Assembly: GCA_963823665.1 (NCBI GenBank)
Contig: CAWGMQ010000003.1
Coordinates: forward strand, 1,120,001-1,184,000
Direction of reading: 5' to 3'
From: an uncultured Planctomycetota bacterium
GTDB taxonomy: Bacteria > Planctomycetota > Planctomycetia > Isosphaerales > Isosphaeraceae
Length of the DNA stretch: 64,000 nt
A program made the translations under genes and the position numbers. Shown piece after piece: positions 1 to 64,000 of this stretch. Under the pieces are notes generated by a model. That model was not told where the DNA came from and searched no databases. It worked only from the letters and a program-made list of their open reading frames with translations. Each line of letters begins with the position of its first letter. Position 1 is the stretch's first letter.

Positions 1-98
1 AGCCGGCGCAAGGCCTGAGCCGGCGCCGGTCAGAACGGCCGACAACGGTGTCGGGCCTACGAAGCTGATCGGGCGGCGAAAGGCCAAGGGCACGCGCG

Positions 99-833
99 TC
101 AGCAGAAATCGTCGACGGTCGGCGTGATGACCAGCTCGGGCACGTGCGCCCGCGGATGCAGCTCGACCAGGAAACGGACCGCGGCGGCGATGTCTTCGGG
201 CTGCAGGATGACCGCCCGCCGCTCCGCTGGCACGGGAACGGGGCGGGCGTCGAGGATCGGCGTCTCGACCTCGCCGGGATAGATCACCGACGAGCGCACT
301 CCGCGCAGTCCCTCTTCCCTGCCCAGACAGATTCCCAGCGCGGCCTGGCCGAACTTCGAGGCCGAGTAGCCTGCGCCTCCCAGCGTGCTGGCGCGAATAC
401 CCGAAATCGAGCAGATCTGGATCACCAGGCCGTTCCGCTGCTTGCGCATAAGGGGAAGCACGTAATGGAGAACGTTGAATGATCCGGTGAGGTTGGTGGC
501 GATCATGCGGTCCCAGTCGGCGGGATCGAGTGACTCGAGACTGCGATTCCGGACGTTGGTGCCGGCGTTCGAGACGAGGACGTCGATCGTTCCCATGGCG
601 GAAGCGATCTCTTCGACAGCGGCCTTGACGGACCTGCGGTCGGCAATGTCGCACGTGGCTATCGGGGCTTTGTCCGGAGTGGTCTTCAGCTCGGCCCGCG
701 TGCGCTCGAGCTTCTGGCGATCGCGGCCCAACAGGGCGACTCGCAAGCCCATGCTGGCGAGCTGGGCTGCGATAGCCCGGCCGATTCCACTTCCAGCCCC
801 GGTCACCAGAGCGGTTTGCAATGTTGCGGCCAA
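99..833 (-). CDS. Short-chain dehydrogenase/reductase (SDR) oxidoreductase
   Basis: TGAGSGIG Rossmann motif, NAG, YSASK catalytic motif; intact 244-aa ORF. Confidence 0.93.
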   Translation of the reverse strand: MAATLQTALVTGAGSGIGRAIAAQLASMGLRVALLGRDRQKLERTRAELKTTPDKAPIATCDIADRRSVKAAVEEIASAMGTIDVLVSNAGTNVRNRSLESLDPADWDRMIATNLTGSFNVLHYVLPLMRKQRNGLVIQICSISGIRASTLGGAGYSASKFGQAALGICLGREEGLRGVRSSVIYPGEVETPILDARPVPVPAERRAVILQPEDIAAAVRFLVELHPRAHVPELVITPTVDDFC

Positions 834-940
834 GCCGGTCTCCTCTCGAGAAAAGAACAGCCGCGGTGATCCCGCGGATCGCCGCGGCTGTCGGAATAGC
901 GGACAGGACGAACCCGTCCATCCATCTCACAGGAAACCGC

Positions 941-2414
941 TCACGCATTCCAGATCTGAACCTGAGCTCCCGAGAAGATCGTAGAGCTGGGGGGGCTTGC
1001 CTGCCACGCGGTCATCGCCTGGAGAAGCTCTTCGAACTCGGCTTCGGCCAGGTCACTCGAAGAATCGGAGGCCGACGAATTGACCGGCTGACCGTTCACG
1101 TAGACCTGAACGGTGGCCGCCTTCTGAGTTGCTGGCGGAGTCGACGCCACGGGAGGAGCCGGCGGCGGCGGCGGGGGTGGCGGCGGTGGGGGTGGCGGAG
1201 TCGGGATCGAGGCTCGCGCTCTGCAGGATGTTGAGCTCACCCAGCGTGATGCCGGTGACCGGGTCGCTGATCGGCGTTGCACCCTGCTGGAGCCAGGACT
1301 TGATCTGTGCGACGGTGGGCAGGCTGCCGAATCGCGATTGGTAGATGTCCTGAAGCAGCGTCACGCCGCCGGTGACGAGGGCCGCCGCGAAGCTGGTGCC
1401 GTCGTCGGTGGCGGTGCCCGAGTCGCCCGAGGGGGCGGTGAGGCCGTCGCCCGGGGCGGCGATGGTCGTGGCCGAGGCGCTCCCCGAGCGCCGTGCCCAA
1501 TCGTTGGGCGTCGCTCAAGAGATTGTCCGGAGAGGTCGGTTGCCGTCACGCTGATCGTGCCGGCGACGATGGCTGCGAATCCTTCGCCTTGCGATCCGGA
1601 AAAGCTATTGCCGGTCGCGACGATCACGGGGATGTTCATCGCGCGTGAGCTGACCGATCAACTGAGTGATCTGTCTGGCCGTCACCGCCGTCGTTGCCGC
1701 GAACCAGTTCTGGGTGTAGTTTCCGCCGTCGGATAGCGACATGTTGACCGCGGTGATGTTGTACGTGCTGTGGTTCGATGATCACCCACTGCAAGGCATT
1801 CGCGACGTTCGCCAGACTGGCGGTGTTGGTATCGTCGGTGACACGCAAGGCGACAATATCGACGCCGGGTGCGACGCCCAGATCGTTCGGGTCGCTCGAA
1901 GCCGATCAAGCCGGCGACGGACGTGCCGTGCTGCGAGGTGGTGGCCATTGGGTCGGCAGTGCCGTCGGCGAAATCGTAGCCGGCGATGACCTTGTAGCCG
2001 GGCCCGAAGCCGCCGCCCAAGGCTGGGTTGTTATAGTCGACGCCGGTGTCGATGACGGCAACGGTCATGCCGGTTCCGTCGACGTTGTAGGCCGATCGGG
2101 TGGCGGCCGCGCCGGTGATCGGATCGTAGGCGGTCGGGGCGCCGGTTTCGATCGTGCCGGCGGGGCTCTCGACGACCGCGGTGGAGGCCGCAGGCGATGC
2201 CGCTTTCTGCGCGAGCCTCTTCCGGGCGTCGCGCCTGCTGGTGATGATGGTGATGCGCGACGAGGGCGTGACGACTTTCGACTGCCGTCCTTGCGCCGTG
2301 AGCGATCAACTCGCGAGCGCCGGCGGTCGAGAGCAGACAGCGATCATCCAGGAGTTCGAGCTGTGGCCGACGGCGCAATCGGGCTCGCTGGTGTTTTTTC
2401 CCGGTCCATCCCAT
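941..2414 (-). CDS. Secreted S8 (subtilisin-like) serine peptidase with Planctomycete LEPRxLL-type N-terminus; split by several frameshifts
   Basis: N-term RLRRRPQLELLDDRCLLS; VAVIDTGVD (Asp), QHGTSVAG (His), ATGNS, DGTSFAA (Ser, about 1385-1405) found across frames; Pro-rich C-terminal linker. Confidence 0.8.
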
Positions 2415-3082
2415 GAGTCGAGTCTCCCCAGACGGCCGCCAAGCCATTGGCACAGGCCGCCCCGCGAGTCAGTTGTGATCGCTCTCCTTCCCTGGCGCGT
2501 CGAGACCTGCGGCCGGCTCGGATCCGGCCCGGTTGATCCCGACGCGGGGAGCCGCCGCGATCAAGCGATCGAGGCGTCTCCTTCAGAGCGCAAGCAATGG
2601 TTGTTTGAGACGGACCACCTGAAGGCCCAGGGCCGGCGGAGAGAGTGGCAAGACTCCTGCGCGATCGAATCCCTGACCTGCGGGCGGATTGCCCGAGTGC
2701 GGAGAACCGACGGCCCTCGGGAGCCACGATTGGGGATCTGGGGAACCTCCCCAACTCTGCTCCGTGGGGACAGCGATTCGAATCTGACCTCCTGTGTCAG
2801 ACCAGGCGGAGCCATTCCACCCGATCCATGCGTTCGAGACCGGCTTGGCCGAGCCCTTACCGTTGCGAATCCTATCGCGCCGGTCATTTCGATCGGACCC
2901 CGGCCGAGGCGCTCCGGCGCCGCTGCCGATCGAGCTCGGAACGACACGTTTCTCACTCCGTCTTGTGCCCCGTCATGAGACCACCTAGAGTAAGATCACG
3001 CCTGCTCAGAGCCCGGTCGAGCACGAGTCTCGATCAGTGCCTCTTGTATCGGACCGGCCCACGGGAGTTATTCTTTAGAATC

Positions 3083-3836
3083 ATGGAAATCGTCGGCGTG
3101 ATCCCAGCCCGTTTCGCTTCGACCCGACTACCCGGCAAAGCCCTTTTATCCGAAACCGGGCGGCCGCTCATCCAGCACGTGCTCGAGGCGGCGCGACGGG
3201 CGCAATCGTTACAACGGATCATCGTCGCGACCGACGATCCGCGCATCGCGGCGGCCGTCGAGCGATGCGGCGGTGAATTCATGATGACCCGCGCCGACCA
3301 TGCGACCGGCACGGACCGTGTGGCCGAAGTCGCCGCTGCGCCTCGAAACTGCGCGAGTGATCGTGAACCTGCAGGGCGACGAGCCCGAGATCTCCGGCGC
3401 GGCCCTCGACCGCGTCGGTGGCGCTTCTGGACGAAGACCCCGCGGCACCGATGGCGACGCTTGCCACGCGCGATCCGCGATGAATCGATCTATCGCGATC
3501 CCGCCTGCGTCAAGGTGGTGTGCTCGAGTGCCGGACGTGCGCTGTACTTCTCGCGCAGCCCGATCCCCCATCACCGCGACGGTTTGCCCGATTCCGCAGC
3601 CGGCGCGGGCCCAATCGCTTACCTGCACCTGGGCCTTTACGCCTATCGCCGCGAGTTCCTGCTGTCGCTGGGCAAGCTGCCCCCGTCGCGACTCGAGGCC
3701 GCCGAAAAGCTCGAGCAGCTTCGGGTGCTGGACGCCGGGATACCCGATCGCCGTCGGGATCGTCGATGAGCCGAGCGTCGGCATCGATACCCCCGAAGAC
3801 TACCGCCGCTTCGTGGCGCGGTGGAACGCGGGGTGA
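3083..3836 (+). CDS. kdsB: 3-deoxy-manno-octulosonate cytidylyltransferase (CMP-Kdo synthetase); frameshifted
   Basis: MEIVGVIPARFASTRLPGK, VATDD, GTDRVAEV, VNLQGDEP, ALYFSRSPIP, LEQLR, GIDTPED across frames. Confidence 0.93.
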
Positions 3837-3956
3837 GTCGAGTTGCCTGGCGCCGCCACAATCCCTATGATTGCGCCGTGATGCGCATCCTGATTCAACA
3901 AGGCACGGGCCTCGACGGACGCGGTCGCGGGCTCGATCCCGAAAGGCTTAGGAGCG

Positions 3957-4882
3957 ATGAGTGCGGATCTGGCACTGAAACCGCCGCTGGCTTCGATCAC
4001 GCAGCGGATCGTCGACACATACGACACGTGCGGCGCGATCCACCACCTGGGCCATTGCCCTCTGCCGAGCTATCGCGAGGTGGTCGACATCCTGGGCGAT
4101 CTGCGGGAGATCCTGTACCCGGGGTACGGCCGGCGGCAGAATCTGAATCGGAGCCAACGTTGCGCGACCATGTCGGCAAGCCTCGTCGAGTCGCTGCATG
4201 ATCGGCTGACCGAGCAGATCGCCCGCGCTTTCCGCCATGACTGCGAGGCCGGGGCGAATGCGACGAACCCGCTGGCAGAAGGCCGAGGGAATTGCCATTC
4301 GTTTTCTGGATGAGATCCCCGAGCTGCGACGGACGCTCGCCGACGACGTGCAGGCCGCGTTCGACGGCGACCCGGCGGCCAAGAGGGCTCGACGAGATCA
4401 TCTTCTGCTATCCGGGCCTGGGCGCGGTGACCGTCTATCGCCTGGCGCACGTGCTCCATCGCCTGGGCGTGCCGCTCATTCCTCGAATGATGACCGAATA
4501 CGCACACGGCAAGACGGGCATCGACATCCACCCCGGCGCCACGATCGGCCGGCGATTCTTCATCGATCACGGCACGGGCGTCGTCATCGGCGAGACAACC
4601 CAGATCGGCGACGGCGTGAAGCTCTATCAGGGCGTCACCCTCGGCGCTCGATCGTTCCCGCGCGACGCGCAGACCGGCGAGATCGTTCGAGAAGCCAAAC
4701 GCCACCCGACGATCGAAGACGAGGTGGTGATCTACGCCAATGCCACCATTCTTGGGGGCGAGACCGTGATCGGGCACCACTCGGTGATCGGCTCGTCGGC
4801 GTGGATCACGCGCAGCGTCGCGCCCTATACGACCGTGACGATCGAAAGCCCGAGCATGCGTATTCGCGAAGGGACCAGTTGA
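3957..4882 (+). CDS. cysE: Serine O-acetyltransferase (CysE/EpsC type); frameshifted
   Basis: [50 protein letters not shown]. Confidence 0.88.
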
Positions 4883-4899
4883 GTCGGTGATCAAAGGTC

Positions 4900-6226
4900 A
4901 TCGATCGGCTGGCGGGCTTGCCTGAACTCTCCGAAGTCGTCTCTGGGGGTGAAACCCGGTCGAGCAGCACGGCGACGGTCATGTCGCCCAGCACATTCGA
5001 GGTGGTGCGGCAGCGGTCGAGCAGCCAGTCGACCGTGAGCAAGATCGGGATCTTCTCGGTGGGCAGACGGACGGCGGCGAAGATCAGCGGCATCGTCACG
5101 AAGCTCCCCGACGGAATGCCGCCGGCACCGACGCTGGCGACGAGCGTCGTGAGCATGATCAAGATCTGGTCGGTATGCTCAAATCAAAACCGAGAGCCTG
5201 CGCCATGAAGAGGACGGCAGTCGCCATGTAGAGTGCCGTTCCGTCGTTGTTGAAGTTGGTGCCGATGCACGCTGTCAACTGGCTCGAGCGCCGCGAGATG
5301 CCCAGCCGCTCGAGCGATCTCAGCGTGATCGGGATCGTGGCGGCTGTGCTGGATGTGCTGATTGTGCTGGCCATCACGTCGAGCGACCCGCTCAGAAACC
5401 GCACCGGCGACATCCGCGCCACGACCGCCATCTGCAGAAGATACCAGAGAACCTGCAGCGACAGGCCGAGGACCACGACGACGATCAGCCAGAGCAACGA
5501 GCTGAGGACCGCCAGCCCCTCTTTCTTGCCGACGCTGGAAGCAACGATCCCGAAGACCGCAAACGGCACCAGAGCCACGACCCAGAGCAGCACCTTCATC
5601 AATAATTCGAAGCCGATTGTGAGCAGGTCGACGACGACCTTGAACGAGGTTTCACCCCTCGCCTTCTGCTGTTCACGAATCTTCACGAGCCCGATGCCCA
5701 GGGCGATCGTCAAGACGACGAGCTGGGCGAGGTGGTTCTTGGTGAAAGGCTCGCCGACGCTGGTCGGGATCAGATCCAGGAGCAAGTCGGTGGCGGTTTT
5801 CTTGGCGATGGGCGCCGGTGGCGACCCCGGCTCGACGAACGCGGCACCCTTGCCGGGGTTGATGAGATTGGTGAGCGTCAAGCCGATCGATCATCGCGAC
5901 CAGGGTGTTGAGCAGGTAGAAGGCCATCATGAGGGCACCGAGCCGGCCTTTGACGTCGTTGGTGACGATCGCACTCAAGATCGCCAGCACGACCAAGGGC
6001 GCGGCCAGCGCCGTCAGGGCGCGGAGGATCACCGTGGGCAAGAAGCTCGAGTCGCGCGGCACCGTCGCCCCAGAGCAGCCCGGTCGGAATCGCCAGCGCG
6101 ACCGCGAGAATGACCCAGACATAGAGCGGAAGACCCGCGATCCGGCTTTCGGCTCTCCTCGTCAGCGGTCGCGGCCGCCGGTGCTGGGTCGTTGTTTTCG
6201 ACTGGTGCGATCGGCGACTGGCTCAT
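4900..6226 (-). CDS. Dicarboxylate/amino acid:cation symporter (DAACS, GltP-like); frameshifted, 3' end approximate
   Basis: STSSTAATIP, GTNFNNDGTALY, SVGAGGIPSG, DWLLDRCRTTSNVLGD motifs; many TM helices. Confidence 0.88.
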
Positions 6227-6376
6227 CAAAATCTCCCGGGCGAGAATTCCACCGGACACCTTGCCCCCGGCCGGTGCGTTCGATGGAATGTGGAATTATG
6301 GCGGCTCGCGGCTGCGGATGCGAGTGGTGGGTTACGAGGGTAGGCGTGAGCTGATCGAGCGGAAGTCAGCGAAATC

Positions 6377-7138
6377 GTGGACGTTTGTCACGTATACCCG
6401 TATGAAGTCGGGGACGGTCCAGCGAACATGGCGCTGGACGAGGCGCTTCTGGAGGCAGTTGGGCAGGGGTGAGCCGACGAGCGGTGCTGCGGGTTTATGG
6501 CTGGTCGGTGCCGACGCTGAGCCTTGGATATTTTCAGCGGTTGGCGGAGGTGCGGGCCGACGGGCGTTGGTCAATGACGTGCCGATTGTGCGGCGGCCGA
6601 CGGGCGGGGGGGCGATCTGGCACCATCACGAAGTGACCTACGCGCTGGCCGTGCCGGAAGCGCCATCCGCTGTCGCGGCCGAGCACCCGGCTTTACCGGG
6701 CGGTGCATGGGGCGATATCAGATGGTTTGGTGCGGTTGGGTATCGGTGCGGTTCGGTCAGGAGAAGTTTTTTCTCCAGGAGATTGTGGGCGCAGCCGACC
6801 GTTATTATGCTTTACTGACCGTAGTCCGGAAGATATCGTTTGCGAAGGTACCAAGATCGTGGGAAGCGCGCAGCGTCGGCGCTGGGGGGCTGTCCTCCAA
6901 CATGGATCCGTGCTACTGGCTCGATCACCCGGACGCCGGAGCTTACCGTGGTTTGAGCGATGTCGCGAATGCGATCAGACGATCCGAGAGAGTGGTCCGG
7001 CAGGTTGGTGGAATGGATCACGAAGGGCATCAGTTTGCGTCCGATTCCTTCGAGCATCCCCGAGGCGATTCGGGAGCAAGCGGCAGGCGCGAGAGGCAGG
7101 ACGCTACCGAGATCCGGTCGTGGACGGAAATTCGGTAA
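6377..7138 (+). CDS. Lipoate-protein ligase A family (biotin/lipoate ligase domain); frameshifted
   Basis: NMALDEALL, TLSLGYFQ, VRRPTGGGAIWH, KIVGSAQRR, VLQHGS across frames. Confidence 0.85.
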
Positions 7139-7538
7139 TTAGATTGTTGCGAGTTAGAGTTACTATCTTTAATCTCCGAAAGATTAAGTTACAATGATAG
7201 CGCTCGGTCTGGGGCGTGCCGCACGACCGCCTTTCAGCAGTGTTGATCTCACTTCAGCTCGATTGCAGTTTTTACGCCCCTGGGGGAAGACCATGGTCGA
7301 GGGGAGGGGTATGGCCGCGTGGACAGTCGGCGCAGGGTCTTCACGCGTGTCGGTCGGTGCTGGCGCAGCCATGACGGTAGCGCGCAGGCGCGATCGCTGC
7401 TGGGCGGACGGCACATGGCGGCTTTGATATCGGGCATTGCCTTCATATATACATTCGTGTTCCCCGTGTTCTCCTTTAGAGCGTTGGTGTCGGCGCTGAT
7501 CCCTATCGTTGGAGACCATCGAGGTCGGGACGATTTTC

Positions 7539-8358
7539 ATGAAAGTGCAACTCGTTGTCGTTCGAGGCAAACCGGAGGGTAAGGTGATCCCGCTGGTCGG
7601 GCCTCGGTTCAAGATCGGCCGGGGCGAGACCTGTCACCTGCGGCCGAATAGTGAACAAGTCAGTCGAGAGCACGCCGAGTTCGCGATTGCCGGCGAAGTC
7701 GTGAGTGTCAAAGACCTCGGCAGCCGAAACGGCACATTGGTCAACGGCAAGGCGCTCACGACCGAGTCGTGTCAGCTCAAGGATCGCGACCTGGTCCAGG
7801 TTGGGCCGCTCACGTTTGCCGTTTCGATCACTCAGGACGCGGATTCCGTCGAAGAGCAAACCACCGAGTCAACCGGCGCTCGGCGCGGCAAGCCGTCATT
7901 GGATGATGTCAGCACCGATGACATCGATTCCTGGTTGGTTGGACCGAACACTCCGTCGGCGGCCGATCTGCCGACGGCCGTTTATGGTGGCGACACGATC
8001 ACGATCAATGCCTTCAAGGCCGACGGGCGTGCCACCGGCCAAGCCGGCGACGCCGCCATCGGCCAGCGATGACGAGTACGAACGTCAGCCCGACGACCTG
8101 GATGAAGAGGAACAGGAACCGTTCGACGAGAATGAGGACGACGATCAAACGCTCGCCGAAGGTGCGGAGACCGTCGCGGAATCGCCCGAGGAATTCATGG
8201 ACGAGTCGAACCCATTCTACGCTGCGAAGAAGGCCCAGCAGCTTCAGGCCAAGCAGGGGCCGGCCGGTCCTTCTAAACCGAAGTTCAACGACACCTCCGA
8301 CGCGGCCGGCGACATTCTGCGCCGGCTGATGGAGCGACGCCGAGCTGAGAAGTCGTGA
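7539..8358 (+). CDS. FHA domain protein with acidic C-terminal tail; one frameshift near 8020
   Basis: FKIGR, VSREHA, DLGSRNGTLVNG FHA motifs. Confidence 0.85.
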
Positions 8359-8443
8359 CCTCTGCTGCAGATCCCGAGCCATCCTTTGACGTTCTTGGAG
8401 CAGCTCGCCGAGCCATCCGAGCCGACCGCAGAGGTCGATCACT

Positions 8444-9420
8444 GTGGCCCAGGCCGGACTGGTCCGGCTGATCGAGCGCATCGAAGCACAGGTGGTCGGG
8501 CCAGCGACTGCTGCTGGAACGGCTGATCGTTGCGCTTCTGGCCGGCGGCCACGTCCTGATCGAGGGAGTGCCCGGCCTCGCCAAGACCCGGGCCGTGCGG
8601 GCACTCGCCCAGGCCTTGTATCTTCCGTTCCGGCGGATTCAGTTCACACCCGACTTGCTGCCGGCGGACCTGACCGGCACCCAGATCTACCGGCCCGCGA
8701 CCGGAACGTTCGACGTTCGCCCCGGGCCGATCGTGACCAGCGTTCTGCTCGCCGACGAGATCAACCGCGCACCGGCGAAGGTTCAAAGCGCGCTCGCTCG
8801 AGGCGATGCAAGAGGGCCAGATCACGGTCGGCGACGAGACGATCGCGCTGCCCGAGACGTTCTGGGTGCTGGCGACCCAGAACCCGATCGAGCACGAGGG
8901 GACTTACCCGCTTCCGGAGGCCCAGCTCGACCGCTTCCTGATGAAGCTGGTGGTCGGCTACCCCGATCGCGAATCCGAGCTGCGCATGCTGGACCTGCCC
9001 AGCGTTTCGGATGCGCCACGCCCCGACTCGGACACCCGAACGAGCGAAGAGCCCCCGCTGTACGGGCCGACGGAAGTTCTTGCGTTTCGCTCGCTCGCCG
9101 CTTCGATCCGGATCGCGCCGGCCGTTAAAGAATACATCGTCGACCTGGTCCGCGCGACTCGCGACCCCGCGGCGTTCGGGCTTCCGCTGGCGCCGCTGCT
9201 GGAGCTTGGTGCCAGCCCGCGGGCCACGATTGCACTCTTGCGAGCATCACGGGCCCACGCCCTGCTTGCCGGCCGCGATTTCGTGACGCCGCACGACGTC
9301 AAGAGCTTGGGCCGCGACATCATGCGCCATCGTATCCTCGTCAGTTTCGAGGCGGACGCCGAAGGGCTCGGGCCCGACGATATCATCCAGCGCATTCTCG
9401 ACCATATTCCAGTTCCGTGA
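8444..9420 (+). CDS. MoxR-family AAA+ ATPase; frameshifted, start approximate
   Basis: [55 protein letters not shown]. Confidence 0.92.
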
Positions 9421-9450
9421 GGGTAGGACGACGTAACCGCCGGTGCAGCC

Positions 9451-11333
9451 ATGCCGATGGACCTGAGCGAGGGGATCGAGCATCATCGCAGGGGCGAGCT
9501 TGAGCGGGCAGCTCGGGCGTACGAGGCGGCGCTGGCTGAGGAGCCCGCAAAGAGCGGAGGCGCCTGCATCTCCTGGGTCTGGTGGCGATTCAGAAAAGGG
9601 ACGCCCGCCGCGCGCTCGATCTCATCGGCCAGGCGGTCGCCGCTGCGACCCGAAGTCGCCGAGTACCACGCTGGACTCGGCGAGACTTACTGGGCGCTCG
9701 GGCAGCCTGAGCGCGCGGTCGAGTGCTATCGAGAATCTCTGCGGCTGCGGCCTGACAACGCCGGAGGCGCTTTGCAACCTGGGATCAACGCTCTTGCGCC
9801 AGGGGGAGATCGACGAGGCGATCGGCTGCTTCCGTGACGCCTTGCGGCTATTCACCTGGGCTTGCAGCCGCCCATAACAACCTGGGGAACGCGCTTCAGC
9901 TCAAGGGCGACGCAGCCGGGGCCGTCGAGCACTTCCGTGCCGCCGTGCGGCTCGACCCGACGGCAGCAGCGGCCCACAGCAATCTCGGGTTGATCGTCCT
10001 GGAACGGGGCGAGCCGGAGGAGGCGCTCTTGTCCATTGCCGCGAGGCCGATTCGGCTGCGTCCCACACTGCTTGAGGCTCAGATCAATCTCGGCAATGTT
10101 CTGCAGGTGCTCGGCCGACCGGACGAGGCACTTCAATGCTTTCGCGCGGCGATCCGGCTCAAGCCGAACTTCGCGGCCGCGCATGCCGGCCTCGCGGGTG
10201 TTCTGGAAGAGCTTGGAGATACGGCAGGCTCGGGCGAGTCGCTCCGCGAGGCCCTCCGGCACGATCCTCGACACACGGGTGCCCTGGCCCGGCTGGCGAC
10301 CCAGTTGCGTGATAAGCTCCCCGCAGCCGACCAGGCCGCGATCGAGCGACTTTCGACCGAGCCTGGCCTGCCTGCGGCCCGGCGCTGGCCGATGTTATTC
10401 GGCCTTGCACAGGTGTTTGATGCGCGGAGCGAGTTCACTCGGGCCGCCGAATTTGCAGCGAACGCCAACGCGCTCGAATATGCTGATTTCCAAAGACGCG
10501 GACTGGCGTACGACCCGGCGGCACACACGCTTTTCGTCGACCGTCTACTCCAAGCATTCATCCCCGAGTTCTTCACACGGGTGCGCGGGTGGGGCCTGGA
10601 AACGGAGCGGCCTGTGTTCGTCGTCGGCATGCCGCGGTCCGGGACCACGCTGGTGGAGCAGATCCTGGCGAGCCACCCCCGGGTCTTCGGAGCCGGCGAG
10701 CTGCAGCTTGCCCGGAGCGAGTTCAGGACCCTGCCGGAAGTCACCGGCCGTCGCGGAGCCCTCCCGCACGAATGCGTGGGTTACCTCGACCGAAACGCAA
10801 TCGATCAGCTTGCTCGCAAGCACGTGAATGGTCTGGCGGATCGGAATGCCTGGGCAGACCGGGTTGTGGACAAGATGCCGGAAAACACGCTCTACCTGGG
10901 CTTCCTGGCCGCGCTCTTCCCGCGCGCAAAGTTCATTCACTGCCGTCGCGACCTTCGGGACGCGGCGGTTTCCTGCTGGTTGACCGACTTCTGGCAGGTT
11001 CGGTGGGCTTGCGATCAGCACCAGATCGCCTCGCGTGCAGCCGAGTACCGGCGTATCATGGAACACTGGGCTCGCGTGCTGCCCTTACCGGTGCTCGAGG
11101 TTGACTACGAATCGCTGGTCGCGGACCAGGAACGCGTGTCGCGCGAGCTCGTTGAATGGTGCGGTCTGCCGTGGGACAGTCAATGCCTGGAGTTCCACAA
11201 GATGCGGCGAGCCGTTCATACCGCGAGCGCAGCCCAAGTTCGCCGCCCGATCTACCGCTCCTCGGTCGGGCGCTGGAAGCACTACGCGCAACCGCTAGCG
11301 CCCATGTTCGCGGAACTGGAGAAGCTCGTGTGA
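9451..11333 (+). CDS. TPR-repeat sulfotransferase family protein (copy 1); frameshifts in the TPR part
   Basis: TPR repeats, then PVFVVGMPRSGTTLVEQILASHP (PAPS-binding), DKMP, HCRRD. Confidence 0.9.
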
Positions 11334-11356
11334 AGCCCCGTAACGCCGGTGCGGCC

Positions 11357-13228
11357 ATGGCGATGGAACTGAGGGATGCGATCGAGCACCATCGCAGGGG
11401 CGAGCTTGAGCGGGCGGCTGTGATCTACGAGGCGGCCCTGGCTCTGGAGCCGGAGCGGGCGGACGCCCTGCATCTCCTGGGCCTGGTGGCGCTTCAGAAA
11501 GGGGACGCCCGCCGCGCGGCCGATCTCATCGGCCGGGCGGTCGCCGTGCGACCCGATGAGGCGGACTACCACGCCGGACTTGGCGAGACTTACTGGGCGC
11601 TCGGCCAGCCGGAACGCGCCGTTGCTTGCTATCTAGAATCGCTGCGGCTCCGGCCCGGCAACGCGCATGCACTTAACAATCTGGGATCAACGCTACTGGG
11701 TCAGGGGGGATATCGAGGGGGCGATCGTCTGCCTGCGTGAAGCCATCCGGCTCAATCCCGGTCTCGCCGCTGCTCATGGAAATCTGGGTCGCGCCTGCAG
11801 CTCAAGGGCGAAACGGCAACGGCACTCGTGCACTTCCACGCCGCCGTGTGGCTCGCCCCGAACGTGGCCGATGCCCACAGCAATCTGGGCTTGATCCTGC
11901 TGGAACGAGGCGACCCCAAGACAGCTCTGGTCCATTGCCGGGAAGCCATCCGGCTGCGGCCCAGCTTCGTCGCGGCCCACATCAATCTGGGCAACGTGCT
12001 CCAGGTGCTTGGCCGTCAAGACGAGGCGGAGGAATGCTTCCGCGCGGCAATCCGGCTGGAGCCGAGCACTGCGGCCGCGCATGCCGGCCTCGCGGGCGTT
12101 CTGGAAGAGCTTGGTGAAACTTCGGAGTCGCTCGCGTCACTGCGGGAGGCTCTCCGCCACGACCCCAGGCACACCGGGGCCCTGGCGAGACTGGCTACTC
12201 GATTGCGCGACAGCCTCTCCGAGACCGACGAGGCCGCCATCGAACACCTGGCCGGGGAGCCCGCTCTGCCGCCGGAGGGCCGCTGGTTGTTGCTATTCGG
12301 CCTGACACAGGTCTGTGACGCCCGCGGCGAGTTTGCCAAGGCCGCCGAGCTGGCCGAGCGGGCCAACGCCCTTCAACTGTCGGATTTCCGGCGACGCGGG
12401 CTCGCTTATGATCCGGCCTCACACACGCTCTTCGTCGACCGTCTGCTCGAGAAGTTCACCCCCGGTTTCTTCGACCGCGTGCGCGGCTGGGGACACGAAA
12501 CGGAACGGCCCGTCTTCGTCGTTGGCATGCCGAGGTCGGGCACCACGCTCGTCGAGCAGATTCTCGCCAGCCACCCCCGCGTCTTCGGTGCCGGCGAGCT
12601 GCGGCTCGCCACGAGCACGTTCAACAGCCTGCCCAGCGCGACGCGACATCGCGGTCTTCCCTACGAATGCCTCGATTACCTCGACCGCGACGCAGTTCTT
12701 TACCTGGCCCGCCAGCACCTGGAAGGTCTCGCCGAACGCAATGCCTCGGCAGACCGGGTCGTCGACAAGATGCCCGAGAATACGCTCTACCTGGGCTTGA
12801 TGGCCCTTCTTTTTCCTCGCGCACGGTTCATTCATTGTCGCCGCGACCTGCGTGATTCGGCCCTTTCCTGCTGGATCACCAACTTCGGCCAGGTGCGGTG
12901 GGCCTGCGATCAGCACCACATCGCCACTCGTGCAGCAGAGTACCTGCGGGTCATGGAACATTGGCGCCGGGTGCTGAGCGTGCCGGTGCTCGAGGTTGAT
13001 TACGAATCGCTGGTCGCCGAGCCGGCGAGCGTCTCGCGCGAGCTTTTGGCCTGGTGCGGTCTCGAGTGGAACGCGGCCTGTGCGGAGCCTCACAAAACGC
13101 GGCGGCCCGTGCGGACCGCCAGCGCGATACAGGTGCGCCGCGCGATCTACGCCACCTCGGTCGGTCGCTGGAAAAACTACGCGCAACCGCTTGCGCCGAT
13201 GTTTGCTGAGCTGGAGAATTGCCTGTGA
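11357..13228 (+). CDS. TPR-repeat sulfotransferase family protein (copy 2); frameshifts near 11710-11800
   Basis: Same motifs as copy 1; colinear tandem paralog. Confidence 0.9.
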
Positions 13229-13241
13229 AGCGTCGCGGCTG

Positions 13242-14109
13242 CTACCGCGCTGGTGCCAGCATCGCACTACGGGGCAAGGGCTCGGCGTGCTGGTCGCGAT
13301 ACAGCTCCCTGGGCTGCTTGAAGAGCCAGGCCCAGTAGACCAGGCCGGCCGCGAAAAGTGCGACGCTGATATTCTGCGAGATCGTCATGCCGGCGAAGAA
13401 GACGCCCTCGTCATTGCGCAGGAGCTCGACCAGGAACCGCGTGATCGGGTAGGTAACCATCAACAGACCGAGCACTTCCCCATCGCGGCGGCGCAGGGGA
13501 TAGTAGGCCGACAACAGGAGCAGGAGGACCAGCCCGTCGAGCGAGGCGTAGATCTGGGTGGGATGGACGGGAAGCGACCAGAGGGCGTCGGGCGAGATCA
13601 ATGTGAGGGCTTCCTGATGCTGCCAGGGAGGCGATTCCCTGGGAAATGAGACGGCCCACGGCAGCGCGCACGAATCACCATAACAGCATCCGTTCAAAAA
13701 GCAGCCGATCCGGCCGAACATGGTCCCGATCGCGACGGAAGGTGCCATCACATCCATGTAGGGTCTGAGCGGGAAGGGCCTGTACCAGCGGTAAACAAAG
13801 AATGCGATCGTGCCGCCGACGATTCCGCCGTAGAAGACGATGCCGCCTTTCCAGTACTGGACGACGTCCCAGGACCGACTTGATTTCGCGCCCCCAGTAC
13901 TCGTAGCAATAGAACAAGCGGGCGCCGACCATTCCCGAGAAGCAGAGCCAGAAGGCCATATCCAGAATGACCTCGGGATCGAGCTTCTCACGCCTTGCCC
14001 GCCATACGGCGAGCCAGGTTGCCGAGATGAACGCCACCACAATCGAGACGCCGAAGCCGAAGACGCGCACGCCGCCGAAGATCGGTAACGTGAACAGAAC
14101 CTGCCTCAT
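13242..14109 (-). CDS. lgt: Prolipoprotein diacylglyceryl transferase; frameshifted
   Basis: GARLFY, GGIVFYGG, GRIGCFLNGCCYG, HPTQIY, RFLVELLR. Confidence 0.9.
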
Positions 14110-14120
14110 TGGGGGTACCC

Positions 14121-14151
14121 ATTTTGGATTTTGGATTTTCGATTTTGGATT
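14121..14151. repeat. Heptamer tandem repeat ATTTT(G/C)G x4
   Basis: attttgg attttgg attttcg attttgg att between panC and lgt. Confidence 0.85.
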
Positions 14152-14160
14152 GGGGCTCGC

Positions 14161-15019
14161 CTAGACGCTCAGGAGCATGTTGTCGATCAGGCGGGTGTTG
14201 CCGATGCGGACGGCAAGGAGCGCGACGGCGCGGGTGGCTTCTTCGAGACGCTCGAGCGGCTCCAGGGATTCTGCGCTGGCCAGCTCTGCATAGTCGAGCG
14301 TGGCGAGCGGCTCGGATTCTATCGTTTCCGCGAGAATCTGTCGAACCCGACTGACTTGCCGCTCGCCGGCGGTCGCGGCGCGTGCGTGCGTTTTCGAGCG
14401 CACGGAACAGCACTGCGGCAGCCTCGCGCTCGTCCGGGCTCAAGTAGCGGTTGCGACTGCTCATCGCCAGCCCATCCTCCTCTCGAATGGTAGGGCACGT
14501 GTCAATCTCGACGCCCTGGTGCAAGTCAGCAACCATCCGTCTGATCACGAGTTGCTGCTGGTAGTCCTTCTGGCCGAAGCAGGCGAGATCGGGGCGGACG
14601 ATTTCGAACAGCTTGAGGACGACGGTCGCGACGCCGCGGAAATGGTTCGGGCGGCTGGCGCCTTCGAGGATGTTTGCGAACTGAGGCACTTCTACCGACG
14701 TCGATTCCAAGCCGTGCGGATACATGGTCTGGATACTGGGAGCGAAGACGAGGGTTGCGCCGGAAGCCTCACACACCTGGAGGTCGTTTTCGAGGGCGCG
14801 CGGGTATCGGCTGAAGTCTTCGCGCGGGCCAAACTGGGTGGGATTGACGAAGATCGAGACGATCGTGATGCCGGTCTGGGCGTGACAGCGCTCGATCAGC
14901 CTGGCATGGCCGGCGTGCAGAGCGCCCATGGTGGGAACGAGCCCGATGCGGCGGCCCGATTCACGTGCGGCGGAAACCGCGGTGCGCACGGCGACTGTGT
15001 TCTCGAGCCGCTCAACCAC
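14161..15019 (-). CDS. panC: Pantoate--beta-alanine ligase; frameshift near 14390
   Basis: VPTMGALHAGH, SIFVNPTQF, RPNHFRGV, FGQKDYQQ, DGLAMSSRN, TRLIDN. Confidence 0.95.
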
Positions 15020-15389
15020 GCGACTCGCTCCGAGGCTTGCCACCGCGGTGCGGGCACCCGGGGTTGTTCAAGCATTCGTCAGGAATCAGCAGGTCGTCAA
15101 CGACCTCGCCGCGAGAGATTGTGCTGGCCACGATTCGCGGCACGTCGGCAATCGTGACCCGACCATACCAGATACCGGCCGGATAGATGACCACGGTTGG
15201 CCCGTGCTCGCACTGGTCGAGGCAGCCTGCGTGGTTGGCGCGGACCGACGCGCTCGATCCGGCGGCCTTGAGCTCCTTCTTGAACGCCTCACGAAGCGCC
15301 TGTGCTCCCTCGGGGTCGCAACAACCGCGCTTGTGCCCGGGCTCACGGACGTTTCCGCATACGAAGATATGATGGGTAAATGACGGCAT
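15012..15389 (-). CDS. Thioredoxin-like [2Fe-2S] ferredoxin
   Basis: HIFVC..RGCC, GCLDQCEHGP, VIYPAGIWY. Confidence 0.9.
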   Translation of the reverse strand: MPSFTHHIFVCGNVREPGHKRGCCDPEGAQALREAFKKELKAAGSSASVRANHAGCLDQCEHGPTVVIYPAGIWYGRVTIADVPRIVASTISRGEVVDDLLIPDECLNNPGCPHRGGKPRSESRG

Positions 15390-15616
15390 GGTGCTTGAAA
15401 AATAGGTCTCCAGTGCGCTCGGCCGCTACGTTTGGCGAAGCATGATTGCTGGCACTAGATTAGCAATTTGACCGTCTCTTTGCAGCATGGGATTTGTTGG
15501 TTGAGCTTGCCCGAAGTTCAGGGCCGGGCTAACATTCCGCGGCGGTCTGGTGATTCGGCGATGCGGGCGGCCTGATTTTCTGGTCGGGCTCGACGATCGT
15601 CTGGCGGTGTTCTCAG

Positions 15617-17371
15617 GTGGTCGATTGCGTGTCGTCGATATCGATTTCCAGCCTCGATGATCCTGGGCCTCTTGTTGCGGCGACTATGTGCGGCGACAGG
15701 GAGCTGGCCAACCGGCGTGTGGAGCGGGTGATCTGGGCTTTCGTGGGCCTGGGCGTGCTGCTGCGCATCGGCCGCTACGCGATGGACTACCCGCTGTGGT
15801 GGGATGAGGCATTTGTTGCAGTCAACTTCATTCGCCGTGACTACCTCGCGCTGCTCAGGCCACTGGACTATGGGCAGGTTTGCCCGGTCCTTTTTTTGTG
15901 GGCCGAGCTGACTGTTGTGAAGTTGCTGGGTTTCACCGAGTGGTCGCTCCGGCTGTTCCCGCTGGTATGCGCCATCTTGAGCGTGGTGCTCTTTCGGCGT
16001 ATGGCCGGCAGTGTCGTGCGGGGCGTTCCCTTGCTGCTGGCCGTGGCGATCTTCGCGGTGGCGTATCACCCGATCCGTCACGCTGCCGATGTCAAGCCAT
16101 ACGCTTCGGATCTCCTGGCGGCGCTCGCGTTGCTCACGCTGGCGTTTGAATGGTGGCGGGAGCCGGAACGGGCCGGGCGCATGTGGGCCCTGGCGGCAGT
16201 TGCACCGATTGCGGTCGCGCTGTCGCACCCGGCGGTGTTCGTGGCCGGTGGAATCGCGCTGGGTCTGTTTCCGTCGGTCGCGAGAGCGAGGCGACGCACG
16301 GTTTGGATTGCCTACGCGACATTCGGCCTGAGCACAGTCGGCGTGTTCGTCGCCTTGTACTTCGCGTTTACCAGGGCTCAGTCAAATTCGACGCTCGCCG
16401 GCATGCAGGCCCAATGGGTGGCGGCGTTCCCGCCGCTGGGCGACCCCGTGAAGCTGGCAGGATGGCTGGCGACGGTGCATACCGGGAGCATGTTCGCCTA
16501 TCCCTGCGGGGGAGAGCGGGGAGGGAGCGCATTGACTCTTTTGCTATTCGCCGTTGGGGCCGTGGCGCTTTGGATCGGGCGGAGAAAGGGGATCTTGCTC
16601 ATTTGCCTGGCGCCGTTCGGACTGACACTGATCGCTGCCGCGATCAAGCGCTATCCGTATGGCGGGGTCGCACACGGGTCGCCCGCGCGGGTGATGCAAT
16701 ATCTTGCGCCGAGCATCTGCCTGCTGGCAGGCTTGGGGTCTGCGACCGTGCTGGGCTATTTCCGCGGCCCTCGAGTTCGGCGATGGGGCTTGCCCGGCGT
16801 GCTGCTGGGGCTCGCCGCGGTAGGGGTACTGCCGCTGGTTGCAGAGGCACGACATCCTTTCCGCGCAATCCACGCTCAGAGAGCCCGCGAGTTTGCGCGG
16901 CAGTTCTGGCCTGAATTCGACCGCGGGGCGGAGCTGATTTGCTTGCGATGGGATCTTGGTGTGGGGGCGTGGGACTCGACGAACCTGAACGTGGCGGTGT
17001 ACTTGTGCAACCAGATGATCTATGCCCCGCACCGGCGGCAAGGATGGGAGGCGCGGTGGCAGAGTGTCTCGGAGGATCGGCCACTGCGGTGCGTTGTGTC
17101 GCTCGAGGACCCGGGTGGAGGCTCGGTGGCCGGCTGGCTGGACGCGATGAAGCAGAACTATCGGTTGAGCCGGTGGCGGCGGATTGATGTCGATATGGGC
17201 GGCACCGTGGCGAACCCCAGGATCGAGCAGTATTTCGTTTATGAGTTTGTGCCGATGCGATCAGCGTCTGTGGCTCGGAGCGAGGGTGTAAACACCCGAG
17301 AGCTCGAGACCGGCACCAACCCCACATATCTTGCCAAAACTGGATTGAAGTCATTGGGCACGGGGCACTAA
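15617..17371 (+). CDS. GT-C / GT39-like integral membrane glycosyltransferase
   Basis: LWWDE motif after first TM, EWSLRL, many TM helices; start could be 15687. Confidence 0.75.
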   Translation: MVDCVSSISISSLDDPGPLVAATMCGDRELANRRVERVIWAFVGLGVLLRIGRYAMDYPLWWDEAFVAVNFIRRDYLALLRPLDYGQVCPVLFLWAELTVVKLLGFTEWSLRLFPLVCAILSVVLFRRMAGSVVRGVPLLLAVAIFAVAYHPIRHAADVKPYASDLLAALALLTLAFEWWREPERAGRMWALAAVAPIAVALSHPAVFVAGGIALGLFPSVARARRRTVWIAYATFGLSTVGVFVALYFAFTRAQSNSTLAGMQAQWVAAFPPLGDPVKLAGWLATVHTGSMFAYPCGGERGGSALTLLLFAVGAVALWIGRRKGILLICLAPFGLTLIAAAIKRYPYGGVAHGSPARVMQYLAPSICLLAGLGSATVLGYFRGPRVRRWGLPGVLLGLAAVGVLPLVAEARHPFRAIHAQRAREFARQFWPEFDRGAELICLRWDLGVGAWDSTNLNVAVYLCNQMIYAPHRRQGWEARWQSVSEDRPLRCVVSLEDPGGGSVAGWLDAMKQNYRLSRWRRIDVDMGGTVANPRIEQYFVYEFVPMRSASVARSEGVNTRELETGTNPTYLAKTGLKSLGTGH

Positions 17372-17388
17372 AGGTTCCTGGCACCTTT
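17363..17388. repeat. Palindromic REP-like element, copy 1 (GGGCACTAAAGGTTCCTGGCACCTTT)
   Basis: AAAGGT..ACCTTT inverted repeat; 24/26 identical to 27905-27930. Confidence 0.75.
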
Positions 17389-17701
17389 ATCGTCGGGGCG
17401 CCAGGGTGAGCAACCGCGGCGGCTGTCCCGATCATTCGTGCCGCCGAAGGGGCTGGAGCCCGAAGGAACTGATGGATAGGATGGACGGCTACGTAAAGCA
17501 GGCCCGGGAGCGGGCAGTTCCCGCCGCCTGCGCCGCCAGCATCAGCGGCTTGTCCGCCAAGAGCTGAATGGCCTCGACGTGGATGCGGTCCCAGACGACA
17601 CGGTCACCCCCGTCGAACGAGAATGCCGGCAGGAAAACCTCCGCTGGGGCGGGTGATCGCCGCCGAGCTACACTCACCGCGTGGAACCGCGAGAGCGACC
17701 G

Positions 17702-20700
17702 ATGAATGAACCGCACGATCCCGAGCAGACGGTGGATAGTCCAACGGTGCGCAGCGGTTCCGTCGATGCGGGCCCGACGGGAGAGGTCACCGCGCCGGCT
17801 GATGCCCCTCGGAGCGTCCTGTCGGAGCTGCGCTCCACGCTGGGTCCGCTGCAGCCGCCGCGCTTGCGCGAGGCCGATGCCCAAACCGCGCAGACGGTTC
17901 AGGCAAAATCCGATGAGAGACCGCGGTCGGAAAACGCCGGCGCCCGGTATCAGGTGTCGGGCGAGATCGCCCGTGGCGGCATGGGGGCAATCCTCCGCGG
18001 GCGTGACATCGACCTGGGCAGAGACCTCGCGGTCAAGGTGCTGCTCGAGAGGTACGTCGACCGCCCGGACATGGCGCGGCGGTTCGTTGAAGAAGCGCAG
18101 ATCGGCGGTCAGTTGCAACATCCGGGCGTCGTGCCGATCTACGACATCGGCCGCTTCGGCAGCCAGCCGTTCTTCACGATGAAGCTGGTGAAAGGCCAAA
18201 CCTTGGCGGCCCTGCTCTGCGAGCGCTGCGAACCGGCCGCGGACCGGCCGCGTTTTCTCTCCATCGCTCTTCAGGTGGCGCACACGCTGGCTTACGCCCA
18301 TGCCAGGGGCGTGATCCACCGTGACCTGAAGCCGGCGAACATCATGGTGGGGAGCTTCGGCGAAGTGCAGGTCATGGACTGGGGCCTGGCTAAAGTGCTG
18401 GCCGCCAACGGGATCGAAGACCAAGAAAAAGCGGGCGAGGCGCATCAAGAACAGGAAAATGTGACGACCGTTCGCACGGCGCGGAGCAGCGGCTCCTTCG
18501 GGAGTTTCGGCACTGACACCGAGGCCGGCTCGGTGCTGGGCACTCCGGCCTACATGGCGCCGGAACAGGCCAGCGGCGACATCGCGAATCTGGATCGCCG
18601 GGCCGATGTGTTCGGCTTTGGCGCGATCCTCTGCGAGATCTTGACAGGCCAACCGCCGTATCTGGGCCGATCGGCCGAGGAAGTTCGTCGTAAAGCAGCC
18701 AATGGGGATCTTGCTGATGCTCGGGAGCGGCTGAAGGACTGCGGCGCCGACGCGGAGCTGATCAACTTGACCCGGGCTTGCCTGGCTCCGGAAGCGGTCG
18801 ATCGCCCCAAAGACGCGCAGGAGGTGGCTGAGGCCCTCACGGCCCATCTTGATGGCGTGCAAGACCGCCTGCGCAAGGCGGAGCTGGCGGAAGCGGAAGC
18901 GAAGACCAAGGCCGTGGAGGAAGCCAAGCGCCGCCGGCTGACGCTGGTGCTGGCGTCGACGGTGCTCTTGGCGATGGCGCTGGGTGGGGGCGGCTTGCTT
19001 TGGGTGAAGGTCGAACGCGATGCGCGCCAGATCGCGCTCTCCCGCGATGTGAACGAGGCCCTGAACAAGGCAACGGTCTTGCGCGAGCAAGCGAAAGCGG
19101 TGACAGCCGGCGGCGCGGCCCTGTTCGCGCAAGCGCGCGAGCAAGCGCAGCGGGCGCTGGCGCTGGTCGAGAACGGCCCCGCTGAATCGGCGCTGGTGGC
19201 CCAGGTGAAGCGACTGCAGAACGAGCTGGACCAGGAGGAGGATGACCGCGCGCTGGTCGCCGCCCTCGACACCGCCAGGTTGGCCCAGGCCGAGACAGTG
19301 AGCGGCGAGAACCGGTTCGCCCGAGAGCGTGCCATTCCCCTCTTTCGAGAGGCGTTTCGGGCGTACCGCTTGGCGGCGGGCAAAGGCGACCCGGCGGCCG
19401 CGGTGGCACGCATCCGGGAGCGGCCGGCGCCGGTGCGAGAAGCGCTATTGGCCGCACTGGACGAGTGGGACGACCTGGCGGACAACCCGATTTACCGAAT
19501 CAATGAACCGCACCGGGAGTGGCTCCGAGCCGTTCTCGAGGCGGCCGAGCCCGGCGACGGCTGGAGCGGGCAAGTGCGGACCGCCCGTCGGGAGAGCGAC
19601 GTCGCCAAGCGGCGCGCGGCGCTCGATGCGCTGGCCGAGGCAGCCGACGTCCGCAAGATACCGGCCCGGGCGCTGACCAGACTCGCGGGCAAGCTCGGGC
19701 CGGCCCAACAAGCCAAACTGCTGCGGCGAGCCCAAGAACAATACCCGGCTGACTTCTGGCTCAACCACGACCTGGGGTGGGCGCTGCAAACCGTGACACC
19801 GCCTGAGAACGACGCGGCCGTGCGTTTCCTGACAGCCGCGGTAGCCCTGCGCCCGGCGAGCCCGGGGTGCTACGTCAACCTGGGCATCGCACTCCGCGGC
19901 CAAGGGCACATTGACGAGGCGATCGCCTGCTACCAGCGGGCCCTCGAACTCGACCCGAATTACAGCGCGGCCCACACCGGGCTCAGCCATGCGCTGTTCG
20001 TCGGGGGCCAAATCGAGCCGGCCATCGTCAGCCTGCGGAAGGCGATTGAACTCGCGCCGGAGAACACATGGGCACTCAGTGGACTGGGTGCGATTTTGTG
20101 CGACTACAAGCGCGATTACGACGGGGCACTCGAGTATTTCCGTAAGGCCCTTGAGCTCGAACCGGATATCGCGGGGCATCACTACAACCTGGGCAATGCG
20201 CTCGTCGGAAAACGTCGACTCGACGAGGCGATCGCATCCTTCCGCAGGGCCACTGAACTCGACCCGAACCTTGCCTCGGCCCACATGAAACTCGGCTCCG
20301 CCCTGCGTGACAAGGGCCGGGCCGGCGAGGCGATCGCCAGCTCTCGCAAGGCCGCCCTACTCGACCCGAGGTCGGCTGAGGCACACTACAACCTGGGTAA
20401 TGCGCTGCGGGACAACGGTCAGATCGACGAAGCTATCGCCAGCTTCCACAAGGCCATCGAGCTCGACCCGAAGTTCGCGCGAGCGCACTACGCTCTGGGC
20501 AATGCGCTCCGGGACAACGGTCAGATCGATGAAGCTATCGCCAGCTTCCACAGGGCCATCGAGTGCGACCCGAAGCACGCCGAGAGTCACGTGAACCTGG
20601 GCGCCCTGCTGTGTGATTTCAAACGGGATTACGCGGGTGCGATCGCTTCGTTCCGCAAGGGCATTGCGCTCGAGCCAAAGCTGGTGGTTGCGCATTTCAA

Positions 20701-21775
20701 CCTGGGCCATGCGCTTGAGGCCAACGGTCAGATCAATGAGGCGATCGCCAGCTTCCGGGAGGCCATCGAGCTCGATCCCACGTCGGCTAAGATTCGCGTC
20801 AGTCTGGGTGCGATTCTCTGCGATGTGAAGCGCGATTACGACGCGGCGATTGTCTGCTTTGAAAAAGCGATCGAACTTGACCCGAGGATTGCGCAGGCCC
20901 ATGGTGACCTCGGTGTGGCTCTCAACGCCAAGGGCCAGGTCCAGGCGGCCATGGCCAGCTTCCAGAAGGCCATCGAGCTTGATCCGAAGGACGCCAATTT
21001 TCACGATTGGGTCGCCTATCTCAAGTTGACCCATGGTGATCCGGCCGGCGCACTGCCGGTTGCCGAAACAGCCGCCAAACTCGAGCGGAACTCGGCCCAA
21101 ATCCAATTGAACCTGGGACGTGCGCGCGCGGGAACCGGCGATCCTGACGGGGCAGTCGCGGCGTTCAGTGAGGCGCTACGGCTCGATCCCAACAATGAGT
21201 ACGCCCGTGCGGCTCGTACCGAGGCGCAGAGGGACCGCGATCTTCTTCTGCGCCTGCCGGACATCGCTGCCGGCAACGCGGAGCCGAAGACCGCGCGCGA
21301 GGGATGCCGGCTTGCCACACTCTGTGCCTTACAACGGAAACGATACACGACCGGCGTCCGACTGTTCGAAGCAGCATTCGCCACCGACCCCAACTTGGCT
21401 GAAAACATGAAAGTCGCGCACCGCTACAACGCCGCCTGCCTCGCCGCGCTGGCAGCCGCCGGCGCGGACGAGGAATCGGCGAAGCTCGACGACAACGAGC
21501 GAGCCCGCTTGCGGAAGCAAGCCCTCACGTGGCTCCGCGCCGACCTGGCCGTGTGGAGCAAGCAACTGGAGCGCGGTCAAGGTTCCGACCACGCCGATGG
21601 CCGGTCGGCGCTGCGGCGCTGGCAGCAAGACTCCGACCTTGCCAGCATCCGTGATGAAGCGGCACTGGCGAGACTGCGGCCTGACGACCGCACGGCCTTC
21701 ACCGAATTCTGGGCCGACGTGGCGGCACTACTCAAGAAGGCCCAATCGCCACCTGTGAAGGAATTCAAGCACTAA
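17702..21775 (+). CDS. Serine/threonine protein kinase with TM segment and long TPR array (STK1)
   Basis: IARGGMG, AVK, HRDLKPAN, DWGLAK, GTPAYMAPE; TM; many TPRs; C-terminal RYNAAC..WLRADL domain. Confidence 0.95.
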   Translation: MNEPHDPEQTVDSPTVRSGSVDAGPTGEVTAPADAPRSVLSELRSTLGPLQPPRLREADAQTAQTVQAKSDERPRSENAGARYQVSGEIARGGMGAILRGRDIDLGRDLAVKVLLERYVDRPDMARRFVEEAQIGGQLQHPGVVPIYDIGRFGSQPFFTMKLVKGQTLAALLCERCEPAADRPRFLSIALQVAHTLAYAHARGVIHRDLKPANIMVGSFGEVQVMDWGLAKVLAANGIEDQEKAGEAHQEQENVTTVRTARSSGSFGSFGTDTEAGSVLGTPAYMAPEQASGDIANLDRRADVFGFGAILCEILTGQPPYLGRSAEEVRRKAANGDLADARERLKDCGADAELINLTRACLAPEAVDRPKDAQEVAEALTAHLDGVQDRLRKAELAEAEAKTKAVEEAKRRRLTLVLASTVLLAMALGGGGLLWVKVERDARQIALSRDVNEALNKATVLREQAKAVTAGGAALFAQAREQAQRALALVENGPAESALVAQVKRLQNELDQEEDDRALVAALDTARLAQAETVSGENRFARERAIPLFREAFRAYRLAAGKGDPAAAVARIRERPAPVREALLAALDEWDDLADNPIYRINEPHREWLRAVLEAAEPGDGWSGQVRTARRESDVAKRRAALDALAEAADVRKIPARALTRLAGKLGPAQQAKLLRRAQEQYPADFWLNHDLGWALQTVTPPENDAAVRFLTAAVALRPASPGCYVNLGIALRGQGHIDEAIACYQRALELDPNYSAAHTGLSHALFVGGQIEPAIVSLRKAIELAPENTWALSGLGAILCDYKRDYDGALEYFRKALELEPDIAGHHYNLGNALVGKRRLDEAIASFRRATELDPNLASAHMKLGSALRDKGRAGEAIASSRKAALLDPRSAEAHYNLGNALRDNGQIDEAIASFHKAIELDPKFARAHYALGNALRDNGQIDEAIASFHRAIECDPKHAESHVNLGALLCDFKRDYAGAIASFRKGIALEPKLVVAHFNLGHALEANGQINEAIASFREAIELDPTSAKIRVSLGAILCDVKRDYDAAIVCFEKAIELDPRIAQAHGDLGVALNAKGQVQAAMASFQKAIELDPKDANFHDWVAYLKLTHGDPAGALPVAETAAKLERNSAQIQLNLGRARAGTGDPDGAVAAFSEALRLDPNNEYARAARTEAQRDRDLLLRLPDIAAGNAEPKTAREGCRLATLCALQRKRYTTGVRLFEAAFATDPNLAENMKVAHRYNAACLAALAAAGADEESAKLDDNERARLRKQALTWLRADLAVWSKQLERGQGSDHADGRSALRRWQQDSDLASIRDEAALARLRPDDRTAFTEFWADVAALLKKAQSPPVKEFKH

Positions 21776-21871
21776 CGTTTATTTATAACTTTGTGTCGCT
21801 GCGATCGGCGACTGGGGAGCTTGGTGAGGGCGAGGCGGCCTCTCGGGTTCGAGATCGCCCGCGCGGCTCCC

Positions 21872-24268
21872 TTACCGCGCTCGGCGCAGTCGCCGCGGCA
21901 GGCCGGAATAGATCGCAAGCGTGCCCAGGTTGGTGAGGATCACGGCCGAGAAACTGGTGAAGCCCAGGAGGAATGCTCCTGCGACGCTCGCGGCGTTGGG
22001 CAGCAGCGCCGCGCCATGAACCGCTCGGATGCGATCGATGTGAGATCGCGCGAGCGCGCGAAGTGGGCCAAGCCAGCCGAGATCGCGCCGCAGTACCAGC
22101 ACGGCGGCCGGATCGTTGTCCGGGTCAAATTCTTCGGCGACGGAGATCGCCAGAAAGGCTTCGCGAGCAACCTCCGGATGGCGCCGGCAATCGCCGACAT
22201 AAATTGCTTTGAAGCCACGCTGGCGAAGTGACGCGAGCACGTTTCGCTTCGCATCCGAAGTGATTCCGGCAGCGTGAATTTCGAAATCCCAGCGCGGCTG
22301 CCAGGGAGCGAGCAACGTCGTCAGGACGATCGGAAACCAGGCCGATCGGCAATGCGTCCTGTCGCCTCAGCTCCTGGATCGCTTCGAGGGCGTGGGGCTC
22401 GCCTGCGAATCCAAACGTGACCATCCCCGCGAGCCGTCCATCGCACAAGACCTCGATTGGCCTTGCCGTCGCGCTGGAGGATCCAGCCTCGGGCGCCTTG
22501 CGCACGCTGATGTGCGCGCGCCGTGCTCGAACGTGATGCCCTCGCCACGATAGCCGGGCACGATGTCGAGGGGTGCAATCCGATTCGTCGCGCAGGCCTT
22601 TTGCAGCGCGAATGCTCGCTCATCACCGAGGTCGCGAAAGGCGGTGGCGCAGAAACACAGAATCTCCGCCTCGGCGGTGCCGTCGCGACTCTCGACACTG
22701 GCGACCTTGACCCGGGCCTGTTCCAGGGCCGGCACATGGTCGAACAGGATCAAATCTGCGGAGGCGATGCGCTCGAACGCCGACGCGTCGCGAATCAGCA
22801 CTCCGTGGCTGGCGGCGGCCGCGATGTCGCGAAGCGATTCGAGGGAGACGCCCATGCCGGGACCCGTGCTGTAATCCGGCCGGAGGATTGCGGTCGCCAT
22901 GGAGAGATCGCCGACGAGAAGGCCGATTCCGGCGGCGGCCAGCGTTGAGGGAACGGCGCGGTGGCCGAAGCGCTCACCGTGTGTTGTCACGGCGAGGCCG
23001 GTCGGCAAGTGCACGGCCGCACCGGCCAGCTCACGGGCGATCCGAGCGGCACGCGCGGTGTGAGCCAGCTCCGAGACCTCAATTTCCAGCGTGCCTTCAA
23101 CCGACCATGAACCCGCGAAGATCGGATCACCGGCCTGCTTGAGCGTCAGACCTGTTGTGCCGCCCACCAGTCGCTCATCGACGACGGCGGGGCCGTCGAC
23201 CAAGCGCCCGTCGGCTGGAATGAGCTCTCCTGTCTCGACCTGAATCCGGTCTCCCGCCCGTAGCCGCTCGATCGGTAGCTCCACGTGCCGCGCGCCGGCA
23301 CAGAGCCGGGCAAACCGCCGCCGCTGCGCCAAGGGTGCAAGCAACTGCCGGCGCAACTGGAACTGGGCCACGCGATGCTGATGCCGCCAGAAAATGACCG
23401 TCCAGGCCATGATCGACGCGGTCAAGAAGTCACCGCTTGCGAGCGTGCCCCCGACGATCGTGCTGAAGAGAACCGGCAGACTCAAATGCCGGCGGCGCAG
23501 ATCACGCCACGCCGCCTTGATGACCGTACGGTTTGAAGCCAGCAGCAGAATTGCGCTGGCGGGCAACAGGATCGGCAAGGCAAATGTTCCAAGAGCCGCG
23601 AGGCCGACGGAGGCATTCACAAGCCCGAATCGAACCAGCGGCGGGTGTGCGCTGGCCTGGGCGATCTCGCCGGTTTCCAGGCGCAGGCGCTCGAGCAAAT
23701 GGAGCAAGTGCCTCGGTGTGATGGCGCGCGATTCGAAATGGACGAGCAGGCTGCCGGTGAGCTGCCTGATGCGCACGTCGGTCACCCCGTGCGCACCGGT
23801 GAGCTCGGCTTCGGCGCGGGCGGCGAGGTCGCGATTGCTGTTCAAGTCTTCGCTACGGAACCGAATCCGACCGGGCAGGAAGCTCAGAATCTCCCACGTG
23901 GAGAGCAGTGATTCGTGTCGAAATATCTTGAGCGTGGGCTGGTTTGCCGAGGGCCAGGGCGGGGGCTTGTCCGTGGCGACCTCGTCTGCCACGCTCCCAC
24001 CGCGCATCACGGTGGCCAGGCGTGCCAGCACGTCGGCGGCAGCCCGTTCCGTCGAATCATACTTAATCACCGCCTGGCGCGCGGTGAAATCGATTTCGAG
24101 AGACCGAACCTCGCTCAGACGAAAGATCCTGGCGACGAATTTCCGGCAGGCGCCGGGGCGCTTTCGATCGAACAGCCGATCGTCGACGAGCCGAATGGTT
24201 CCGTCGGCCCAGGCAACTGCCGGGCGTGCCGCATCGTCGTTCTCGCCGTTGCCTCGTTCAGCGTGCAT
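21872..24268 (-). CDS. P1B-type (heavy-metal) ATPase-like protein with N-terminal HMA-like domains; catalytic motifs degenerate; frameshifts near 22500 and 22300
   Basis: PGRIR..GVTDV..TGSLLVHF HMA-like domain; GELIPADG actuator; RPDYSTG; GVLIRD..FE; DHVPAL in place of DKTGT; YVGD in place of GDGIND. Confidence 0.75.
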
Positions 24269-24277
24269 TGGCGTCCG

Positions 24278-24546
24278 CTAAGAGGTCTGGCCATTGGCTT
24301 CCTGCGCGTGGCGCTCTGGCCCGCCGCAGCCATCGCGTCTTGCATGGCTTCGACTCGCTCGCCTACCCGGCGCGCGGCCGAGGCATACGCGTCGCCGAAT
24401 GCCTCGCTGGCGGTCTCGAGCAACGGGCCGACCTTCTCCTTCAGCGGGCCGAGCTGCTCCTTGATCTTGTCCCAGTTCTTGGCGATCACAACCCCCGCAA
24501 TGGCACCGCCGCAGAGGAACATCAACTCAGATCTGGTGACCGGCAT
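24278..24546 (-). CDS. Small membrane-anchored protein with GxxxG motif, upstream of the P1B-ATPase-like gene (FezA-like architecture); 3' end uncertain
   Basis: MPVTRSELMFLCGGAIAGVVIAK, then amphipathic helix ..VGERVEAMQDAMA; AGGAGG RBS. Confidence 0.6.
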
Positions 24547-24697
24547 CAAATCCTCCTGAGGGATTCAGTTGTGCACGTCGAACTTTATTCACTGCCCATC
24601 CGACATCTATGATCGCAAAATCCGTACCAAATGGGAATCACACCGCCCGCGACATTCACGGTGCGCGCGGGATTTGCCACTCGCGCGGGGAATAGCG

Positions 24698-26164
24698 ATG
24701 ATGAGGAAAGATGGTGGTCCCACAGATTCCTTCGGCGGGCGTCTGATGGTGGGCATTGGAACTCGCGATCTCACTGCCATCGGTGATTTTTCGGCGGCGA
24801 TCAAACGTCGGGGCGTCGCGATGGGTAAGACTTCTTTCGAGCACATCGAGGCCGCGGGAAGAAAGCGGGCAGCGCGGCCGCGGCAGGAGGGGAAAGTTCA
24901 CCGCGCGGCGGCTGCGCGGTTGCGGCGCGGGCCAGCCCGTCATTTACGAGCGGCTGAAGGGCATGACCCCGCTGCGAATGCCGGGCCGCCGGAGCGCCCG
25001 TCCGAGGCGGGCGAGGGCGACAACCAGTTCCATGTGGTCGTGGTTGGCACTGGGCCCGTGGGCAAGACGTCGCTGGTGAGTGCGCTTCTGGGCCGTTCGG
25101 CGGGTGCTACCGGCGCGACCTTCGGTACGACGCACCGTGGTTGTTCGCACACCTATTCCGTCCAGGGCGTGGAAGGCACGTTGCTCCTGACTGACACGCC
25201 GGGTCTGGGCGATCCTGGCCCGGAAGGTACGGCTCGCGCGGCAGAGGCGATCGACCTTGCCTGCGCGGCCGACCTGGTGCTCTTTATCGTCGACCACGAC
25301 CTCACTCGCACCGAACGAGACACGCTGATCGAGCTGGCCCGGCTCGACAAGCGGTTGATCGCCGTGCTCAACAAAAAAGATCGTTTCACTGACGAGGATC
25401 GGGGCGCGATCCTGGCCAAGATCTGCGAACGGCTCGACGGCTTCGTGCCGCCCGAGGATATCCTGGCGGTCGCAGCCGCTCCCGCTCCGGTTCCCGTACG
25501 CGTGCTCATGCCGGACGGAACCAGCGCGATCGAGCTCGAGGTGGAACCCCCTGAGCTTGAGGCGCTCGAAGATCGCGTGGCTGTGATCCTGGCAGACGAG
25601 GGAGAGGCACTGCGCGCGGGCAACTTGCTCTTGCGCGAGCGGCTGCGCGAGCAGGCCCGACGCACTCAGACCGCGCTCGCGCGGCGCAAGCGGGCGCGCA
25701 TCTTGATCGAGCGCCACCAGTGGATTGCAGCAGCGACAGCGTTTGCCAATCCCGTCCTCGCGCTTGGCCCGCTGGCCGTGGGCGCTGTGCAGCTTCGAAT
25801 GCTGAGTGAAATTGCGGCACTCCATGAGGTGCCGCTTTCCACCGAATCGCTGGCGATGGTTGGCCGCCAGATGGCTCAGACGCTTTTCAAGCTTGGCATT
25901 GCCGAGGCGGCAGGCAGCGTGCTCGCCGGCGTCTTCAAGTTCAACCCACTTGGTTTCGCCGCCGGGGGAGCCGTTCAGGCCGCGACGATGGCGTACCTGA
26001 CGCGCGTCATCGGCGATTCGTTTCTCGAGTACCTCGAGGGCGGGCAAGCTTGGGGCGAAGGCGGAATGCAGGGTGTGTTATCGAGGCACTTCGCCGCGTC
26101 GAGCGCTTCGGGCTGGATCGTGCATTTCGCCAAAGCCGTGATCTCCCACCTGTTCAAACGCTGA
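24698..26164 (+). CDS. Era/MMR_HSR1-like GTPase fused to DUF697 (YcjF-like) helical domain; start uncertain
   Basis: GTGPVGKTS (G1), DTPG (G3), NKKD (G4); C-terminal hydrophobic helices. Confidence 0.78.
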   Translation: MMRKDGGPTDSFGGRLMVGIGTRDLTAIGDFSAAIKRRGVAMGKTSFEHIEAAGRKRAARPRQEGKVHRAAAARLRRGPARHLRAAEGHDPAANAGPPERPSEAGEGDNQFHVVVVGTGPVGKTSLVSALLGRSAGATGATFGTTHRGCSHTYSVQGVEGTLLLTDTPGLGDPGPEGTARAAEAIDLACAADLVLFIVDHDLTRTERDTLIELARLDKRLIAVLNKKDRFTDEDRGAILAKICERLDGFVPPEDILAVAAAPAPVPVRVLMPDGTSAIELEVEPPELEALEDRVAVILADEGEALRAGNLLLRERLREQARRTQTALARRKRARILIERHQWIAAATAFANPVLALGPLAVGAVQLRMLSEIAALHEVPLSTESLAMVGRQMAQTLFKLGIAEAAGSVLAGVFKFNPLGFAAGGAVQAATMAYLTRVIGDSFLEYLEGGQAWGEGGMQGVLSRHFAASSASGWIVHFAKAVISHLFKR

Positions 26165-26177
26165 GTCAACGCTGCAC

Positions 26178-27309
26178 TCAGGCGTGGGCCAGCGCGCGCG
26201 TCCGCCCGCGTGAGGCTCTCGCAGCCGGGCGCCCGTTGCCGCTGCTGGCCCAGTCGAGCGATCGCGTGGCGCTCTCGGTGGCCGCCGCGGCCCCTTCGCG
26301 GAGGCCGCGAGCTACGGAGCCGCTCATCGGGCCGAACGCTGCACCGGCGAAGTACACCGGCAGCGCCGCTCCAAAACCGACGTAGTAGATTCCCGAATAA
26401 ACCGCGCGGCCGAGTGCTCCGCTCAAGCCCGGTGCCAGCGCACGGTCGGGCGCGGCGGCCGGCTCGATCACCTGGACTTTTCTGTTGTCGCGGAGCCAGT
26501 GCTCCTGGAAAACCCTGCGCGCTGTCAGATCGACGCGGTGCATGAACTCGGCGTTCAGCAAGGCGCCGGAGATCGCGCCCAACCCCGGCACCTCTTCGAA
26601 GATCTCGAGCTGGAAGGCGAACTGGACGATTTCCTGCACGAAGATTTCTTCCTCGGTCTGCTCGGCAACCATGTCTTCCAGATCGCGCAGTCGCCTGAGT
26701 CTTCGCCGCCGCAGGTCGAGAGAGCCTGATAGGGAGATACTCAGAATGCCCAGGACGAGCTTGCGGCCTTCGACGCCCTCGAGCGAATAGCCGTAACAAT
26801 GCCCGATTTTGCGGATGGTGCGAAGCGCCACCACCATGGCGAGCGGCACATCGAGCAGGGTTGTCCAGAGACCGCCGGCACCGGTCGCCGCTCCTTCGGC
26901 GGCGGCGATTGCAAGCGCGATAAGCCCCGTTTGATGCGCCATGCGATCGCATTCTTCCATCGGCCGATCGTGCATTTCGGTGATGTCATCGATGCCGGCG
27001 CAACTTGATATCCGCTTCGCTGGCCAGGCGCGAAGCGCCGTCATCGGCCAGCTCGACAGCGGATTGGACAAGCGCTTTGGGAATGACCGCACCCACCAGT
27101 TTGGCCGCGGGCTTTGTGATGATGCTCCAGAGCTCGGAGAGCGGATTGGGCGGCTGCGATTTCCAGGCGGCGATTTTTTGGACCTGCGCTGCTTCATAGT
27201 CATTCAATCTGAGTTTTTTCGGGTTGCCGTTCTGATGCCGGCCGACAGTGCCGGGCTTGCTGCTGGACGCCTGTTTCTGCTTCCTGGGAGTCCTCGTCGC
27301 GGCAGCCAT
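26178..27309 (-). CDS. EcsC family protein; frameshift near 27000
   Basis: EGAATGAGG..LLDVP..ALRTI..IGHCYGY, VPGLGAISG. Confidence 0.8.
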
Positions 27310-27519
27310 GGTGATTTTCCCTTTGCGCGAGATGGAAGCCATCTCGGCGGGTCGGGCCGTTGGACCGAGTGCAAACCATGCGAACAGAATCTAACCAACC
27401 GCGTGGATGCGAATTCCGTGCCGGGCCGGGGGCAAATGCGCGCGCTGTGCTGCTTATTACGCGACTGCCGAGAACGAGTGGCTGCTCTTCGTGCCGTTGG
27501 TGGCCAGGACTCCTGGGCG

Positions 27520-27900
27520 GATGCTGACGCCATGATCCGATCCATGGGGTGGGCTGAGCCGGTGAAATCGCGTTTGACTTCGCGGCCGGAATCGGGCTCG
27601 CGGGCGACGACGTTGACCATTCTGTGCTCGTCGTAGCCGAGCGTGTTTTCCAGGGGATGGTTCTTTCGCGGACGGTCGACAGGGAAAGCGAAATGCCCCA
27701 GACTGACCGGTGCCTTGCTCGAGCCTTTGGTCTGGACGACATCCAGAATGATCCGGGCCTGGTCGGCCCGATTGGTGTAATAGGTGATCGTGCGACGGGC
27801 GGGGATCGGCGTGTTTCGGGCGACCACGGTATTCGCGGCGGGCTGGCGAGTAAGGGCGTCGAAGACCCGAGTGCGGACGAGCCGCATCAAATTCTTGGGG
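27520..27900 (-). pseudogene. C-terminal fragment of an Hsp70-family protein (substrate-binding part only)
   Basis: VARNTPIPARRT..YYT..DQ..LGHF..GYDE..VNVVAREPDSG; no ATPase domain, cut at the REP-like element. Confidence 0.6.
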
Positions 27901-27904
27901 TCGA

Positions 27905-27930
27905 GGGCATTAAAGGTTCCTGACACCTTT
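27905..27930. repeat. Palindromic REP-like element, copy 2 (GGGCATTAAAGGTTCCTGACACCTTT)
   Basis: Direct copy of 17363-17388. Confidence 0.75.
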
Positions 27931-27945
27931 GTTCAATCAGAGATC

Positions 27946-30900
27946 TCACGGCGCGAATGGGTCGGCCGGGAATGTCCGATCGAAGAGGCTCGGCGACGAG
28001 GGCGCGGAAGTCTGCGCGGTCGTGGAGCGGAACGAGATCGGTGTCGCGGCTCATCCAGGCCGCGTCCGTATAACCCACGGCGACCGCCAGGCGCAGGGCC
28101 TCGATCGCCTCGCCGGCCACGGCTTTCAATTGAGCCGGTTTGCGCACGATGGGCACGCACCGGGCCAGTTCGCTGGCCACTTTGTAGAACTCCCCTGGCT
28201 CTTTGGACCATAAGCTCTTGCGCAAGAGCGCGATCCGCACAGCGGCGTCCACACGTCCCTGCATTCGCAGGCTCTCGCCCAGGACGGCGTAATGGTGTGA
28301 CAATGAGCCACGGAAATGGACGACCCCGGGTGAGCGCTCAAGTGCGAACTTTTGATATTCGATGGCTCTTTCGAAGGCCTGGTCGGCCTCATGATACTGG
28401 CGAAGTCCGAGAAGGGCCGAACCCAGGGCTTCCAGAGCAACGCCCAGCCCGCTCTTGTAGTAGACCGCGTCCGGAAAAGAGCTGACCAGCTTGGTAAGAA
28501 TCCCAATGGCGCGTCGTGCGGGCTCGAGAGCGCTGTCGGGATTGCCGGACGCCGTTCCCTCCGACGCGAGTGAGGTATAGCTCGTGGCCAATCCCTCCTG
28601 ATATTCCGGGACGTTGGGATGTTTGGAAACCAGCGTGGACCTGATCTCGATCGCATGACTCAGGGACTCAAGAGCCCCGGCATGGTCGCCCGCGGAGGAC
28701 TGAGCACCGCCACAATTGGTGTAACTGAAGGCCAAGCTTTCCGAGTAGTGCGCGTTCCAGGGAAGGTCCCTTGTCAAGCGCGACCTGATCTCGATGGCTC
28801 GGCGGTACGATTCCGTTGCCTTTGAAGGTTGTTCACTGTTGAAGTAAACGTCACCGAGATTGTGGAAGCTGAGCGCCAGTCTCTCCTGATAGGCGGGCAC
28901 ACCTGGTTGAGACTTGATCAGCTTGGTCTGCACGTTGATTGCCTTGTTGTAGAAATCGGTGGCGGCTCGATGATCGCCGCCGGACTCGGCGACAACCCCC
29001 AGGTTGTTGTAGCTACCGGCTAGCTCGTTCTGGTAGTCGGGGACATTGGGTCGAGATGCCACCAGAGCCTCTCGGTTGGTGGCCGCGCTCCGGTGAGATT
29101 CAGCGGCCCCGGCGAGGTCCCCAGACCGTCGGCGCACTACCCCCAACCCTTGGTGGCTTTGGGCTAGCCTGTACTTGTAGTCCACGACGTCGGGGTGAGC
29201 CGCAACCAGCTCCGTTCCGATGGCGATGGCCTCGCGGTAGGAACCTTCGGCGCCGGGAAGATCGCGGCGCAAACGTTGGACGTCGCCTAGTCTCTCATAA
29301 CTCCAGGCAAGATCGTTTTTGACATCGGCGGCCTCACCTTGCGTTTCGGAAAGCTTGGCCAGCATCGCGATGGCCTGTTTGAGTGAGTTGGTCGCGTCGC
29401 CGAGCTTGCCGAATTGCTGCTGTGCCGATGACGAGTTTGTGTAGGCCCTTGCAAGCTCACGTTCAATGGCGCGCGAATCAGGCTCGCGGGCTAACAGCGC
29501 TTTCCAGAGGGTGATCGCTTTGCCGAACGACTCGCCCGCGGCCGCCTCTTCCCCGGCCAGCGATTGCAGATACGCGAGATTGCCATAGCAAGAGGCCAAG
29601 CCCTTTTGATCCTGAGTTTCCGTGGCGTTTCGCGCGCCGAGCTCGCTGAGGACTTCAATGGCCCTCTCGACCTCCCGTCTGGCCTCTGCATGGTTCCCGA
29701 GCGACAACGAGATTCGACCCAATCCGAACCGCCCTTTGGCCAGCAAGTGCTTCATGCGGTCGTCGGGTGACGGGCTCGACTCCAGCTCGCGTGCCATTTG
29801 CTCGTAGAACTGGCGCGGCTTCTCCAGGAGCCGCTGGCGCAGCGGCTGGAACTCCTTCTGGCCCAACAACACTTCCGCGCCGACGCCCGTGTAATAGTCT
29901 TCGATCGCTTGAAGGGTTTGATCGAGCCGGCGGTCGGCCTCGCTCCTGGCCCGTGTCACCCGAGCGTTGGCGTCGGTCAGCTCAAGGTTAGTCTCGCGCA
30001 GTTTGCGGTTATAGGCCGACTCGCGGGAGTAGGCGATGCTCAGGGCGAGCATTCCCACGAGCACCACGGCGGCGGCGGAAGCCACCAACGTTCGGTGTCG
30101 TCGCATCCAACGTCGCGCACGAATTGACCATGGCTCGCGCCAGGCTGTTACCGGCTCGTCGGCCAACCATTTCCCAAGGTCGTCAGCCAGGGCGCGAGCA
30201 GAGCCATAGCGGTCCTCGGCTCGCGCCGCCAACATCTTCAGGGAGACAGCCTCCAGTGCGCGGGGCACGCTCGGGTCGCGCCGCCGCGGCGGCACGACCG
30301 CCGCCTCACGCACATCCTTCAGCGGGTCGACCCCCCGAAAGCTTTGCTCATCGAAAGCTGACTTTCCGGTCAGGATCGCGTAGAGAACGAGGCCCAGGCT
30401 AAAGATGTCGCTGGCGGGGCCGACCGGTTGGCCCTTGGCCTGCTCGGGGCTCATGTAGTGCGGAGTCCCCATCACGTCACCCGTGGCGGTCAGGGCATCG
30501 AGCGATGGACTCGAAGAAGGTGCTTCCCCTTCTGCCTCGCCGCTGGCGCCGACCGCACCGAGCCGCTTCGCCAGGCCCCAGTCCATCACCAGGGTCTCGC
30601 CGTAAGGACCGAGCATGATGTTCGACGGCTTCAGGTCGCGATGGATCACCCCCTGGTCGTGGGTGTAGGCGATCGTGTTGCAGACCGTGATGAACTGCTG
30701 GAGCAGGCCGCGAAACCTCAAAGCACGCTGGCCGGGGTCGCGTCGCAAGGATTCGTCCCCGTGAAAAGCGTCGATGGCTTCTTGGAGCGTCTGGCCCGCA
30801 ATGAAGGGCATGGTGTAGAACGGCCCGTCGTCGTCCTGCCCCAAACCGTAGATCGGCACGATGCCGGGGTGTTGCAGCCTGGCGGTGATGGCGGCTTCGC

Positions 30901-31312
30901 GGAGGAACCGCTGCCGCGCCGCCTCGTGCAGCTTTTCGGGCCGGATCCGCTTCAATGCCACGGTGCGGTTCAGCTCCTCCTGGCGAGCCGTGAGCACTTC
31001 GCCCAGACCGCCACGCGCATGGTGTCGCTCGGGGCGGTACACGGCGACCGCGCTCAGGACGTCCGGTAGCCCGCGCTCTTTGCTCGAACCTTCAAGACGC
31101 TCGCCGTCCGCAATAGCGTGGGTCTGGGCCGGCTCGAAATCGAGGACACAGTCCATTTCTCGCACCGCGACGATCCGGCGCCGCAGTTCGTCGACGAGCT
31201 CGGGAGATGTCGCGCACAAGTCCTCGGCAGAGGCAATTTGTCCCTGGCGGCGCAGCTCATCCCACCGCAGCAGCAGATCTCCCAGACGGTCCTCGGCGGG
31301 CTCGGGCGTCAT
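27946..31312 (-). CDS. Serine/threonine protein kinase with TM and TPR array (STK2)
   Basis: HARGGLG, VALK, HRDLKPSN, DWGLAK, GTPHYMSPE; TPRs; true end ..FPADPFAP* after a one-base slip near 27988. Confidence 0.93.
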
Positions 31313-31855
31313 CGCAATTGAACTCCTACTTCGAAGTCACCCGACGGGAAGCTGCCCGCCGTGGGCATGATTGGGCCGCACCCGCTCCGCCAGCCGCCGG
31401 CTATTTGTCGTTCGCTCGGAAACTCCCAGCGAGTTGGGGGGCGCGGCCCAACAGCGCGGTGCGCACCGAGTCGCCGTACCGTTCGATCCACCCCCTGGGT
31501 CACGGTCGTCCGGTCATCAGAGACAATGGGCATTATCTCATTCGGGTCGGACGCGACGTCATCAGTCTGTCTGACTACTCGAGTTTCAAGCTATCGATTA
31601 TAGCCCGACGTCCTGGCGCTTGGCGAAGAAAATTGCACCGATTTCGCTTCCCGATTTCTGCCACTCACGATTGCCCTCGCTTAGCCAATTGGAGGCGACT
31701 GATCGGGTGCGTCGGAGGTTTATTCCCGAGCTCCGGTCTGCTATCCGGCCCGTTTCGCATTTACCCGCGAAGGGCGCCCTTGCAGGACATCGCCGGCGCG
31801 AGCCGGCCGTTCGGAGTCTGCCTGATCCGCGTACCTCTTTCACAGGATCCCGATC

Positions 31856-33013
31856 ATGTTGCGTGACATCCGCTTCCGCTGGACCGCCCGTCGAGCGTCG
31901 GCCGCCCCGAAGACCCATCGGCGTGCCCGCCCCTCGGCCGAGGCTCTCGAAGGCCGCCAGCTTCTCTCCACCTTTACCGTGACGAGCACCGCCGACAGCG
32001 GCACTCGAACCCTCCGCTGGGCGATCATCCAGGTGCACAAGAGCAACAGCCCCACCAATACGATCAAGTTCAAGATCCCCGGCTCGGGTGTCCACACGAT
32101 CGCGCTCGAGTCGGCTCTGCCGACGATCACCAGGCCCGTCAGGATCGATGGGACCTCTCAGACCGGCTACCGCACCAGCCCCGTTGTTGACCTGACCGGC
32201 TCGTCGTGCTCGTTCGACGGCTTCGACATCGACTCCCCCAACGTCACGATCAAGGGATTCGCCCTCGGCGGCTTCAGCGCGGGTGTCAGCATCCAGTCGT
32301 CGCGCGACGTCGTCGAGGATTGTTACATCGGCACCGACCCGACAGGGCGGCACGCTGTACCGAACAACAACGGCGTGCTCATTTCGCCGGGGTCGTACGA
32401 GACGATCCACAGCGACCGCATCTCGCACACCCGCACGGAAGCCGCCGCCGCATTCGAGACGGGCTCATACAACACGATCCGTGGCGACCTCATCTCCGGC
32501 AACACCGAAAGCGGCGTCGAGATCGAGGACGCGGGAGGCGACCTCATCTCGGGCGACAACGGCGAGACCGAGGGGATGGGAGCCGACTACAACGTCGTCG
32601 AGGACTGCACTGTCGGCTCCGACGCCACTGGGCGTTACGCCTTGGGCAACGCGTACGGTATCTCGATCGACGGCGGGGCCTCGTGCAACTACGTCGAATC
32701 CAACCTTATCTCGGCCAACACGTACATCGGGGTCGAGCTCGGCGGCTTCCCCGCATTCGGGGAGAACACGACCGGCAACGTCGTTGACGACAACGTCATC
32801 GGCACCGACTCGTCCGGACGGTACGACCTCGGCAGCCGCTATGGCGTCGAGCTGGACGACGTCTCGGGCAACTCGGTAGTCCAGAACGATATATCCTACA
32901 GCAGCCGAGGTGGCATCGTGGAAACCAACTCGTTCAACACGGTCGCGTACAACGGATTCTCCCACAACTTGGTCGGTAACATCGTGCCCTACCCCGGCCT
33001 GGTGCCAGGCTGA
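31856..33013 (+). CDS. Secreted right-handed beta-helix repeat protein with LEPRxLL-type N-terminus
   Basis: EALEGRQLLSTFTVTSTADSG..LRWAI; repeated IGTD.TG / LISGN units. Confidence 0.82.
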   Translation: MLRDIRFRWTARRASAAPKTHRRARPSAEALEGRQLLSTFTVTSTADSGTRTLRWAIIQVHKSNSPTNTIKFKIPGSGVHTIALESALPTITRPVRIDGTSQTGYRTSPVVDLTGSSCSFDGFDIDSPNVTIKGFALGGFSAGVSIQSSRDVVEDCYIGTDPTGRHAVPNNNGVLISPGSYETIHSDRISHTRTEAAAAFETGSYNTIRGDLISGNTESGVEIEDAGGDLISGDNGETEGMGADYNVVEDCTVGSDATGRYALGNAYGISIDGGASCNYVESNLISANTYIGVELGGFPAFGENTTGNVVDDNVIGTDSSGRYDLGSRYGVELDDVSGNSVVQNDISYSSRGGIVETNSFNTVAYNGFSHNLVGNIVPYPGLVPG

Positions 33014-33056
33014 TCCGGCTGGACAGGGCACGAGTGTGGACTCGAGTGTTCAGTGA

Positions 33057-33677
33057 TCAAATGGGCAGCTGGCCGCCCAGGGCATCACTGAGCCGCACCC
33101 GCGCCGCCAGCCATCGGCTGTTGACGGTACGTTCCGTCACCCCCAGGACCGCGGCCGCCTCGGCCTGGGTCAGGCCCTGGTACCAGAGCAGGTCGAACAG
33201 CTCGCGGTCGCCCGCGACGAGGCGGTCCACGGCGCGGTGGAATTCGGTCCAGGCGGCCAGCCTGCCCGGCTCGAACGTCGTGTCTGGCGGCGACGGGGCC
33301 AGCGCCTGCTCGCGTGCGGTCCTGTCGGATCCTGGTCGGGTCGAGTGATGGGCGCCCAACCCCTGCGGGCCCTGGTAGTGCCGTGCAAGGTCGATCAACT
33401 CGCGCCGCACCTGCGCGGCGGCCAGGCGAAAGAAGTCGCGCGCCGTCGGCGGGGTGACGACCTTCAGCGCACGGTCGAGCCGGATGAGGGCGTTCTGCAA
33501 GACGTCCTCGGTCTGCTCCCAGCGGGCGACGCCAGGGTAGTCCCGCAGCATCCTGCGCGCCAGCCGGGTCAGCCGCTCGGAGGCGCAGCCCAGCAGGGCG
33601 GCGCGGGCGGAGTCGTCGCCGCCCCGGATCCGGTCAATCCAACGCTGGATCACCGTGGTGTGGTCGTCGTGGGCCAA
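33057..33677 (-). CDS. ECF-type RNA polymerase sigma factor
   Basis: EDVLQNALIRL, RRELIDLARH (region 2); GLTQAEAAAVLGVTERTV (region 4 HTH). Confidence 0.93.
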   Translation of the reverse strand: MAHDDHTTVIQRWIDRIRGGDDSARAALLGCASERLTRLARRMLRDYPGVARWEQTEDVLQNALIRLDRALKVVTPPTARDFFRLAAAQVRRELIDLARHYQGPQGLGAHHSTRPGSDRTAREQALAPSPPDTTFEPGRLAAWTEFHRAVDRLVAGDRELFDLLWYQGLTQAEAAAVLGVTERTVNSRWLAARVRLSDALGGQLPI

Positions 33678-33887
33678 AGCTCAGTCTCACCATAGCCTTG
33701 CGCTGCGCTCACCGATGCCCGTATCGTCAGCGCGTGCTTCCCAAATCATAACCCCCATGGGTGGTGAATTGCACGCTGCAGGAGATTTTTGGAGACCCCG
33801 TTTCTGCCTCGGGAGAGCAGTCTCGCTCTTCCTGGAGGACGTGGTTGATGGCAGGACACAGACCCCTCCGACACGGAGCCGAACACC

Positions 33888-36800
33888 ATGGGCTATCTGA
33901 AGAGCACCAAACCCCGACGTACCTCCAAGACCGATGTCCGTCGCACGCGACGGGTCCGGCTGGAGATCGAAGCAATAGAGGAGCGGACGCTGCTCAGCGG
34001 GAGCCCCGCGCCGTACCTTCTTTACAATCCTGAGGCTGTTCCTGTGGCCATGAATAGCCACACCGATGTCATCTGGGTGAGCGGCCTGGGCGGGAATCCA
34101 ATGCCCCCCTCTTTCGAGGAGACGCTCGAAGAGCACGGAGACACGGTGTATTGGAGCGATTGGAACAACATTGTCCCCTACCCTTACTCCAACACAGACC
34201 CAGGCTCAATATCGGCCAACTGGACGCAAGGCGCGTCTCTGGACCTGGGCAACCCAACGAACTACGGCGGAATGGTGCAGGATCTCGCCCAGTTCATCAA
34301 CGCCCTTCCCGCCTCGGACAAAGTCGTCCTGATCGGCCACAGCCTGGGCGGCGCTGCTGTTCTCGCGACGGCCGAGGAAGCCTACCACAGCATCGCGCTG
34401 CTGGCGACCCTCGACCCTGTCGGGCAGGGCGGGTTCCGGCACACCTTGCCGCGAACTGTTCCATCAAACGTCGAATACTTCTACGACCGCTGGCAAACTA
34501 TGGGGATGTTCCCCATTGACTATACGAATCCTCCCCCGATCACAAGCTACGCGTACGGGTCCCTGTTGCGGGATTTCGGCATCCCCGACCAGCAACAAGA
34601 GAACGACAGCGGGTATTCGCACGCCAACTACTACGAAGATCCGGCGATCCTGAGTCAGTTGACGCAGATCACCAACGCGATTGCCTCCGCACGGGGCGGA
34701 ACCCCGGCCACTGGCCTTGCCGTTACAACGCTGACGGCGAGCACGACTGGCACGAGTCCGACCCCTGCAACTGTGGCAGTGGCATGGTTCCCAGCCACTG
34801 GCCCCTCCGACGCGGCCTCCAACTACGCGGCTACGATCCAGTGGGGCGACGGCCTTCCCCCCTCGGCCGGGACGATCGTGAGCGATCCCGATGGCGGGTT
34901 CTACGTCTATGGTGCCCATAGCTTCGAGCCCTACATCGCCGAAGAGTTCTTCGTCCCTCCCGCGAGTTTTGATTTGCCGTTTATGCCGTCCATGGTGGGC
35001 CAGTGGGTTTACTACAAGGTCGCTGTACGGATCGAGGGGCCCGGCGACATCAGCTACGGAACAGCAAGCCAGGCGTCGGTCTACGATCCGGGCTATTACG
35101 CTTTCGGTAATCAGGGCCTGGTGCGCTTCGACGAGTGGGGTGGCGCTGAGTTCGCGAACCTGGTGGATGCCAACGCAGTGTCGGTGACCGTGACGCAGGC
35201 CGGACTGGTCTCGGTCCAGGACGCCAACGGTTCCGTTCACGAGGAAATGGAGCAGGGAGACACCCTTTTTGCCGGCCAATTCGACCAAGCGGTCTACGAC
35301 TCAGCAGGCAATTTATACTACCTGACGTCGAGCGGCGACCTCTACCGAATCGATGCGAAGACCGGGAATGATGTGATCATCGGCGAATCACTGAGGTCCC
35401 TTACCATGTCGCCAGCGGGGCTGGTCGGCGTTAATTACACCTTGGCTCCCAACGGTACGGCATGGTTCGTCAGCGACGGCGAGTTGTATTACGATGATCC
35501 CGGACAGGCGCCCGTCGGAATCGCCAGCGGTGTAACGTCGTTTGCCTTGGCGCCGAACGGCCAGGGCGTCTATCTGGTGACCTACGGCACGCTGGACGCC
35601 GACATCAACGGCGCTTGGCAGTACGAGATCGCCAGCGGCGTGACGTCGTTTGCCCTGGCGTACAACGGCGTGGGGCTGTATTCGGGGTATTACTCTTACG
35701 TCGTCAGCCAGGGGGATCTCGACATCTACTCCTTTAGCACGGGGACGTGGAGCTGGAACGTAGCCAACAACGTGACGTCGTTCGCGGTGGGGCCGAATGG
35801 CTCGTCGTACTACTTCGTGAACGGCGGTGGGTTAGACGCCTACATCTACGGCCAGGGCTGGCAATACAGCATCGAAAAGCTCAGTGGCATCACAGCCTTT
35901 GACCTGGCGTACAACGGCGTGGGGCTGTATTCGGGGTATTACTCTTACGTCGTCAGCCAGGGGGATCTCGACATCTACTCCTTTAGCACGGGGACGTGGA
36001 GCTGGAACGTAGCCAACAACGTGACCTCGTTTGCGGTGGGGCCGAATGGCTCTTCGTACTACTTCGTGAACGGCGGGGGGTTAGATGCCTACATCTACGG
36101 CCAAGGCTGGCAATACAGCATCGAAAAGCTCAGTGGCATCACAGCCTTTGGCTTGGCGTACAACGCCGTGGGGCTGTACTCGGGCTATTACGCTTACGTC
36201 GTCAGCCAGGGGGATCTCGACATCTACTCCTTTAGCACGGGGACGTGGAGCTGGAACGTAGCCAACAACGTGACCTCGTTTGCGGTGGGGCCGAATGGCT
36301 CTTCGTACTATTTCGTGGATGGCGGTGGGTTAGACGCTTACATCTACGGCCAGGGCTGGCAATACGGCATCGAGAAGCTCAGCGGCATCACGGCCTTTGA
36401 CCTGGCGTACAACGCCGTGGGGCTGTACTCGGGCTATTACGCTTACGTCGTCAGCCAGGGGGATCTCGACATCTACTCCTTTAGCACGGGGACGTGGAGT
36501 TTGAACGTAGCCAACAACGTGACGTCGTTCGCGGTGGGGCCGAATGGCTCGTCGTACTACTTCGTGAACGGCGGTGGGTTAGACGCCTACATCTACGGCC
36601 AGGGCTGGCAGTACGGCATCGAGCAGCTCAGCGGCATCACGGCCTTTGACCTGGCGTACAACGCCGTGGGGCTGTACTCGGGCTATTACGCTTACGTCGT
36701 CAGCCAGGGGGATCTCGACATCTACTCCTTTAGCACGGGGACGTGGAGTTTGAACGTAGCCAACAACGTGACGTCGTTCGCGGTGGGGCCGAATGGCTCT

Positions 36801-37550
36801 TCGTACTACTTCGTGAACGGCGGTGGGTTAGATGCCTACATCTACGGCCAAGGCTGGCAATACAGCATCGAAAAGCTCAGTGGCATCACAGCCTTTGACC
36901 TGGCGTACAACAGCGTGGGGCTGTATTCGGGGTATTACTCTTACGTCGTCAGCCAGGGGGATCTCGACATCTACTCCTTTAGCACGGGGACGTGGAGTTT
37001 GAACGTAGCCAACAACGTGACGTCGTTCGCGGTGGGGCCGAATGGCTCTTCGTACTACTTCGTGGATGGCGGGACGTTAGATGCCTACATCTACGGCCAG
37101 GGCTGGCAATACGGCATCCAAAGCGGCGTGAAGTCGTTCGTCCTCGCGCCGGACAACAGCGGGTATTACTTCCTGACGACCAGCGGAGCCCTCGACTACG
37201 ACGAGGTCGGCATCGGCGTGACGACACTTGCGACGCAGGTTTCGTCGTTCTCGCTGTCCTCCGACGGCCAGTCGTTCTACGTGCTAAACAGTGGTGGCAC
37301 ACTGGAAAGCTACACCTACGGCGTAGGTTGGTCCGTGATCACGAGTGGGGTTCAATCCTTCGTCCTGGGCCCGGGAAGTTACACGATCGATATCTTGCAG
37401 AACTCGCAGAACAGCGGCGATTTGTGGCAGTACACCACGTCTGGAAAGACGCTCCTCGATCAGGGCGTTGTATCGATCTCGCTCACGAACGGCGGATACA
37501 CGCTCGATGCCTTGCTGAAGAACGGGACCGCCATGCAATTCCCGGCGTAG
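33888..37550 (+). CDS. Large secreted protein: LEPRxLL N-terminus, alpha/beta-hydrolase-like domain, PKD/Ig-like domain, beta-propeller-like tandem repeats
   Basis: EAIEERTLLS; LIGHSLGG, LDPVG; IQWGDG; 83-aa repeats. Confidence 0.85.
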   Translation: MGYLKSTKPRRTSKTDVRRTRRVRLEIEAIEERTLLSGSPAPYLLYNPEAVPVAMNSHTDVIWVSGLGGNPMPPSFEETLEEHGDTVYWSDWNNIVPYPYSNTDPGSISANWTQGASLDLGNPTNYGGMVQDLAQFINALPASDKVVLIGHSLGGAAVLATAEEAYHSIALLATLDPVGQGGFRHTLPRTVPSNVEYFYDRWQTMGMFPIDYTNPPPITSYAYGSLLRDFGIPDQQQENDSGYSHANYYEDPAILSQLTQITNAIASARGGTPATGLAVTTLTASTTGTSPTPATVAVAWFPATGPSDAASNYAATIQWGDGLPPSAGTIVSDPDGGFYVYGAHSFEPYIAEEFFVPPASFDLPFMPSMVGQWVYYKVAVRIEGPGDISYGTASQASVYDPGYYAFGNQGLVRFDEWGGAEFANLVDANAVSVTVTQAGLVSVQDANGSVHEEMEQGDTLFAGQFDQAVYDSAGNLYYLTSSGDLYRIDAKTGNDVIIGESLRSLTMSPAGLVGVNYTLAPNGTAWFVSDGELYYDDPGQAPVGIASGVTSFALAPNGQGVYLVTYGTLDADINGAWQYEIASGVTSFALAYNGVGLYSGYYSYVVSQGDLDIYSFSTGTWSWNVANNVTSFAVGPNGSSYYFVNGGGLDAYIYGQGWQYSIEKLSGITAFDLAYNGVGLYSGYYSYVVSQGDLDIYSFSTGTWSWNVANNVTSFAVGPNGSSYYFVNGGGLDAYIYGQGWQYSIEKLSGITAFGLAYNAVGLYSGYYAYVVSQGDLDIYSFSTGTWSWNVANNVTSFAVGPNGSSYYFVDGGGLDAYIYGQGWQYGIEKLSGITAFDLAYNAVGLYSGYYAYVVSQGDLDIYSFSTGTWSLNVANNVTSFAVGPNGSSYYFVNGGGLDAYIYGQGWQYGIEQLSGITAFDLAYNAVGLYSGYYAYVVSQGDLDIYSFSTGTWSLNVANNVTSFAVGPNGSSYYFVNGGGLDAYIYGQGWQYSIEKLSGITAFDLAYNSVGLYSGYYSYVVSQGDLDIYSFSTGTWSLNVANNVTSFAVGPNGSSYYFVDGGTLDAYIYGQGWQYGIQSGVKSFVLAPDNSGYYFLTTSGALDYDEVGIGVTTLATQVSSFSLSSDGQSFYVLNSGGTLESYTYGVGWSVITSGVQSFVLGPGSYTIDILQNSQNSGDLWQYTTSGKTLLDQGVVSISLTNGGYTLDALLKNGTAMQFPA
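35655..37120 (+). repeat. Intragenic tandem repeat, about 6 x 249 bp (83 aa)
   Basis: TACAAC anchor at 35661, 35910, 36159, 36408, 36657, 36906. Confidence 0.95.
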
Positions 37551-37564
37551 AACACGAGGGGGGT

Positions 37565-37710
37565 ATGCCCAATGATCAAATCCTGTCGACCTACCCATCC
37601 CTCTCGCCCCCCGACCTGGAAGCCGCCTGGGATTAGTCGCAGCCAACCGGGAAGAGATCGAGCAGGCCATCCGCGAAAACGAAGAGGGCGACGACGGCCG
37701 CGTGGAGTAA
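37565..37710 (+). pseudogene. DUF433-type antitoxin, 5'-truncated and frameshifted
   Basis: GMPNDQILSTYPSLSPPDLEAAWD / ANREEIEQAIRENEE; directly upstream of a DUF5615 gene. Confidence 0.65.
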
Positions 37711-37716
37711 CGGCGG

Positions 37717-38055
37717 ATGCTGCTCTACGCGGACGAGGACTTCGCTTTTCCCGCGGTCGAGGAACTTCGAGTACGGGGTCACGACGTGCTAACGGCTCAG
37801 GAAGACGGTCAAACGGCGATGCCGGATGCTGTCATTCTGGCCCGCGCCTTTGCGCTTGGTCGTGTCGTTTTGACTCACAATCGACGCCACTACGTACGCC
37901 TGCATCATCGAGGGGCGGCGTACGTCGGTATTCTGGCAGCATCGCAGGATTCCGATCATCTGGCCCTGGCCAGTCGGATCGGTCGTTCTGCGGACACCAT
38001 ACGCAACTGCCCCAGGAGTTCTGGTGTTCTGCATACCATCATTGACCCAGCCTAA
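37717..38055 (+). CDS. DUF5615 family PIN-like toxin
   Basis: LYADEDF..LRVRGHDV..D..ILARA..GRVVLTHN. Confidence 0.8.
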   Translation: MLLYADEDFAFPAVEELRVRGHDVLTAQEDGQTAMPDAVILARAFALGRVVLTHNRRHYVRLHHRGAAYVGILAASQDSDHLALASRIGRSADTIRNCPRSSGVLHTIIDPA

Positions 38056-38127
38056 CCGCGCAACCAAAGTTGCCCGGTTCGCGGTTGGGCATGTTTCGCC
38101 ACGGCCGGAGTCTGCTAACATCGATTC

Positions 38128-38856
38128 ATGGCGAAAGCGAAGAAGAAACAGCCTTTACGGAAGGCGTCAGAGCCTCCCAGCGAAAGGCCAGTCGAGGCCG
38201 TATCCGTCACGTCGGCAGACAAGCCGCCTCCGGCCACCGGCGAGCTCAGCAAATCGTCGGCCGCTTCTGGCCAATTAGCAACCAGAATCGAGGGAAGCCC
38301 CAACGCGGACGAAAAGCATCGATTACTATACCAAGGTGCGAGCGGTCAGATGGCCGTGATGTCCGAGTTCCTCTTCCGGCTCATCAATGTGGCGGTCCCC
38401 GAGGTGGATGTCGGGGATGACGTCTTCGTTGTCCGGGAGAAGGACGAAGCGGTTACCCGCGTTCAAGTCAAATACGCGGCGGCGGACGAACAGCAGAACG
38501 GCGAATATGTCGCACAATTCTCGCTCCCATGGAAGCAGCTCGATCGGCCGGACGACACGCCGGCTCTGGTTTACGTGCTTGCCGTCCGATACACCCAAAA
38601 ATGGACCGATTTCATCGTAGTCCGACGTTCGGTCCTGCGGCAGTTACAAGCAAAGTATGCTGTAGGGTCTATAGCCAAGAAAGACGGGGATGCGGTTGCT
38701 CTGGCGCTGCGACTCGTGTTCACGACGGAGAGCGTGAAGGGCAAAGGAAAGTTCTCGTTTCAGCCGTACCGAAACGCGTTTGATCCTTGGCCGCCACCTC
38801 AGCTATCTAACGAGGCCGAAGTATCAACGCTGGGAAAGGACGTTAGCGAGCGCTGA
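38128..38856 (+). CDS. Hypothetical protein with PD-(D/E)XK-like nuclease motif
   Basis: G.SGQMAV..E..VAVPEVDVGDDVFV..RVQVK. Confidence 0.55.
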   Translation: MAKAKKKQPLRKASEPPSERPVEAVSVTSADKPPPATGELSKSSAASGQLATRIEGSPNADEKHRLLYQGASGQMAVMSEFLFRLINVAVPEVDVGDDVFVVREKDEAVTRVQVKYAAADEQQNGEYVAQFSLPWKQLDRPDDTPALVYVLAVRYTQKWTDFIVVRRSVLRQLQAKYAVGSIAKKDGDAVALALRLVFTTESVKGKGKFSFQPYRNAFDPWPPPQLSNEAEVSTLGKDVSER

Positions 38857-38872
38857 GCGCGGACGCGTCTCC

Positions 38873-39418
38873 TCATGTCTTAAGCGGCTCGTCATGAAAT
38901 ACCCTCTTCCCGGCGGGGTCTACCACTCGGTAACCTCCCAGGCTTTCGATTTGCGGCTCGGACAGTCCAGTCAGAATCATCGCGACCTGGTCCAAAATCG
39001 GTCCGTGTGCCGTCTCGAGGTCGAATTGAGTGATCGTGGCAATGAAAAGATTCGGGGCGAGGTTGGCTCCAGGAAAGCTCTTGAGGATCAGATTTCGGCT
39101 CGTCGGGCTCAGACTGTAGTTACACCCGTCGCTGCGACAACTTACGAGGATCTCGATTGGGCCCAATGGTCCCGGTACGCCGCCATGTGGCAACGGATAC
39201 ACTTGCCACCTGTCATTCTCGGTATCGCGCCTGAGCTCGGCCGCAAACTTCTTGGCTGCTGATTCCTTATCCCAAGCGTAAAGCCACCTCTTTTTTGTCA
39301 CCGGGTCCGCGACTCGTTGGGCGTTGGCAACATTGACGCCGTTTTTCTCCAAGAGGCGAATGTACGCTTCGAACTCGAAGTCACGAGCGCCACCCGGAAG
39401 ACTGACGGTGAAAACCAT
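38873..39418 (-). CDS. Hypothetical protein
   Basis: Intact 181-aa ORF with GGAG RBS and protein-like composition. Confidence 0.65.
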   Translation of the reverse strand: MVFTVSLPGGARDFEFEAYIRLLEKNGVNVANAQRVADPVTKKRWLYAWDKESAAKKFAAELRRDTENDRWQVYPLPHGGVPGPLGPIEILVSCRSDGCNYSLSPTSRNLILKSFPGANLAPNLFIATITQFDLETAHGPILDQVAMILTGLSEPQIESLGGYRVVDPAGKRVFHDEPLKT

Positions 39419-39923
39419 GACATCATTCTCCGGGCCTACAGGTCGTACGATTGGCGATGACTGCTGTTCCAGATATTATACAGCGAGTTGACTCGGCATT
39501 CAGCCTCGTCGCCGCGATTGTGCGTTGAGCCGCGAACGTGTCCGAACGGAAGGTTCCGAGCTTCGGTGGACACCATAATGATCTGCACTCCGCCTGGCCC
39601 CGGGCCGCATCATGACCATCACCCTTCTTGAGTCCTTCGCATTGCCAATTGGCGCGGGCGAGAGTGGACTCGGGTTCCCGGGCACACCATGCCGACCTCC
39701 AACTTCGCCTGGCTCCAGGCCGCGCCATGGCGATCATCCTAGACCGGCGGGACAGCCAATCGGCACCGCCGAGAGTCGGCCCGAAGAGGTCCCGATCGCC
39801 GGGCTGCGATTCGAGAAGTAGGGCCGCAGGGCGTGGTTCGCGAAGGTCGACGCGGGCGAGCCCTGCTGGCTTTCACGGACTGGCGAACAACGAATCCGGC
39901 CGTGATTCGCCTCGAGCAACGAA

Positions 39924-39993
39924 TACCGAAGGTGGGACTTGGACCCACACCCCCATTACAGGGACCGGATTTTGAGTCCGGCGCGTCTGCCAT
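39924..39993 (-). pseudogene. tRNA-Leu(CAA) 3' fragment #1 (att-like site)
   Basis: ATGGCAGACGCGCCGGACTCAAAATCCGGT, long variable arm, GGGTCCAAGTCCCACCTTCGGTA; no 5' acceptor or 5' D-stem strand. Confidence 0.88.
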
Positions 39994-40139
39994 CTGCCTG
40001 ACGTTGGGCTGATGTTGATTTGACGTTGATTTCTGGGATTTTGCCGGGGTCTACGTTAGCCCGCGGCCGTCGATCGCATTGTAGTCGCGTTGGGCCGACA
40101 TGCGCAATGTATGCAGAAGAATTGCAGAAAACCCGCACC

Positions 40140-40375
40140 GTCCGCTTGTTTCGCGATGGCCAGGCCGCGATCTCAGCCGAGTTGTCGGGCATCATCGATC
40201 GACTGGGTAGTAGTGCCGAAAGTTGGTGGTCGCGGATCGAGAAGCTGAGCAACGAGCGCCTGCTCGGCTGCTTCTTTGCGGCGAGGCGGGAACGCTTGCG
40301 CGAGGCGGCGCGTGGCCTCGGCGTTCATCATCTGGCAAACCTAGGCGGATGTCCGGCACGACAGAGCGCAGCCGA
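40140..40375 (+). pseudogene. Probable C-terminal remnant of a Planctomycete transposase (RAYT/Y1-like)
   Basis: RLFRDGQAAISAEL..DRLG..RERLREAARGLGVHHLANLGGCPA; no N-terminus; assignment from recall only. Confidence 0.4.
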
Positions 40376-43300
40376 TCATTCGGGGCTGATCTTTTTTCCG
40401 CCCGCCGAGATGCTGAAAACGTGATTGCCCGAAAGCACAGCGCCCGATAGGCCGGTGACGCCTGCGGGAGATCCACCGACCACGGTAATCTGGCCTCCGG
40501 TCCGCAAGGTCTGCTTGCCGGCAAACTTCAGTGTGACCGAGTCGTTCGCTGCGCTGTACTTGACCGAAAAACTCGTGATCGGGTGAAGAATGTGCCGGGT
40601 CTGCTTCTTGACCCGCTTGGTGGTGATGGACTCGACTTGATAATCGTCGGGGTTTGCCGCATCCGAGGAACTGAGCGCCGCACTGAAGTCGAACACGAAT
40701 CCGCTCAAGACCGCCTTTCCGATTGGCTTGCCTTTCTTGTTGGTTTTGCGGTGGAAGATCGCTTGTTCGCCGATGATCATAAGCGGGTTAGGAGGTGGTG
40801 TCGTCGCGCTCACGTTGAGGGTGCCGCTGGCGCTATTGCCCGCGTAGGTCGACTCACCGGCGAAACTGGCACCCACACGCCCGAGTAAATGCCGGCATTG
40901 AGGCCGGCCAGGCTCACGCCCGAGAGCGTCGCGACCCCGTTCGTGCCGGTCGTCGCCGTGCCGACGGTCGTGACCGTCCCATCCTCGTTCAGGGTGAAAG
41001 CGATCGTCTTGCCGGCGAGCGGCGAGCCGTTCGCGGTCAGCGTGCACGTCAATGTTGCAGTGCCGCCCAAGGTTCCGCTGCCGGAGACGGCCGAAAGGTT
41101 CGTGGCCTGGCCCACGGAGCTGAAATAGCTGAACTGGTACGACGACGAGGTGGGCGACGTCCCGGCGGGCGTCACCACGGTCACGTCCACCGTGCCGGTA
41201 CCAGCGGGGCTCGCGAGCGTGATCTCGGTGGCCGTATCGTTCGTGAATGTGTGGACCTGCATCGACCCGAAATCGACGGCCGATGCGCCGGCCAAGTTGG
41301 TGCCTGTGATCGTGACCGTTGTGCCACCGGTGGTCGGTCCAGTCGCCGGAGCAATCCCTGTCACAGCCGGCGGCCCGGTCGCGGCGACATAGCTGAACTG
41401 GTAGGCCGATGAGGTGGGCGACGTGCCGGCCGGCGTCATCACGGTCACGTCCACGGTGCCGGTACCAGCGGGGCTCGAAAGCGTGATCTCGGTGGCCGTA
41501 TCGTTCGTGAATGTGTGGACCTGAATCGAGCCGAAATTGACGGCCGAGGCGCCGGCCAGGTTGGTGCCCGTGATCGTCACCGTTGTGCCACCGGTGGTCG
41601 GTCCTGTCGCCGGTGCAACCCCTGTTACAGTCGGAGGCCCGGTCATGGTGACATAGCTGAACTGGTAGGCAGATGAGATGGGCGACGTACCCTCAGGCGT
41701 CACCACGGTCACGTCCACCACGCCGGTACCAGGCGGGCTCGTGAGCGTGATCTCGGTGGCCGTATCGCTCGTGAATGCGTGGACCTGCATCGAGCCGAAA
41801 TTGACGGCCGAGGCGCCGGTGAGGTTGGTGCCTGTTATCGTCACCGTCGTGCCGCCCGTGCTTGGTCCCGTCGCCGGTGCGAGCCCTGTCACAGCCGGAG
41901 GCCCGATCGCGGCGACATAGCTGAACTCGTAGGCCGACGAGGCGGCCGATGTACCGTCCGGCGTCATCACGGTCACGTCAACCGTCCCACTACCAGCGGG
42001 GCTCGCGAGCGTGATCTCGGTGGCTGTATCGCTGGAAAAGGTGTTGACCTGCATCGACCCGAAATTGACGGCCGAAACGCCGGCCAAGTTGTTGCCTGTA
42101 ATCGTCACCGTTGTGCCACCGGTGGTCGGTCCTGTTGCCGGTGAAACGCCAGTCACAGCCGGAGGCCCGGTCGCGGTGACATAGCTGAACTGGTCGGCCG
42201 ACGACATGACCGAGACACCGGCCGGTGTCACGACGGTCACGTCCACCATGCCCGTACCACCGGGGCTTGGGACCGTGATCGTGGTACTATTGACCACCGT
42301 GACGCCCGTCGCCTGCATCATGCCGAAGTCGACCACCGTACCGTCGGTGAATCCGGTACCGGTGATCGTCACCGTTGTGCCGCCCGGGGCCGGTCCCGTT
42401 GACGGGCTGACGCCCGTGACGACCGGCAGCACCGCGGTGAGCACGACCGCCTCGCCGCCGTCGGCTTGATAAGAAATGGCGAACTGGCTGCCGTCGGCCG
42501 CCGTGACCACGCTGCCCTGGGGCAAGCCGTTGAAGACGCCAGTGACGCCGCTCCCGCTTTGCACGATCGTGAAGGTGGTGCCCGCGGCGATCGCGGTGCT
42601 TGGAACGACCTGAAGTATCGCATCGTTCAGGTCGATCGATCCACTGACCACGAGCTGCGAATAAGTGCCGGCCGTGATTCCGTCGCCCGGTGTGGTCCCA
42701 TTGATCGAAACGCCCAGCGTGCTGCCCGAGGGCAGAGTGAACGCGCTGGCCGTGACGCCCAGCAGGGTGACCGACCCGCGGCTGTTGTTGGTCTTGTCGG
42801 TGCTCTGTTCGAGGTCGAGCACCAGCGACCCCGAGCCGGTGTCGAGTGTGGCGCCCGAGGTCATCGTGATGTCGGCGTCTCCGGGGTCGCGCTCGCTGTT
42901 GACGACGCCGTCGGCGACGGAGTCGTTGGCGATAAGCGATAGGTTTCCATTCGCGGTGTTGATACCCGCATTGATTAAGATGCTGCGGCCAGTCTCCAGA
43001 GTCAGGTTGCCGGGGGTGCTGGTGGGTGTCACGGTGATCGGGCTGTCGATCGTGATGTCGTCGTTGGACTGGATCGTGACGTTGGTTCCGGCGTTCAGGT
43101 CGCGGGTCAGGAAGCTCGGGGCGACGGTGATGGTCTGGCCCTCGCCGAGCGCGTAGGTCAGCTCGTTCGGGTCGGTAATGGCAACCGTGGCGCCGGCAAT
43201 GAACGAATTCCCTGACGAAAGGGGCTGAATGGCTGCGCCCAGGAAACCGCCGGTGAATGTGTTTTGGGGGTCGGGCGTTTTCTGGCCGTCGATGGACGCG

Positions 43301-46300
43301 CCGTTGGAACCATCGAACCACGTGTTGACGTCTAGGTTGCCAGGGGCGTCCCAGAACACGTAATTACCGTTGGGAAGGACGACGACTCCGGCGGCGCCGG
43401 TGTACATCACGAGGGGGATGTCGGTGAAGCTGTTTGCGCTCGAGGCGGTGCCAAGCGTCTCTGTGGTCCCGTTGAACCACGTCACCGCTCCCGTGCTCTG
43501 GTTCCACAACGGACTGATCACGACGTAATCGCCGTTGGCGAGCGCGGTGATTCCTCCGACGATTTCGGGCCCGTCCTCGTTCACGGTGCCGCCGCCGATC
43601 TCGTCCCCGGCAGTTGGACCCACGCTCGCTGTGCTGCCGACGAAGCTGTTCGCGCTGGAGACGGAGCCGTCAACCCCCGCAGTGCCGTCACCCCAAGTCA
43701 CGGCCCCTGCCTGGAAGCCCCATTGCGGACTGTCGACGACGTAATTGCCGTTGGAAAGCGCAGTCACACCTTGGCTGCCCACGCTGTCAGCGAAGTACGT
43801 GCCAACCAGGCTGTTGGCGGCTGAGACGGTGCCTACGGACCCCGTCGTTCCGTTTCCCCAGGTCACCGCCCCTGTGTCACTACTCCACCCCGGGCTGTCG
43901 ACGACGTAGTTGCCGTTCGTCAGTGCCGTGATGCCACCGCCGCTGATCGAATCGCTCAAGAGGTCTACTTTGTTTTGCGGATTGCTCCCGACCAGGCTAT
44001 TGGTGCTGGAAACCGTGCCCCTGGTTCCTGTCGTGCCGTTGCCCCAGGTTGCCGCTCCAATATCGCTGTTCCAATCGGGGCTGGCCACGACGTAGTTGCC
44101 GTTGGGCAGGGCCGTGATACCGCCGCCGCCCACCTGATCGCTCTGGTTGGAGCCTACCACGCTGTTGGCAGCGGAGACGACGCCGACGGTTCCTGTCGTC
44201 CCATTCCCCCAGGTCACCGCTCCCGCGCTGAAAATGATCGGTTCCGTGCCGACATTCCATTCGGGGCTGTCCACGACATAGTTGCCATTGGTAAGGGCCG
44301 TGACGCCGCCGTTGACTCCGGAGCCAACGGCGCCGCCGACGGGGCTGCTGGTGCCCACCAGGCTGTTGGTGGCGGAGATGGTGCCGACGACACCTGTTGT
44401 CCCGCTCCCCCACGTCGCCGCACCGGCACCGTTGTTCCAGTTCGGGCTGACCACGACGTAATTGCCGTTCGTGAGAGCGGTGACCTGATACCCGACATCG
44501 TCTTCCTCGTTGGTGCCCACGAGGCTATTGACAGCGGAGACGACGCCAGTGACGCCCGCCGTGCCGCTGCCCCAGGCCGCCATGCCCGTGCCGTCATTCG
44601 AGTCGACGTCGGATACGACGTAATTACCGTCCTCGAGAGGCGTCACCTTTTCGTCATCGCCGGTATCGTCGAACTCGATGAGGCTGTTGGCCGGCGAGAT
44701 CGTGCCAGCACTACCGGTCGTCCCGTTTCCCCACGTCACCGCGCCCTCCAAGTTGCTCCAGTCCGGGCTGGAAACGACGTAATTGCCGTTAGCCAGAGCC
44801 GTGACGCCGCCAGTGCCCACGCGGTCGTAAGCGTTGCTGCCGATCAAGCAGTTGGCGGCTGAGGCGGTGCCGGTGGTTCCTGTCGTCCCGTTCCCCCACG
44901 CCACTCCCCCGGCTCCGACATCCCAGTATGGGTCATCCACGACGTAGTTGCCGTTCGTGAGGGGAGTGATCGGGATCGCGCCGGGTTGTCCTCCGGGAAA
45001 GACAAAACTGTTGGCGGCCGATACGGTGCCGCTGACGCCAGTTATCCCGCTCCCCCAGGTCGCCGAGCCGGTGCCGGTCGCCACGAAATTGCCGTTGGTC
45101 AAGAGAGTGACCGTGGAGGCCCCATCGAGAACACTAATCAGAGCCCCGGTCTCACCGTTGTAGAGCGAGACCGTGTTCGCAAACGGGTCGGCACCGACGA
45201 TGTTGCCGGTGCTGAGCGTGAAGAATTGGTCGTCTGAGCCCGAGAGGTTGAACTGCGGAAACACGCCGTTGGTGGCGCTGACGACCAGTGCGCCCGGCGT
45301 CGTGTTGACCGTCAACGTGGCCGGCGCCGTGGTCGCGGTACCGGACGAGTTGGTGAAAACGGCGCGGTATTCATCGCCGTTCTCGGCCGCGGTGGTGTTG
45401 AACGTCAACGTAGTGGATGTGGCACCGGCAACATTACTGAACGTGGTACCCGCGTCGGTGCTGACCTGCCACTGGACGGTCGGGGACGGCGTGCCTGCGC
45501 CAGAGGCCACGAACGTTACGGGGTTTCCGGCGCTTACGACCTGACTTACGGGGTTGGTCGTTACCTCGACGTAGTTGCCGGCCACGACGGTGAGGGTTCC
45601 TGAGCCGCTGCTGCCGGAATACACCGTGTTGCCGGCGTAGCTGGCGCTCACGAAATTCGCGAACGTGCCAACGTGAAAGCCGGCAAGGGCCACAGTGCTC
45701 AAGACAGCGGTTCCGCTTGCGTTGGTCACCGAGCTGCCCACGGTCGTCGGGTTGCCGTTCTCAATCAACGTGAACTTGAGCGTCTGCCCTGCAAGACTCA
45801 CGCCGCCGGTGGTCAGGCTCGCCGTCAGGGTGCCGGCGCTGCCGGAGGTCCCCTCGCCCGAGACGGCCGAGACGGTTGTCCCCAAGAGAACGATGGTTCC
45901 GATCGTGATGGTCGCTGGGTCCTCAGTGCTGCTTGGCGCGAAATCAGGATCGTCGGGGGTGTAATCAGCGCTGATGGCATGCATCCCGAGTGAGAGCATT
46001 GCGTCTCTCGTCGTCGCCGCGCCGTCGACGAGCGCAACCGGGTCGCCGTATGGATCGCCATCAACGGAGAACTGGATCGTGCCGGTCGGAGTTGCCGGAC
46101 TTGCACTTTGGCTGGTGTTGGCCACCGTGGCTGTAAACGTGACACTTTGACCGAGGCCCGCGACAACTCCGGGTTGGGTGGTGACGGTGGTGGCAGTCGC
46201 GTCGGCCTGCACGACAAGAGTCGCAGGTTCCTGAGAGCTGCTCGGCGCGAAGTCTGGGCTGTCCGGCGTGTAGGCAGCCGTGATCGAATGCGACCCCACG

Positions 46301-47319
46301 GGAAGATCTGCGTCATCGATGGTGGCCATGCCATCGTCCAGGTCCGCCTGAGCGCCATACGAATTGCCATCGACGAAAAATTGCACCGTCCCGGTCGGGG
46401 CCGGCGGATTCGTGTCGCCGCTGATGTCGTCCACCGCGGCCTCGAAGGTCACGTCCTGACCGAAGTCCGCGTCGCTGTCCGGGGTCGTAGTAACGGTAGT
46501 GGACGTCGGGTCCGGTGGCGCAATGCTCGCGTCCAGATTGGCATCAACGAGCCACCCAGCGTTACTGATGCCGGCGGGGGCTGGAGGCGCTGGCGTTTGG
46601 CCGGCGAGGTTCTCCGAGAACGTGAGCGTGAACGTGTCGCCGATCCGAGCATGGAGCGTCCCCATCTCGTTGTCCGTGGGTCCCGGCCCGACCGGTCTGA
46701 TGATCCCGATGCCGCCCAGTTGGTCCGTCTTGGATGCCAGCGATGTGGTGACGCCGTTATACGTGTAGCTCGCCGAGTACGTGAAGCTGGCCGTCGCGTT
46801 GTTGGACGCGAACGTCTCCACGTTGAAGGAGAAGGCGAATTCCACGTTGACCGCGGCGCCAGCCCGCTCACCGGGATTCGTGGCGACGATCGTGATGGGA
46901 ACGGCGGCGCCGATATTACCGTTCGTGTCGGCCAGGCCCGTGTTCACCGCGACGCTCGCGATGCCGTTTTTGGGCACGCTTCCCTGGGACAGAATGTCGA
47001 GGTTGACACCCGGATTGTCCGTGGTCGACGCTGCGCTCGTCAGCGTGACGTTTGATACCGCCGTGCCGTCGTTATGCGAGAACTTTTGAGTAGCCGGCGT
47101 GTTCAGATTGGACAGCTCATTCTCGGCTTGGACGACCGAATCGAGCGTCGACTGCTCGGCGAGCGCACCCGAGAATTGCAGCGTCGCAAGCAGCGTCCGA
47201 TCTTCCAGCGATTCGATGCGGGGCACTCGCGTGCGACGGAACCGCGCCGAGCAACCCGCGGTCTGGTTCCGATGCATGCGGCCCCTGCCCGTGTGATGTG
47301 CAAAAGTCTTCATCGACAT
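40376..47319 (-). CDS. Giant secreted adhesin-like protein (about 2300 aa): LEPRxLL signal, Ig-like domains, DUF5650-like repeats, 5 IPT/TIG domains, basic C-terminal domain; frameshift near 40880
   Basis: IESLEDRTLLA; TGTVQF.VDG Ig-like units; VTALTNGNYVV.SP.W..GAVTWG repeats; P.VTG..P.TGP..GGTTVTITG units. Confidence 0.88.
41120..42430 (-). repeat. Intragenic 264-bp (88 aa) IPT/TIG tandem repeat x5
   Basis: ATAGCTGAAC anchor at 41125, 41389, 41653, 41917, 42181. Confidence 0.92.
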
Positions 47320-47859
47320 GACCGCACCTCGTGGTGAAGCGCTCAGCGGGTCTCACGGCTGCGACGAAAGGCGGAAAGCTCGGTGCGAGAGCGCACCGCG
47401 AGCGCGAACTCAGCATCTCTCGACAAAGAGACGTTCGTTCGCCGGAAAACTCACGCGAGGTTCGGAAAACTCTCTTTATCGACCTGCAGACGCGCTAGAA
47501 AAGCCGTCCGGCCATCTCGGCCCGATTGAACGCCAAAACAGGCCAAGGAGCGAATCGCCGCTTCCAGCACCGGACATTGTTGCCGTTCTAAGGTGTCGGC
47601 CAAGACAACAACAGTTCATGGTACAACATGCCACTCGATCACGGCAACACGCTGGTTCTGGATTTTGGCGACTGGCCAAGGCGTATGCGGTGGGTGATGT
47701 AGGGGCCGACGATCACGCGGTATGCCCCCTCGCTCATCCCTTCTGCGAACAGCAGGGCATGCAATGTAAGATCGAAACGTCGCACCGACTTGGAGTCTTC
47801 TTTCGTAGGATCTCTGCGCGGGGCGTGCGTCCGCGATCGCCCGACGGAGGCGGCTCCTA

Positions 47860-48269
47860 GTGCGCCTGTAATTGCAGCGAATCAGCAGGGTGAAAGTCCT
47901 TGCGGAGGTGTTCTGGCGCTTCGTAACCGACGGTAACTGCGTCGCCGTGAGGCGGGGTGGAGAGCAACCCGAGGTGAACCATCAGTCCGTAACGCAAGTA
48001 AACTCGATTCGGCCGATCGTCGTGGCGAGCCTGCTAGGAAATGGCGAAGCCCAATTGACGCTTGGTCCTGAAAGGGACGGCCATGGATACATGGTCCGGT
48101 AAGCCTGGCATTGAAAAACCCAGAAATGTGCCGGGACGAGGACGGGTGGTTGGAGACGGAATGATCGGAAGATTCGTTGACGAGAAGCAGGGAGACCTGG
48201 GCGGTACCAAGCCGGTGTTCATGCTCGTAGAGCCAAAGAGCCGACCGCCCAGGAGTCAAAGCATCCGTA
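47860..48269 (+). ncRNA. Group II intron 5' remnant (domains I to about III; no RT ORF, no domain V/VI)
   Basis: Starts GTGCG; GGGTGAAAGTCC hairpin; GGTAAC..CCGTGAGG; CAGGGAGACC at end of DI; GGAGTCAAAGCATCCGTAG DIII-like start. Confidence 0.7.
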
Positions 48270-48359
48270 GTGTCTGCTGGGCAGTGTTTTGATCCGGAGG
48301 GTTCAAGTCCCTCGGCAGCCCGGATGAGGGGCGGCATATCCAAAGGCGCGGGTAACGCC

Positions 48360-49948
48360 CAATGGCACTAAGCTTCTACGCAATCAGTTTGCTGGGCAAC
48401 TGTTTTCTCCCATGGCCGAGGTCTTTCACTTTGGTGTCCTTGGGGCGGGGATAATGACGCCCTGGGCGTAGCGGCACGCTGTGCTTAGCGATTCGGCGGA
48501 GCAGTCGCGGTAACAGTATGGTACCGACGCGCTCCGGCGAGGCAGTCACCAGCGTCTGAACCATGTCTTGGATTTCCCTCAGAGCCTCGGTGAAGCTCAG
48601 CCTCAACGGGTCCAACCCGCGCTCCGCCGCGGCTTCGACCATCAGCCAGCGAACCATCAGGTACAACAGGAGATGGCTGCCAATCTCGTAATAGATAGTC
48701 CCTGGCGTGCGCCCTCTCAGGTTCTTCAGCCGCTGGCTGATTTTGAGCTCGCGAAAGCTGGTTTCGATTTCCCATCGGCGATGGTAGATTGCGTTATCCA
48801 GCACGCACCCTGCCTGGTGTTTGGTCGTCATGCCGATCCATTCCGCGTACGAAATCACGTTGGGATCCGTCGCGTTGGTGATTACGGCGCTGGGGCGAAA
48901 ACCACGCACTTGGTAGGCGATGCGCCGGAGCACCATTTCTTCCGGCAGGCCAAGCCTGCGCCACTTCTTGTCTTTGGGCGCAGCGAACAAGGGTGTCCTT
49001 CGGCCCCAAGCTCCGCATGCGTTTCAAGTGTGCCTGGGAAATCTCACGGATCGCGAAGAACGCCCCCTGCTGCACGATGCGGCAGAAAAGCCCGTAACTC
49101 CAAAACCCACGATCCATCAGCAGCAAGTCGTCCTTGTGCAAATGATCCATCAACTGTTCGGCCATTGTTTTCTCGGCTACGCTTTTGGGACCGACGACGA
49201 AGCGGTAGGGGACGCGTGTCAGCGGAAACTGAAGCATCACCATCCGGGCCTGGGGAATGCGACCTCCGCGGCCACCTTTAGCGGCGCCGAAATGCTTGGC
49301 TAACGCCTCATAGCGGGGCAGGTTGTTGAGGGTTCCGTCGAGGGCGATCAAACGGAAGTGCTTCCAACGAATCATGTCATCGCGCTCTTTCGCGAAGCGG
49401 TCAGCCAGAAGCAGCGACAAGGTAATCCAAAAATCCAAAGGCATGCGGGCGCGAGCTTGGACGAAAGCCTCCTCGCTGACTTGAATCGGCTTATCCCCCT
49501 TGGGGTGATGTTTCGACGGCTGCTTTTTGGTTGCCTTTCGAGCAAGCCGTCGTCCATTCCGGCCGGGAAGGTGGGGCAGCTCCAACTCGGGATCGAGATT
49601 GCCCAGGGGCGAGTTGGGGGCATCGGTAAGAATCTTGAAAGTAACAACAAGCGTGTCGGCAAAGCTCTTGGTTCCATCCAAAGCGTAAGACACGCCCAGC
49701 CAGACAAGATGCCTCAAGTTCAGAGGATTGGAAGTGACACGTCGCTGACACATGCGTGCAGCCTCACTGAAGAGGCGCGGCGTCAGGAACCGGGAAAAGG
49801 CTCGAATGCCCCGCGACTGAACTTGCTCCCAAACGCGACATCGTGCATCATCCTTGAACATCGTGGTCCTCCTGACCAAAAACGGTTTGTCACAAGCGTT
49901 TTATGCCAGGAGGACCGCGATCCTTTCAATACAAGCTTAGTGCCATTG
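48360..49948 (-). mobile_element. IS4-family insertion sequence (1589 bp)
   Basis: 16-bp TIR CAATGGCACTAAGCTT; 10-bp TSD GGGTAACGCC (48350-48359 and 49949-49958). Confidence 0.93.
48376..49861 (-). CDS. IS4-family DDE transposase; frameshift near 48985
   Basis: LIALDGT, LMDRGF, YHRRWEIETSFRELK (YREK). Confidence 0.9.
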
Positions 49949-50181
49949 GGGTAACGCCTCGCTGGCTGGGGAACGTGACCAAGGCGAACCCTAAACGGGC
50001 ACGAAGTTGTGCGTGGGCAAGATAATCGAGACGGACAACCCCGACGGCCACGCACTTCACACGGGAATTCTGGGAAGCCTGGGCAACCGAAGGATCGAAA
50101 TGAGTTTCGAACCAGCAGCCCAGTCGACGTAAACCGCGTAGTCAGAGGTGCCTGGCCGACTGAGCCGGCCGACTGAGCCGG

Positions 50182-50312
50182 CCCACCAAATCGCGGCCGA
50201 CGCCACCGTGGCTTGGGCTGCCAAACTCTCCGTCGGGTGGGTGCAACCCACCAGGATCGCGGCCGACGTCACCGTGGCTTGGGCTGCCGGACTTTTCGTA
50301 GGGTGGGTGCAA
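50182..50312. repeat. Tandem units of about 66 bp containing GTAG-type REP GT(A/C)GGGTGGGTGCAACCCACC
   Basis: Two near-identical units; last REP interrupted by the IS and completed at 51860-51875. Confidence 0.8.
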
Positions 50313-51859
50313 CTACCCCTGTGAACATGCAGATGCGAAATTAGCTAAACTGTGATTCTACTATGCTTTGATCCCTTTGTTCCCGCGGCAGGGGCTCCGC
50401 GGGACTTGTCCAGGAGCTTCTTGGTGGCAACGTGATGAATCCTGCTCCCGGAAGTCTTTTTGGTCTTCCTGGGCTTCTTCGGGCCCCGTCGCGATCGGAG
50501 CATCCGGTCCACGGGCACCTTGGCGGCCAAGGCGCTGAGCAGTCCGGCCACTTCGCCCGCCACGCAGCCGTCCAGAAACGACCAAACCGACGGTGGTGCG
50601 GCAATCATCATCCCGGGGTAAACCTCGGCGATGTCATTGACCAGGGCGTGATTCGACACCTCATTGACCATCTCGTCGCCGTGGACCGCTCGCAGATTCC
50701 CCTTCAAGACGGCCAAGCCGTTTCCGGCAATTACAGACATGGAGAAGCCGAACAGAGCTGCTCGAGGGTATCCCAGCGTGGGGATTTCGCAATGCAGAAG
50801 GTCGGTCAACTTCTGGAAGTGCTTCTCAATTTCCCATCGTCCGCAGTAGGCCTGGCAGCACAACTCCGCCGAGGCCGTGTCCGGGAGGTTAGTTATCAAG
50901 ATGATCTCGGTCTCCCCGTCGCGGGTGGGTTGGTCCAACCTCAAGACGATCCGTCGCAGGCGATAGCGACGCCCCTCGCATTCCGGATCATCGACCCAGA
51001 TTGCTTGCTCAAGAATCTCGCCGGCCTTGCAGCGTCCGACCGACCGCAACGGCTTGATCGCCTGGAACGGCATGGTGGAAGAATGCCAGCGGACCAAGAA
51101 GAACGCTTCGGTTCGCAGGATCCGAAACACGAAGCTCCGGACGCAGAAGTTACGATCCATGATCCAGAGCTGGCCCGGCGCGATGACCACCTGATCCAGC
51201 AGCGAGCGCTCCTGGGTGTGGGCGTTCTCCTCAAGGATGAGGTCGAGCACCAGGCCACTGACCGGCTCGTAAATGGCCAGCGACATGCCCGGCAGGGCCG
51301 CCGAACGAGTCGAGCGCAGTTCATTGATGCGATGATCGGTCCCTGTCAGGATATTGCCGTCGAGGATCCTTGCTGTATATCCCGGGATCGGCTCGGGCAG
51401 GAGGCAATCAGCAGCGGAGATGAGTTCGCGGGCTCGACTGGCGGTCTCTCGTACGATGGCGGCGGCTACGCCAGGTTCCATCCGACCCAGCTTGCGGTAG
51501 AAAGCGGACAGCGAAGCCACGAGGTGCAGTTGGCGCTTCAGGAATGCCTCCCGCGGGGAGCGCCGAAAGCCGCAGGCGACATCACACATCACCTGAACGA
51601 AATGACCGAGCAAAAATTCTCGCGTGTATTGTCCCTCGGACACCTCATCAAGAATGGGGTCAATCGAAGTGCGTTCGATCATCCAATCCAGGGCGATCCG
51701 GGCCATGACCGCCGGAGCTGCCTCCTCCGCGAATGGGTCGAGTTTGGATGGGAGAACCATTGGACCTCCTTGTCCGGACGAATTGATCCAGCGCGAACCT
51801 ACCAATCCTTTTCGGCAAAAGAGGTTATGACAATTAAATCTGCATGTTCACAGGGGTAG
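50313..51859 (-). mobile_element. IS4-family insertion sequence (1547 bp) inserted in a REP
   Basis: 22-bp perfect TIR CTACCCCTGTGAACATGCAGAT; 10-bp TSD GTGGGTGCAA (50303-50312 and 51860-51869). Confidence 0.93.
50345..51760 (-). CDS. IS4-family DDE transposase
   Basis: RILDGN, IMDRNF, YCGRWEIEKHF; GGAGG RBS. Confidence 0.9.
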   Translation of the reverse strand: MVLPSKLDPFAEEAAPAVMARIALDWMIERTSIDPILDEVSEGQYTREFLLGHFVQVMCDVACGFRRSPREAFLKRQLHLVASLSAFYRKLGRMEPGVAAAIVRETASRARELISAADCLLPEPIPGYTARILDGNILTGTDHRINELRSTRSAALPGMSLAIYEPVSGLVLDLILEENAHTQERSLLDQVVIAPGQLWIMDRNFCVRSFVFRILRTEAFFLVRWHSSTMPFQAIKPLRSVGRCKAGEILEQAIWVDDPECEGRRYRLRRIVLRLDQPTRDGETEIILITNLPDTASAELCCQAYCGRWEIEKHFQKLTDLLHCEIPTLGYPRAALFGFSMSVIAGNGLAVLKGNLRAVHGDEMVNEVSNHALVNDIAEVYPGMMIAAPPSVWSFLDGCVAGEVAGLLSALAAKVPVDRMLRSRRGPKKPRKTKKTSGSRIHHVATKKLLDKSRGAPAAGTKGSKHSRITV

Positions 51860-52063
51860 GTGGGTGCAACCCACCAGGAATGCGCCCGGCCTGACCTTCC
51901 GACCGAAAGTCTGCGCCTCAGATTCAAGCGCTGAACGTCCTCGGCTTGACCGGAGTCATCATCCAGATCCGACTCATCTCCGATGGCGCGACATCCGTGC
52001 AGGTGCCCTGGCGAGAGTTGGTAGTGGAGAAGAAATCGTAGCCGTGCGCGAGGCTCGATCGTG

Positions 52064-52131
52064 TCCCGAAGACTGGACTTGAACCACACCCTTTTGCGAG
52101 GACCGGATTTTGAGTCCGGCGCGTCTGCCAT
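52064..52131 (-). pseudogene. tRNA-Leu(CAA) 3' fragment #2 (att-like site)
   Basis: Same 5' breakpoint (ATGGCAGAC); CAA anticodon arm intact; T-arm degenerate. Confidence 0.85.
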
Positions 52132-52431
52132 CAGCGTGGCATTGGAAACAGGTTGGGCTGATAGTTAAATTACTCGTGTGGCAAGCGGTTACGTCACACT
52201 TTTCTGCCAGCAGCTTTGCAGCCACGTTGGGCTGACATTGCCAATGTTGTTGCCAAATTGTTGCCAAATTGTCCAGGTTCCGGCTAGGCAAGGGTGCTCG
52301 CACTCCCCAAACGCGAGCAACAGCATGGCACTTTCTCCTCGAATCGACGGGGCTTGACCTTGGATGTGCCAGCCCTGTCGAAGCCCCGCGGGTTTCATTA
52401 TCATCGAACTAGAGCGGTGAAGGAGAAAGCC

Positions 52432-53157
52432 ATGTCCAAGTATCAATCCGCGGCAGGGTTCCCGACCACTCACTGGAGTTGCGTTCTTCGCGCTGGCCAT
52501 CCGACCGATCGGGAAGGCCGAGACGCACTAGAGCGACTGTGCCGCGATTACTGGTATCCGCTCTATGCCTTCGCCCGTCGTCAGGGGCTCGATCGAGAGG
52601 AGGCCGGCGACCTCGTTCAGGGGTTTCTGGCGGACCTGCTTGAGCGTGGCGACCTGACGAAAGCCGACCCCGCTCGTGGCCGGTTCCGCTCGTTTCTCCG
52701 AACCGCCTGTAGCCACTTCCTGTCCCACGCCCGCGATCATGACCGCGCTCTTAAGCGAGGAGGAGGCCGTACTCCGGTCTCGATCGACCTGCACGACGCC
52801 GAAGGACGTTACATCAACGAACCGGCCCACGACCTGACGGCCGAACGCCTCTTTGAGCGGCGCTGGGCTATGGTCCTGCTCAGACATGCCCTGGCTCGCC
52901 TGGAATCAGAGGCAAGCCGCGGAGGCAAGTCTGATCTATTCCACCACCTGCGACCCATGCTGGAGGGAAATGACGTGGTGGATTCCTACAAAGAAATCGG
53001 CGAAACGCTGCAAATGAGCGAGGGTTCCGTCAAGCTCGCCGCTCACCGCTTCCGAGGTCGGTACCGGCAAATCCTTCGAGAAGAGGTCGCCCGGACCGTC
53101 GCCGATCCGGCTGAGATCGATGCGGAGATCGCCGATCTCTTGCGGGCGTTGTCGTGA
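52432..53157 (+). CDS. ECF sigma factor (STK-associated, FPTTHWS type)
   Basis: FPTTHWS, YWYPLYAF, DLVQGF, GRFRSFL, region 4 HTH; directly upstream of a kinase. Confidence 0.93.
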   Translation: MSKYQSAAGFPTTHWSCVLRAGHPTDREGRDALERLCRDYWYPLYAFARRQGLDREEAGDLVQGFLADLLERGDLTKADPARGRFRSFLRTACSHFLSHARDHDRALKRGGGRTPVSIDLHDAEGRYINEPAHDLTAERLFERRWAMVLLRHALARLESEASRGGKSDLFHHLRPMLEGNDVVDSYKEIGETLQMSEGSVKLAAHRFRGRYRQILREEVARTVADPAEIDAEIADLLRALS

Positions 53158-53252
53158 TTCCGACACCCACTGAAGAATTCGCTGTAACCTTCCGCAATTC
53201 GTCCGTCATGAGAATGTAGTGGGATCGTGGTCCGCTTCTGGGAGGCTGGGTC

Positions 53253-56200
53253 ATGAGTGATCGTGAGAACTGCCGGGTTTGCGGAGAGAAGCGGCCGGCG
53301 GATGCGCCTTCGGGGCTCTGTCCGGCTTGTTTGCTGAAGGCGGGGCTCCTGGGCGAGGGCTCCCGCTTGCCGGATGTGACGATCACGTTCGGGCCGGCCT
53401 CGTCGAGCGTCCTGGCCTCTTTCGGGGAAGCCTTCGGAAAGATCCCGCCGGTTCTGCTCCGGGATGCCGACTCAGTCACCGATCCTGGCCCGGTGATCCA
53501 ACCGTCATCCTCCGAAATCCCCGACCCCGCCGACCGTTCAGCGCGCTTGCAACTCTTCGGCGAGATCGCTCGCGGCGGCATGGGGGCCGTGCTCAAGGGC
53601 CGTGATTCCGACCTCGGTCGCGACCTCGCGGTGAAGATCCTGCTCGAATCCCATCGCGACAAGCCCGAGATGATCCGCCGGTTCATCGAGGAAGCGCAGA
53701 TCGCGGGCCAGTTGCAGCATCCGGGGATCGTGCCGATCTACGAGCTGGGAGCCTTCGGCGACCGCCGCCCCTATTTCGCCATGAAGCTGGTCAAGGGCCA
53801 CACTCTTGCGGAAATCCTCGCGAATCGAAAGTCAGCCGGCGACGGCTTCCCGCGCCTGCTTTCGATCTTTGAATCCATCTGCCAGACCATGGCCTACGCC
53901 CACGCCCGAGGCGTGATCCACCGCGATTTGAAACCGACCAACGTGATGGTCGGATCCTTCGGCGAGGTCCAGGTGATGGATTGGGGCCTGGCCAAGGTGC
54001 TGCCTCGCGGCGGAGCGGTCGAGGATGCCTCGGCCGGTCATACGAAGGACCAGGGGACGGTCATTGCCACGGCACGTAGTGACTCGGATTCGGATCTTTC
54101 CCAAGCGGGCTCAATCATGGGGACGCCGTCGTACATGGCCCCCGAGCAGGCTCGTGGCGAAGGTAATCAGGTCGACGAGCGCGCCGACGTGTTCGCACTC
54201 GGCTCGATCCTCTGTGAACTTCTGACTGGTCAGCCCGCTTTCACCGGCCGATCCTCCGGCGAGATTCAGCGCAAGGCCGCACGGGGGGATTTGAGTGACG
54301 CCGTCTCGCGTGTGCAAGCCTCCCGCGACGACCCCGACCTGATCGCGCTGACCGAGGCGTGCCTTTCGCCCGAGCGCGACGACCGTCCCCGCCATGCGGG
54401 TGAGGTTGCCGAGCGGATCGATGCCTATCGGACGGGTGTCCAGGAGCGAATGCGCCAGGCCGAACTCGCCCGCGCCGAGGAAACAGCGCGAGCGGAGGAG
54501 GCGACCAAGCGGGCGCGCGTCGAGCGCGATCGGCTGCGGCTGGCGCTGGCGCTGGCGGCCTCGATTCTTGTGCTGGTGGTTCTCGGCGGCGGTGGGGGCT
54601 TTTGGTTTTATCGACAGCGCCAGGCCCGCTTGTCGAGCGTCGAGGCCGTGCTCGTACGGGTGCAGACTCTCCGTGAGCAGGCCCAAAGCCGCGGCGCAGA
54701 TCCCTTGCCATGGCGCGAGGCGCTCGCCGCGGCCGAGCAGGCCCTCGCGTCGATCGGCGATCTGGCCGCGACGGTGCCCGGCCGTCGCCTGTCCGCGCTT
54801 CGCGACACAATCGCCGAGGACGAGAAGCGGGCCAAGCGCGAAACCACTTTCATGGCCGACCTGGCGGATGTTCGCTCAAAGCGCGGTCTGAAAACAATGG
54901 ACGCGGAGAAAGGCTACCCCAAGGCGTTTCGACGCTACGGACTTGACCTGACGACCACGCCCGTCGAGCAAGCCATCACTCGTCTAAAAACGCTCCCCGA
55001 GGCGCTTCGCCACGAGGTCGTGACGTTTCTTGATGACTGGGCCTTCGCGCGCGGCGGCACCGAAAACGAGACCGCCGGCCCGCTGGCGCTGGCGCGGGGG
55101 CTCGATCCCGATCCCGAGCGCAACCGCCTCCGCTCTCTCCTGGAAAACAAGGACCTGAAGGCGGATGCCGACGCCTTGTCCGGCATGGCGAAGCGACCGA
55201 ATCTGATCGAGTCCGGGCCGTCCACGGCCCTGCTCCTGGCCTCGGCGCTGGAACGGGTCGATCATAAGGACGCGGCAATTGGCGTGCTCCGCGCCACGGT
55301 GGTGCGATACCCCGGCGACCTCTGGGTGAACAGTGAGCTGGCTCATCGCTTGAACGAGATGGAGCCACCACAGTCTGCGGAGGCGATCCGTTACTACTCG
55401 ATTGTTCGCGCCCTGCGGCCTAGTTCGGGGCGCGAACTCGCGGACCTCTTGCGAGATGAAAATAGAGCTTCCGAGGCGGAAGCGATCCGTCGCGAATTGA
55501 CCAAATTACAGCCAGACGATCCAAGAACATGGAGCGAGCTGATCGAACTTCTCAAGACCCGACGTAACGCCGAGGGGATCCGCGAGATCGGCAATCAGTG
55601 GGTCGACTGGGTTCGCGAACAGATCAAGCGCGCACCCAATGAGGCTGCCCCTCACCTGAAAGCCGCTTGCGTCTACCACGTGTTGAATGACAGACCGAAC
55701 CAGATCGCCGAGCTCAAGGAAGCGGCTCGTCTCACCGAGAAAGGTCGCCTCGCGATCGACCACCTTCTCGGCCACGTGCTTTTTTTCGAGGACGACTTGA
55801 AAGGCGTGGCCAACGCCTATCGTGAGGCCCTGCGAGTCGACCCCACGGATCTCAATTGTGTTTACGAACTCGCCTTCAGCCTCTGCCTTTCGGGTGACCA
55901 TAAGGGAGAAGTGCAAGCTCTCCGCGAAGCTGTTCGACAGAAATCCGTGGCTGCCCAGCGAGTGGAGGCGTATTTCTCCGATGTAGAATCCTACACAGAA
56001 TTTTTCGATGATGATTTCTCTATTGCATCTAACTATATGATATTATATTTACACACATATGACCAAGGATATCAAGCTCTAGGCTGCGCGCTGGCGGAAA
56101 CAGGGGATCTTGCCGGCGCGATAGCTGCTTGCCGTGAAGCGATTCGGCGCGACGAGCGCGGCGCGATGATCCATACTGATTTCAGTAGTTCATGCACATT

Positions 56201-57086
56201 CAGCGGCAGCAATGACATTGAAACTCCCTACAGTTTCCCAGTCCTTTCCATCCTTATGAACGACGACCCTTCGAAGCTGATCCCCGAACTCCATGAGGCG
56301 ATCCGGCTCAAACCCAAACTCGCGGCGACTCAGGTCGGATTCCATCTTGCCGTTGCTCTTGGTCGTTCGGGCAACGTCACAGGCGCGATCTCCACGATTC
56401 GGAAAGCAATTGAGCAAGGGCCACAGGTCAGATTGGACACTCTCCATCTCATCTGGCCGATCGCTCTGATAGACCAAAAGAAGGATTTGATCGCGATCTT
56501 GCGCCAACTCCGCGAAGGAGCCAAAGAAGACAAAGCCATTGTTGTATGGATCGATCGCGCGATTCTTCTCACCGAGCGGCTCATGGCGATGGGCTCACGG
56601 CTCGCGAAGGTCTTCCACGGAGGAGGCCGCGGCGATGTTTATTCGAGGATGTGCCGAATTCGGCGGCTCTACGCCCTGGACGCTGCACTCTGGTCCGTGG
56701 CCTTCGACGTGGAACCAGCTCTGCTCGAGGATCGCTTAGGTTGGTATCGCTACTCCGCTGCCTGTTCCGCCGCGCTGGCGGGATGTGGAAAGGGAAAGGA
56801 TCAGCCTCCGCCCGCCGACGCTGAGCGCGCCAAGCTTCGTGGCCAAGCCCTCACATGGCTCCGCGCCGAGTTTTCGGCCAAAGCCAAGGTCCGAGAAACC
56901 GGTACGCCCGGAGCCACCAAGGATCTGCACGGGACACTTCAACACTGGCGAGAAGACCCCGACCTCTCCGGCGTTCGCGACCCCGAAGCCTTGGCCAAGC
57001 TCCCCGAGGCCGAGCGCGCGACTTGGCGGGCGCTCTGGGCGGAGGTCGAGTCCCTGGAGAAGCGGCTCCGAACGACGCCTCCTTGA
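53253..57086 (+). CDS. Serine/threonine protein kinase with N-terminal Zn-ribbon, TM and TPR array (STK3)
   Basis: CRVC..CPAC; IARGGMG, HRDLKPTN, DWGLAK, YMAPE; C-terminal RYSAAC..WLRAE domain like STK1. Confidence 0.95.
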   Translation: MSDRENCRVCGEKRPADAPSGLCPACLLKAGLLGEGSRLPDVTITFGPASSSVLASFGEAFGKIPPVLLRDADSVTDPGPVIQPSSSEIPDPADRSARLQLFGEIARGGMGAVLKGRDSDLGRDLAVKILLESHRDKPEMIRRFIEEAQIAGQLQHPGIVPIYELGAFGDRRPYFAMKLVKGHTLAEILANRKSAGDGFPRLLSIFESICQTMAYAHARGVIHRDLKPTNVMVGSFGEVQVMDWGLAKVLPRGGAVEDASAGHTKDQGTVIATARSDSDSDLSQAGSIMGTPSYMAPEQARGEGNQVDERADVFALGSILCELLTGQPAFTGRSSGEIQRKAARGDLSDAVSRVQASRDDPDLIALTEACLSPERDDRPRHAGEVAERIDAYRTGVQERMRQAELARAEETARAEEATKRARVERDRLRLALALAASILVLVVLGGGGGFWFYRQRQARLSSVEAVLVRVQTLREQAQSRGADPLPWREALAAAEQALASIGDLAATVPGRRLSALRDTIAEDEKRAKRETTFMADLADVRSKRGLKTMDAEKGYPKAFRRYGLDLTTTPVEQAITRLKTLPEALRHEVVTFLDDWAFARGGTENETAGPLALARGLDPDPERNRLRSLLENKDLKADADALSGMAKRPNLIESGPSTALLLASALERVDHKDAAIGVLRATVVRYPGDLWVNSELAHRLNEMEPPQSAEAIRYYSIVRALRPSSGRELADLLRDENRASEAEAIRRELTKLQPDDPRTWSELIELLKTRRNAEGIREIGNQWVDWVREQIKRAPNEAAPHLKAACVYHVLNDRPNQIAELKEAARLTEKGRLAIDHLLGHVLFFEDDLKGVANAYREALRVDPTDLNCVYELAFSLCLSGDHKGEVQALREAVRQKSVAAQRVEAYFSDVESYTEFFDDDFSIASNYMILYLHTYDQGYQALGCALAETGDLAGAIAACREAIRRDERGAMIHTDFSSSCTFSGSNDIETPYSFPVLSILMNDDPSKLIPELHEAIRLKPKLAATQVGFHLAVALGRSGNVTGAISTIRKAIEQGPQVRLDTLHLIWPIALIDQKKDLIAILRQLREGAKEDKAIVVWIDRAILLTERLMAMGSRLAKVFHGGGRGDVYSRMCRIRRLYALDAALWSVAFDVEPALLEDRLGWYRYSAACSAALAGCGKGKDQPPPADAERAKLRGQALTWLRAEFSAKAKVRETGTPGATKDLHGTLQHWREDPDLSGVRDPEALAKLPEAERATWRALWAEVESLEKRLRTTPP

Positions 57087-57376
57087 GCAGTCATTCCCGT
57101 ACGATCCCGCCACCGCTGAATTCGGGGCGGTTACGATGCTGCCCTGATCAACGTACGCCCCAGCGACATCGGTCTATCTCGGGAATTGATAAATTGATAA
57201 GAGAAGCCATGCGGGAGTTCGGGCCCGATGGCTAGGGGCAGCCTCTCTGCTGGCCGCTGCGGCCACAGAATCGCCGGCAGTTCTCACTGAAGCCGACAGA
57301 ACTTGACCGAATCCTGCGCTGCGGACTGGTACTTGCCCGGGTACAATACATCCATCGGAAACCGAGGAGAACCACC

Positions 57377-57583
57377 GTGCCGGAACTGACCTTGGAAAGC
57401 CTGGCCCGCCGCCTCGAAGATGTCGAGCGGCGTCTGAACGAGAAGGAAGCCAGCAGCGCCAAAGATTGGCGTATGGCTGCGGGTATGTTCACCGGACGGG
57501 AGTTTTCGAAAATCGTCGATGAAGAAGGCCGAAAAATACGCGAAGCCGATCGGGATGAGGCGCGCCAGGAATTCGGAGAGTGA
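57377..57583 (+). CDS. Putative antitoxin of the downstream VapC
   Basis: 68-aa ORF with GAGG RBS, overlapping the toxin start (GTGA). Confidence 0.7.
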   Translation: MPELTLESLARRLEDVERRLNEKEASSAKDWRMAAGMFTGREFSKIVDEEGRKIREADRDEARQEFGE

Positions 57584-58005
57584 TCCTTCTGGACACCGAT
57601 CATTTGACGGTTCTCAAGTACACCGACAGCGAGCGCTACGCGCGGCTCCATGGCCGATTGCTCGTTGCGGCCCCGGAACTGATAGGCACCACTATTGTCA
57701 ACGTTGAGGAACAAATGCGGGGCTGGTTGTCCGCAATCGCCAAAGAACGAATACTACTGCGTCAGATCACCGCCTACCGCGAGCTGACAGACCTGTTCGA
57801 TTTTTTCGCCAAGTTCAACATCATTTCTCTGACTGCCGACGCGGTAGACCTGTTCAACGGCTTCCGCAAATCGGGCATCAAAATCGGCACCATGGATCTG
57901 AAGATGGCCTCCATCGCGGTGGCCAATAGCGCACTTTTTCTCACGGCAAATTCGCGAGATTTCGAGAAAGTGCCGGGGCTAAGATCCGAGAATTGGCTCG
58001 AATAG
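57580..58005 (+). CDS. vapC: VapC-family PIN domain toxin
   Basis: MILLDTD, EE, GTMDLKMASIA, TANSRDF. Confidence 0.88.
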   Translation: MILLDTDHLTVLKYTDSERYARLHGRLLVAAPELIGTTIVNVEEQMRGWLSAIAKERILLRQITAYRELTDLFDFFAKFNIISLTADAVDLFNGFRKSGIKIGTMDLKMASIAVANSALFLTANSRDFEKVPGLRSENWLE

Positions 58006-58166
58006 CGAACGCGTGAGCGTCAGGTCAGCCTTATCGTCATTGAAGGACACCATTCTGGCGGAGTGGTGATCCTGTCTCCGCACCTCGGCGATCCGTTTGA
58101 AACGCACCAATGCGGCCGGGGCCGAGCCCACTCGAAGCCGATCACTTAGCATTTTGCACCAAGAAG

Positions 58167-58235
58167 TACAGAAGGTGGGACTTGAACCCACACCCCCTTG
58201 CGGGGACCGGATTTTGAGTCCGGTACGTCTGCCAT
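58167..58235 (-). pseudogene. tRNA-Leu(CAA) 3' fragment #3 (att-like site)
   Basis: ATGGCAGACGTACCGGACTCAAAATCCGGT..GGGTTCAAGTCCCACCTTCTGTA; same 5' breakpoint. Confidence 0.88.
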
Positions 58236-58534
58236 CCGTCCGGTACTGAGCTGATGCCGACTTGACGTAGATTTCGATGATTTCTTAGGGGTTTACGATA
58301 ACCCCGCTGTTCTTCGCATTGTAGCCGCGTCGGCATCACAGGGGGCAACATCTGTGGAAGAATTGCAGAGGATCCTTGATCGGTATTCCTGTTCGGTTTT
58401 CGTGTCTGGCGCCCTCTTCGAGATCCCACAAAGTGACGCTGTGACGGAGATGGACGGTGGCGGTTCCGGGGTAGCCTGCCGATGAAGAGGGTGACGGGGC
58501 GGCGATGAGCGCGCCGGCCGAAACCAAGAGGAAC

Positions 58535-58556
58535 GGTCCGCAGTGGCGGACCCTAC
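58535..58556 (-). repeat. GTAG-type REP (GTAGGGTCCGCCACTGCGGACC)
   Basis: GTAG tetranucleotide plus GGTCCGC/GCGGACC palindrome. Confidence 0.65.
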
Positions 58557-58611
58557 GAGAGACGGGACGCTGCGATGGTGGTTCACTGTGCACGCGGTTT
58601 CCTTCGGGCTC

Positions 58612-59497
58612 TTATCGGTGACCCGGCAAAGAGCTGGAACGGTCGGCGGGCTGGGGCGCTGCTACTCGGTTCTCGTCGCTGTACGCTGACGAGCTCTCCA
58701 TAATCCTGATTTGTTCGAGGACGTCGTCGGTATGATCCTCAAGCGGCAACCGAGGCTCTCCCAGGGCAATCCGCACTCGGGTGCACGCCAGCTCGTGCGC
58801 CAGTTTCGGGAGCTCGTCGACAACTGTGGTTGCGCTCAGACGATGGTGTATCGATTTCGCGAAGTCGAGTCGTACCCGCGCGGGATCAGCCGAGATGCCG
58901 AGGATTGTGCCGCACAATCGCCGGATGTCCTTCTCCCGTTTCGTCATCTGGAATGGGAAAAGATACGTGCATAGGCCGGCGGCCGTTCCGATGCCGAAAC
59001 ACGACCCAACGCAAATGGCGATGATGGTCTTTCGGTCATCGAGGTGGTAGCCATTGCCCGTCAGCCACATCATGCACATCATGAACGTGCCGATGAAGCC
59101 CGCGACGGCCAGCGCTCCGAAGACGCCCCGGGCATATGCCATCACGACCGATAGCTTATCGACACGCGCAAGCGGTAGACCCTCGATCGCCCTCGAGTGA
59201 GTCGTAAGGATCAACGGGATGCCACCAGAGGTCGATTTGCCCAAGCGGACCAGGTGATGCACTTTCGCGGAGCGAAAGGCAACCTTGTGAGATGCGCTCA
59301 CGAGCGAGCCCGTGAGTTCGGCGGCGAGGGCTTTTGAGATGCTCGGGGCGACTTCAGCGCGTTTGAGTGCCCTGTTTATTTGCGCTGTGAGGTGCGACCT
59401 GCGTAATCCGACCTCGGTCGATCGAGAATGCCGAGTTGTTCGGAAATTGGCGCAAAAAATCTGGCCCGTTTGTAGATCATTCAGGGTAGGGAGCATT
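58612..59497 (-). CDS. Hypothetical membrane protein (two TM helices); start uncertain
   Basis: Long ORF with two hydrophobic segments. Confidence 0.5.
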
Positions 59498-60120
59498 TGA
59501 AAGCCACGGCGTCGCCGCTGGTGTGGATGGTTGTGGCTTGGCAGGCCATGGACTGGAATGGACGGCATCAACTCAGTCAATAACAACGGGGCGCCGGATC
59601 ATGGGTGGCGAGGAGATGACAAGATGACGGCAGCAGGAATTGACGGGGTGAAAACGTGTGGTGCGGCGGAACGTGCCGGAGACGCCGATGCGGGCCGTTC
59701 GTCGGTCGCTCGGAACAACGGAGAACGCACAATGGCCGACGGCGACGTGCCGCCTCCCGACGCCGGCTATTTACACCAGTGTACGGATGCTGGAAGCCCC
59801 CTCAGAAATTGCCACTTATTGCCATTTTTCGTGGGACTCGACGATTGCTTCCGGCCGGAGCGACTGCTCTGCAAGTTCAATAGGCATCATCGAATAGGAA
59901 CGGAGCGAGGCGTTTTTCGATGATGGCAAAAGCTCATGGCAATGGTCTCTGAAAATTGCCACGGTAAATCCATGAGGTTGTTCACTATGTTTTGGGCCTT
60001 TTTTTCGAGCGACTTCGACCGGAGATCGGCGCTCCTTTGGGGGCGCGGACTTCCCTGCGCGCGACCCCCATCCACCGCCGGCGGCGGCAACTCCCCCGCA
60101 ATGGCACACGGAATGCCGAA

Positions 60121-60195
60121 GCCCCTTCGCGAAGCGAAGGGCGACAATCGGGATGGATTCAGAATCCCTTCGCGGAGAGCGAAGGGCGACAATGG
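60121..60195. repeat. Two palindromic REP-like units CCCTTCGC..GCGAAGGGCGACAAT
   Basis: Direct copies at about 60123 and 60166. Confidence 0.7.
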
Positions 60196-60444
60196 GGCGG
60201 GGGTTTGCCGAAATGATTTCAACGATGAGGGCAAGGTCGCGGGCTGCGCCGTGGCGATTCATCATCAAAGGCAGGTGCATGCGGGCAAGGTTTCGGCTTT
60301 GGAATTTCCGGATGACTTGCCGTCTCGACCGAGCGACTGCGTTCCCGTAGTCCTTGTGGGGTAAGGACGCGCGACGAATGTTCAAAACGAAGTGGCCGGT
60401 CGGGATGGACGGCTGAACATAGATCGCGCGACTGAGGGTGGTCG

Positions 60445-60805
60445 GAGACCGCGCCCAACGTGCGAGGAGGACGGCGGCGGTCAAGAGGAGACCTACGGTC
60501 GGGCGCACGGCGGGGTCGGAGACCCGCGCCGAACAAGACCTACGGCCGGGCGCACGGCGGCGACCCTTCCGGTGCCCGAGACCCGCGCCGAACAAGACCT
60601 TCGATCGGGCGGACGGCGGGGTCGGAGACCCGCGCCGAACAAGACCTACGGTCGGGCGCACGGCGGCGACCCTTCCGGTGCCCGAGACCCGCGCCGAACA
60701 AGACCTTCGATCGGGCGGACGGCGGCGACCCTTCGGATGCCCGAGACCCGCGCCGAACATGAGGGCCCTCACGATGCCAGCGGGGTCGGAGACCCGCGCC
60801 GAACA
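60445..60805. repeat. REP/BIME-like array with 6 copies of GAGACCCGCGCCGAACA
   Basis: Copies at 60519, 60578, 60625, 60684, 60743, 60789; linkers are themselves repeated. Confidence 0.9.
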
Positions 60806-61358
60806 GCACGAGGGCGCGTTCACAGTTAACAGAGAAATCCCGCAAAGCATGGCAGGATCGCTACAATCCGGAGCTACCTGGCTGTGAAATGACGTAGATG
60901 ACGCAGATGACGCAGGTCAGCATCTCCTATGCGCGTGCCTTCGCGATGGTAACAGCGTCATCGATCTCACCGCTCCTCCGGCGACTTGACCCCGTTGGCT
61001 GGCATTCTTACCCCCATTCTTGCTCCGCGCATCGCGTTTGCGGAAGCTTGCCGCACAGGGACGTCCGGCAGGAGTGCCGGAACTACGGGGAGGTTGGGTC
61101 GTTCCCGTAATGCTTATAGGGCAAGGCGCATCGTCAGATTATCAAAACGAACTCGCCCGCCGGGGGGAAGCTTTGTGAGTGAGAGGGGGCGACGGGACGT
61201 TGCGGCAATCCTTGGTCTTGGGCGACCGCTCTGGATCGCAGAGGGGCGTCGAAGCGAGCTTGAGGCGTGGATATACTTGATCGTAGGGTCAAACGGGTTG
61301 GACCTGTTGTAGAGAATCAGTCGCATGCGGCCGCGCACCTGAGGAGTCTGTTTGGAAC

Positions 61359-61880
61359 ATGCCAACATCGAGGCACTGTCTTTTGATCGTTGACGACGAG
61401 CCGCATGTGTGCGACTCGGTGCATGACCTGTTGCGGCGCGAGTTTCGCGTGCTCAAGGCCAATAGTGCCGAGGAGGGCTATCGGCTCATGCAGGACGAGG
61501 AAGTGCACATCGTGATGTCGGACCAGCGGATGCCGCAGATCACGGGCGTCGAGATGCTGACGAAAGTGAAATCGCGTTATCCGCAGGCGATCCGGATGCT
61601 GTTCACGGGCTATGCCGACCTGGAATCGATCATCGCGGCGATCAATCAGGGGCATATCTTTCAGTTCATGAAGAAGCCGTGGCAGCCGGAGGAGCTGCAA
61701 GCGGCGGTGCGACTGGCCGCAGCCGAGTTTGACCGGCTCGAGGCCGCCGCGCATGAACGCGACCACCTGGTGTCGGAAGTCGGGGAGCTGAAGCAGCGGG
61801 TGACAGCTCTCGAGACCGAGGTAAAACGTCTTCAGGCTGTTTCCCTGAGCGGATCATCGCGTCCCGGGGCGCCGGCCTGA
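61359..61880 (+). CDS. Response regulator (receiver plus coiled coil)
   Basis: LIVDDE, SDQRMP, FTGYAD, KPW. Confidence 0.92.
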   Translation: MPTSRHCLLIVDDEPHVCDSVHDLLRREFRVLKANSAEEGYRLMQDEEVHIVMSDQRMPQITGVEMLTKVKSRYPQAIRMLFTGYADLESIIAAINQGHIFQFMKKPWQPEELQAAVRLAAAEFDRLEAAAHERDHLVSEVGELKQRVTALETEVKRLQAVSLSGSSRPGAPA

Positions 61881-61994
61881 CTCATGGCGAAGTGCGATCG
61901 CCGGCGAGGGCGGGACCGGGGTGGAAGAGAGTTGGACCGGGGAACGAACTTCGACGAGACTGAATCCGGTGATTGAAGCGGCGGAGCAAATCCG

Positions 61995-63200
61995 ATGGGG
62001 CAGAAGCGACACACACTCCTGATCGTCGACGACGAGCCGGATGTTCTGGACAGCTTGCGCCACCAGTTTCATCGGAGCTATCGCGTGCTCACGCGCACGA
62101 GCGGTGTGGAGGCGGTGGAGACACTGGCGAACGATGAGGTTGATCTGATCCTTTCCGACCAGCGGATGCCGGGTATGACCGGCGACCAGTTCCTCAAACG
62201 CGCCAGAGAGCTCAAGCCCGAGGCGATCCGGATGCTCTTCACGGGATACGCCGATATCCAGGCTGTTATCAGCGCGGTGAATGAAGGGCACATTTTCCGC
62301 TACATATTGAAGCCATGGGATTCGACCGAGCTTGAAGGGATCATCCGCCAGGGGGTCGATCAATACGATCTGCTCGCGGAACGGCGGCGGCTGATTGCGG
62401 AACTGCAGTCGACCAACGGGCAGCTCGTGGCCGCCAATCACGAACTTGCCCGCGCGGGCAAGCTGAAGACGGCATTCATCGAAGTGGCCAGTCACGAATT
62501 CAATACGCCGATCAACCTGGTGCTGGGGTTCACCGAGCTGCTCAAGCTATCGAACCCGAATCGTCCGGACCAGGAGCTGGAAATCCTGCGGCAGATCACG
62601 TCGAGCGGACGTCAACTGGCGCGGCTGGTGACGAACATGCTCACGCTGCTTCGCGCCGAAGATTTCCGGAGGACGCTCAAGACGGAGCCGGTGAACCTGA
62701 TCGAGCTGATGCAGAAGGTTGTCGAGCAAGTGCGTCCGTTTCTGGACGCGCGGCGGCTCAAACTTTTGACCGAGCTGGAGGAAGACCTGGGACCATTCGA
62801 GCTCGACGCGGAGAAGATCAGTGCGGTGCTCATCAACGTGATCACGAATGCGATCAAATTCACACCCGACGGGGGGACGATCGAGCTGGTGGGACGGGCG
62901 GCGCCTGAGCAGATGGTCGAGATCCTGGTACAAGACCGTGGCGTGGGGCTTCTACCCGAGGAACTCAAGCATGTGTTTCAGCCGTTCTTCACACAGCTCG
63001 ATCCCAGCCGGCACTCATCGGGCGACTTTGGCTTCAACAAGCGTGGGCTGGGCCTGGGCCTCTCGATCGCCAAGAGCTTTGTCGAGATGCACGGGGGAAC
63101 GATTTCGGCCGAGTGCCGCGACGGAGGAGGCACGCGCATCACTGTGCGTTTGCCTCGCCTGGCGAACCGAGGCGATGCACCACTCGAGCGAGGAACTTGA
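61995..63200 (+). CDS. Hybrid receiver-histidine kinase
   Basis: N-terminal receiver; SHEFNTP H-box; NAIKFT, DRGVG, GLGLGL. Confidence 0.93.
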   Translation: MGQKRHTLLIVDDEPDVLDSLRHQFHRSYRVLTRTSGVEAVETLANDEVDLILSDQRMPGMTGDQFLKRARELKPEAIRMLFTGYADIQAVISAVNEGHIFRYILKPWDSTELEGIIRQGVDQYDLLAERRRLIAELQSTNGQLVAANHELARAGKLKTAFIEVASHEFNTPINLVLGFTELLKLSNPNRPDQELEILRQITSSGRQLARLVTNMLTLLRAEDFRRTLKTEPVNLIELMQKVVEQVRPFLDARRLKLLTELEEDLGPFELDAEKISAVLINVITNAIKFTPDGGTIELVGRAAPEQMVEILVQDRGVGLLPEELKHVFQPFFTQLDPSRHSSGDFGFNKRGLGLGLSIAKSFVEMHGGTISAECRDGGGTRITVRLPRLANRGDAPLERGT

Positions 63201-63970
63201 TGCCCACTGCCCTGATTGTGGAAGACGAACCCGAGGCCAACAAGTTACTGGCGATGCTCGTGCAACTACGTGGCTACCAGACGGAATCGGCACTCGACGG
63301 CGCGGAGGCGATTGACCAGCTCAAGAAGCAGGTTTTCGATGTGATTTTCCTGGACCTGATGCTTCCGGACGCGGATGGCTACGACATCTGCCGAGCGCTC
63401 AAAGCCTCGGGCGACACGCGAGGCGTCCCCGTGATCATCGTGACAGCGCGGATCACCGTGGAGAACCGGATGGAAAGCTTCCGCGCGGGAGCCGACGATT
63501 TCATTCCCAAGCCTTATATGCCCGACCAGATCTTCGAGGCACTGGCACATGCTCAGGATTGCCGGGCGCAGGTCGAGTCGTCGCTGGTCGAAGGAGAGGC
63601 GGTGCTCGACGCGCGCGATGAGGGGGAAACGCTACGCAGCCTGGCGCGGCTGCGGAACGCCCTCTCGACCCGAAGCGGCCTGGAGCGCGAAACGATCGAG
63701 GAGCTGACTCGTGTGATCAAGGCGATCTGGTCGAGCGCGATTGAATGGGGGAATCGCCGCAAGCTGGAGCGGGTGGCGTCCATCACGTACTCGCTCTCCG
63801 GGGATCGCCTCTGCCTGACGATCAGCGACGAGGCGGGCTGGCTCGAGGCTGGGAGCGGGCTTCTAGCAAGGTTGCCCGCGGGACTGGTGAACGGCGCGAT
63901 GTTCGACGAGGTCATTCACGATCCGGGCACACTCAGCGTGAAGCTGATCAAACGGATTCGGCCAGATTGA
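63200..63970 (+). CDS. Response regulator with C-terminal RsbW/HATPase-like domain
   Basis: LIVEDE, LDLMLPD, VTAR, KP; C-terminal SAIEWGNR..LTISDE. Confidence 0.8.
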   Translation: MPTALIVEDEPEANKLLAMLVQLRGYQTESALDGAEAIDQLKKQVFDVIFLDLMLPDADGYDICRALKASGDTRGVPVIIVTARITVENRMESFRAGADDFIPKPYMPDQIFEALAHAQDCRAQVESSLVEGEAVLDARDEGETLRSLARLRNALSTRSGLERETIEELTRVIKAIWSSAIEWGNRRKLERVASITYSLSGDRLCLTISDEAGWLEAGSGLLARLPAGLVNGAMFDEVIHDPGTLSVKLIKRIRPD

Positions 63971-64000
63971 GGGTGAGGATTTTGCCGATGAGCATTTCTC

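Follow-up and report, generated by a model that had tools for sequence, protein, structure and literature searches.

Displaced tRNA-Leu(CAA) fragments as candidate reused integration sites for integrase-less units in a soil planctomycete

Three partial copies of tRNA-Leu(CAA) delimit an array of gene units in a 64,000-nucleotide stretch (here, the window) of the 16-Mb genome of a soil bacterium of the Isosphaeraceae (the source genome, G000). We lean toward the view that these copies are attR-type sites recognized by a family of planctomycete tyrosine integrases whose crossover lies in the tRNA-Leu anticodon loop, and that the units between them accumulated by accretion in tandem, as cis-mobilizable elements (CIMEs) brought in by a helper element that departs afterward. 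Homologous recombination between the repeats has probably added further shuffling. The view is built on the observed anatomy of the sites, an integrase carried on a mobilizable element, a locus that is empty and tRNA-free in relatives, and a unit with exact ends found in two genera. The fragments and the arms upstream of them are as follows.

39924..39993, minus strand: copy A, fragment comprising bases 15-83 of tRNA-Leu(CAA), whose variable-arm allele matches the intact tRNA of another species
39994..40130, minus strand: arm A (family m1), element end of ~135 bp carrying short repeats at -136, putative arm-binding sites for the integrase
52064..52131, minus strand: copy B, tRNA-Leu(CAA) fragment with decay in the T and acceptor arms
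52132..52269, minus strand: arm B (family m2), sharing its repeat type with the ends of the element at G000:C4:535-574 kb that carries the integrase
58167..58235, minus strand: copy C, tRNA-Leu(CAA) fragment serving as the array's first (anchor) site; mistaken for a tRNA by ARAGORN and Rfam
58236..58370, minus strand: arm C (family m1), an orthologue of the site that comes first in the array of a same-genus relative, G001 (86.6% over 186 bp)

The motif ATGGCAGAC occurs three times in the window, each time on the minus strand (39985-93, 52123-31, and 58227-35); 0.49 occurrences are expected by chance, and three were reached in 1 of 100 shuffles. When aligned with the intact tRNA-Leu(CAA) of the source genome, the three copies have 0, 0, and 2 mismatches over bases 15 to 44 and 12, 13, and 8 mismatches over the first 14 bases, so that all three start at tRNA base 15. 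Alignment and motif count thus agree with the first-pass annotation, which had reported three co-oriented fragments with a common start in the D-loop, 12.1 and 6.1 kb apart (12,138 bp from A to B and 6,104 bp from B to C). The divergence of the 3' arms that it described is also seen, but the variable-arm differences are largely alleles of other species' intact tRNAs rather than decay alone. It had found neither an intact tRNA-Leu nor a tyrosine or serine integrase in the window, and both absences stand. ARAGORN and Rfam do report a tRNA at copy C, which scores 30.6 bits against 60.5 bits for the real gene of the source genome, has no D-arm, and is ruled out as a genuine tRNA because bases 1 to 14 are missing. 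No genome-wide PF00589 match falls in the window, and a Pfam scan of 30 window open reading frames (ORFs) returned no such integrase. Among the scanned ORFs there was likewise no relaxase or recombinase other than DDE transposases.

The conserved ~135-bp arm upstream of each copy had been overlooked at first pass. An integrase arm in this position identifies the copies as attR-type sites. In the window, arm and core are present at 3 of 3 sites and a left arm at none; the core and the tRNA tail are kept. Across all genomes surveyed, arm profiles, which were built from these same sites, placed a right arm at 97 of 110 fragments and a left arm at 9 of 110. Neighboring sites are co-oriented in 68 of 69 cases, and tail-less sites are last in their arrays in 11 of 33 cases versus 7 of 58 elsewhere. 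The architecture is arm-plus-core, not attC-like. The pattern TTG-N18-TA(C/T)AAT is found in 25 of 84 arms. An arm promoter driving the next unit was rejected: a promoter scan was negative at both copy A and copy C, and genes face both ways, with the first gene downstream of a site sense in 45 and antisense in 56 of 101 scored sites (rough gene calls).

The units, their cargo, and the surrounding locus are listed next.

39994..52131, minus strand: unit A-B, 12.1 kb, no integrase trace
40810-47319: 2169-aa Ig/TIG/DUF5650 repeat protein (Pfam), unit A-B
48376-49879: DDE transposase gene, unit A-B
50345-51805: DDE transposase gene, unit A-B, with two near-identical copies elsewhere in G000
52132..58235, minus strand: unit B-C, 6.1 kb, no integrase trace
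52294-53157: sigma-factor-like gene (weak Pfam matches), unit B-C
53253-57086: Ser/Thr kinase-TPR gene, unit B-C
57580-58005: VapC-like gene (below cut-off), unit B-C
37561..39993, minus strand: left end of the unit that follows copy A, with a near-identical counterpart at G000:C10:1147-1150 kb, there behind a different arm and upstream gene
58371..61340, unstranded: decayed DNA upstream of the anchor site, with tandem repeats, a segment that recurs at other places in G000, and 314 bp common to G001
15500..61343, unstranded: ~46-kb flexible region that holds the array, missing from this locus in other genera
13988..15389, minus strand: core flank on the left, with panC and a gene of 2Fe-2S ferredoxin-like type
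61359..61880, plus strand: core flank on the right, a response-regulator gene; in 17 of 18 empty loci, it and the ferredoxin-like gene are 203-453 bp apart

Pfam assignments for the window ORFs confirm the signaling and cell-surface cargo noted earlier. Of 18 loci tested in relatives, 17 were empty and had no tRNA, and the decayed DNA at 58371..61340 contains neither an integrase nor a tRNA. The outer ends of the 46-kb region hold no arm or tail remnant except a weak match at 57117-57175 (E = 0.016). Among the candidates scored (4 per genome in 61 genomes and 7 per genome in 41), neither window unit had an exact homologue over its whole length. Relatives do carry 86-88% homologues of the window cargo with no site nearby, which counts against our account. 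Viral contigs gave no match, plasmids gave a single match of tRNA length (in one plasmid), and soil-run contigs compared with 39600-59500 gave only short pieces with no joint at the sites, an uninformative comparison; neither junction reads nor excised circles were seen, a point against our account.

Elsewhere in the source genome, we found both an intact tRNA-Leu(CAA) and a cognate integrase; the first-pass annotation had recommended a search for the intact gene and for any integrase next to the same arms. The single intact gene lies on a contig other than that of the window. About 30 fragments are distributed over 15 loci, none beside the intact gene (0 of 29 within 100 kb downstream of it). 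The one full cognate integrase (445 aa, PF00589) lies directly after a fragment and a left arm. Its element (38.9 kb) also carries an HTH_17 gene, a TrwC relaxase, a coupling protein, and RepA and ends at another fragment, forming a complete IME within an array at G000:C4 (535-574 kb). Residues R261, K286, H393, H419, and Y428 are invariant among 87 homologues and R396 is nearly so; by analogy, we take these six to have catalytic roles. The modeled fold matches lambda Int and Tn1549 Int, and the model includes an N-terminal domain for arm binding similar to that of lambda Int. All of the integrase-bearing ends examined carry arm repeats on each side. The full integrase sits on m2 ends and arms A and C are of family m1, a mismatch that tells against our account, as does the fact that at three isolated sites of this genome the strain-specific region does not stop at the site. 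A 365-aa recombinase at C4:499 kb, presumably RIT-like, was set aside as a cognate integrase, since it lies ~490 bp past the site and has no left arm and a SAM-like N terminus.

Are the sites reused? At the same locus, G001 has seven sites with different cargo; it has the anchor site in common with the source genome and no site-to-site unit behind it in common. An integrase-less sigma-factor/kinase unit (4,594/4,609 bp) is 96% identical from end to end between G001 and G068, which belong to two genera. This unit ends exactly at sites, has different neighbors at both ends, and in G001 adjoins the anchor site. The different cargo at the same locus and the exact-ended unit in two genera argue that the sites are reused. 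Among 67 units, 59 have no integrase trace, 6 have a stub, and 2 have the full gene; the median size is 6.3 kb, and arrays reach seven sites. The stubs suggest that units descend from ordinary islands, possibly from an ICE/IME by deletion, a partial fit to the competing reading of the segments as ordinary islands with deleted integrases. Intact tDNA at one end with an integrase inside was found at L107, where an 84% homologue of the 445-aa integrase follows an intact tRNA-Leu(CAA), and with a stub only in G002 and G052; neither arrangement occurs in the window. The idea that the fragments bound integron-style cassettes survives in that integrase-less units move whole and stack with their recombinase elsewhere; the integron analogy itself fails on integrase class and gene orientation.

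The crossover is best placed, by sequence comparison, between bases 26 and 45, centered on the anticodon loop, a classical site. Mirror sites, tail-less and tail-only sites, and the allele contrast at islands on intact genes all center there. The host type at bases 22 to 26 occurs in 14 of 15 intact genes versus 39 of 110 fragments, and similarity at tail-only sites begins at the anticodon stem; the D-loop-proximal crossover suggested at first pass was rejected on these results. In the linkage test, bases 22 to 26 match in 19-30% of same-arm pairs versus a background of 21-23%, and agreement at the variable arm is limited to 20-31% of same-downstream pairs. Alleles within fragments, set against their flanks, are thus inconclusive or against a single clean crossover, and they weigh against our account. 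At the entry of the shared unit, the two genomes switch between unrelated arms at bases 26-27. At its exit, both have the same tail type and diverge only past the tRNA 3' end, which a single loop crossover does not predict and which again counts against us.

In the mechanism we favor, each site consists of four parts, namely the right arm of an element, a half-site that extends back as far as the D-loop, the loop itself, and a tRNA tail, and would thus be a complete target without a tRNA gene. An integrase-bearing element would insert at such a site ahead of a resident unit. Helper and unit would then excise jointly, by the helper's left arm and the unit's right arm, and be transferred, and the composite could integrate at any such site. 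If the helper then excised alone, the unit would be left precisely inserted. Since the helper would supply the left arm, units would need only a right arm. Arrays away from the tRNA gene may have been seeded by composites at secondary sites or carried within larger flexible segments. The helper's insertion, joint excision, transfer, and exit are steps that we infer. Pavlovic 2004 and Bellanger 2011 are reportedly among the works cited on CIMEs and accretion.

Could units instead move with no adjacent helper? An integrase acting in trans might excise and insert a unit by means of the right arm and two cores alone, making the ~30 sites an integron-like network; we consider this unlikely. Left arms are rare, yet 17 left-end families without one recur, the five largest at 4 to 8 sites in 3 to 5 genera, each behind different upstream DNA. 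Arm-less units lie directly at intact tRNA genes in G045, G048, G049, G065, and G069, and the newest-looking unit of G001 is the one at the anchor site. Against this, the modeled integrase has an arm-binding domain, integrase-bearing ends have arm repeats on both sides, helper delivery in cis predicts identical products, the integrase is not of the integron class (39.5 bits to TIGR02249, cut-off 265), and downstream genes are mixed in orientation. A domesticated, tRNA-independent network, in which one helper integrase serves dozens of one-armed chromosomal sites in trans and large-genome soil planctomycetes swap cassettes across genera, is improbable to the same degree. If true, it would be an integron analogue made from tRNA scars, swapping ready-made sigma-factor/kinase and surface-protein units.

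Slightly less likely still, the integrase only made the sites, and units are traded by RecA-type recombination, with the tRNA repeats (70 bp) and the arms (135 bp) as substrates. The mosaic alleles within fragments, at least 5 of 16 pairs in which a common downstream flank goes with differing variable-arm types, and the late divergence at the shared unit's exit fit such exchange; the repeats, however, are both short and divergent, a sequence-specific loop crossover is needed for mirror and tail-only sites, and the entry junction swaps unrelated arms. That the fragments are static scars of ordinary tRNA islands, their integrases lost and the sites scattered by rearrangement and out of use, is very doubtful: the stubs, the isolated sites within larger flexible segments, and the documented separation of a fragment from its gene by inversion (PMC9897764, in the part available) agree with it, but a complete element is integrated into a fragment far from the tRNA, G000 and G001 differ behind a common anchor, and the anchor of G001 adjoins a 96%-identical unit.

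On the accretion account, displaced tRNA fragments can stay integration hotspots once parted from the tRNA gene, and sigma-factor/Ser-Thr-kinase pairs gain a concrete route across genera in Planctomycetota, whose kinase expansions are ascribed, in the available part of one study, to duplication or recombination within lineages (PMC11032199). The scale is modest: site-to-site units in the source genome total about 204 kb (1.2%) and do not explain its 16-Mb size. Strong kinase enrichment in units was rejected; the enrichment is only modest, with a kinase in 7 of 15 units versus 3.5-4.9 expected and 542 kinase candidates in the genome. Our literature search, covering few subscription journals and no supplements, found no such arrays in Planctomycetota.

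Among known systems, integrons resemble these arrays in that recombinase-less units are split by recombination sites, with possible polar entry at the first site; they differ in integrase class, and here the sites are arm-type, the units multi-kb and multi-gene, the orientation mixed, and no integrase is adjacent. The remaining comparisons draw on the portions of the sources available. Prochlorococcus tycheposons share repeated tRNA integration, scattered partial tRNAs, and the outward displacement of old elements by new ones, but each has its own integrase and the islands usually abut the tRNA gene (bioRxiv 10.1101/2020.12.28.424599). The ssrA islands of Dehalococcoides likewise leave many fragments per genome, include 15 islands without integration modules that were proposed to be CIMEs, and carry an expanded paralogue family; in contrast, their repeats all lie within 100 kb downstream of ssrA, with a serine recombinase and a 20-bp repeat (PMC3146451). 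The D-loop has been described as a tDNA integration sublocation (bioRxiv 10.1101/2020.11.02.365908). Islander places the crossover in the anticodon loop in 2083 of 3919 islands and lists 4 tandems of at least 3 in 2168 genomes (PMC4383910). Its site A matches ours in the displaced 3' tRNA fragment, tyrosine integrase, and anticodon-loop crossover, but Islander requires every member to have an integrase and an intact tDNA to lie within 200 kb, and would reject the window array (PMC4383910). Island finders with such requirements would miss these arrays, and tRNA callers mislabel some sites. The closest likeness is to CIMEs, which are integrase-less, att-bounded cargo units of 1.2-13 kb in tandem stacks (PMC5704250, PMC7563491), similar in size to ours and with an IME as the likely helper. 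The 37 CIME/ICE/IME composites described sit at the target gene with 2-3 elements each, and both attL and attR are retained in CIMEs (PMC5704250, PMC7563491). The window units keep only the arm as an element-derived part and have no integration or transfer genes. The arrays described here, in contrast to CIMEs, have up to 7 sites, mostly are without a left arm, and in the source genome lie off the target gene at 15 loci; location at the target gene, which they do not show there, is usual in the described CIME cases and stands outside the quoted definition (PMC5704250, PMC7563491).

The window holds a real integrase-less array built on detached tRNA-Leu fragments. Three copies of a tRNA-Leu(CAA) 3' fragment were recovered as the first-pass annotation had described them, co-oriented, each beginning ATGGCAGAC and spaced 12,138 and 6,104 bp apart.

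39924..39993, minus strand, copy A, behind an arm of family m1
52064..52131, minus strand, copy B, behind an arm of family m2
58167..58235, minus strand, copy C (the anchor, or first, site), behind an arm of family m1

Over bases 15 to 44 these copies show 0, 0 and 2 mismatches to the intact tRNA-Leu(CAA) of the same genome (G000; 16.46 Mb in 12 contigs, completeness 91.9%; the window is C3:1120001-1184000), and bases 1 to 14 are unmatched. Copy C is called a tRNA by ARAGORN and Rfam, with half the score that the real gene receives. Overlooked at first was a conserved ∼135-bp stretch preceding each copy, with short repeats at −135/−136, a putative integrase arm (right arm, attR type). Within arms, a TTG-N18-TA(C/T)AAT pattern directed toward the fragment is conserved in 25 of 84 (e.g., window 40040-40090 and 58280-58330); on circularization of the element, it would point at the integrase gene.

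The same-genus relative G001 is syntenic with the window on both flanks, and the gap between them holds seven sites, 0.9 to 5.8 kb apart, with different cargo; only the arm of its first site is orthologous to arm C (86.6%, comparable to the flanks at 83 to 87%). In other genomes, at most 1.5 kb separates the left-flank genes from the response-regulator gene at 18 of 28 best-match loci. Our empty-locus analysis covers those 18; several of the remaining 10 matched a neighbouring paralogous regulator gene. At 17 of these loci the ferredoxin-like gene starts 203 to 453 bp from the response-regulator gene, and all 18 were free of tRNA, arm-profile and tail-profile matches (tail, the tRNA part 3' of the anticodon loop). 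Because the flanks are close together and tRNA-free in relatives, the array occupies a 46-kb insertion at a place without a tRNA gene in those relatives. The window also carries a tandemly duplicated TPR-sulfotransferase gene (9834-13228, period ∼1.9 kb; a single G001 region aligns to both copies), two large, probably secreted proteins with DNA-level tandem repeats (33888-37550 and 40810-47319; periods 249 and 264 bp) and, upstream of the anchor site, clustered 47- to 59-bp GC-rich repeats within decayed DNA (60489-60805).

The sole intact tRNA-Leu(CAA) of G000 lies on contig C8 (58979-59061). A strict sequence pattern matched 26 times in this genome, intact gene included, and the anchor search of fetched G000 stretches gave 29 fragments; with one extra degenerate copy the total is 30 fragments at 15 loci, a tally that excludes two TAA-type sites and the intact gene. 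The 100 kb downstream of that gene contain none of the 29. An upstream arm accompanies 25 of the 29 and a downstream (left) arm 2. Parallel arm-plus-fragment sites exist for tRNA-Leu(TAA) (C4:2081043 and C4:2591-2605 kb; loci L105 and L096), and one array has three of them in the same orientation. At C8:186.0 kb (L034), an arm precedes a mirror site of tRNA-Leu(CAG) type in the same orientation as two CAA sites; an array can therefore contain more than one isoacceptor. Four kinase paralogues, 87 to 90% identical, lie in arrays at C6:341-358 kb (three in tandem, spanning two units) and C10:1150-1155 kb (one); genome-wide there are 542 candidate protein-kinase domains, and all 150 scored passed the cut-off.

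The claim that the window lacks a tyrosine integrase was borne out: none of the 20 PF00589 matches in G000 falls within it. The cognate family has one full-length member in G000, a 445-aa tyrosine integrase that starts ∼140 bp past a fragment, behind m2-type repeats, and heads a 38.9-kb element whose other end is another fragment. The element carries an HTH_17 gene, a coupling protein, a TrwC relaxase, ParB, RepA and restriction-modification genes, and we provisionally class it as an IME (mobilizable element). Catalytic residues are kept across 87 homologues, and the predicted structure (pLDDT 87) shows three strands plus a helix in its N-terminal domain and can be aligned with lambda Int along its length. 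Homologues include one named Singulisphaera acidiphila (58%) and one in a Planctomycetaceae record (84%), which would make G000 a planctomycete, probably of the Isosphaeraceae; relatives of the integrase are located at intact tRNA-Leu genes with anticodons CAA (L107), TAA, CAG and GAG.

At least five pattern matches were found in 9 of 121 family genomes, and one or two in most.

Pattern matches per site-rich genome
G072, 30
G000, 26
G068, 17
G069, 12
G073, 12
G001, 9
G012, 7
G021, 5
G106, 5

All nine belong to the 31 genomes of at least 10 Mb, yet the 16-Mb G093 has one match, and kinship and assembly quality confound the comparison. Our sample, part of the sites of 14 genomes picked for several matches plus the record L107, holds 125 CAA sites (15 intact, 110 fragments). 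Neighbours no more than 45 kb apart are co-oriented in 68 of 69 pairs, and 9 of 33 multi-site clusters begin at an intact gene. A site lies within 4 kb of the contig end in 6 of 18 contigs checked (G068:C1, C2, C3; G069:C13; G072:C6, C12), which suggests that assemblies break at these arrays. In G008 (C13:106118-108776; L065) a transposase pair splits a fragment tail, whose remainder lies with a left arm 2.6 kb further on; G049 has two apparently intact tRNA-Leu(CAA) genes (C40:12667 and C51:129751), one with variant D-arm bases, and a unit after each.

The DNA between neighbouring sites forms units with a median of 6,284 bp (n = 67): no integrase was traced in 59, six hold a stub and two a full gene, one of these at tRNA-Leu(TAA). 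One sigma factor and kinase unit is 96% identical end to end (4,594/4,609 bp) between G001 and G068, which belong to different genera; identity begins at entry-site base 27, behind unrelated arms, and ends past the exit tail. As a yardstick, G000 and G068 share 80% identity in the response-regulator gene. No other unit among the 67 matched end to end between genera; a second pair is 95% identical over most of its length. Among left-end families, a single one (9 sites) has a left arm; the other 17 lack it, and the five largest of these occupy 4 to 8 sites in 3 to 5 genera each, with different upstream DNA every time. Copy A and the following 2.4 kb recur on C10 of G000, behind another arm. Window cargo has 86 to 88% homologues with no site nearby, so these genes travel by other routes too. 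Two m1-armed tail-less sites (L093:11057-15607 and L094:5564-9043) both sit next to the start of a large gene; the two genes are related and share an N-terminal motif, and one encodes many TPRs. We take these genes to be possibly defence-related.

Where does the crossover lie? The first-pass annotation had suggested a possible crossover near the D-loop, which is unneeded: base counts, variable-arm classes, mirror sites and tail-only sites point to the anticodon loop. Bases 22 to 26 are host-type in 14/15 intact genes versus 39/110 fragments, a difference partly due to selection on the intact gene and drawn from kin that are not independent. Gene and first fragment differ in variable-arm class in 5 of 9 arrays beginning at an intact gene, which places the exchange 5' of base 45. 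In 23 of 110 fragments tRNA similarity ends 1 to 12 bases past the anticodon loop, and in 9 of those the sequence to the right of the loop is a mirror image of the left half-site TGGCAGANGNNCCGGA (outer matches 6 to 8 of 8; chance of at least seven, ∼0.0005). Fold-back is an alternative origin for these mirror sites, which comprise two unrelated flank families, both recurring in four metagenome contigs. One family is positioned at a reading-frame end and thus looks like a secondary target, and the same mirror is seen at a CAG-type site. At two tail-only sites, non-tRNA DNA gives way to tRNA sequence at the anticodon stem. Against an anticodon-loop crossover, inner alleles do not follow flanks. 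On these comparisons we place the putative dyad on the anticodon loop; the D-loop start then marks the outer limit of a long half-site, an arrangement that would also account for the targeting of four Leu isoacceptors by a single family.

Each attR retains the entire core and so remains open to further integration, as a complete element found sitting in a fragment shows. On the model for CIMEs (cis-mobilizable elements), as outlined in PMC5704250 and PMC7563491, a helper would integrate in front of a unit, leave together with it using a left arm of its own and the right arm of the unit, integrate elsewhere and then depart alone. This route would be the simplest account of precise right-arm-only units. 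Tail-less sites are commoner at array ends (11/33 versus 7/58; P = 0.026), as secondary-site integration predicts, one possible way of seeding arrays away from a tRNA. Sites are also carried within larger segments: three isolated ones in G000 lie midway along strain-specific stretches of 14 kb, and the corresponding G001 segments have no site. Soil-run contigs aligned to window 39600-59500 gave only short pieces, with neither a circular form nor a read across a junction among them.

The first-pass comparison with integron cassettes was abandoned, as integron features fail. A D-loop sublocation, proposed in Klebsiella, is not required for the window sites. Integrase-less stacks at the target gene are already known as CIMEs (PMC5704250, PMC7563491), Dehalococcoides ssrA islands (PMC3146451) and tycheposon islands. 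The literature search, which covered its sources in part, returned no case in which arrays lie at many loci apart from the target gene and right-arm-only units are shared between genera; within that literature, arrays so detached, with units so shared, appear to be what is new here.
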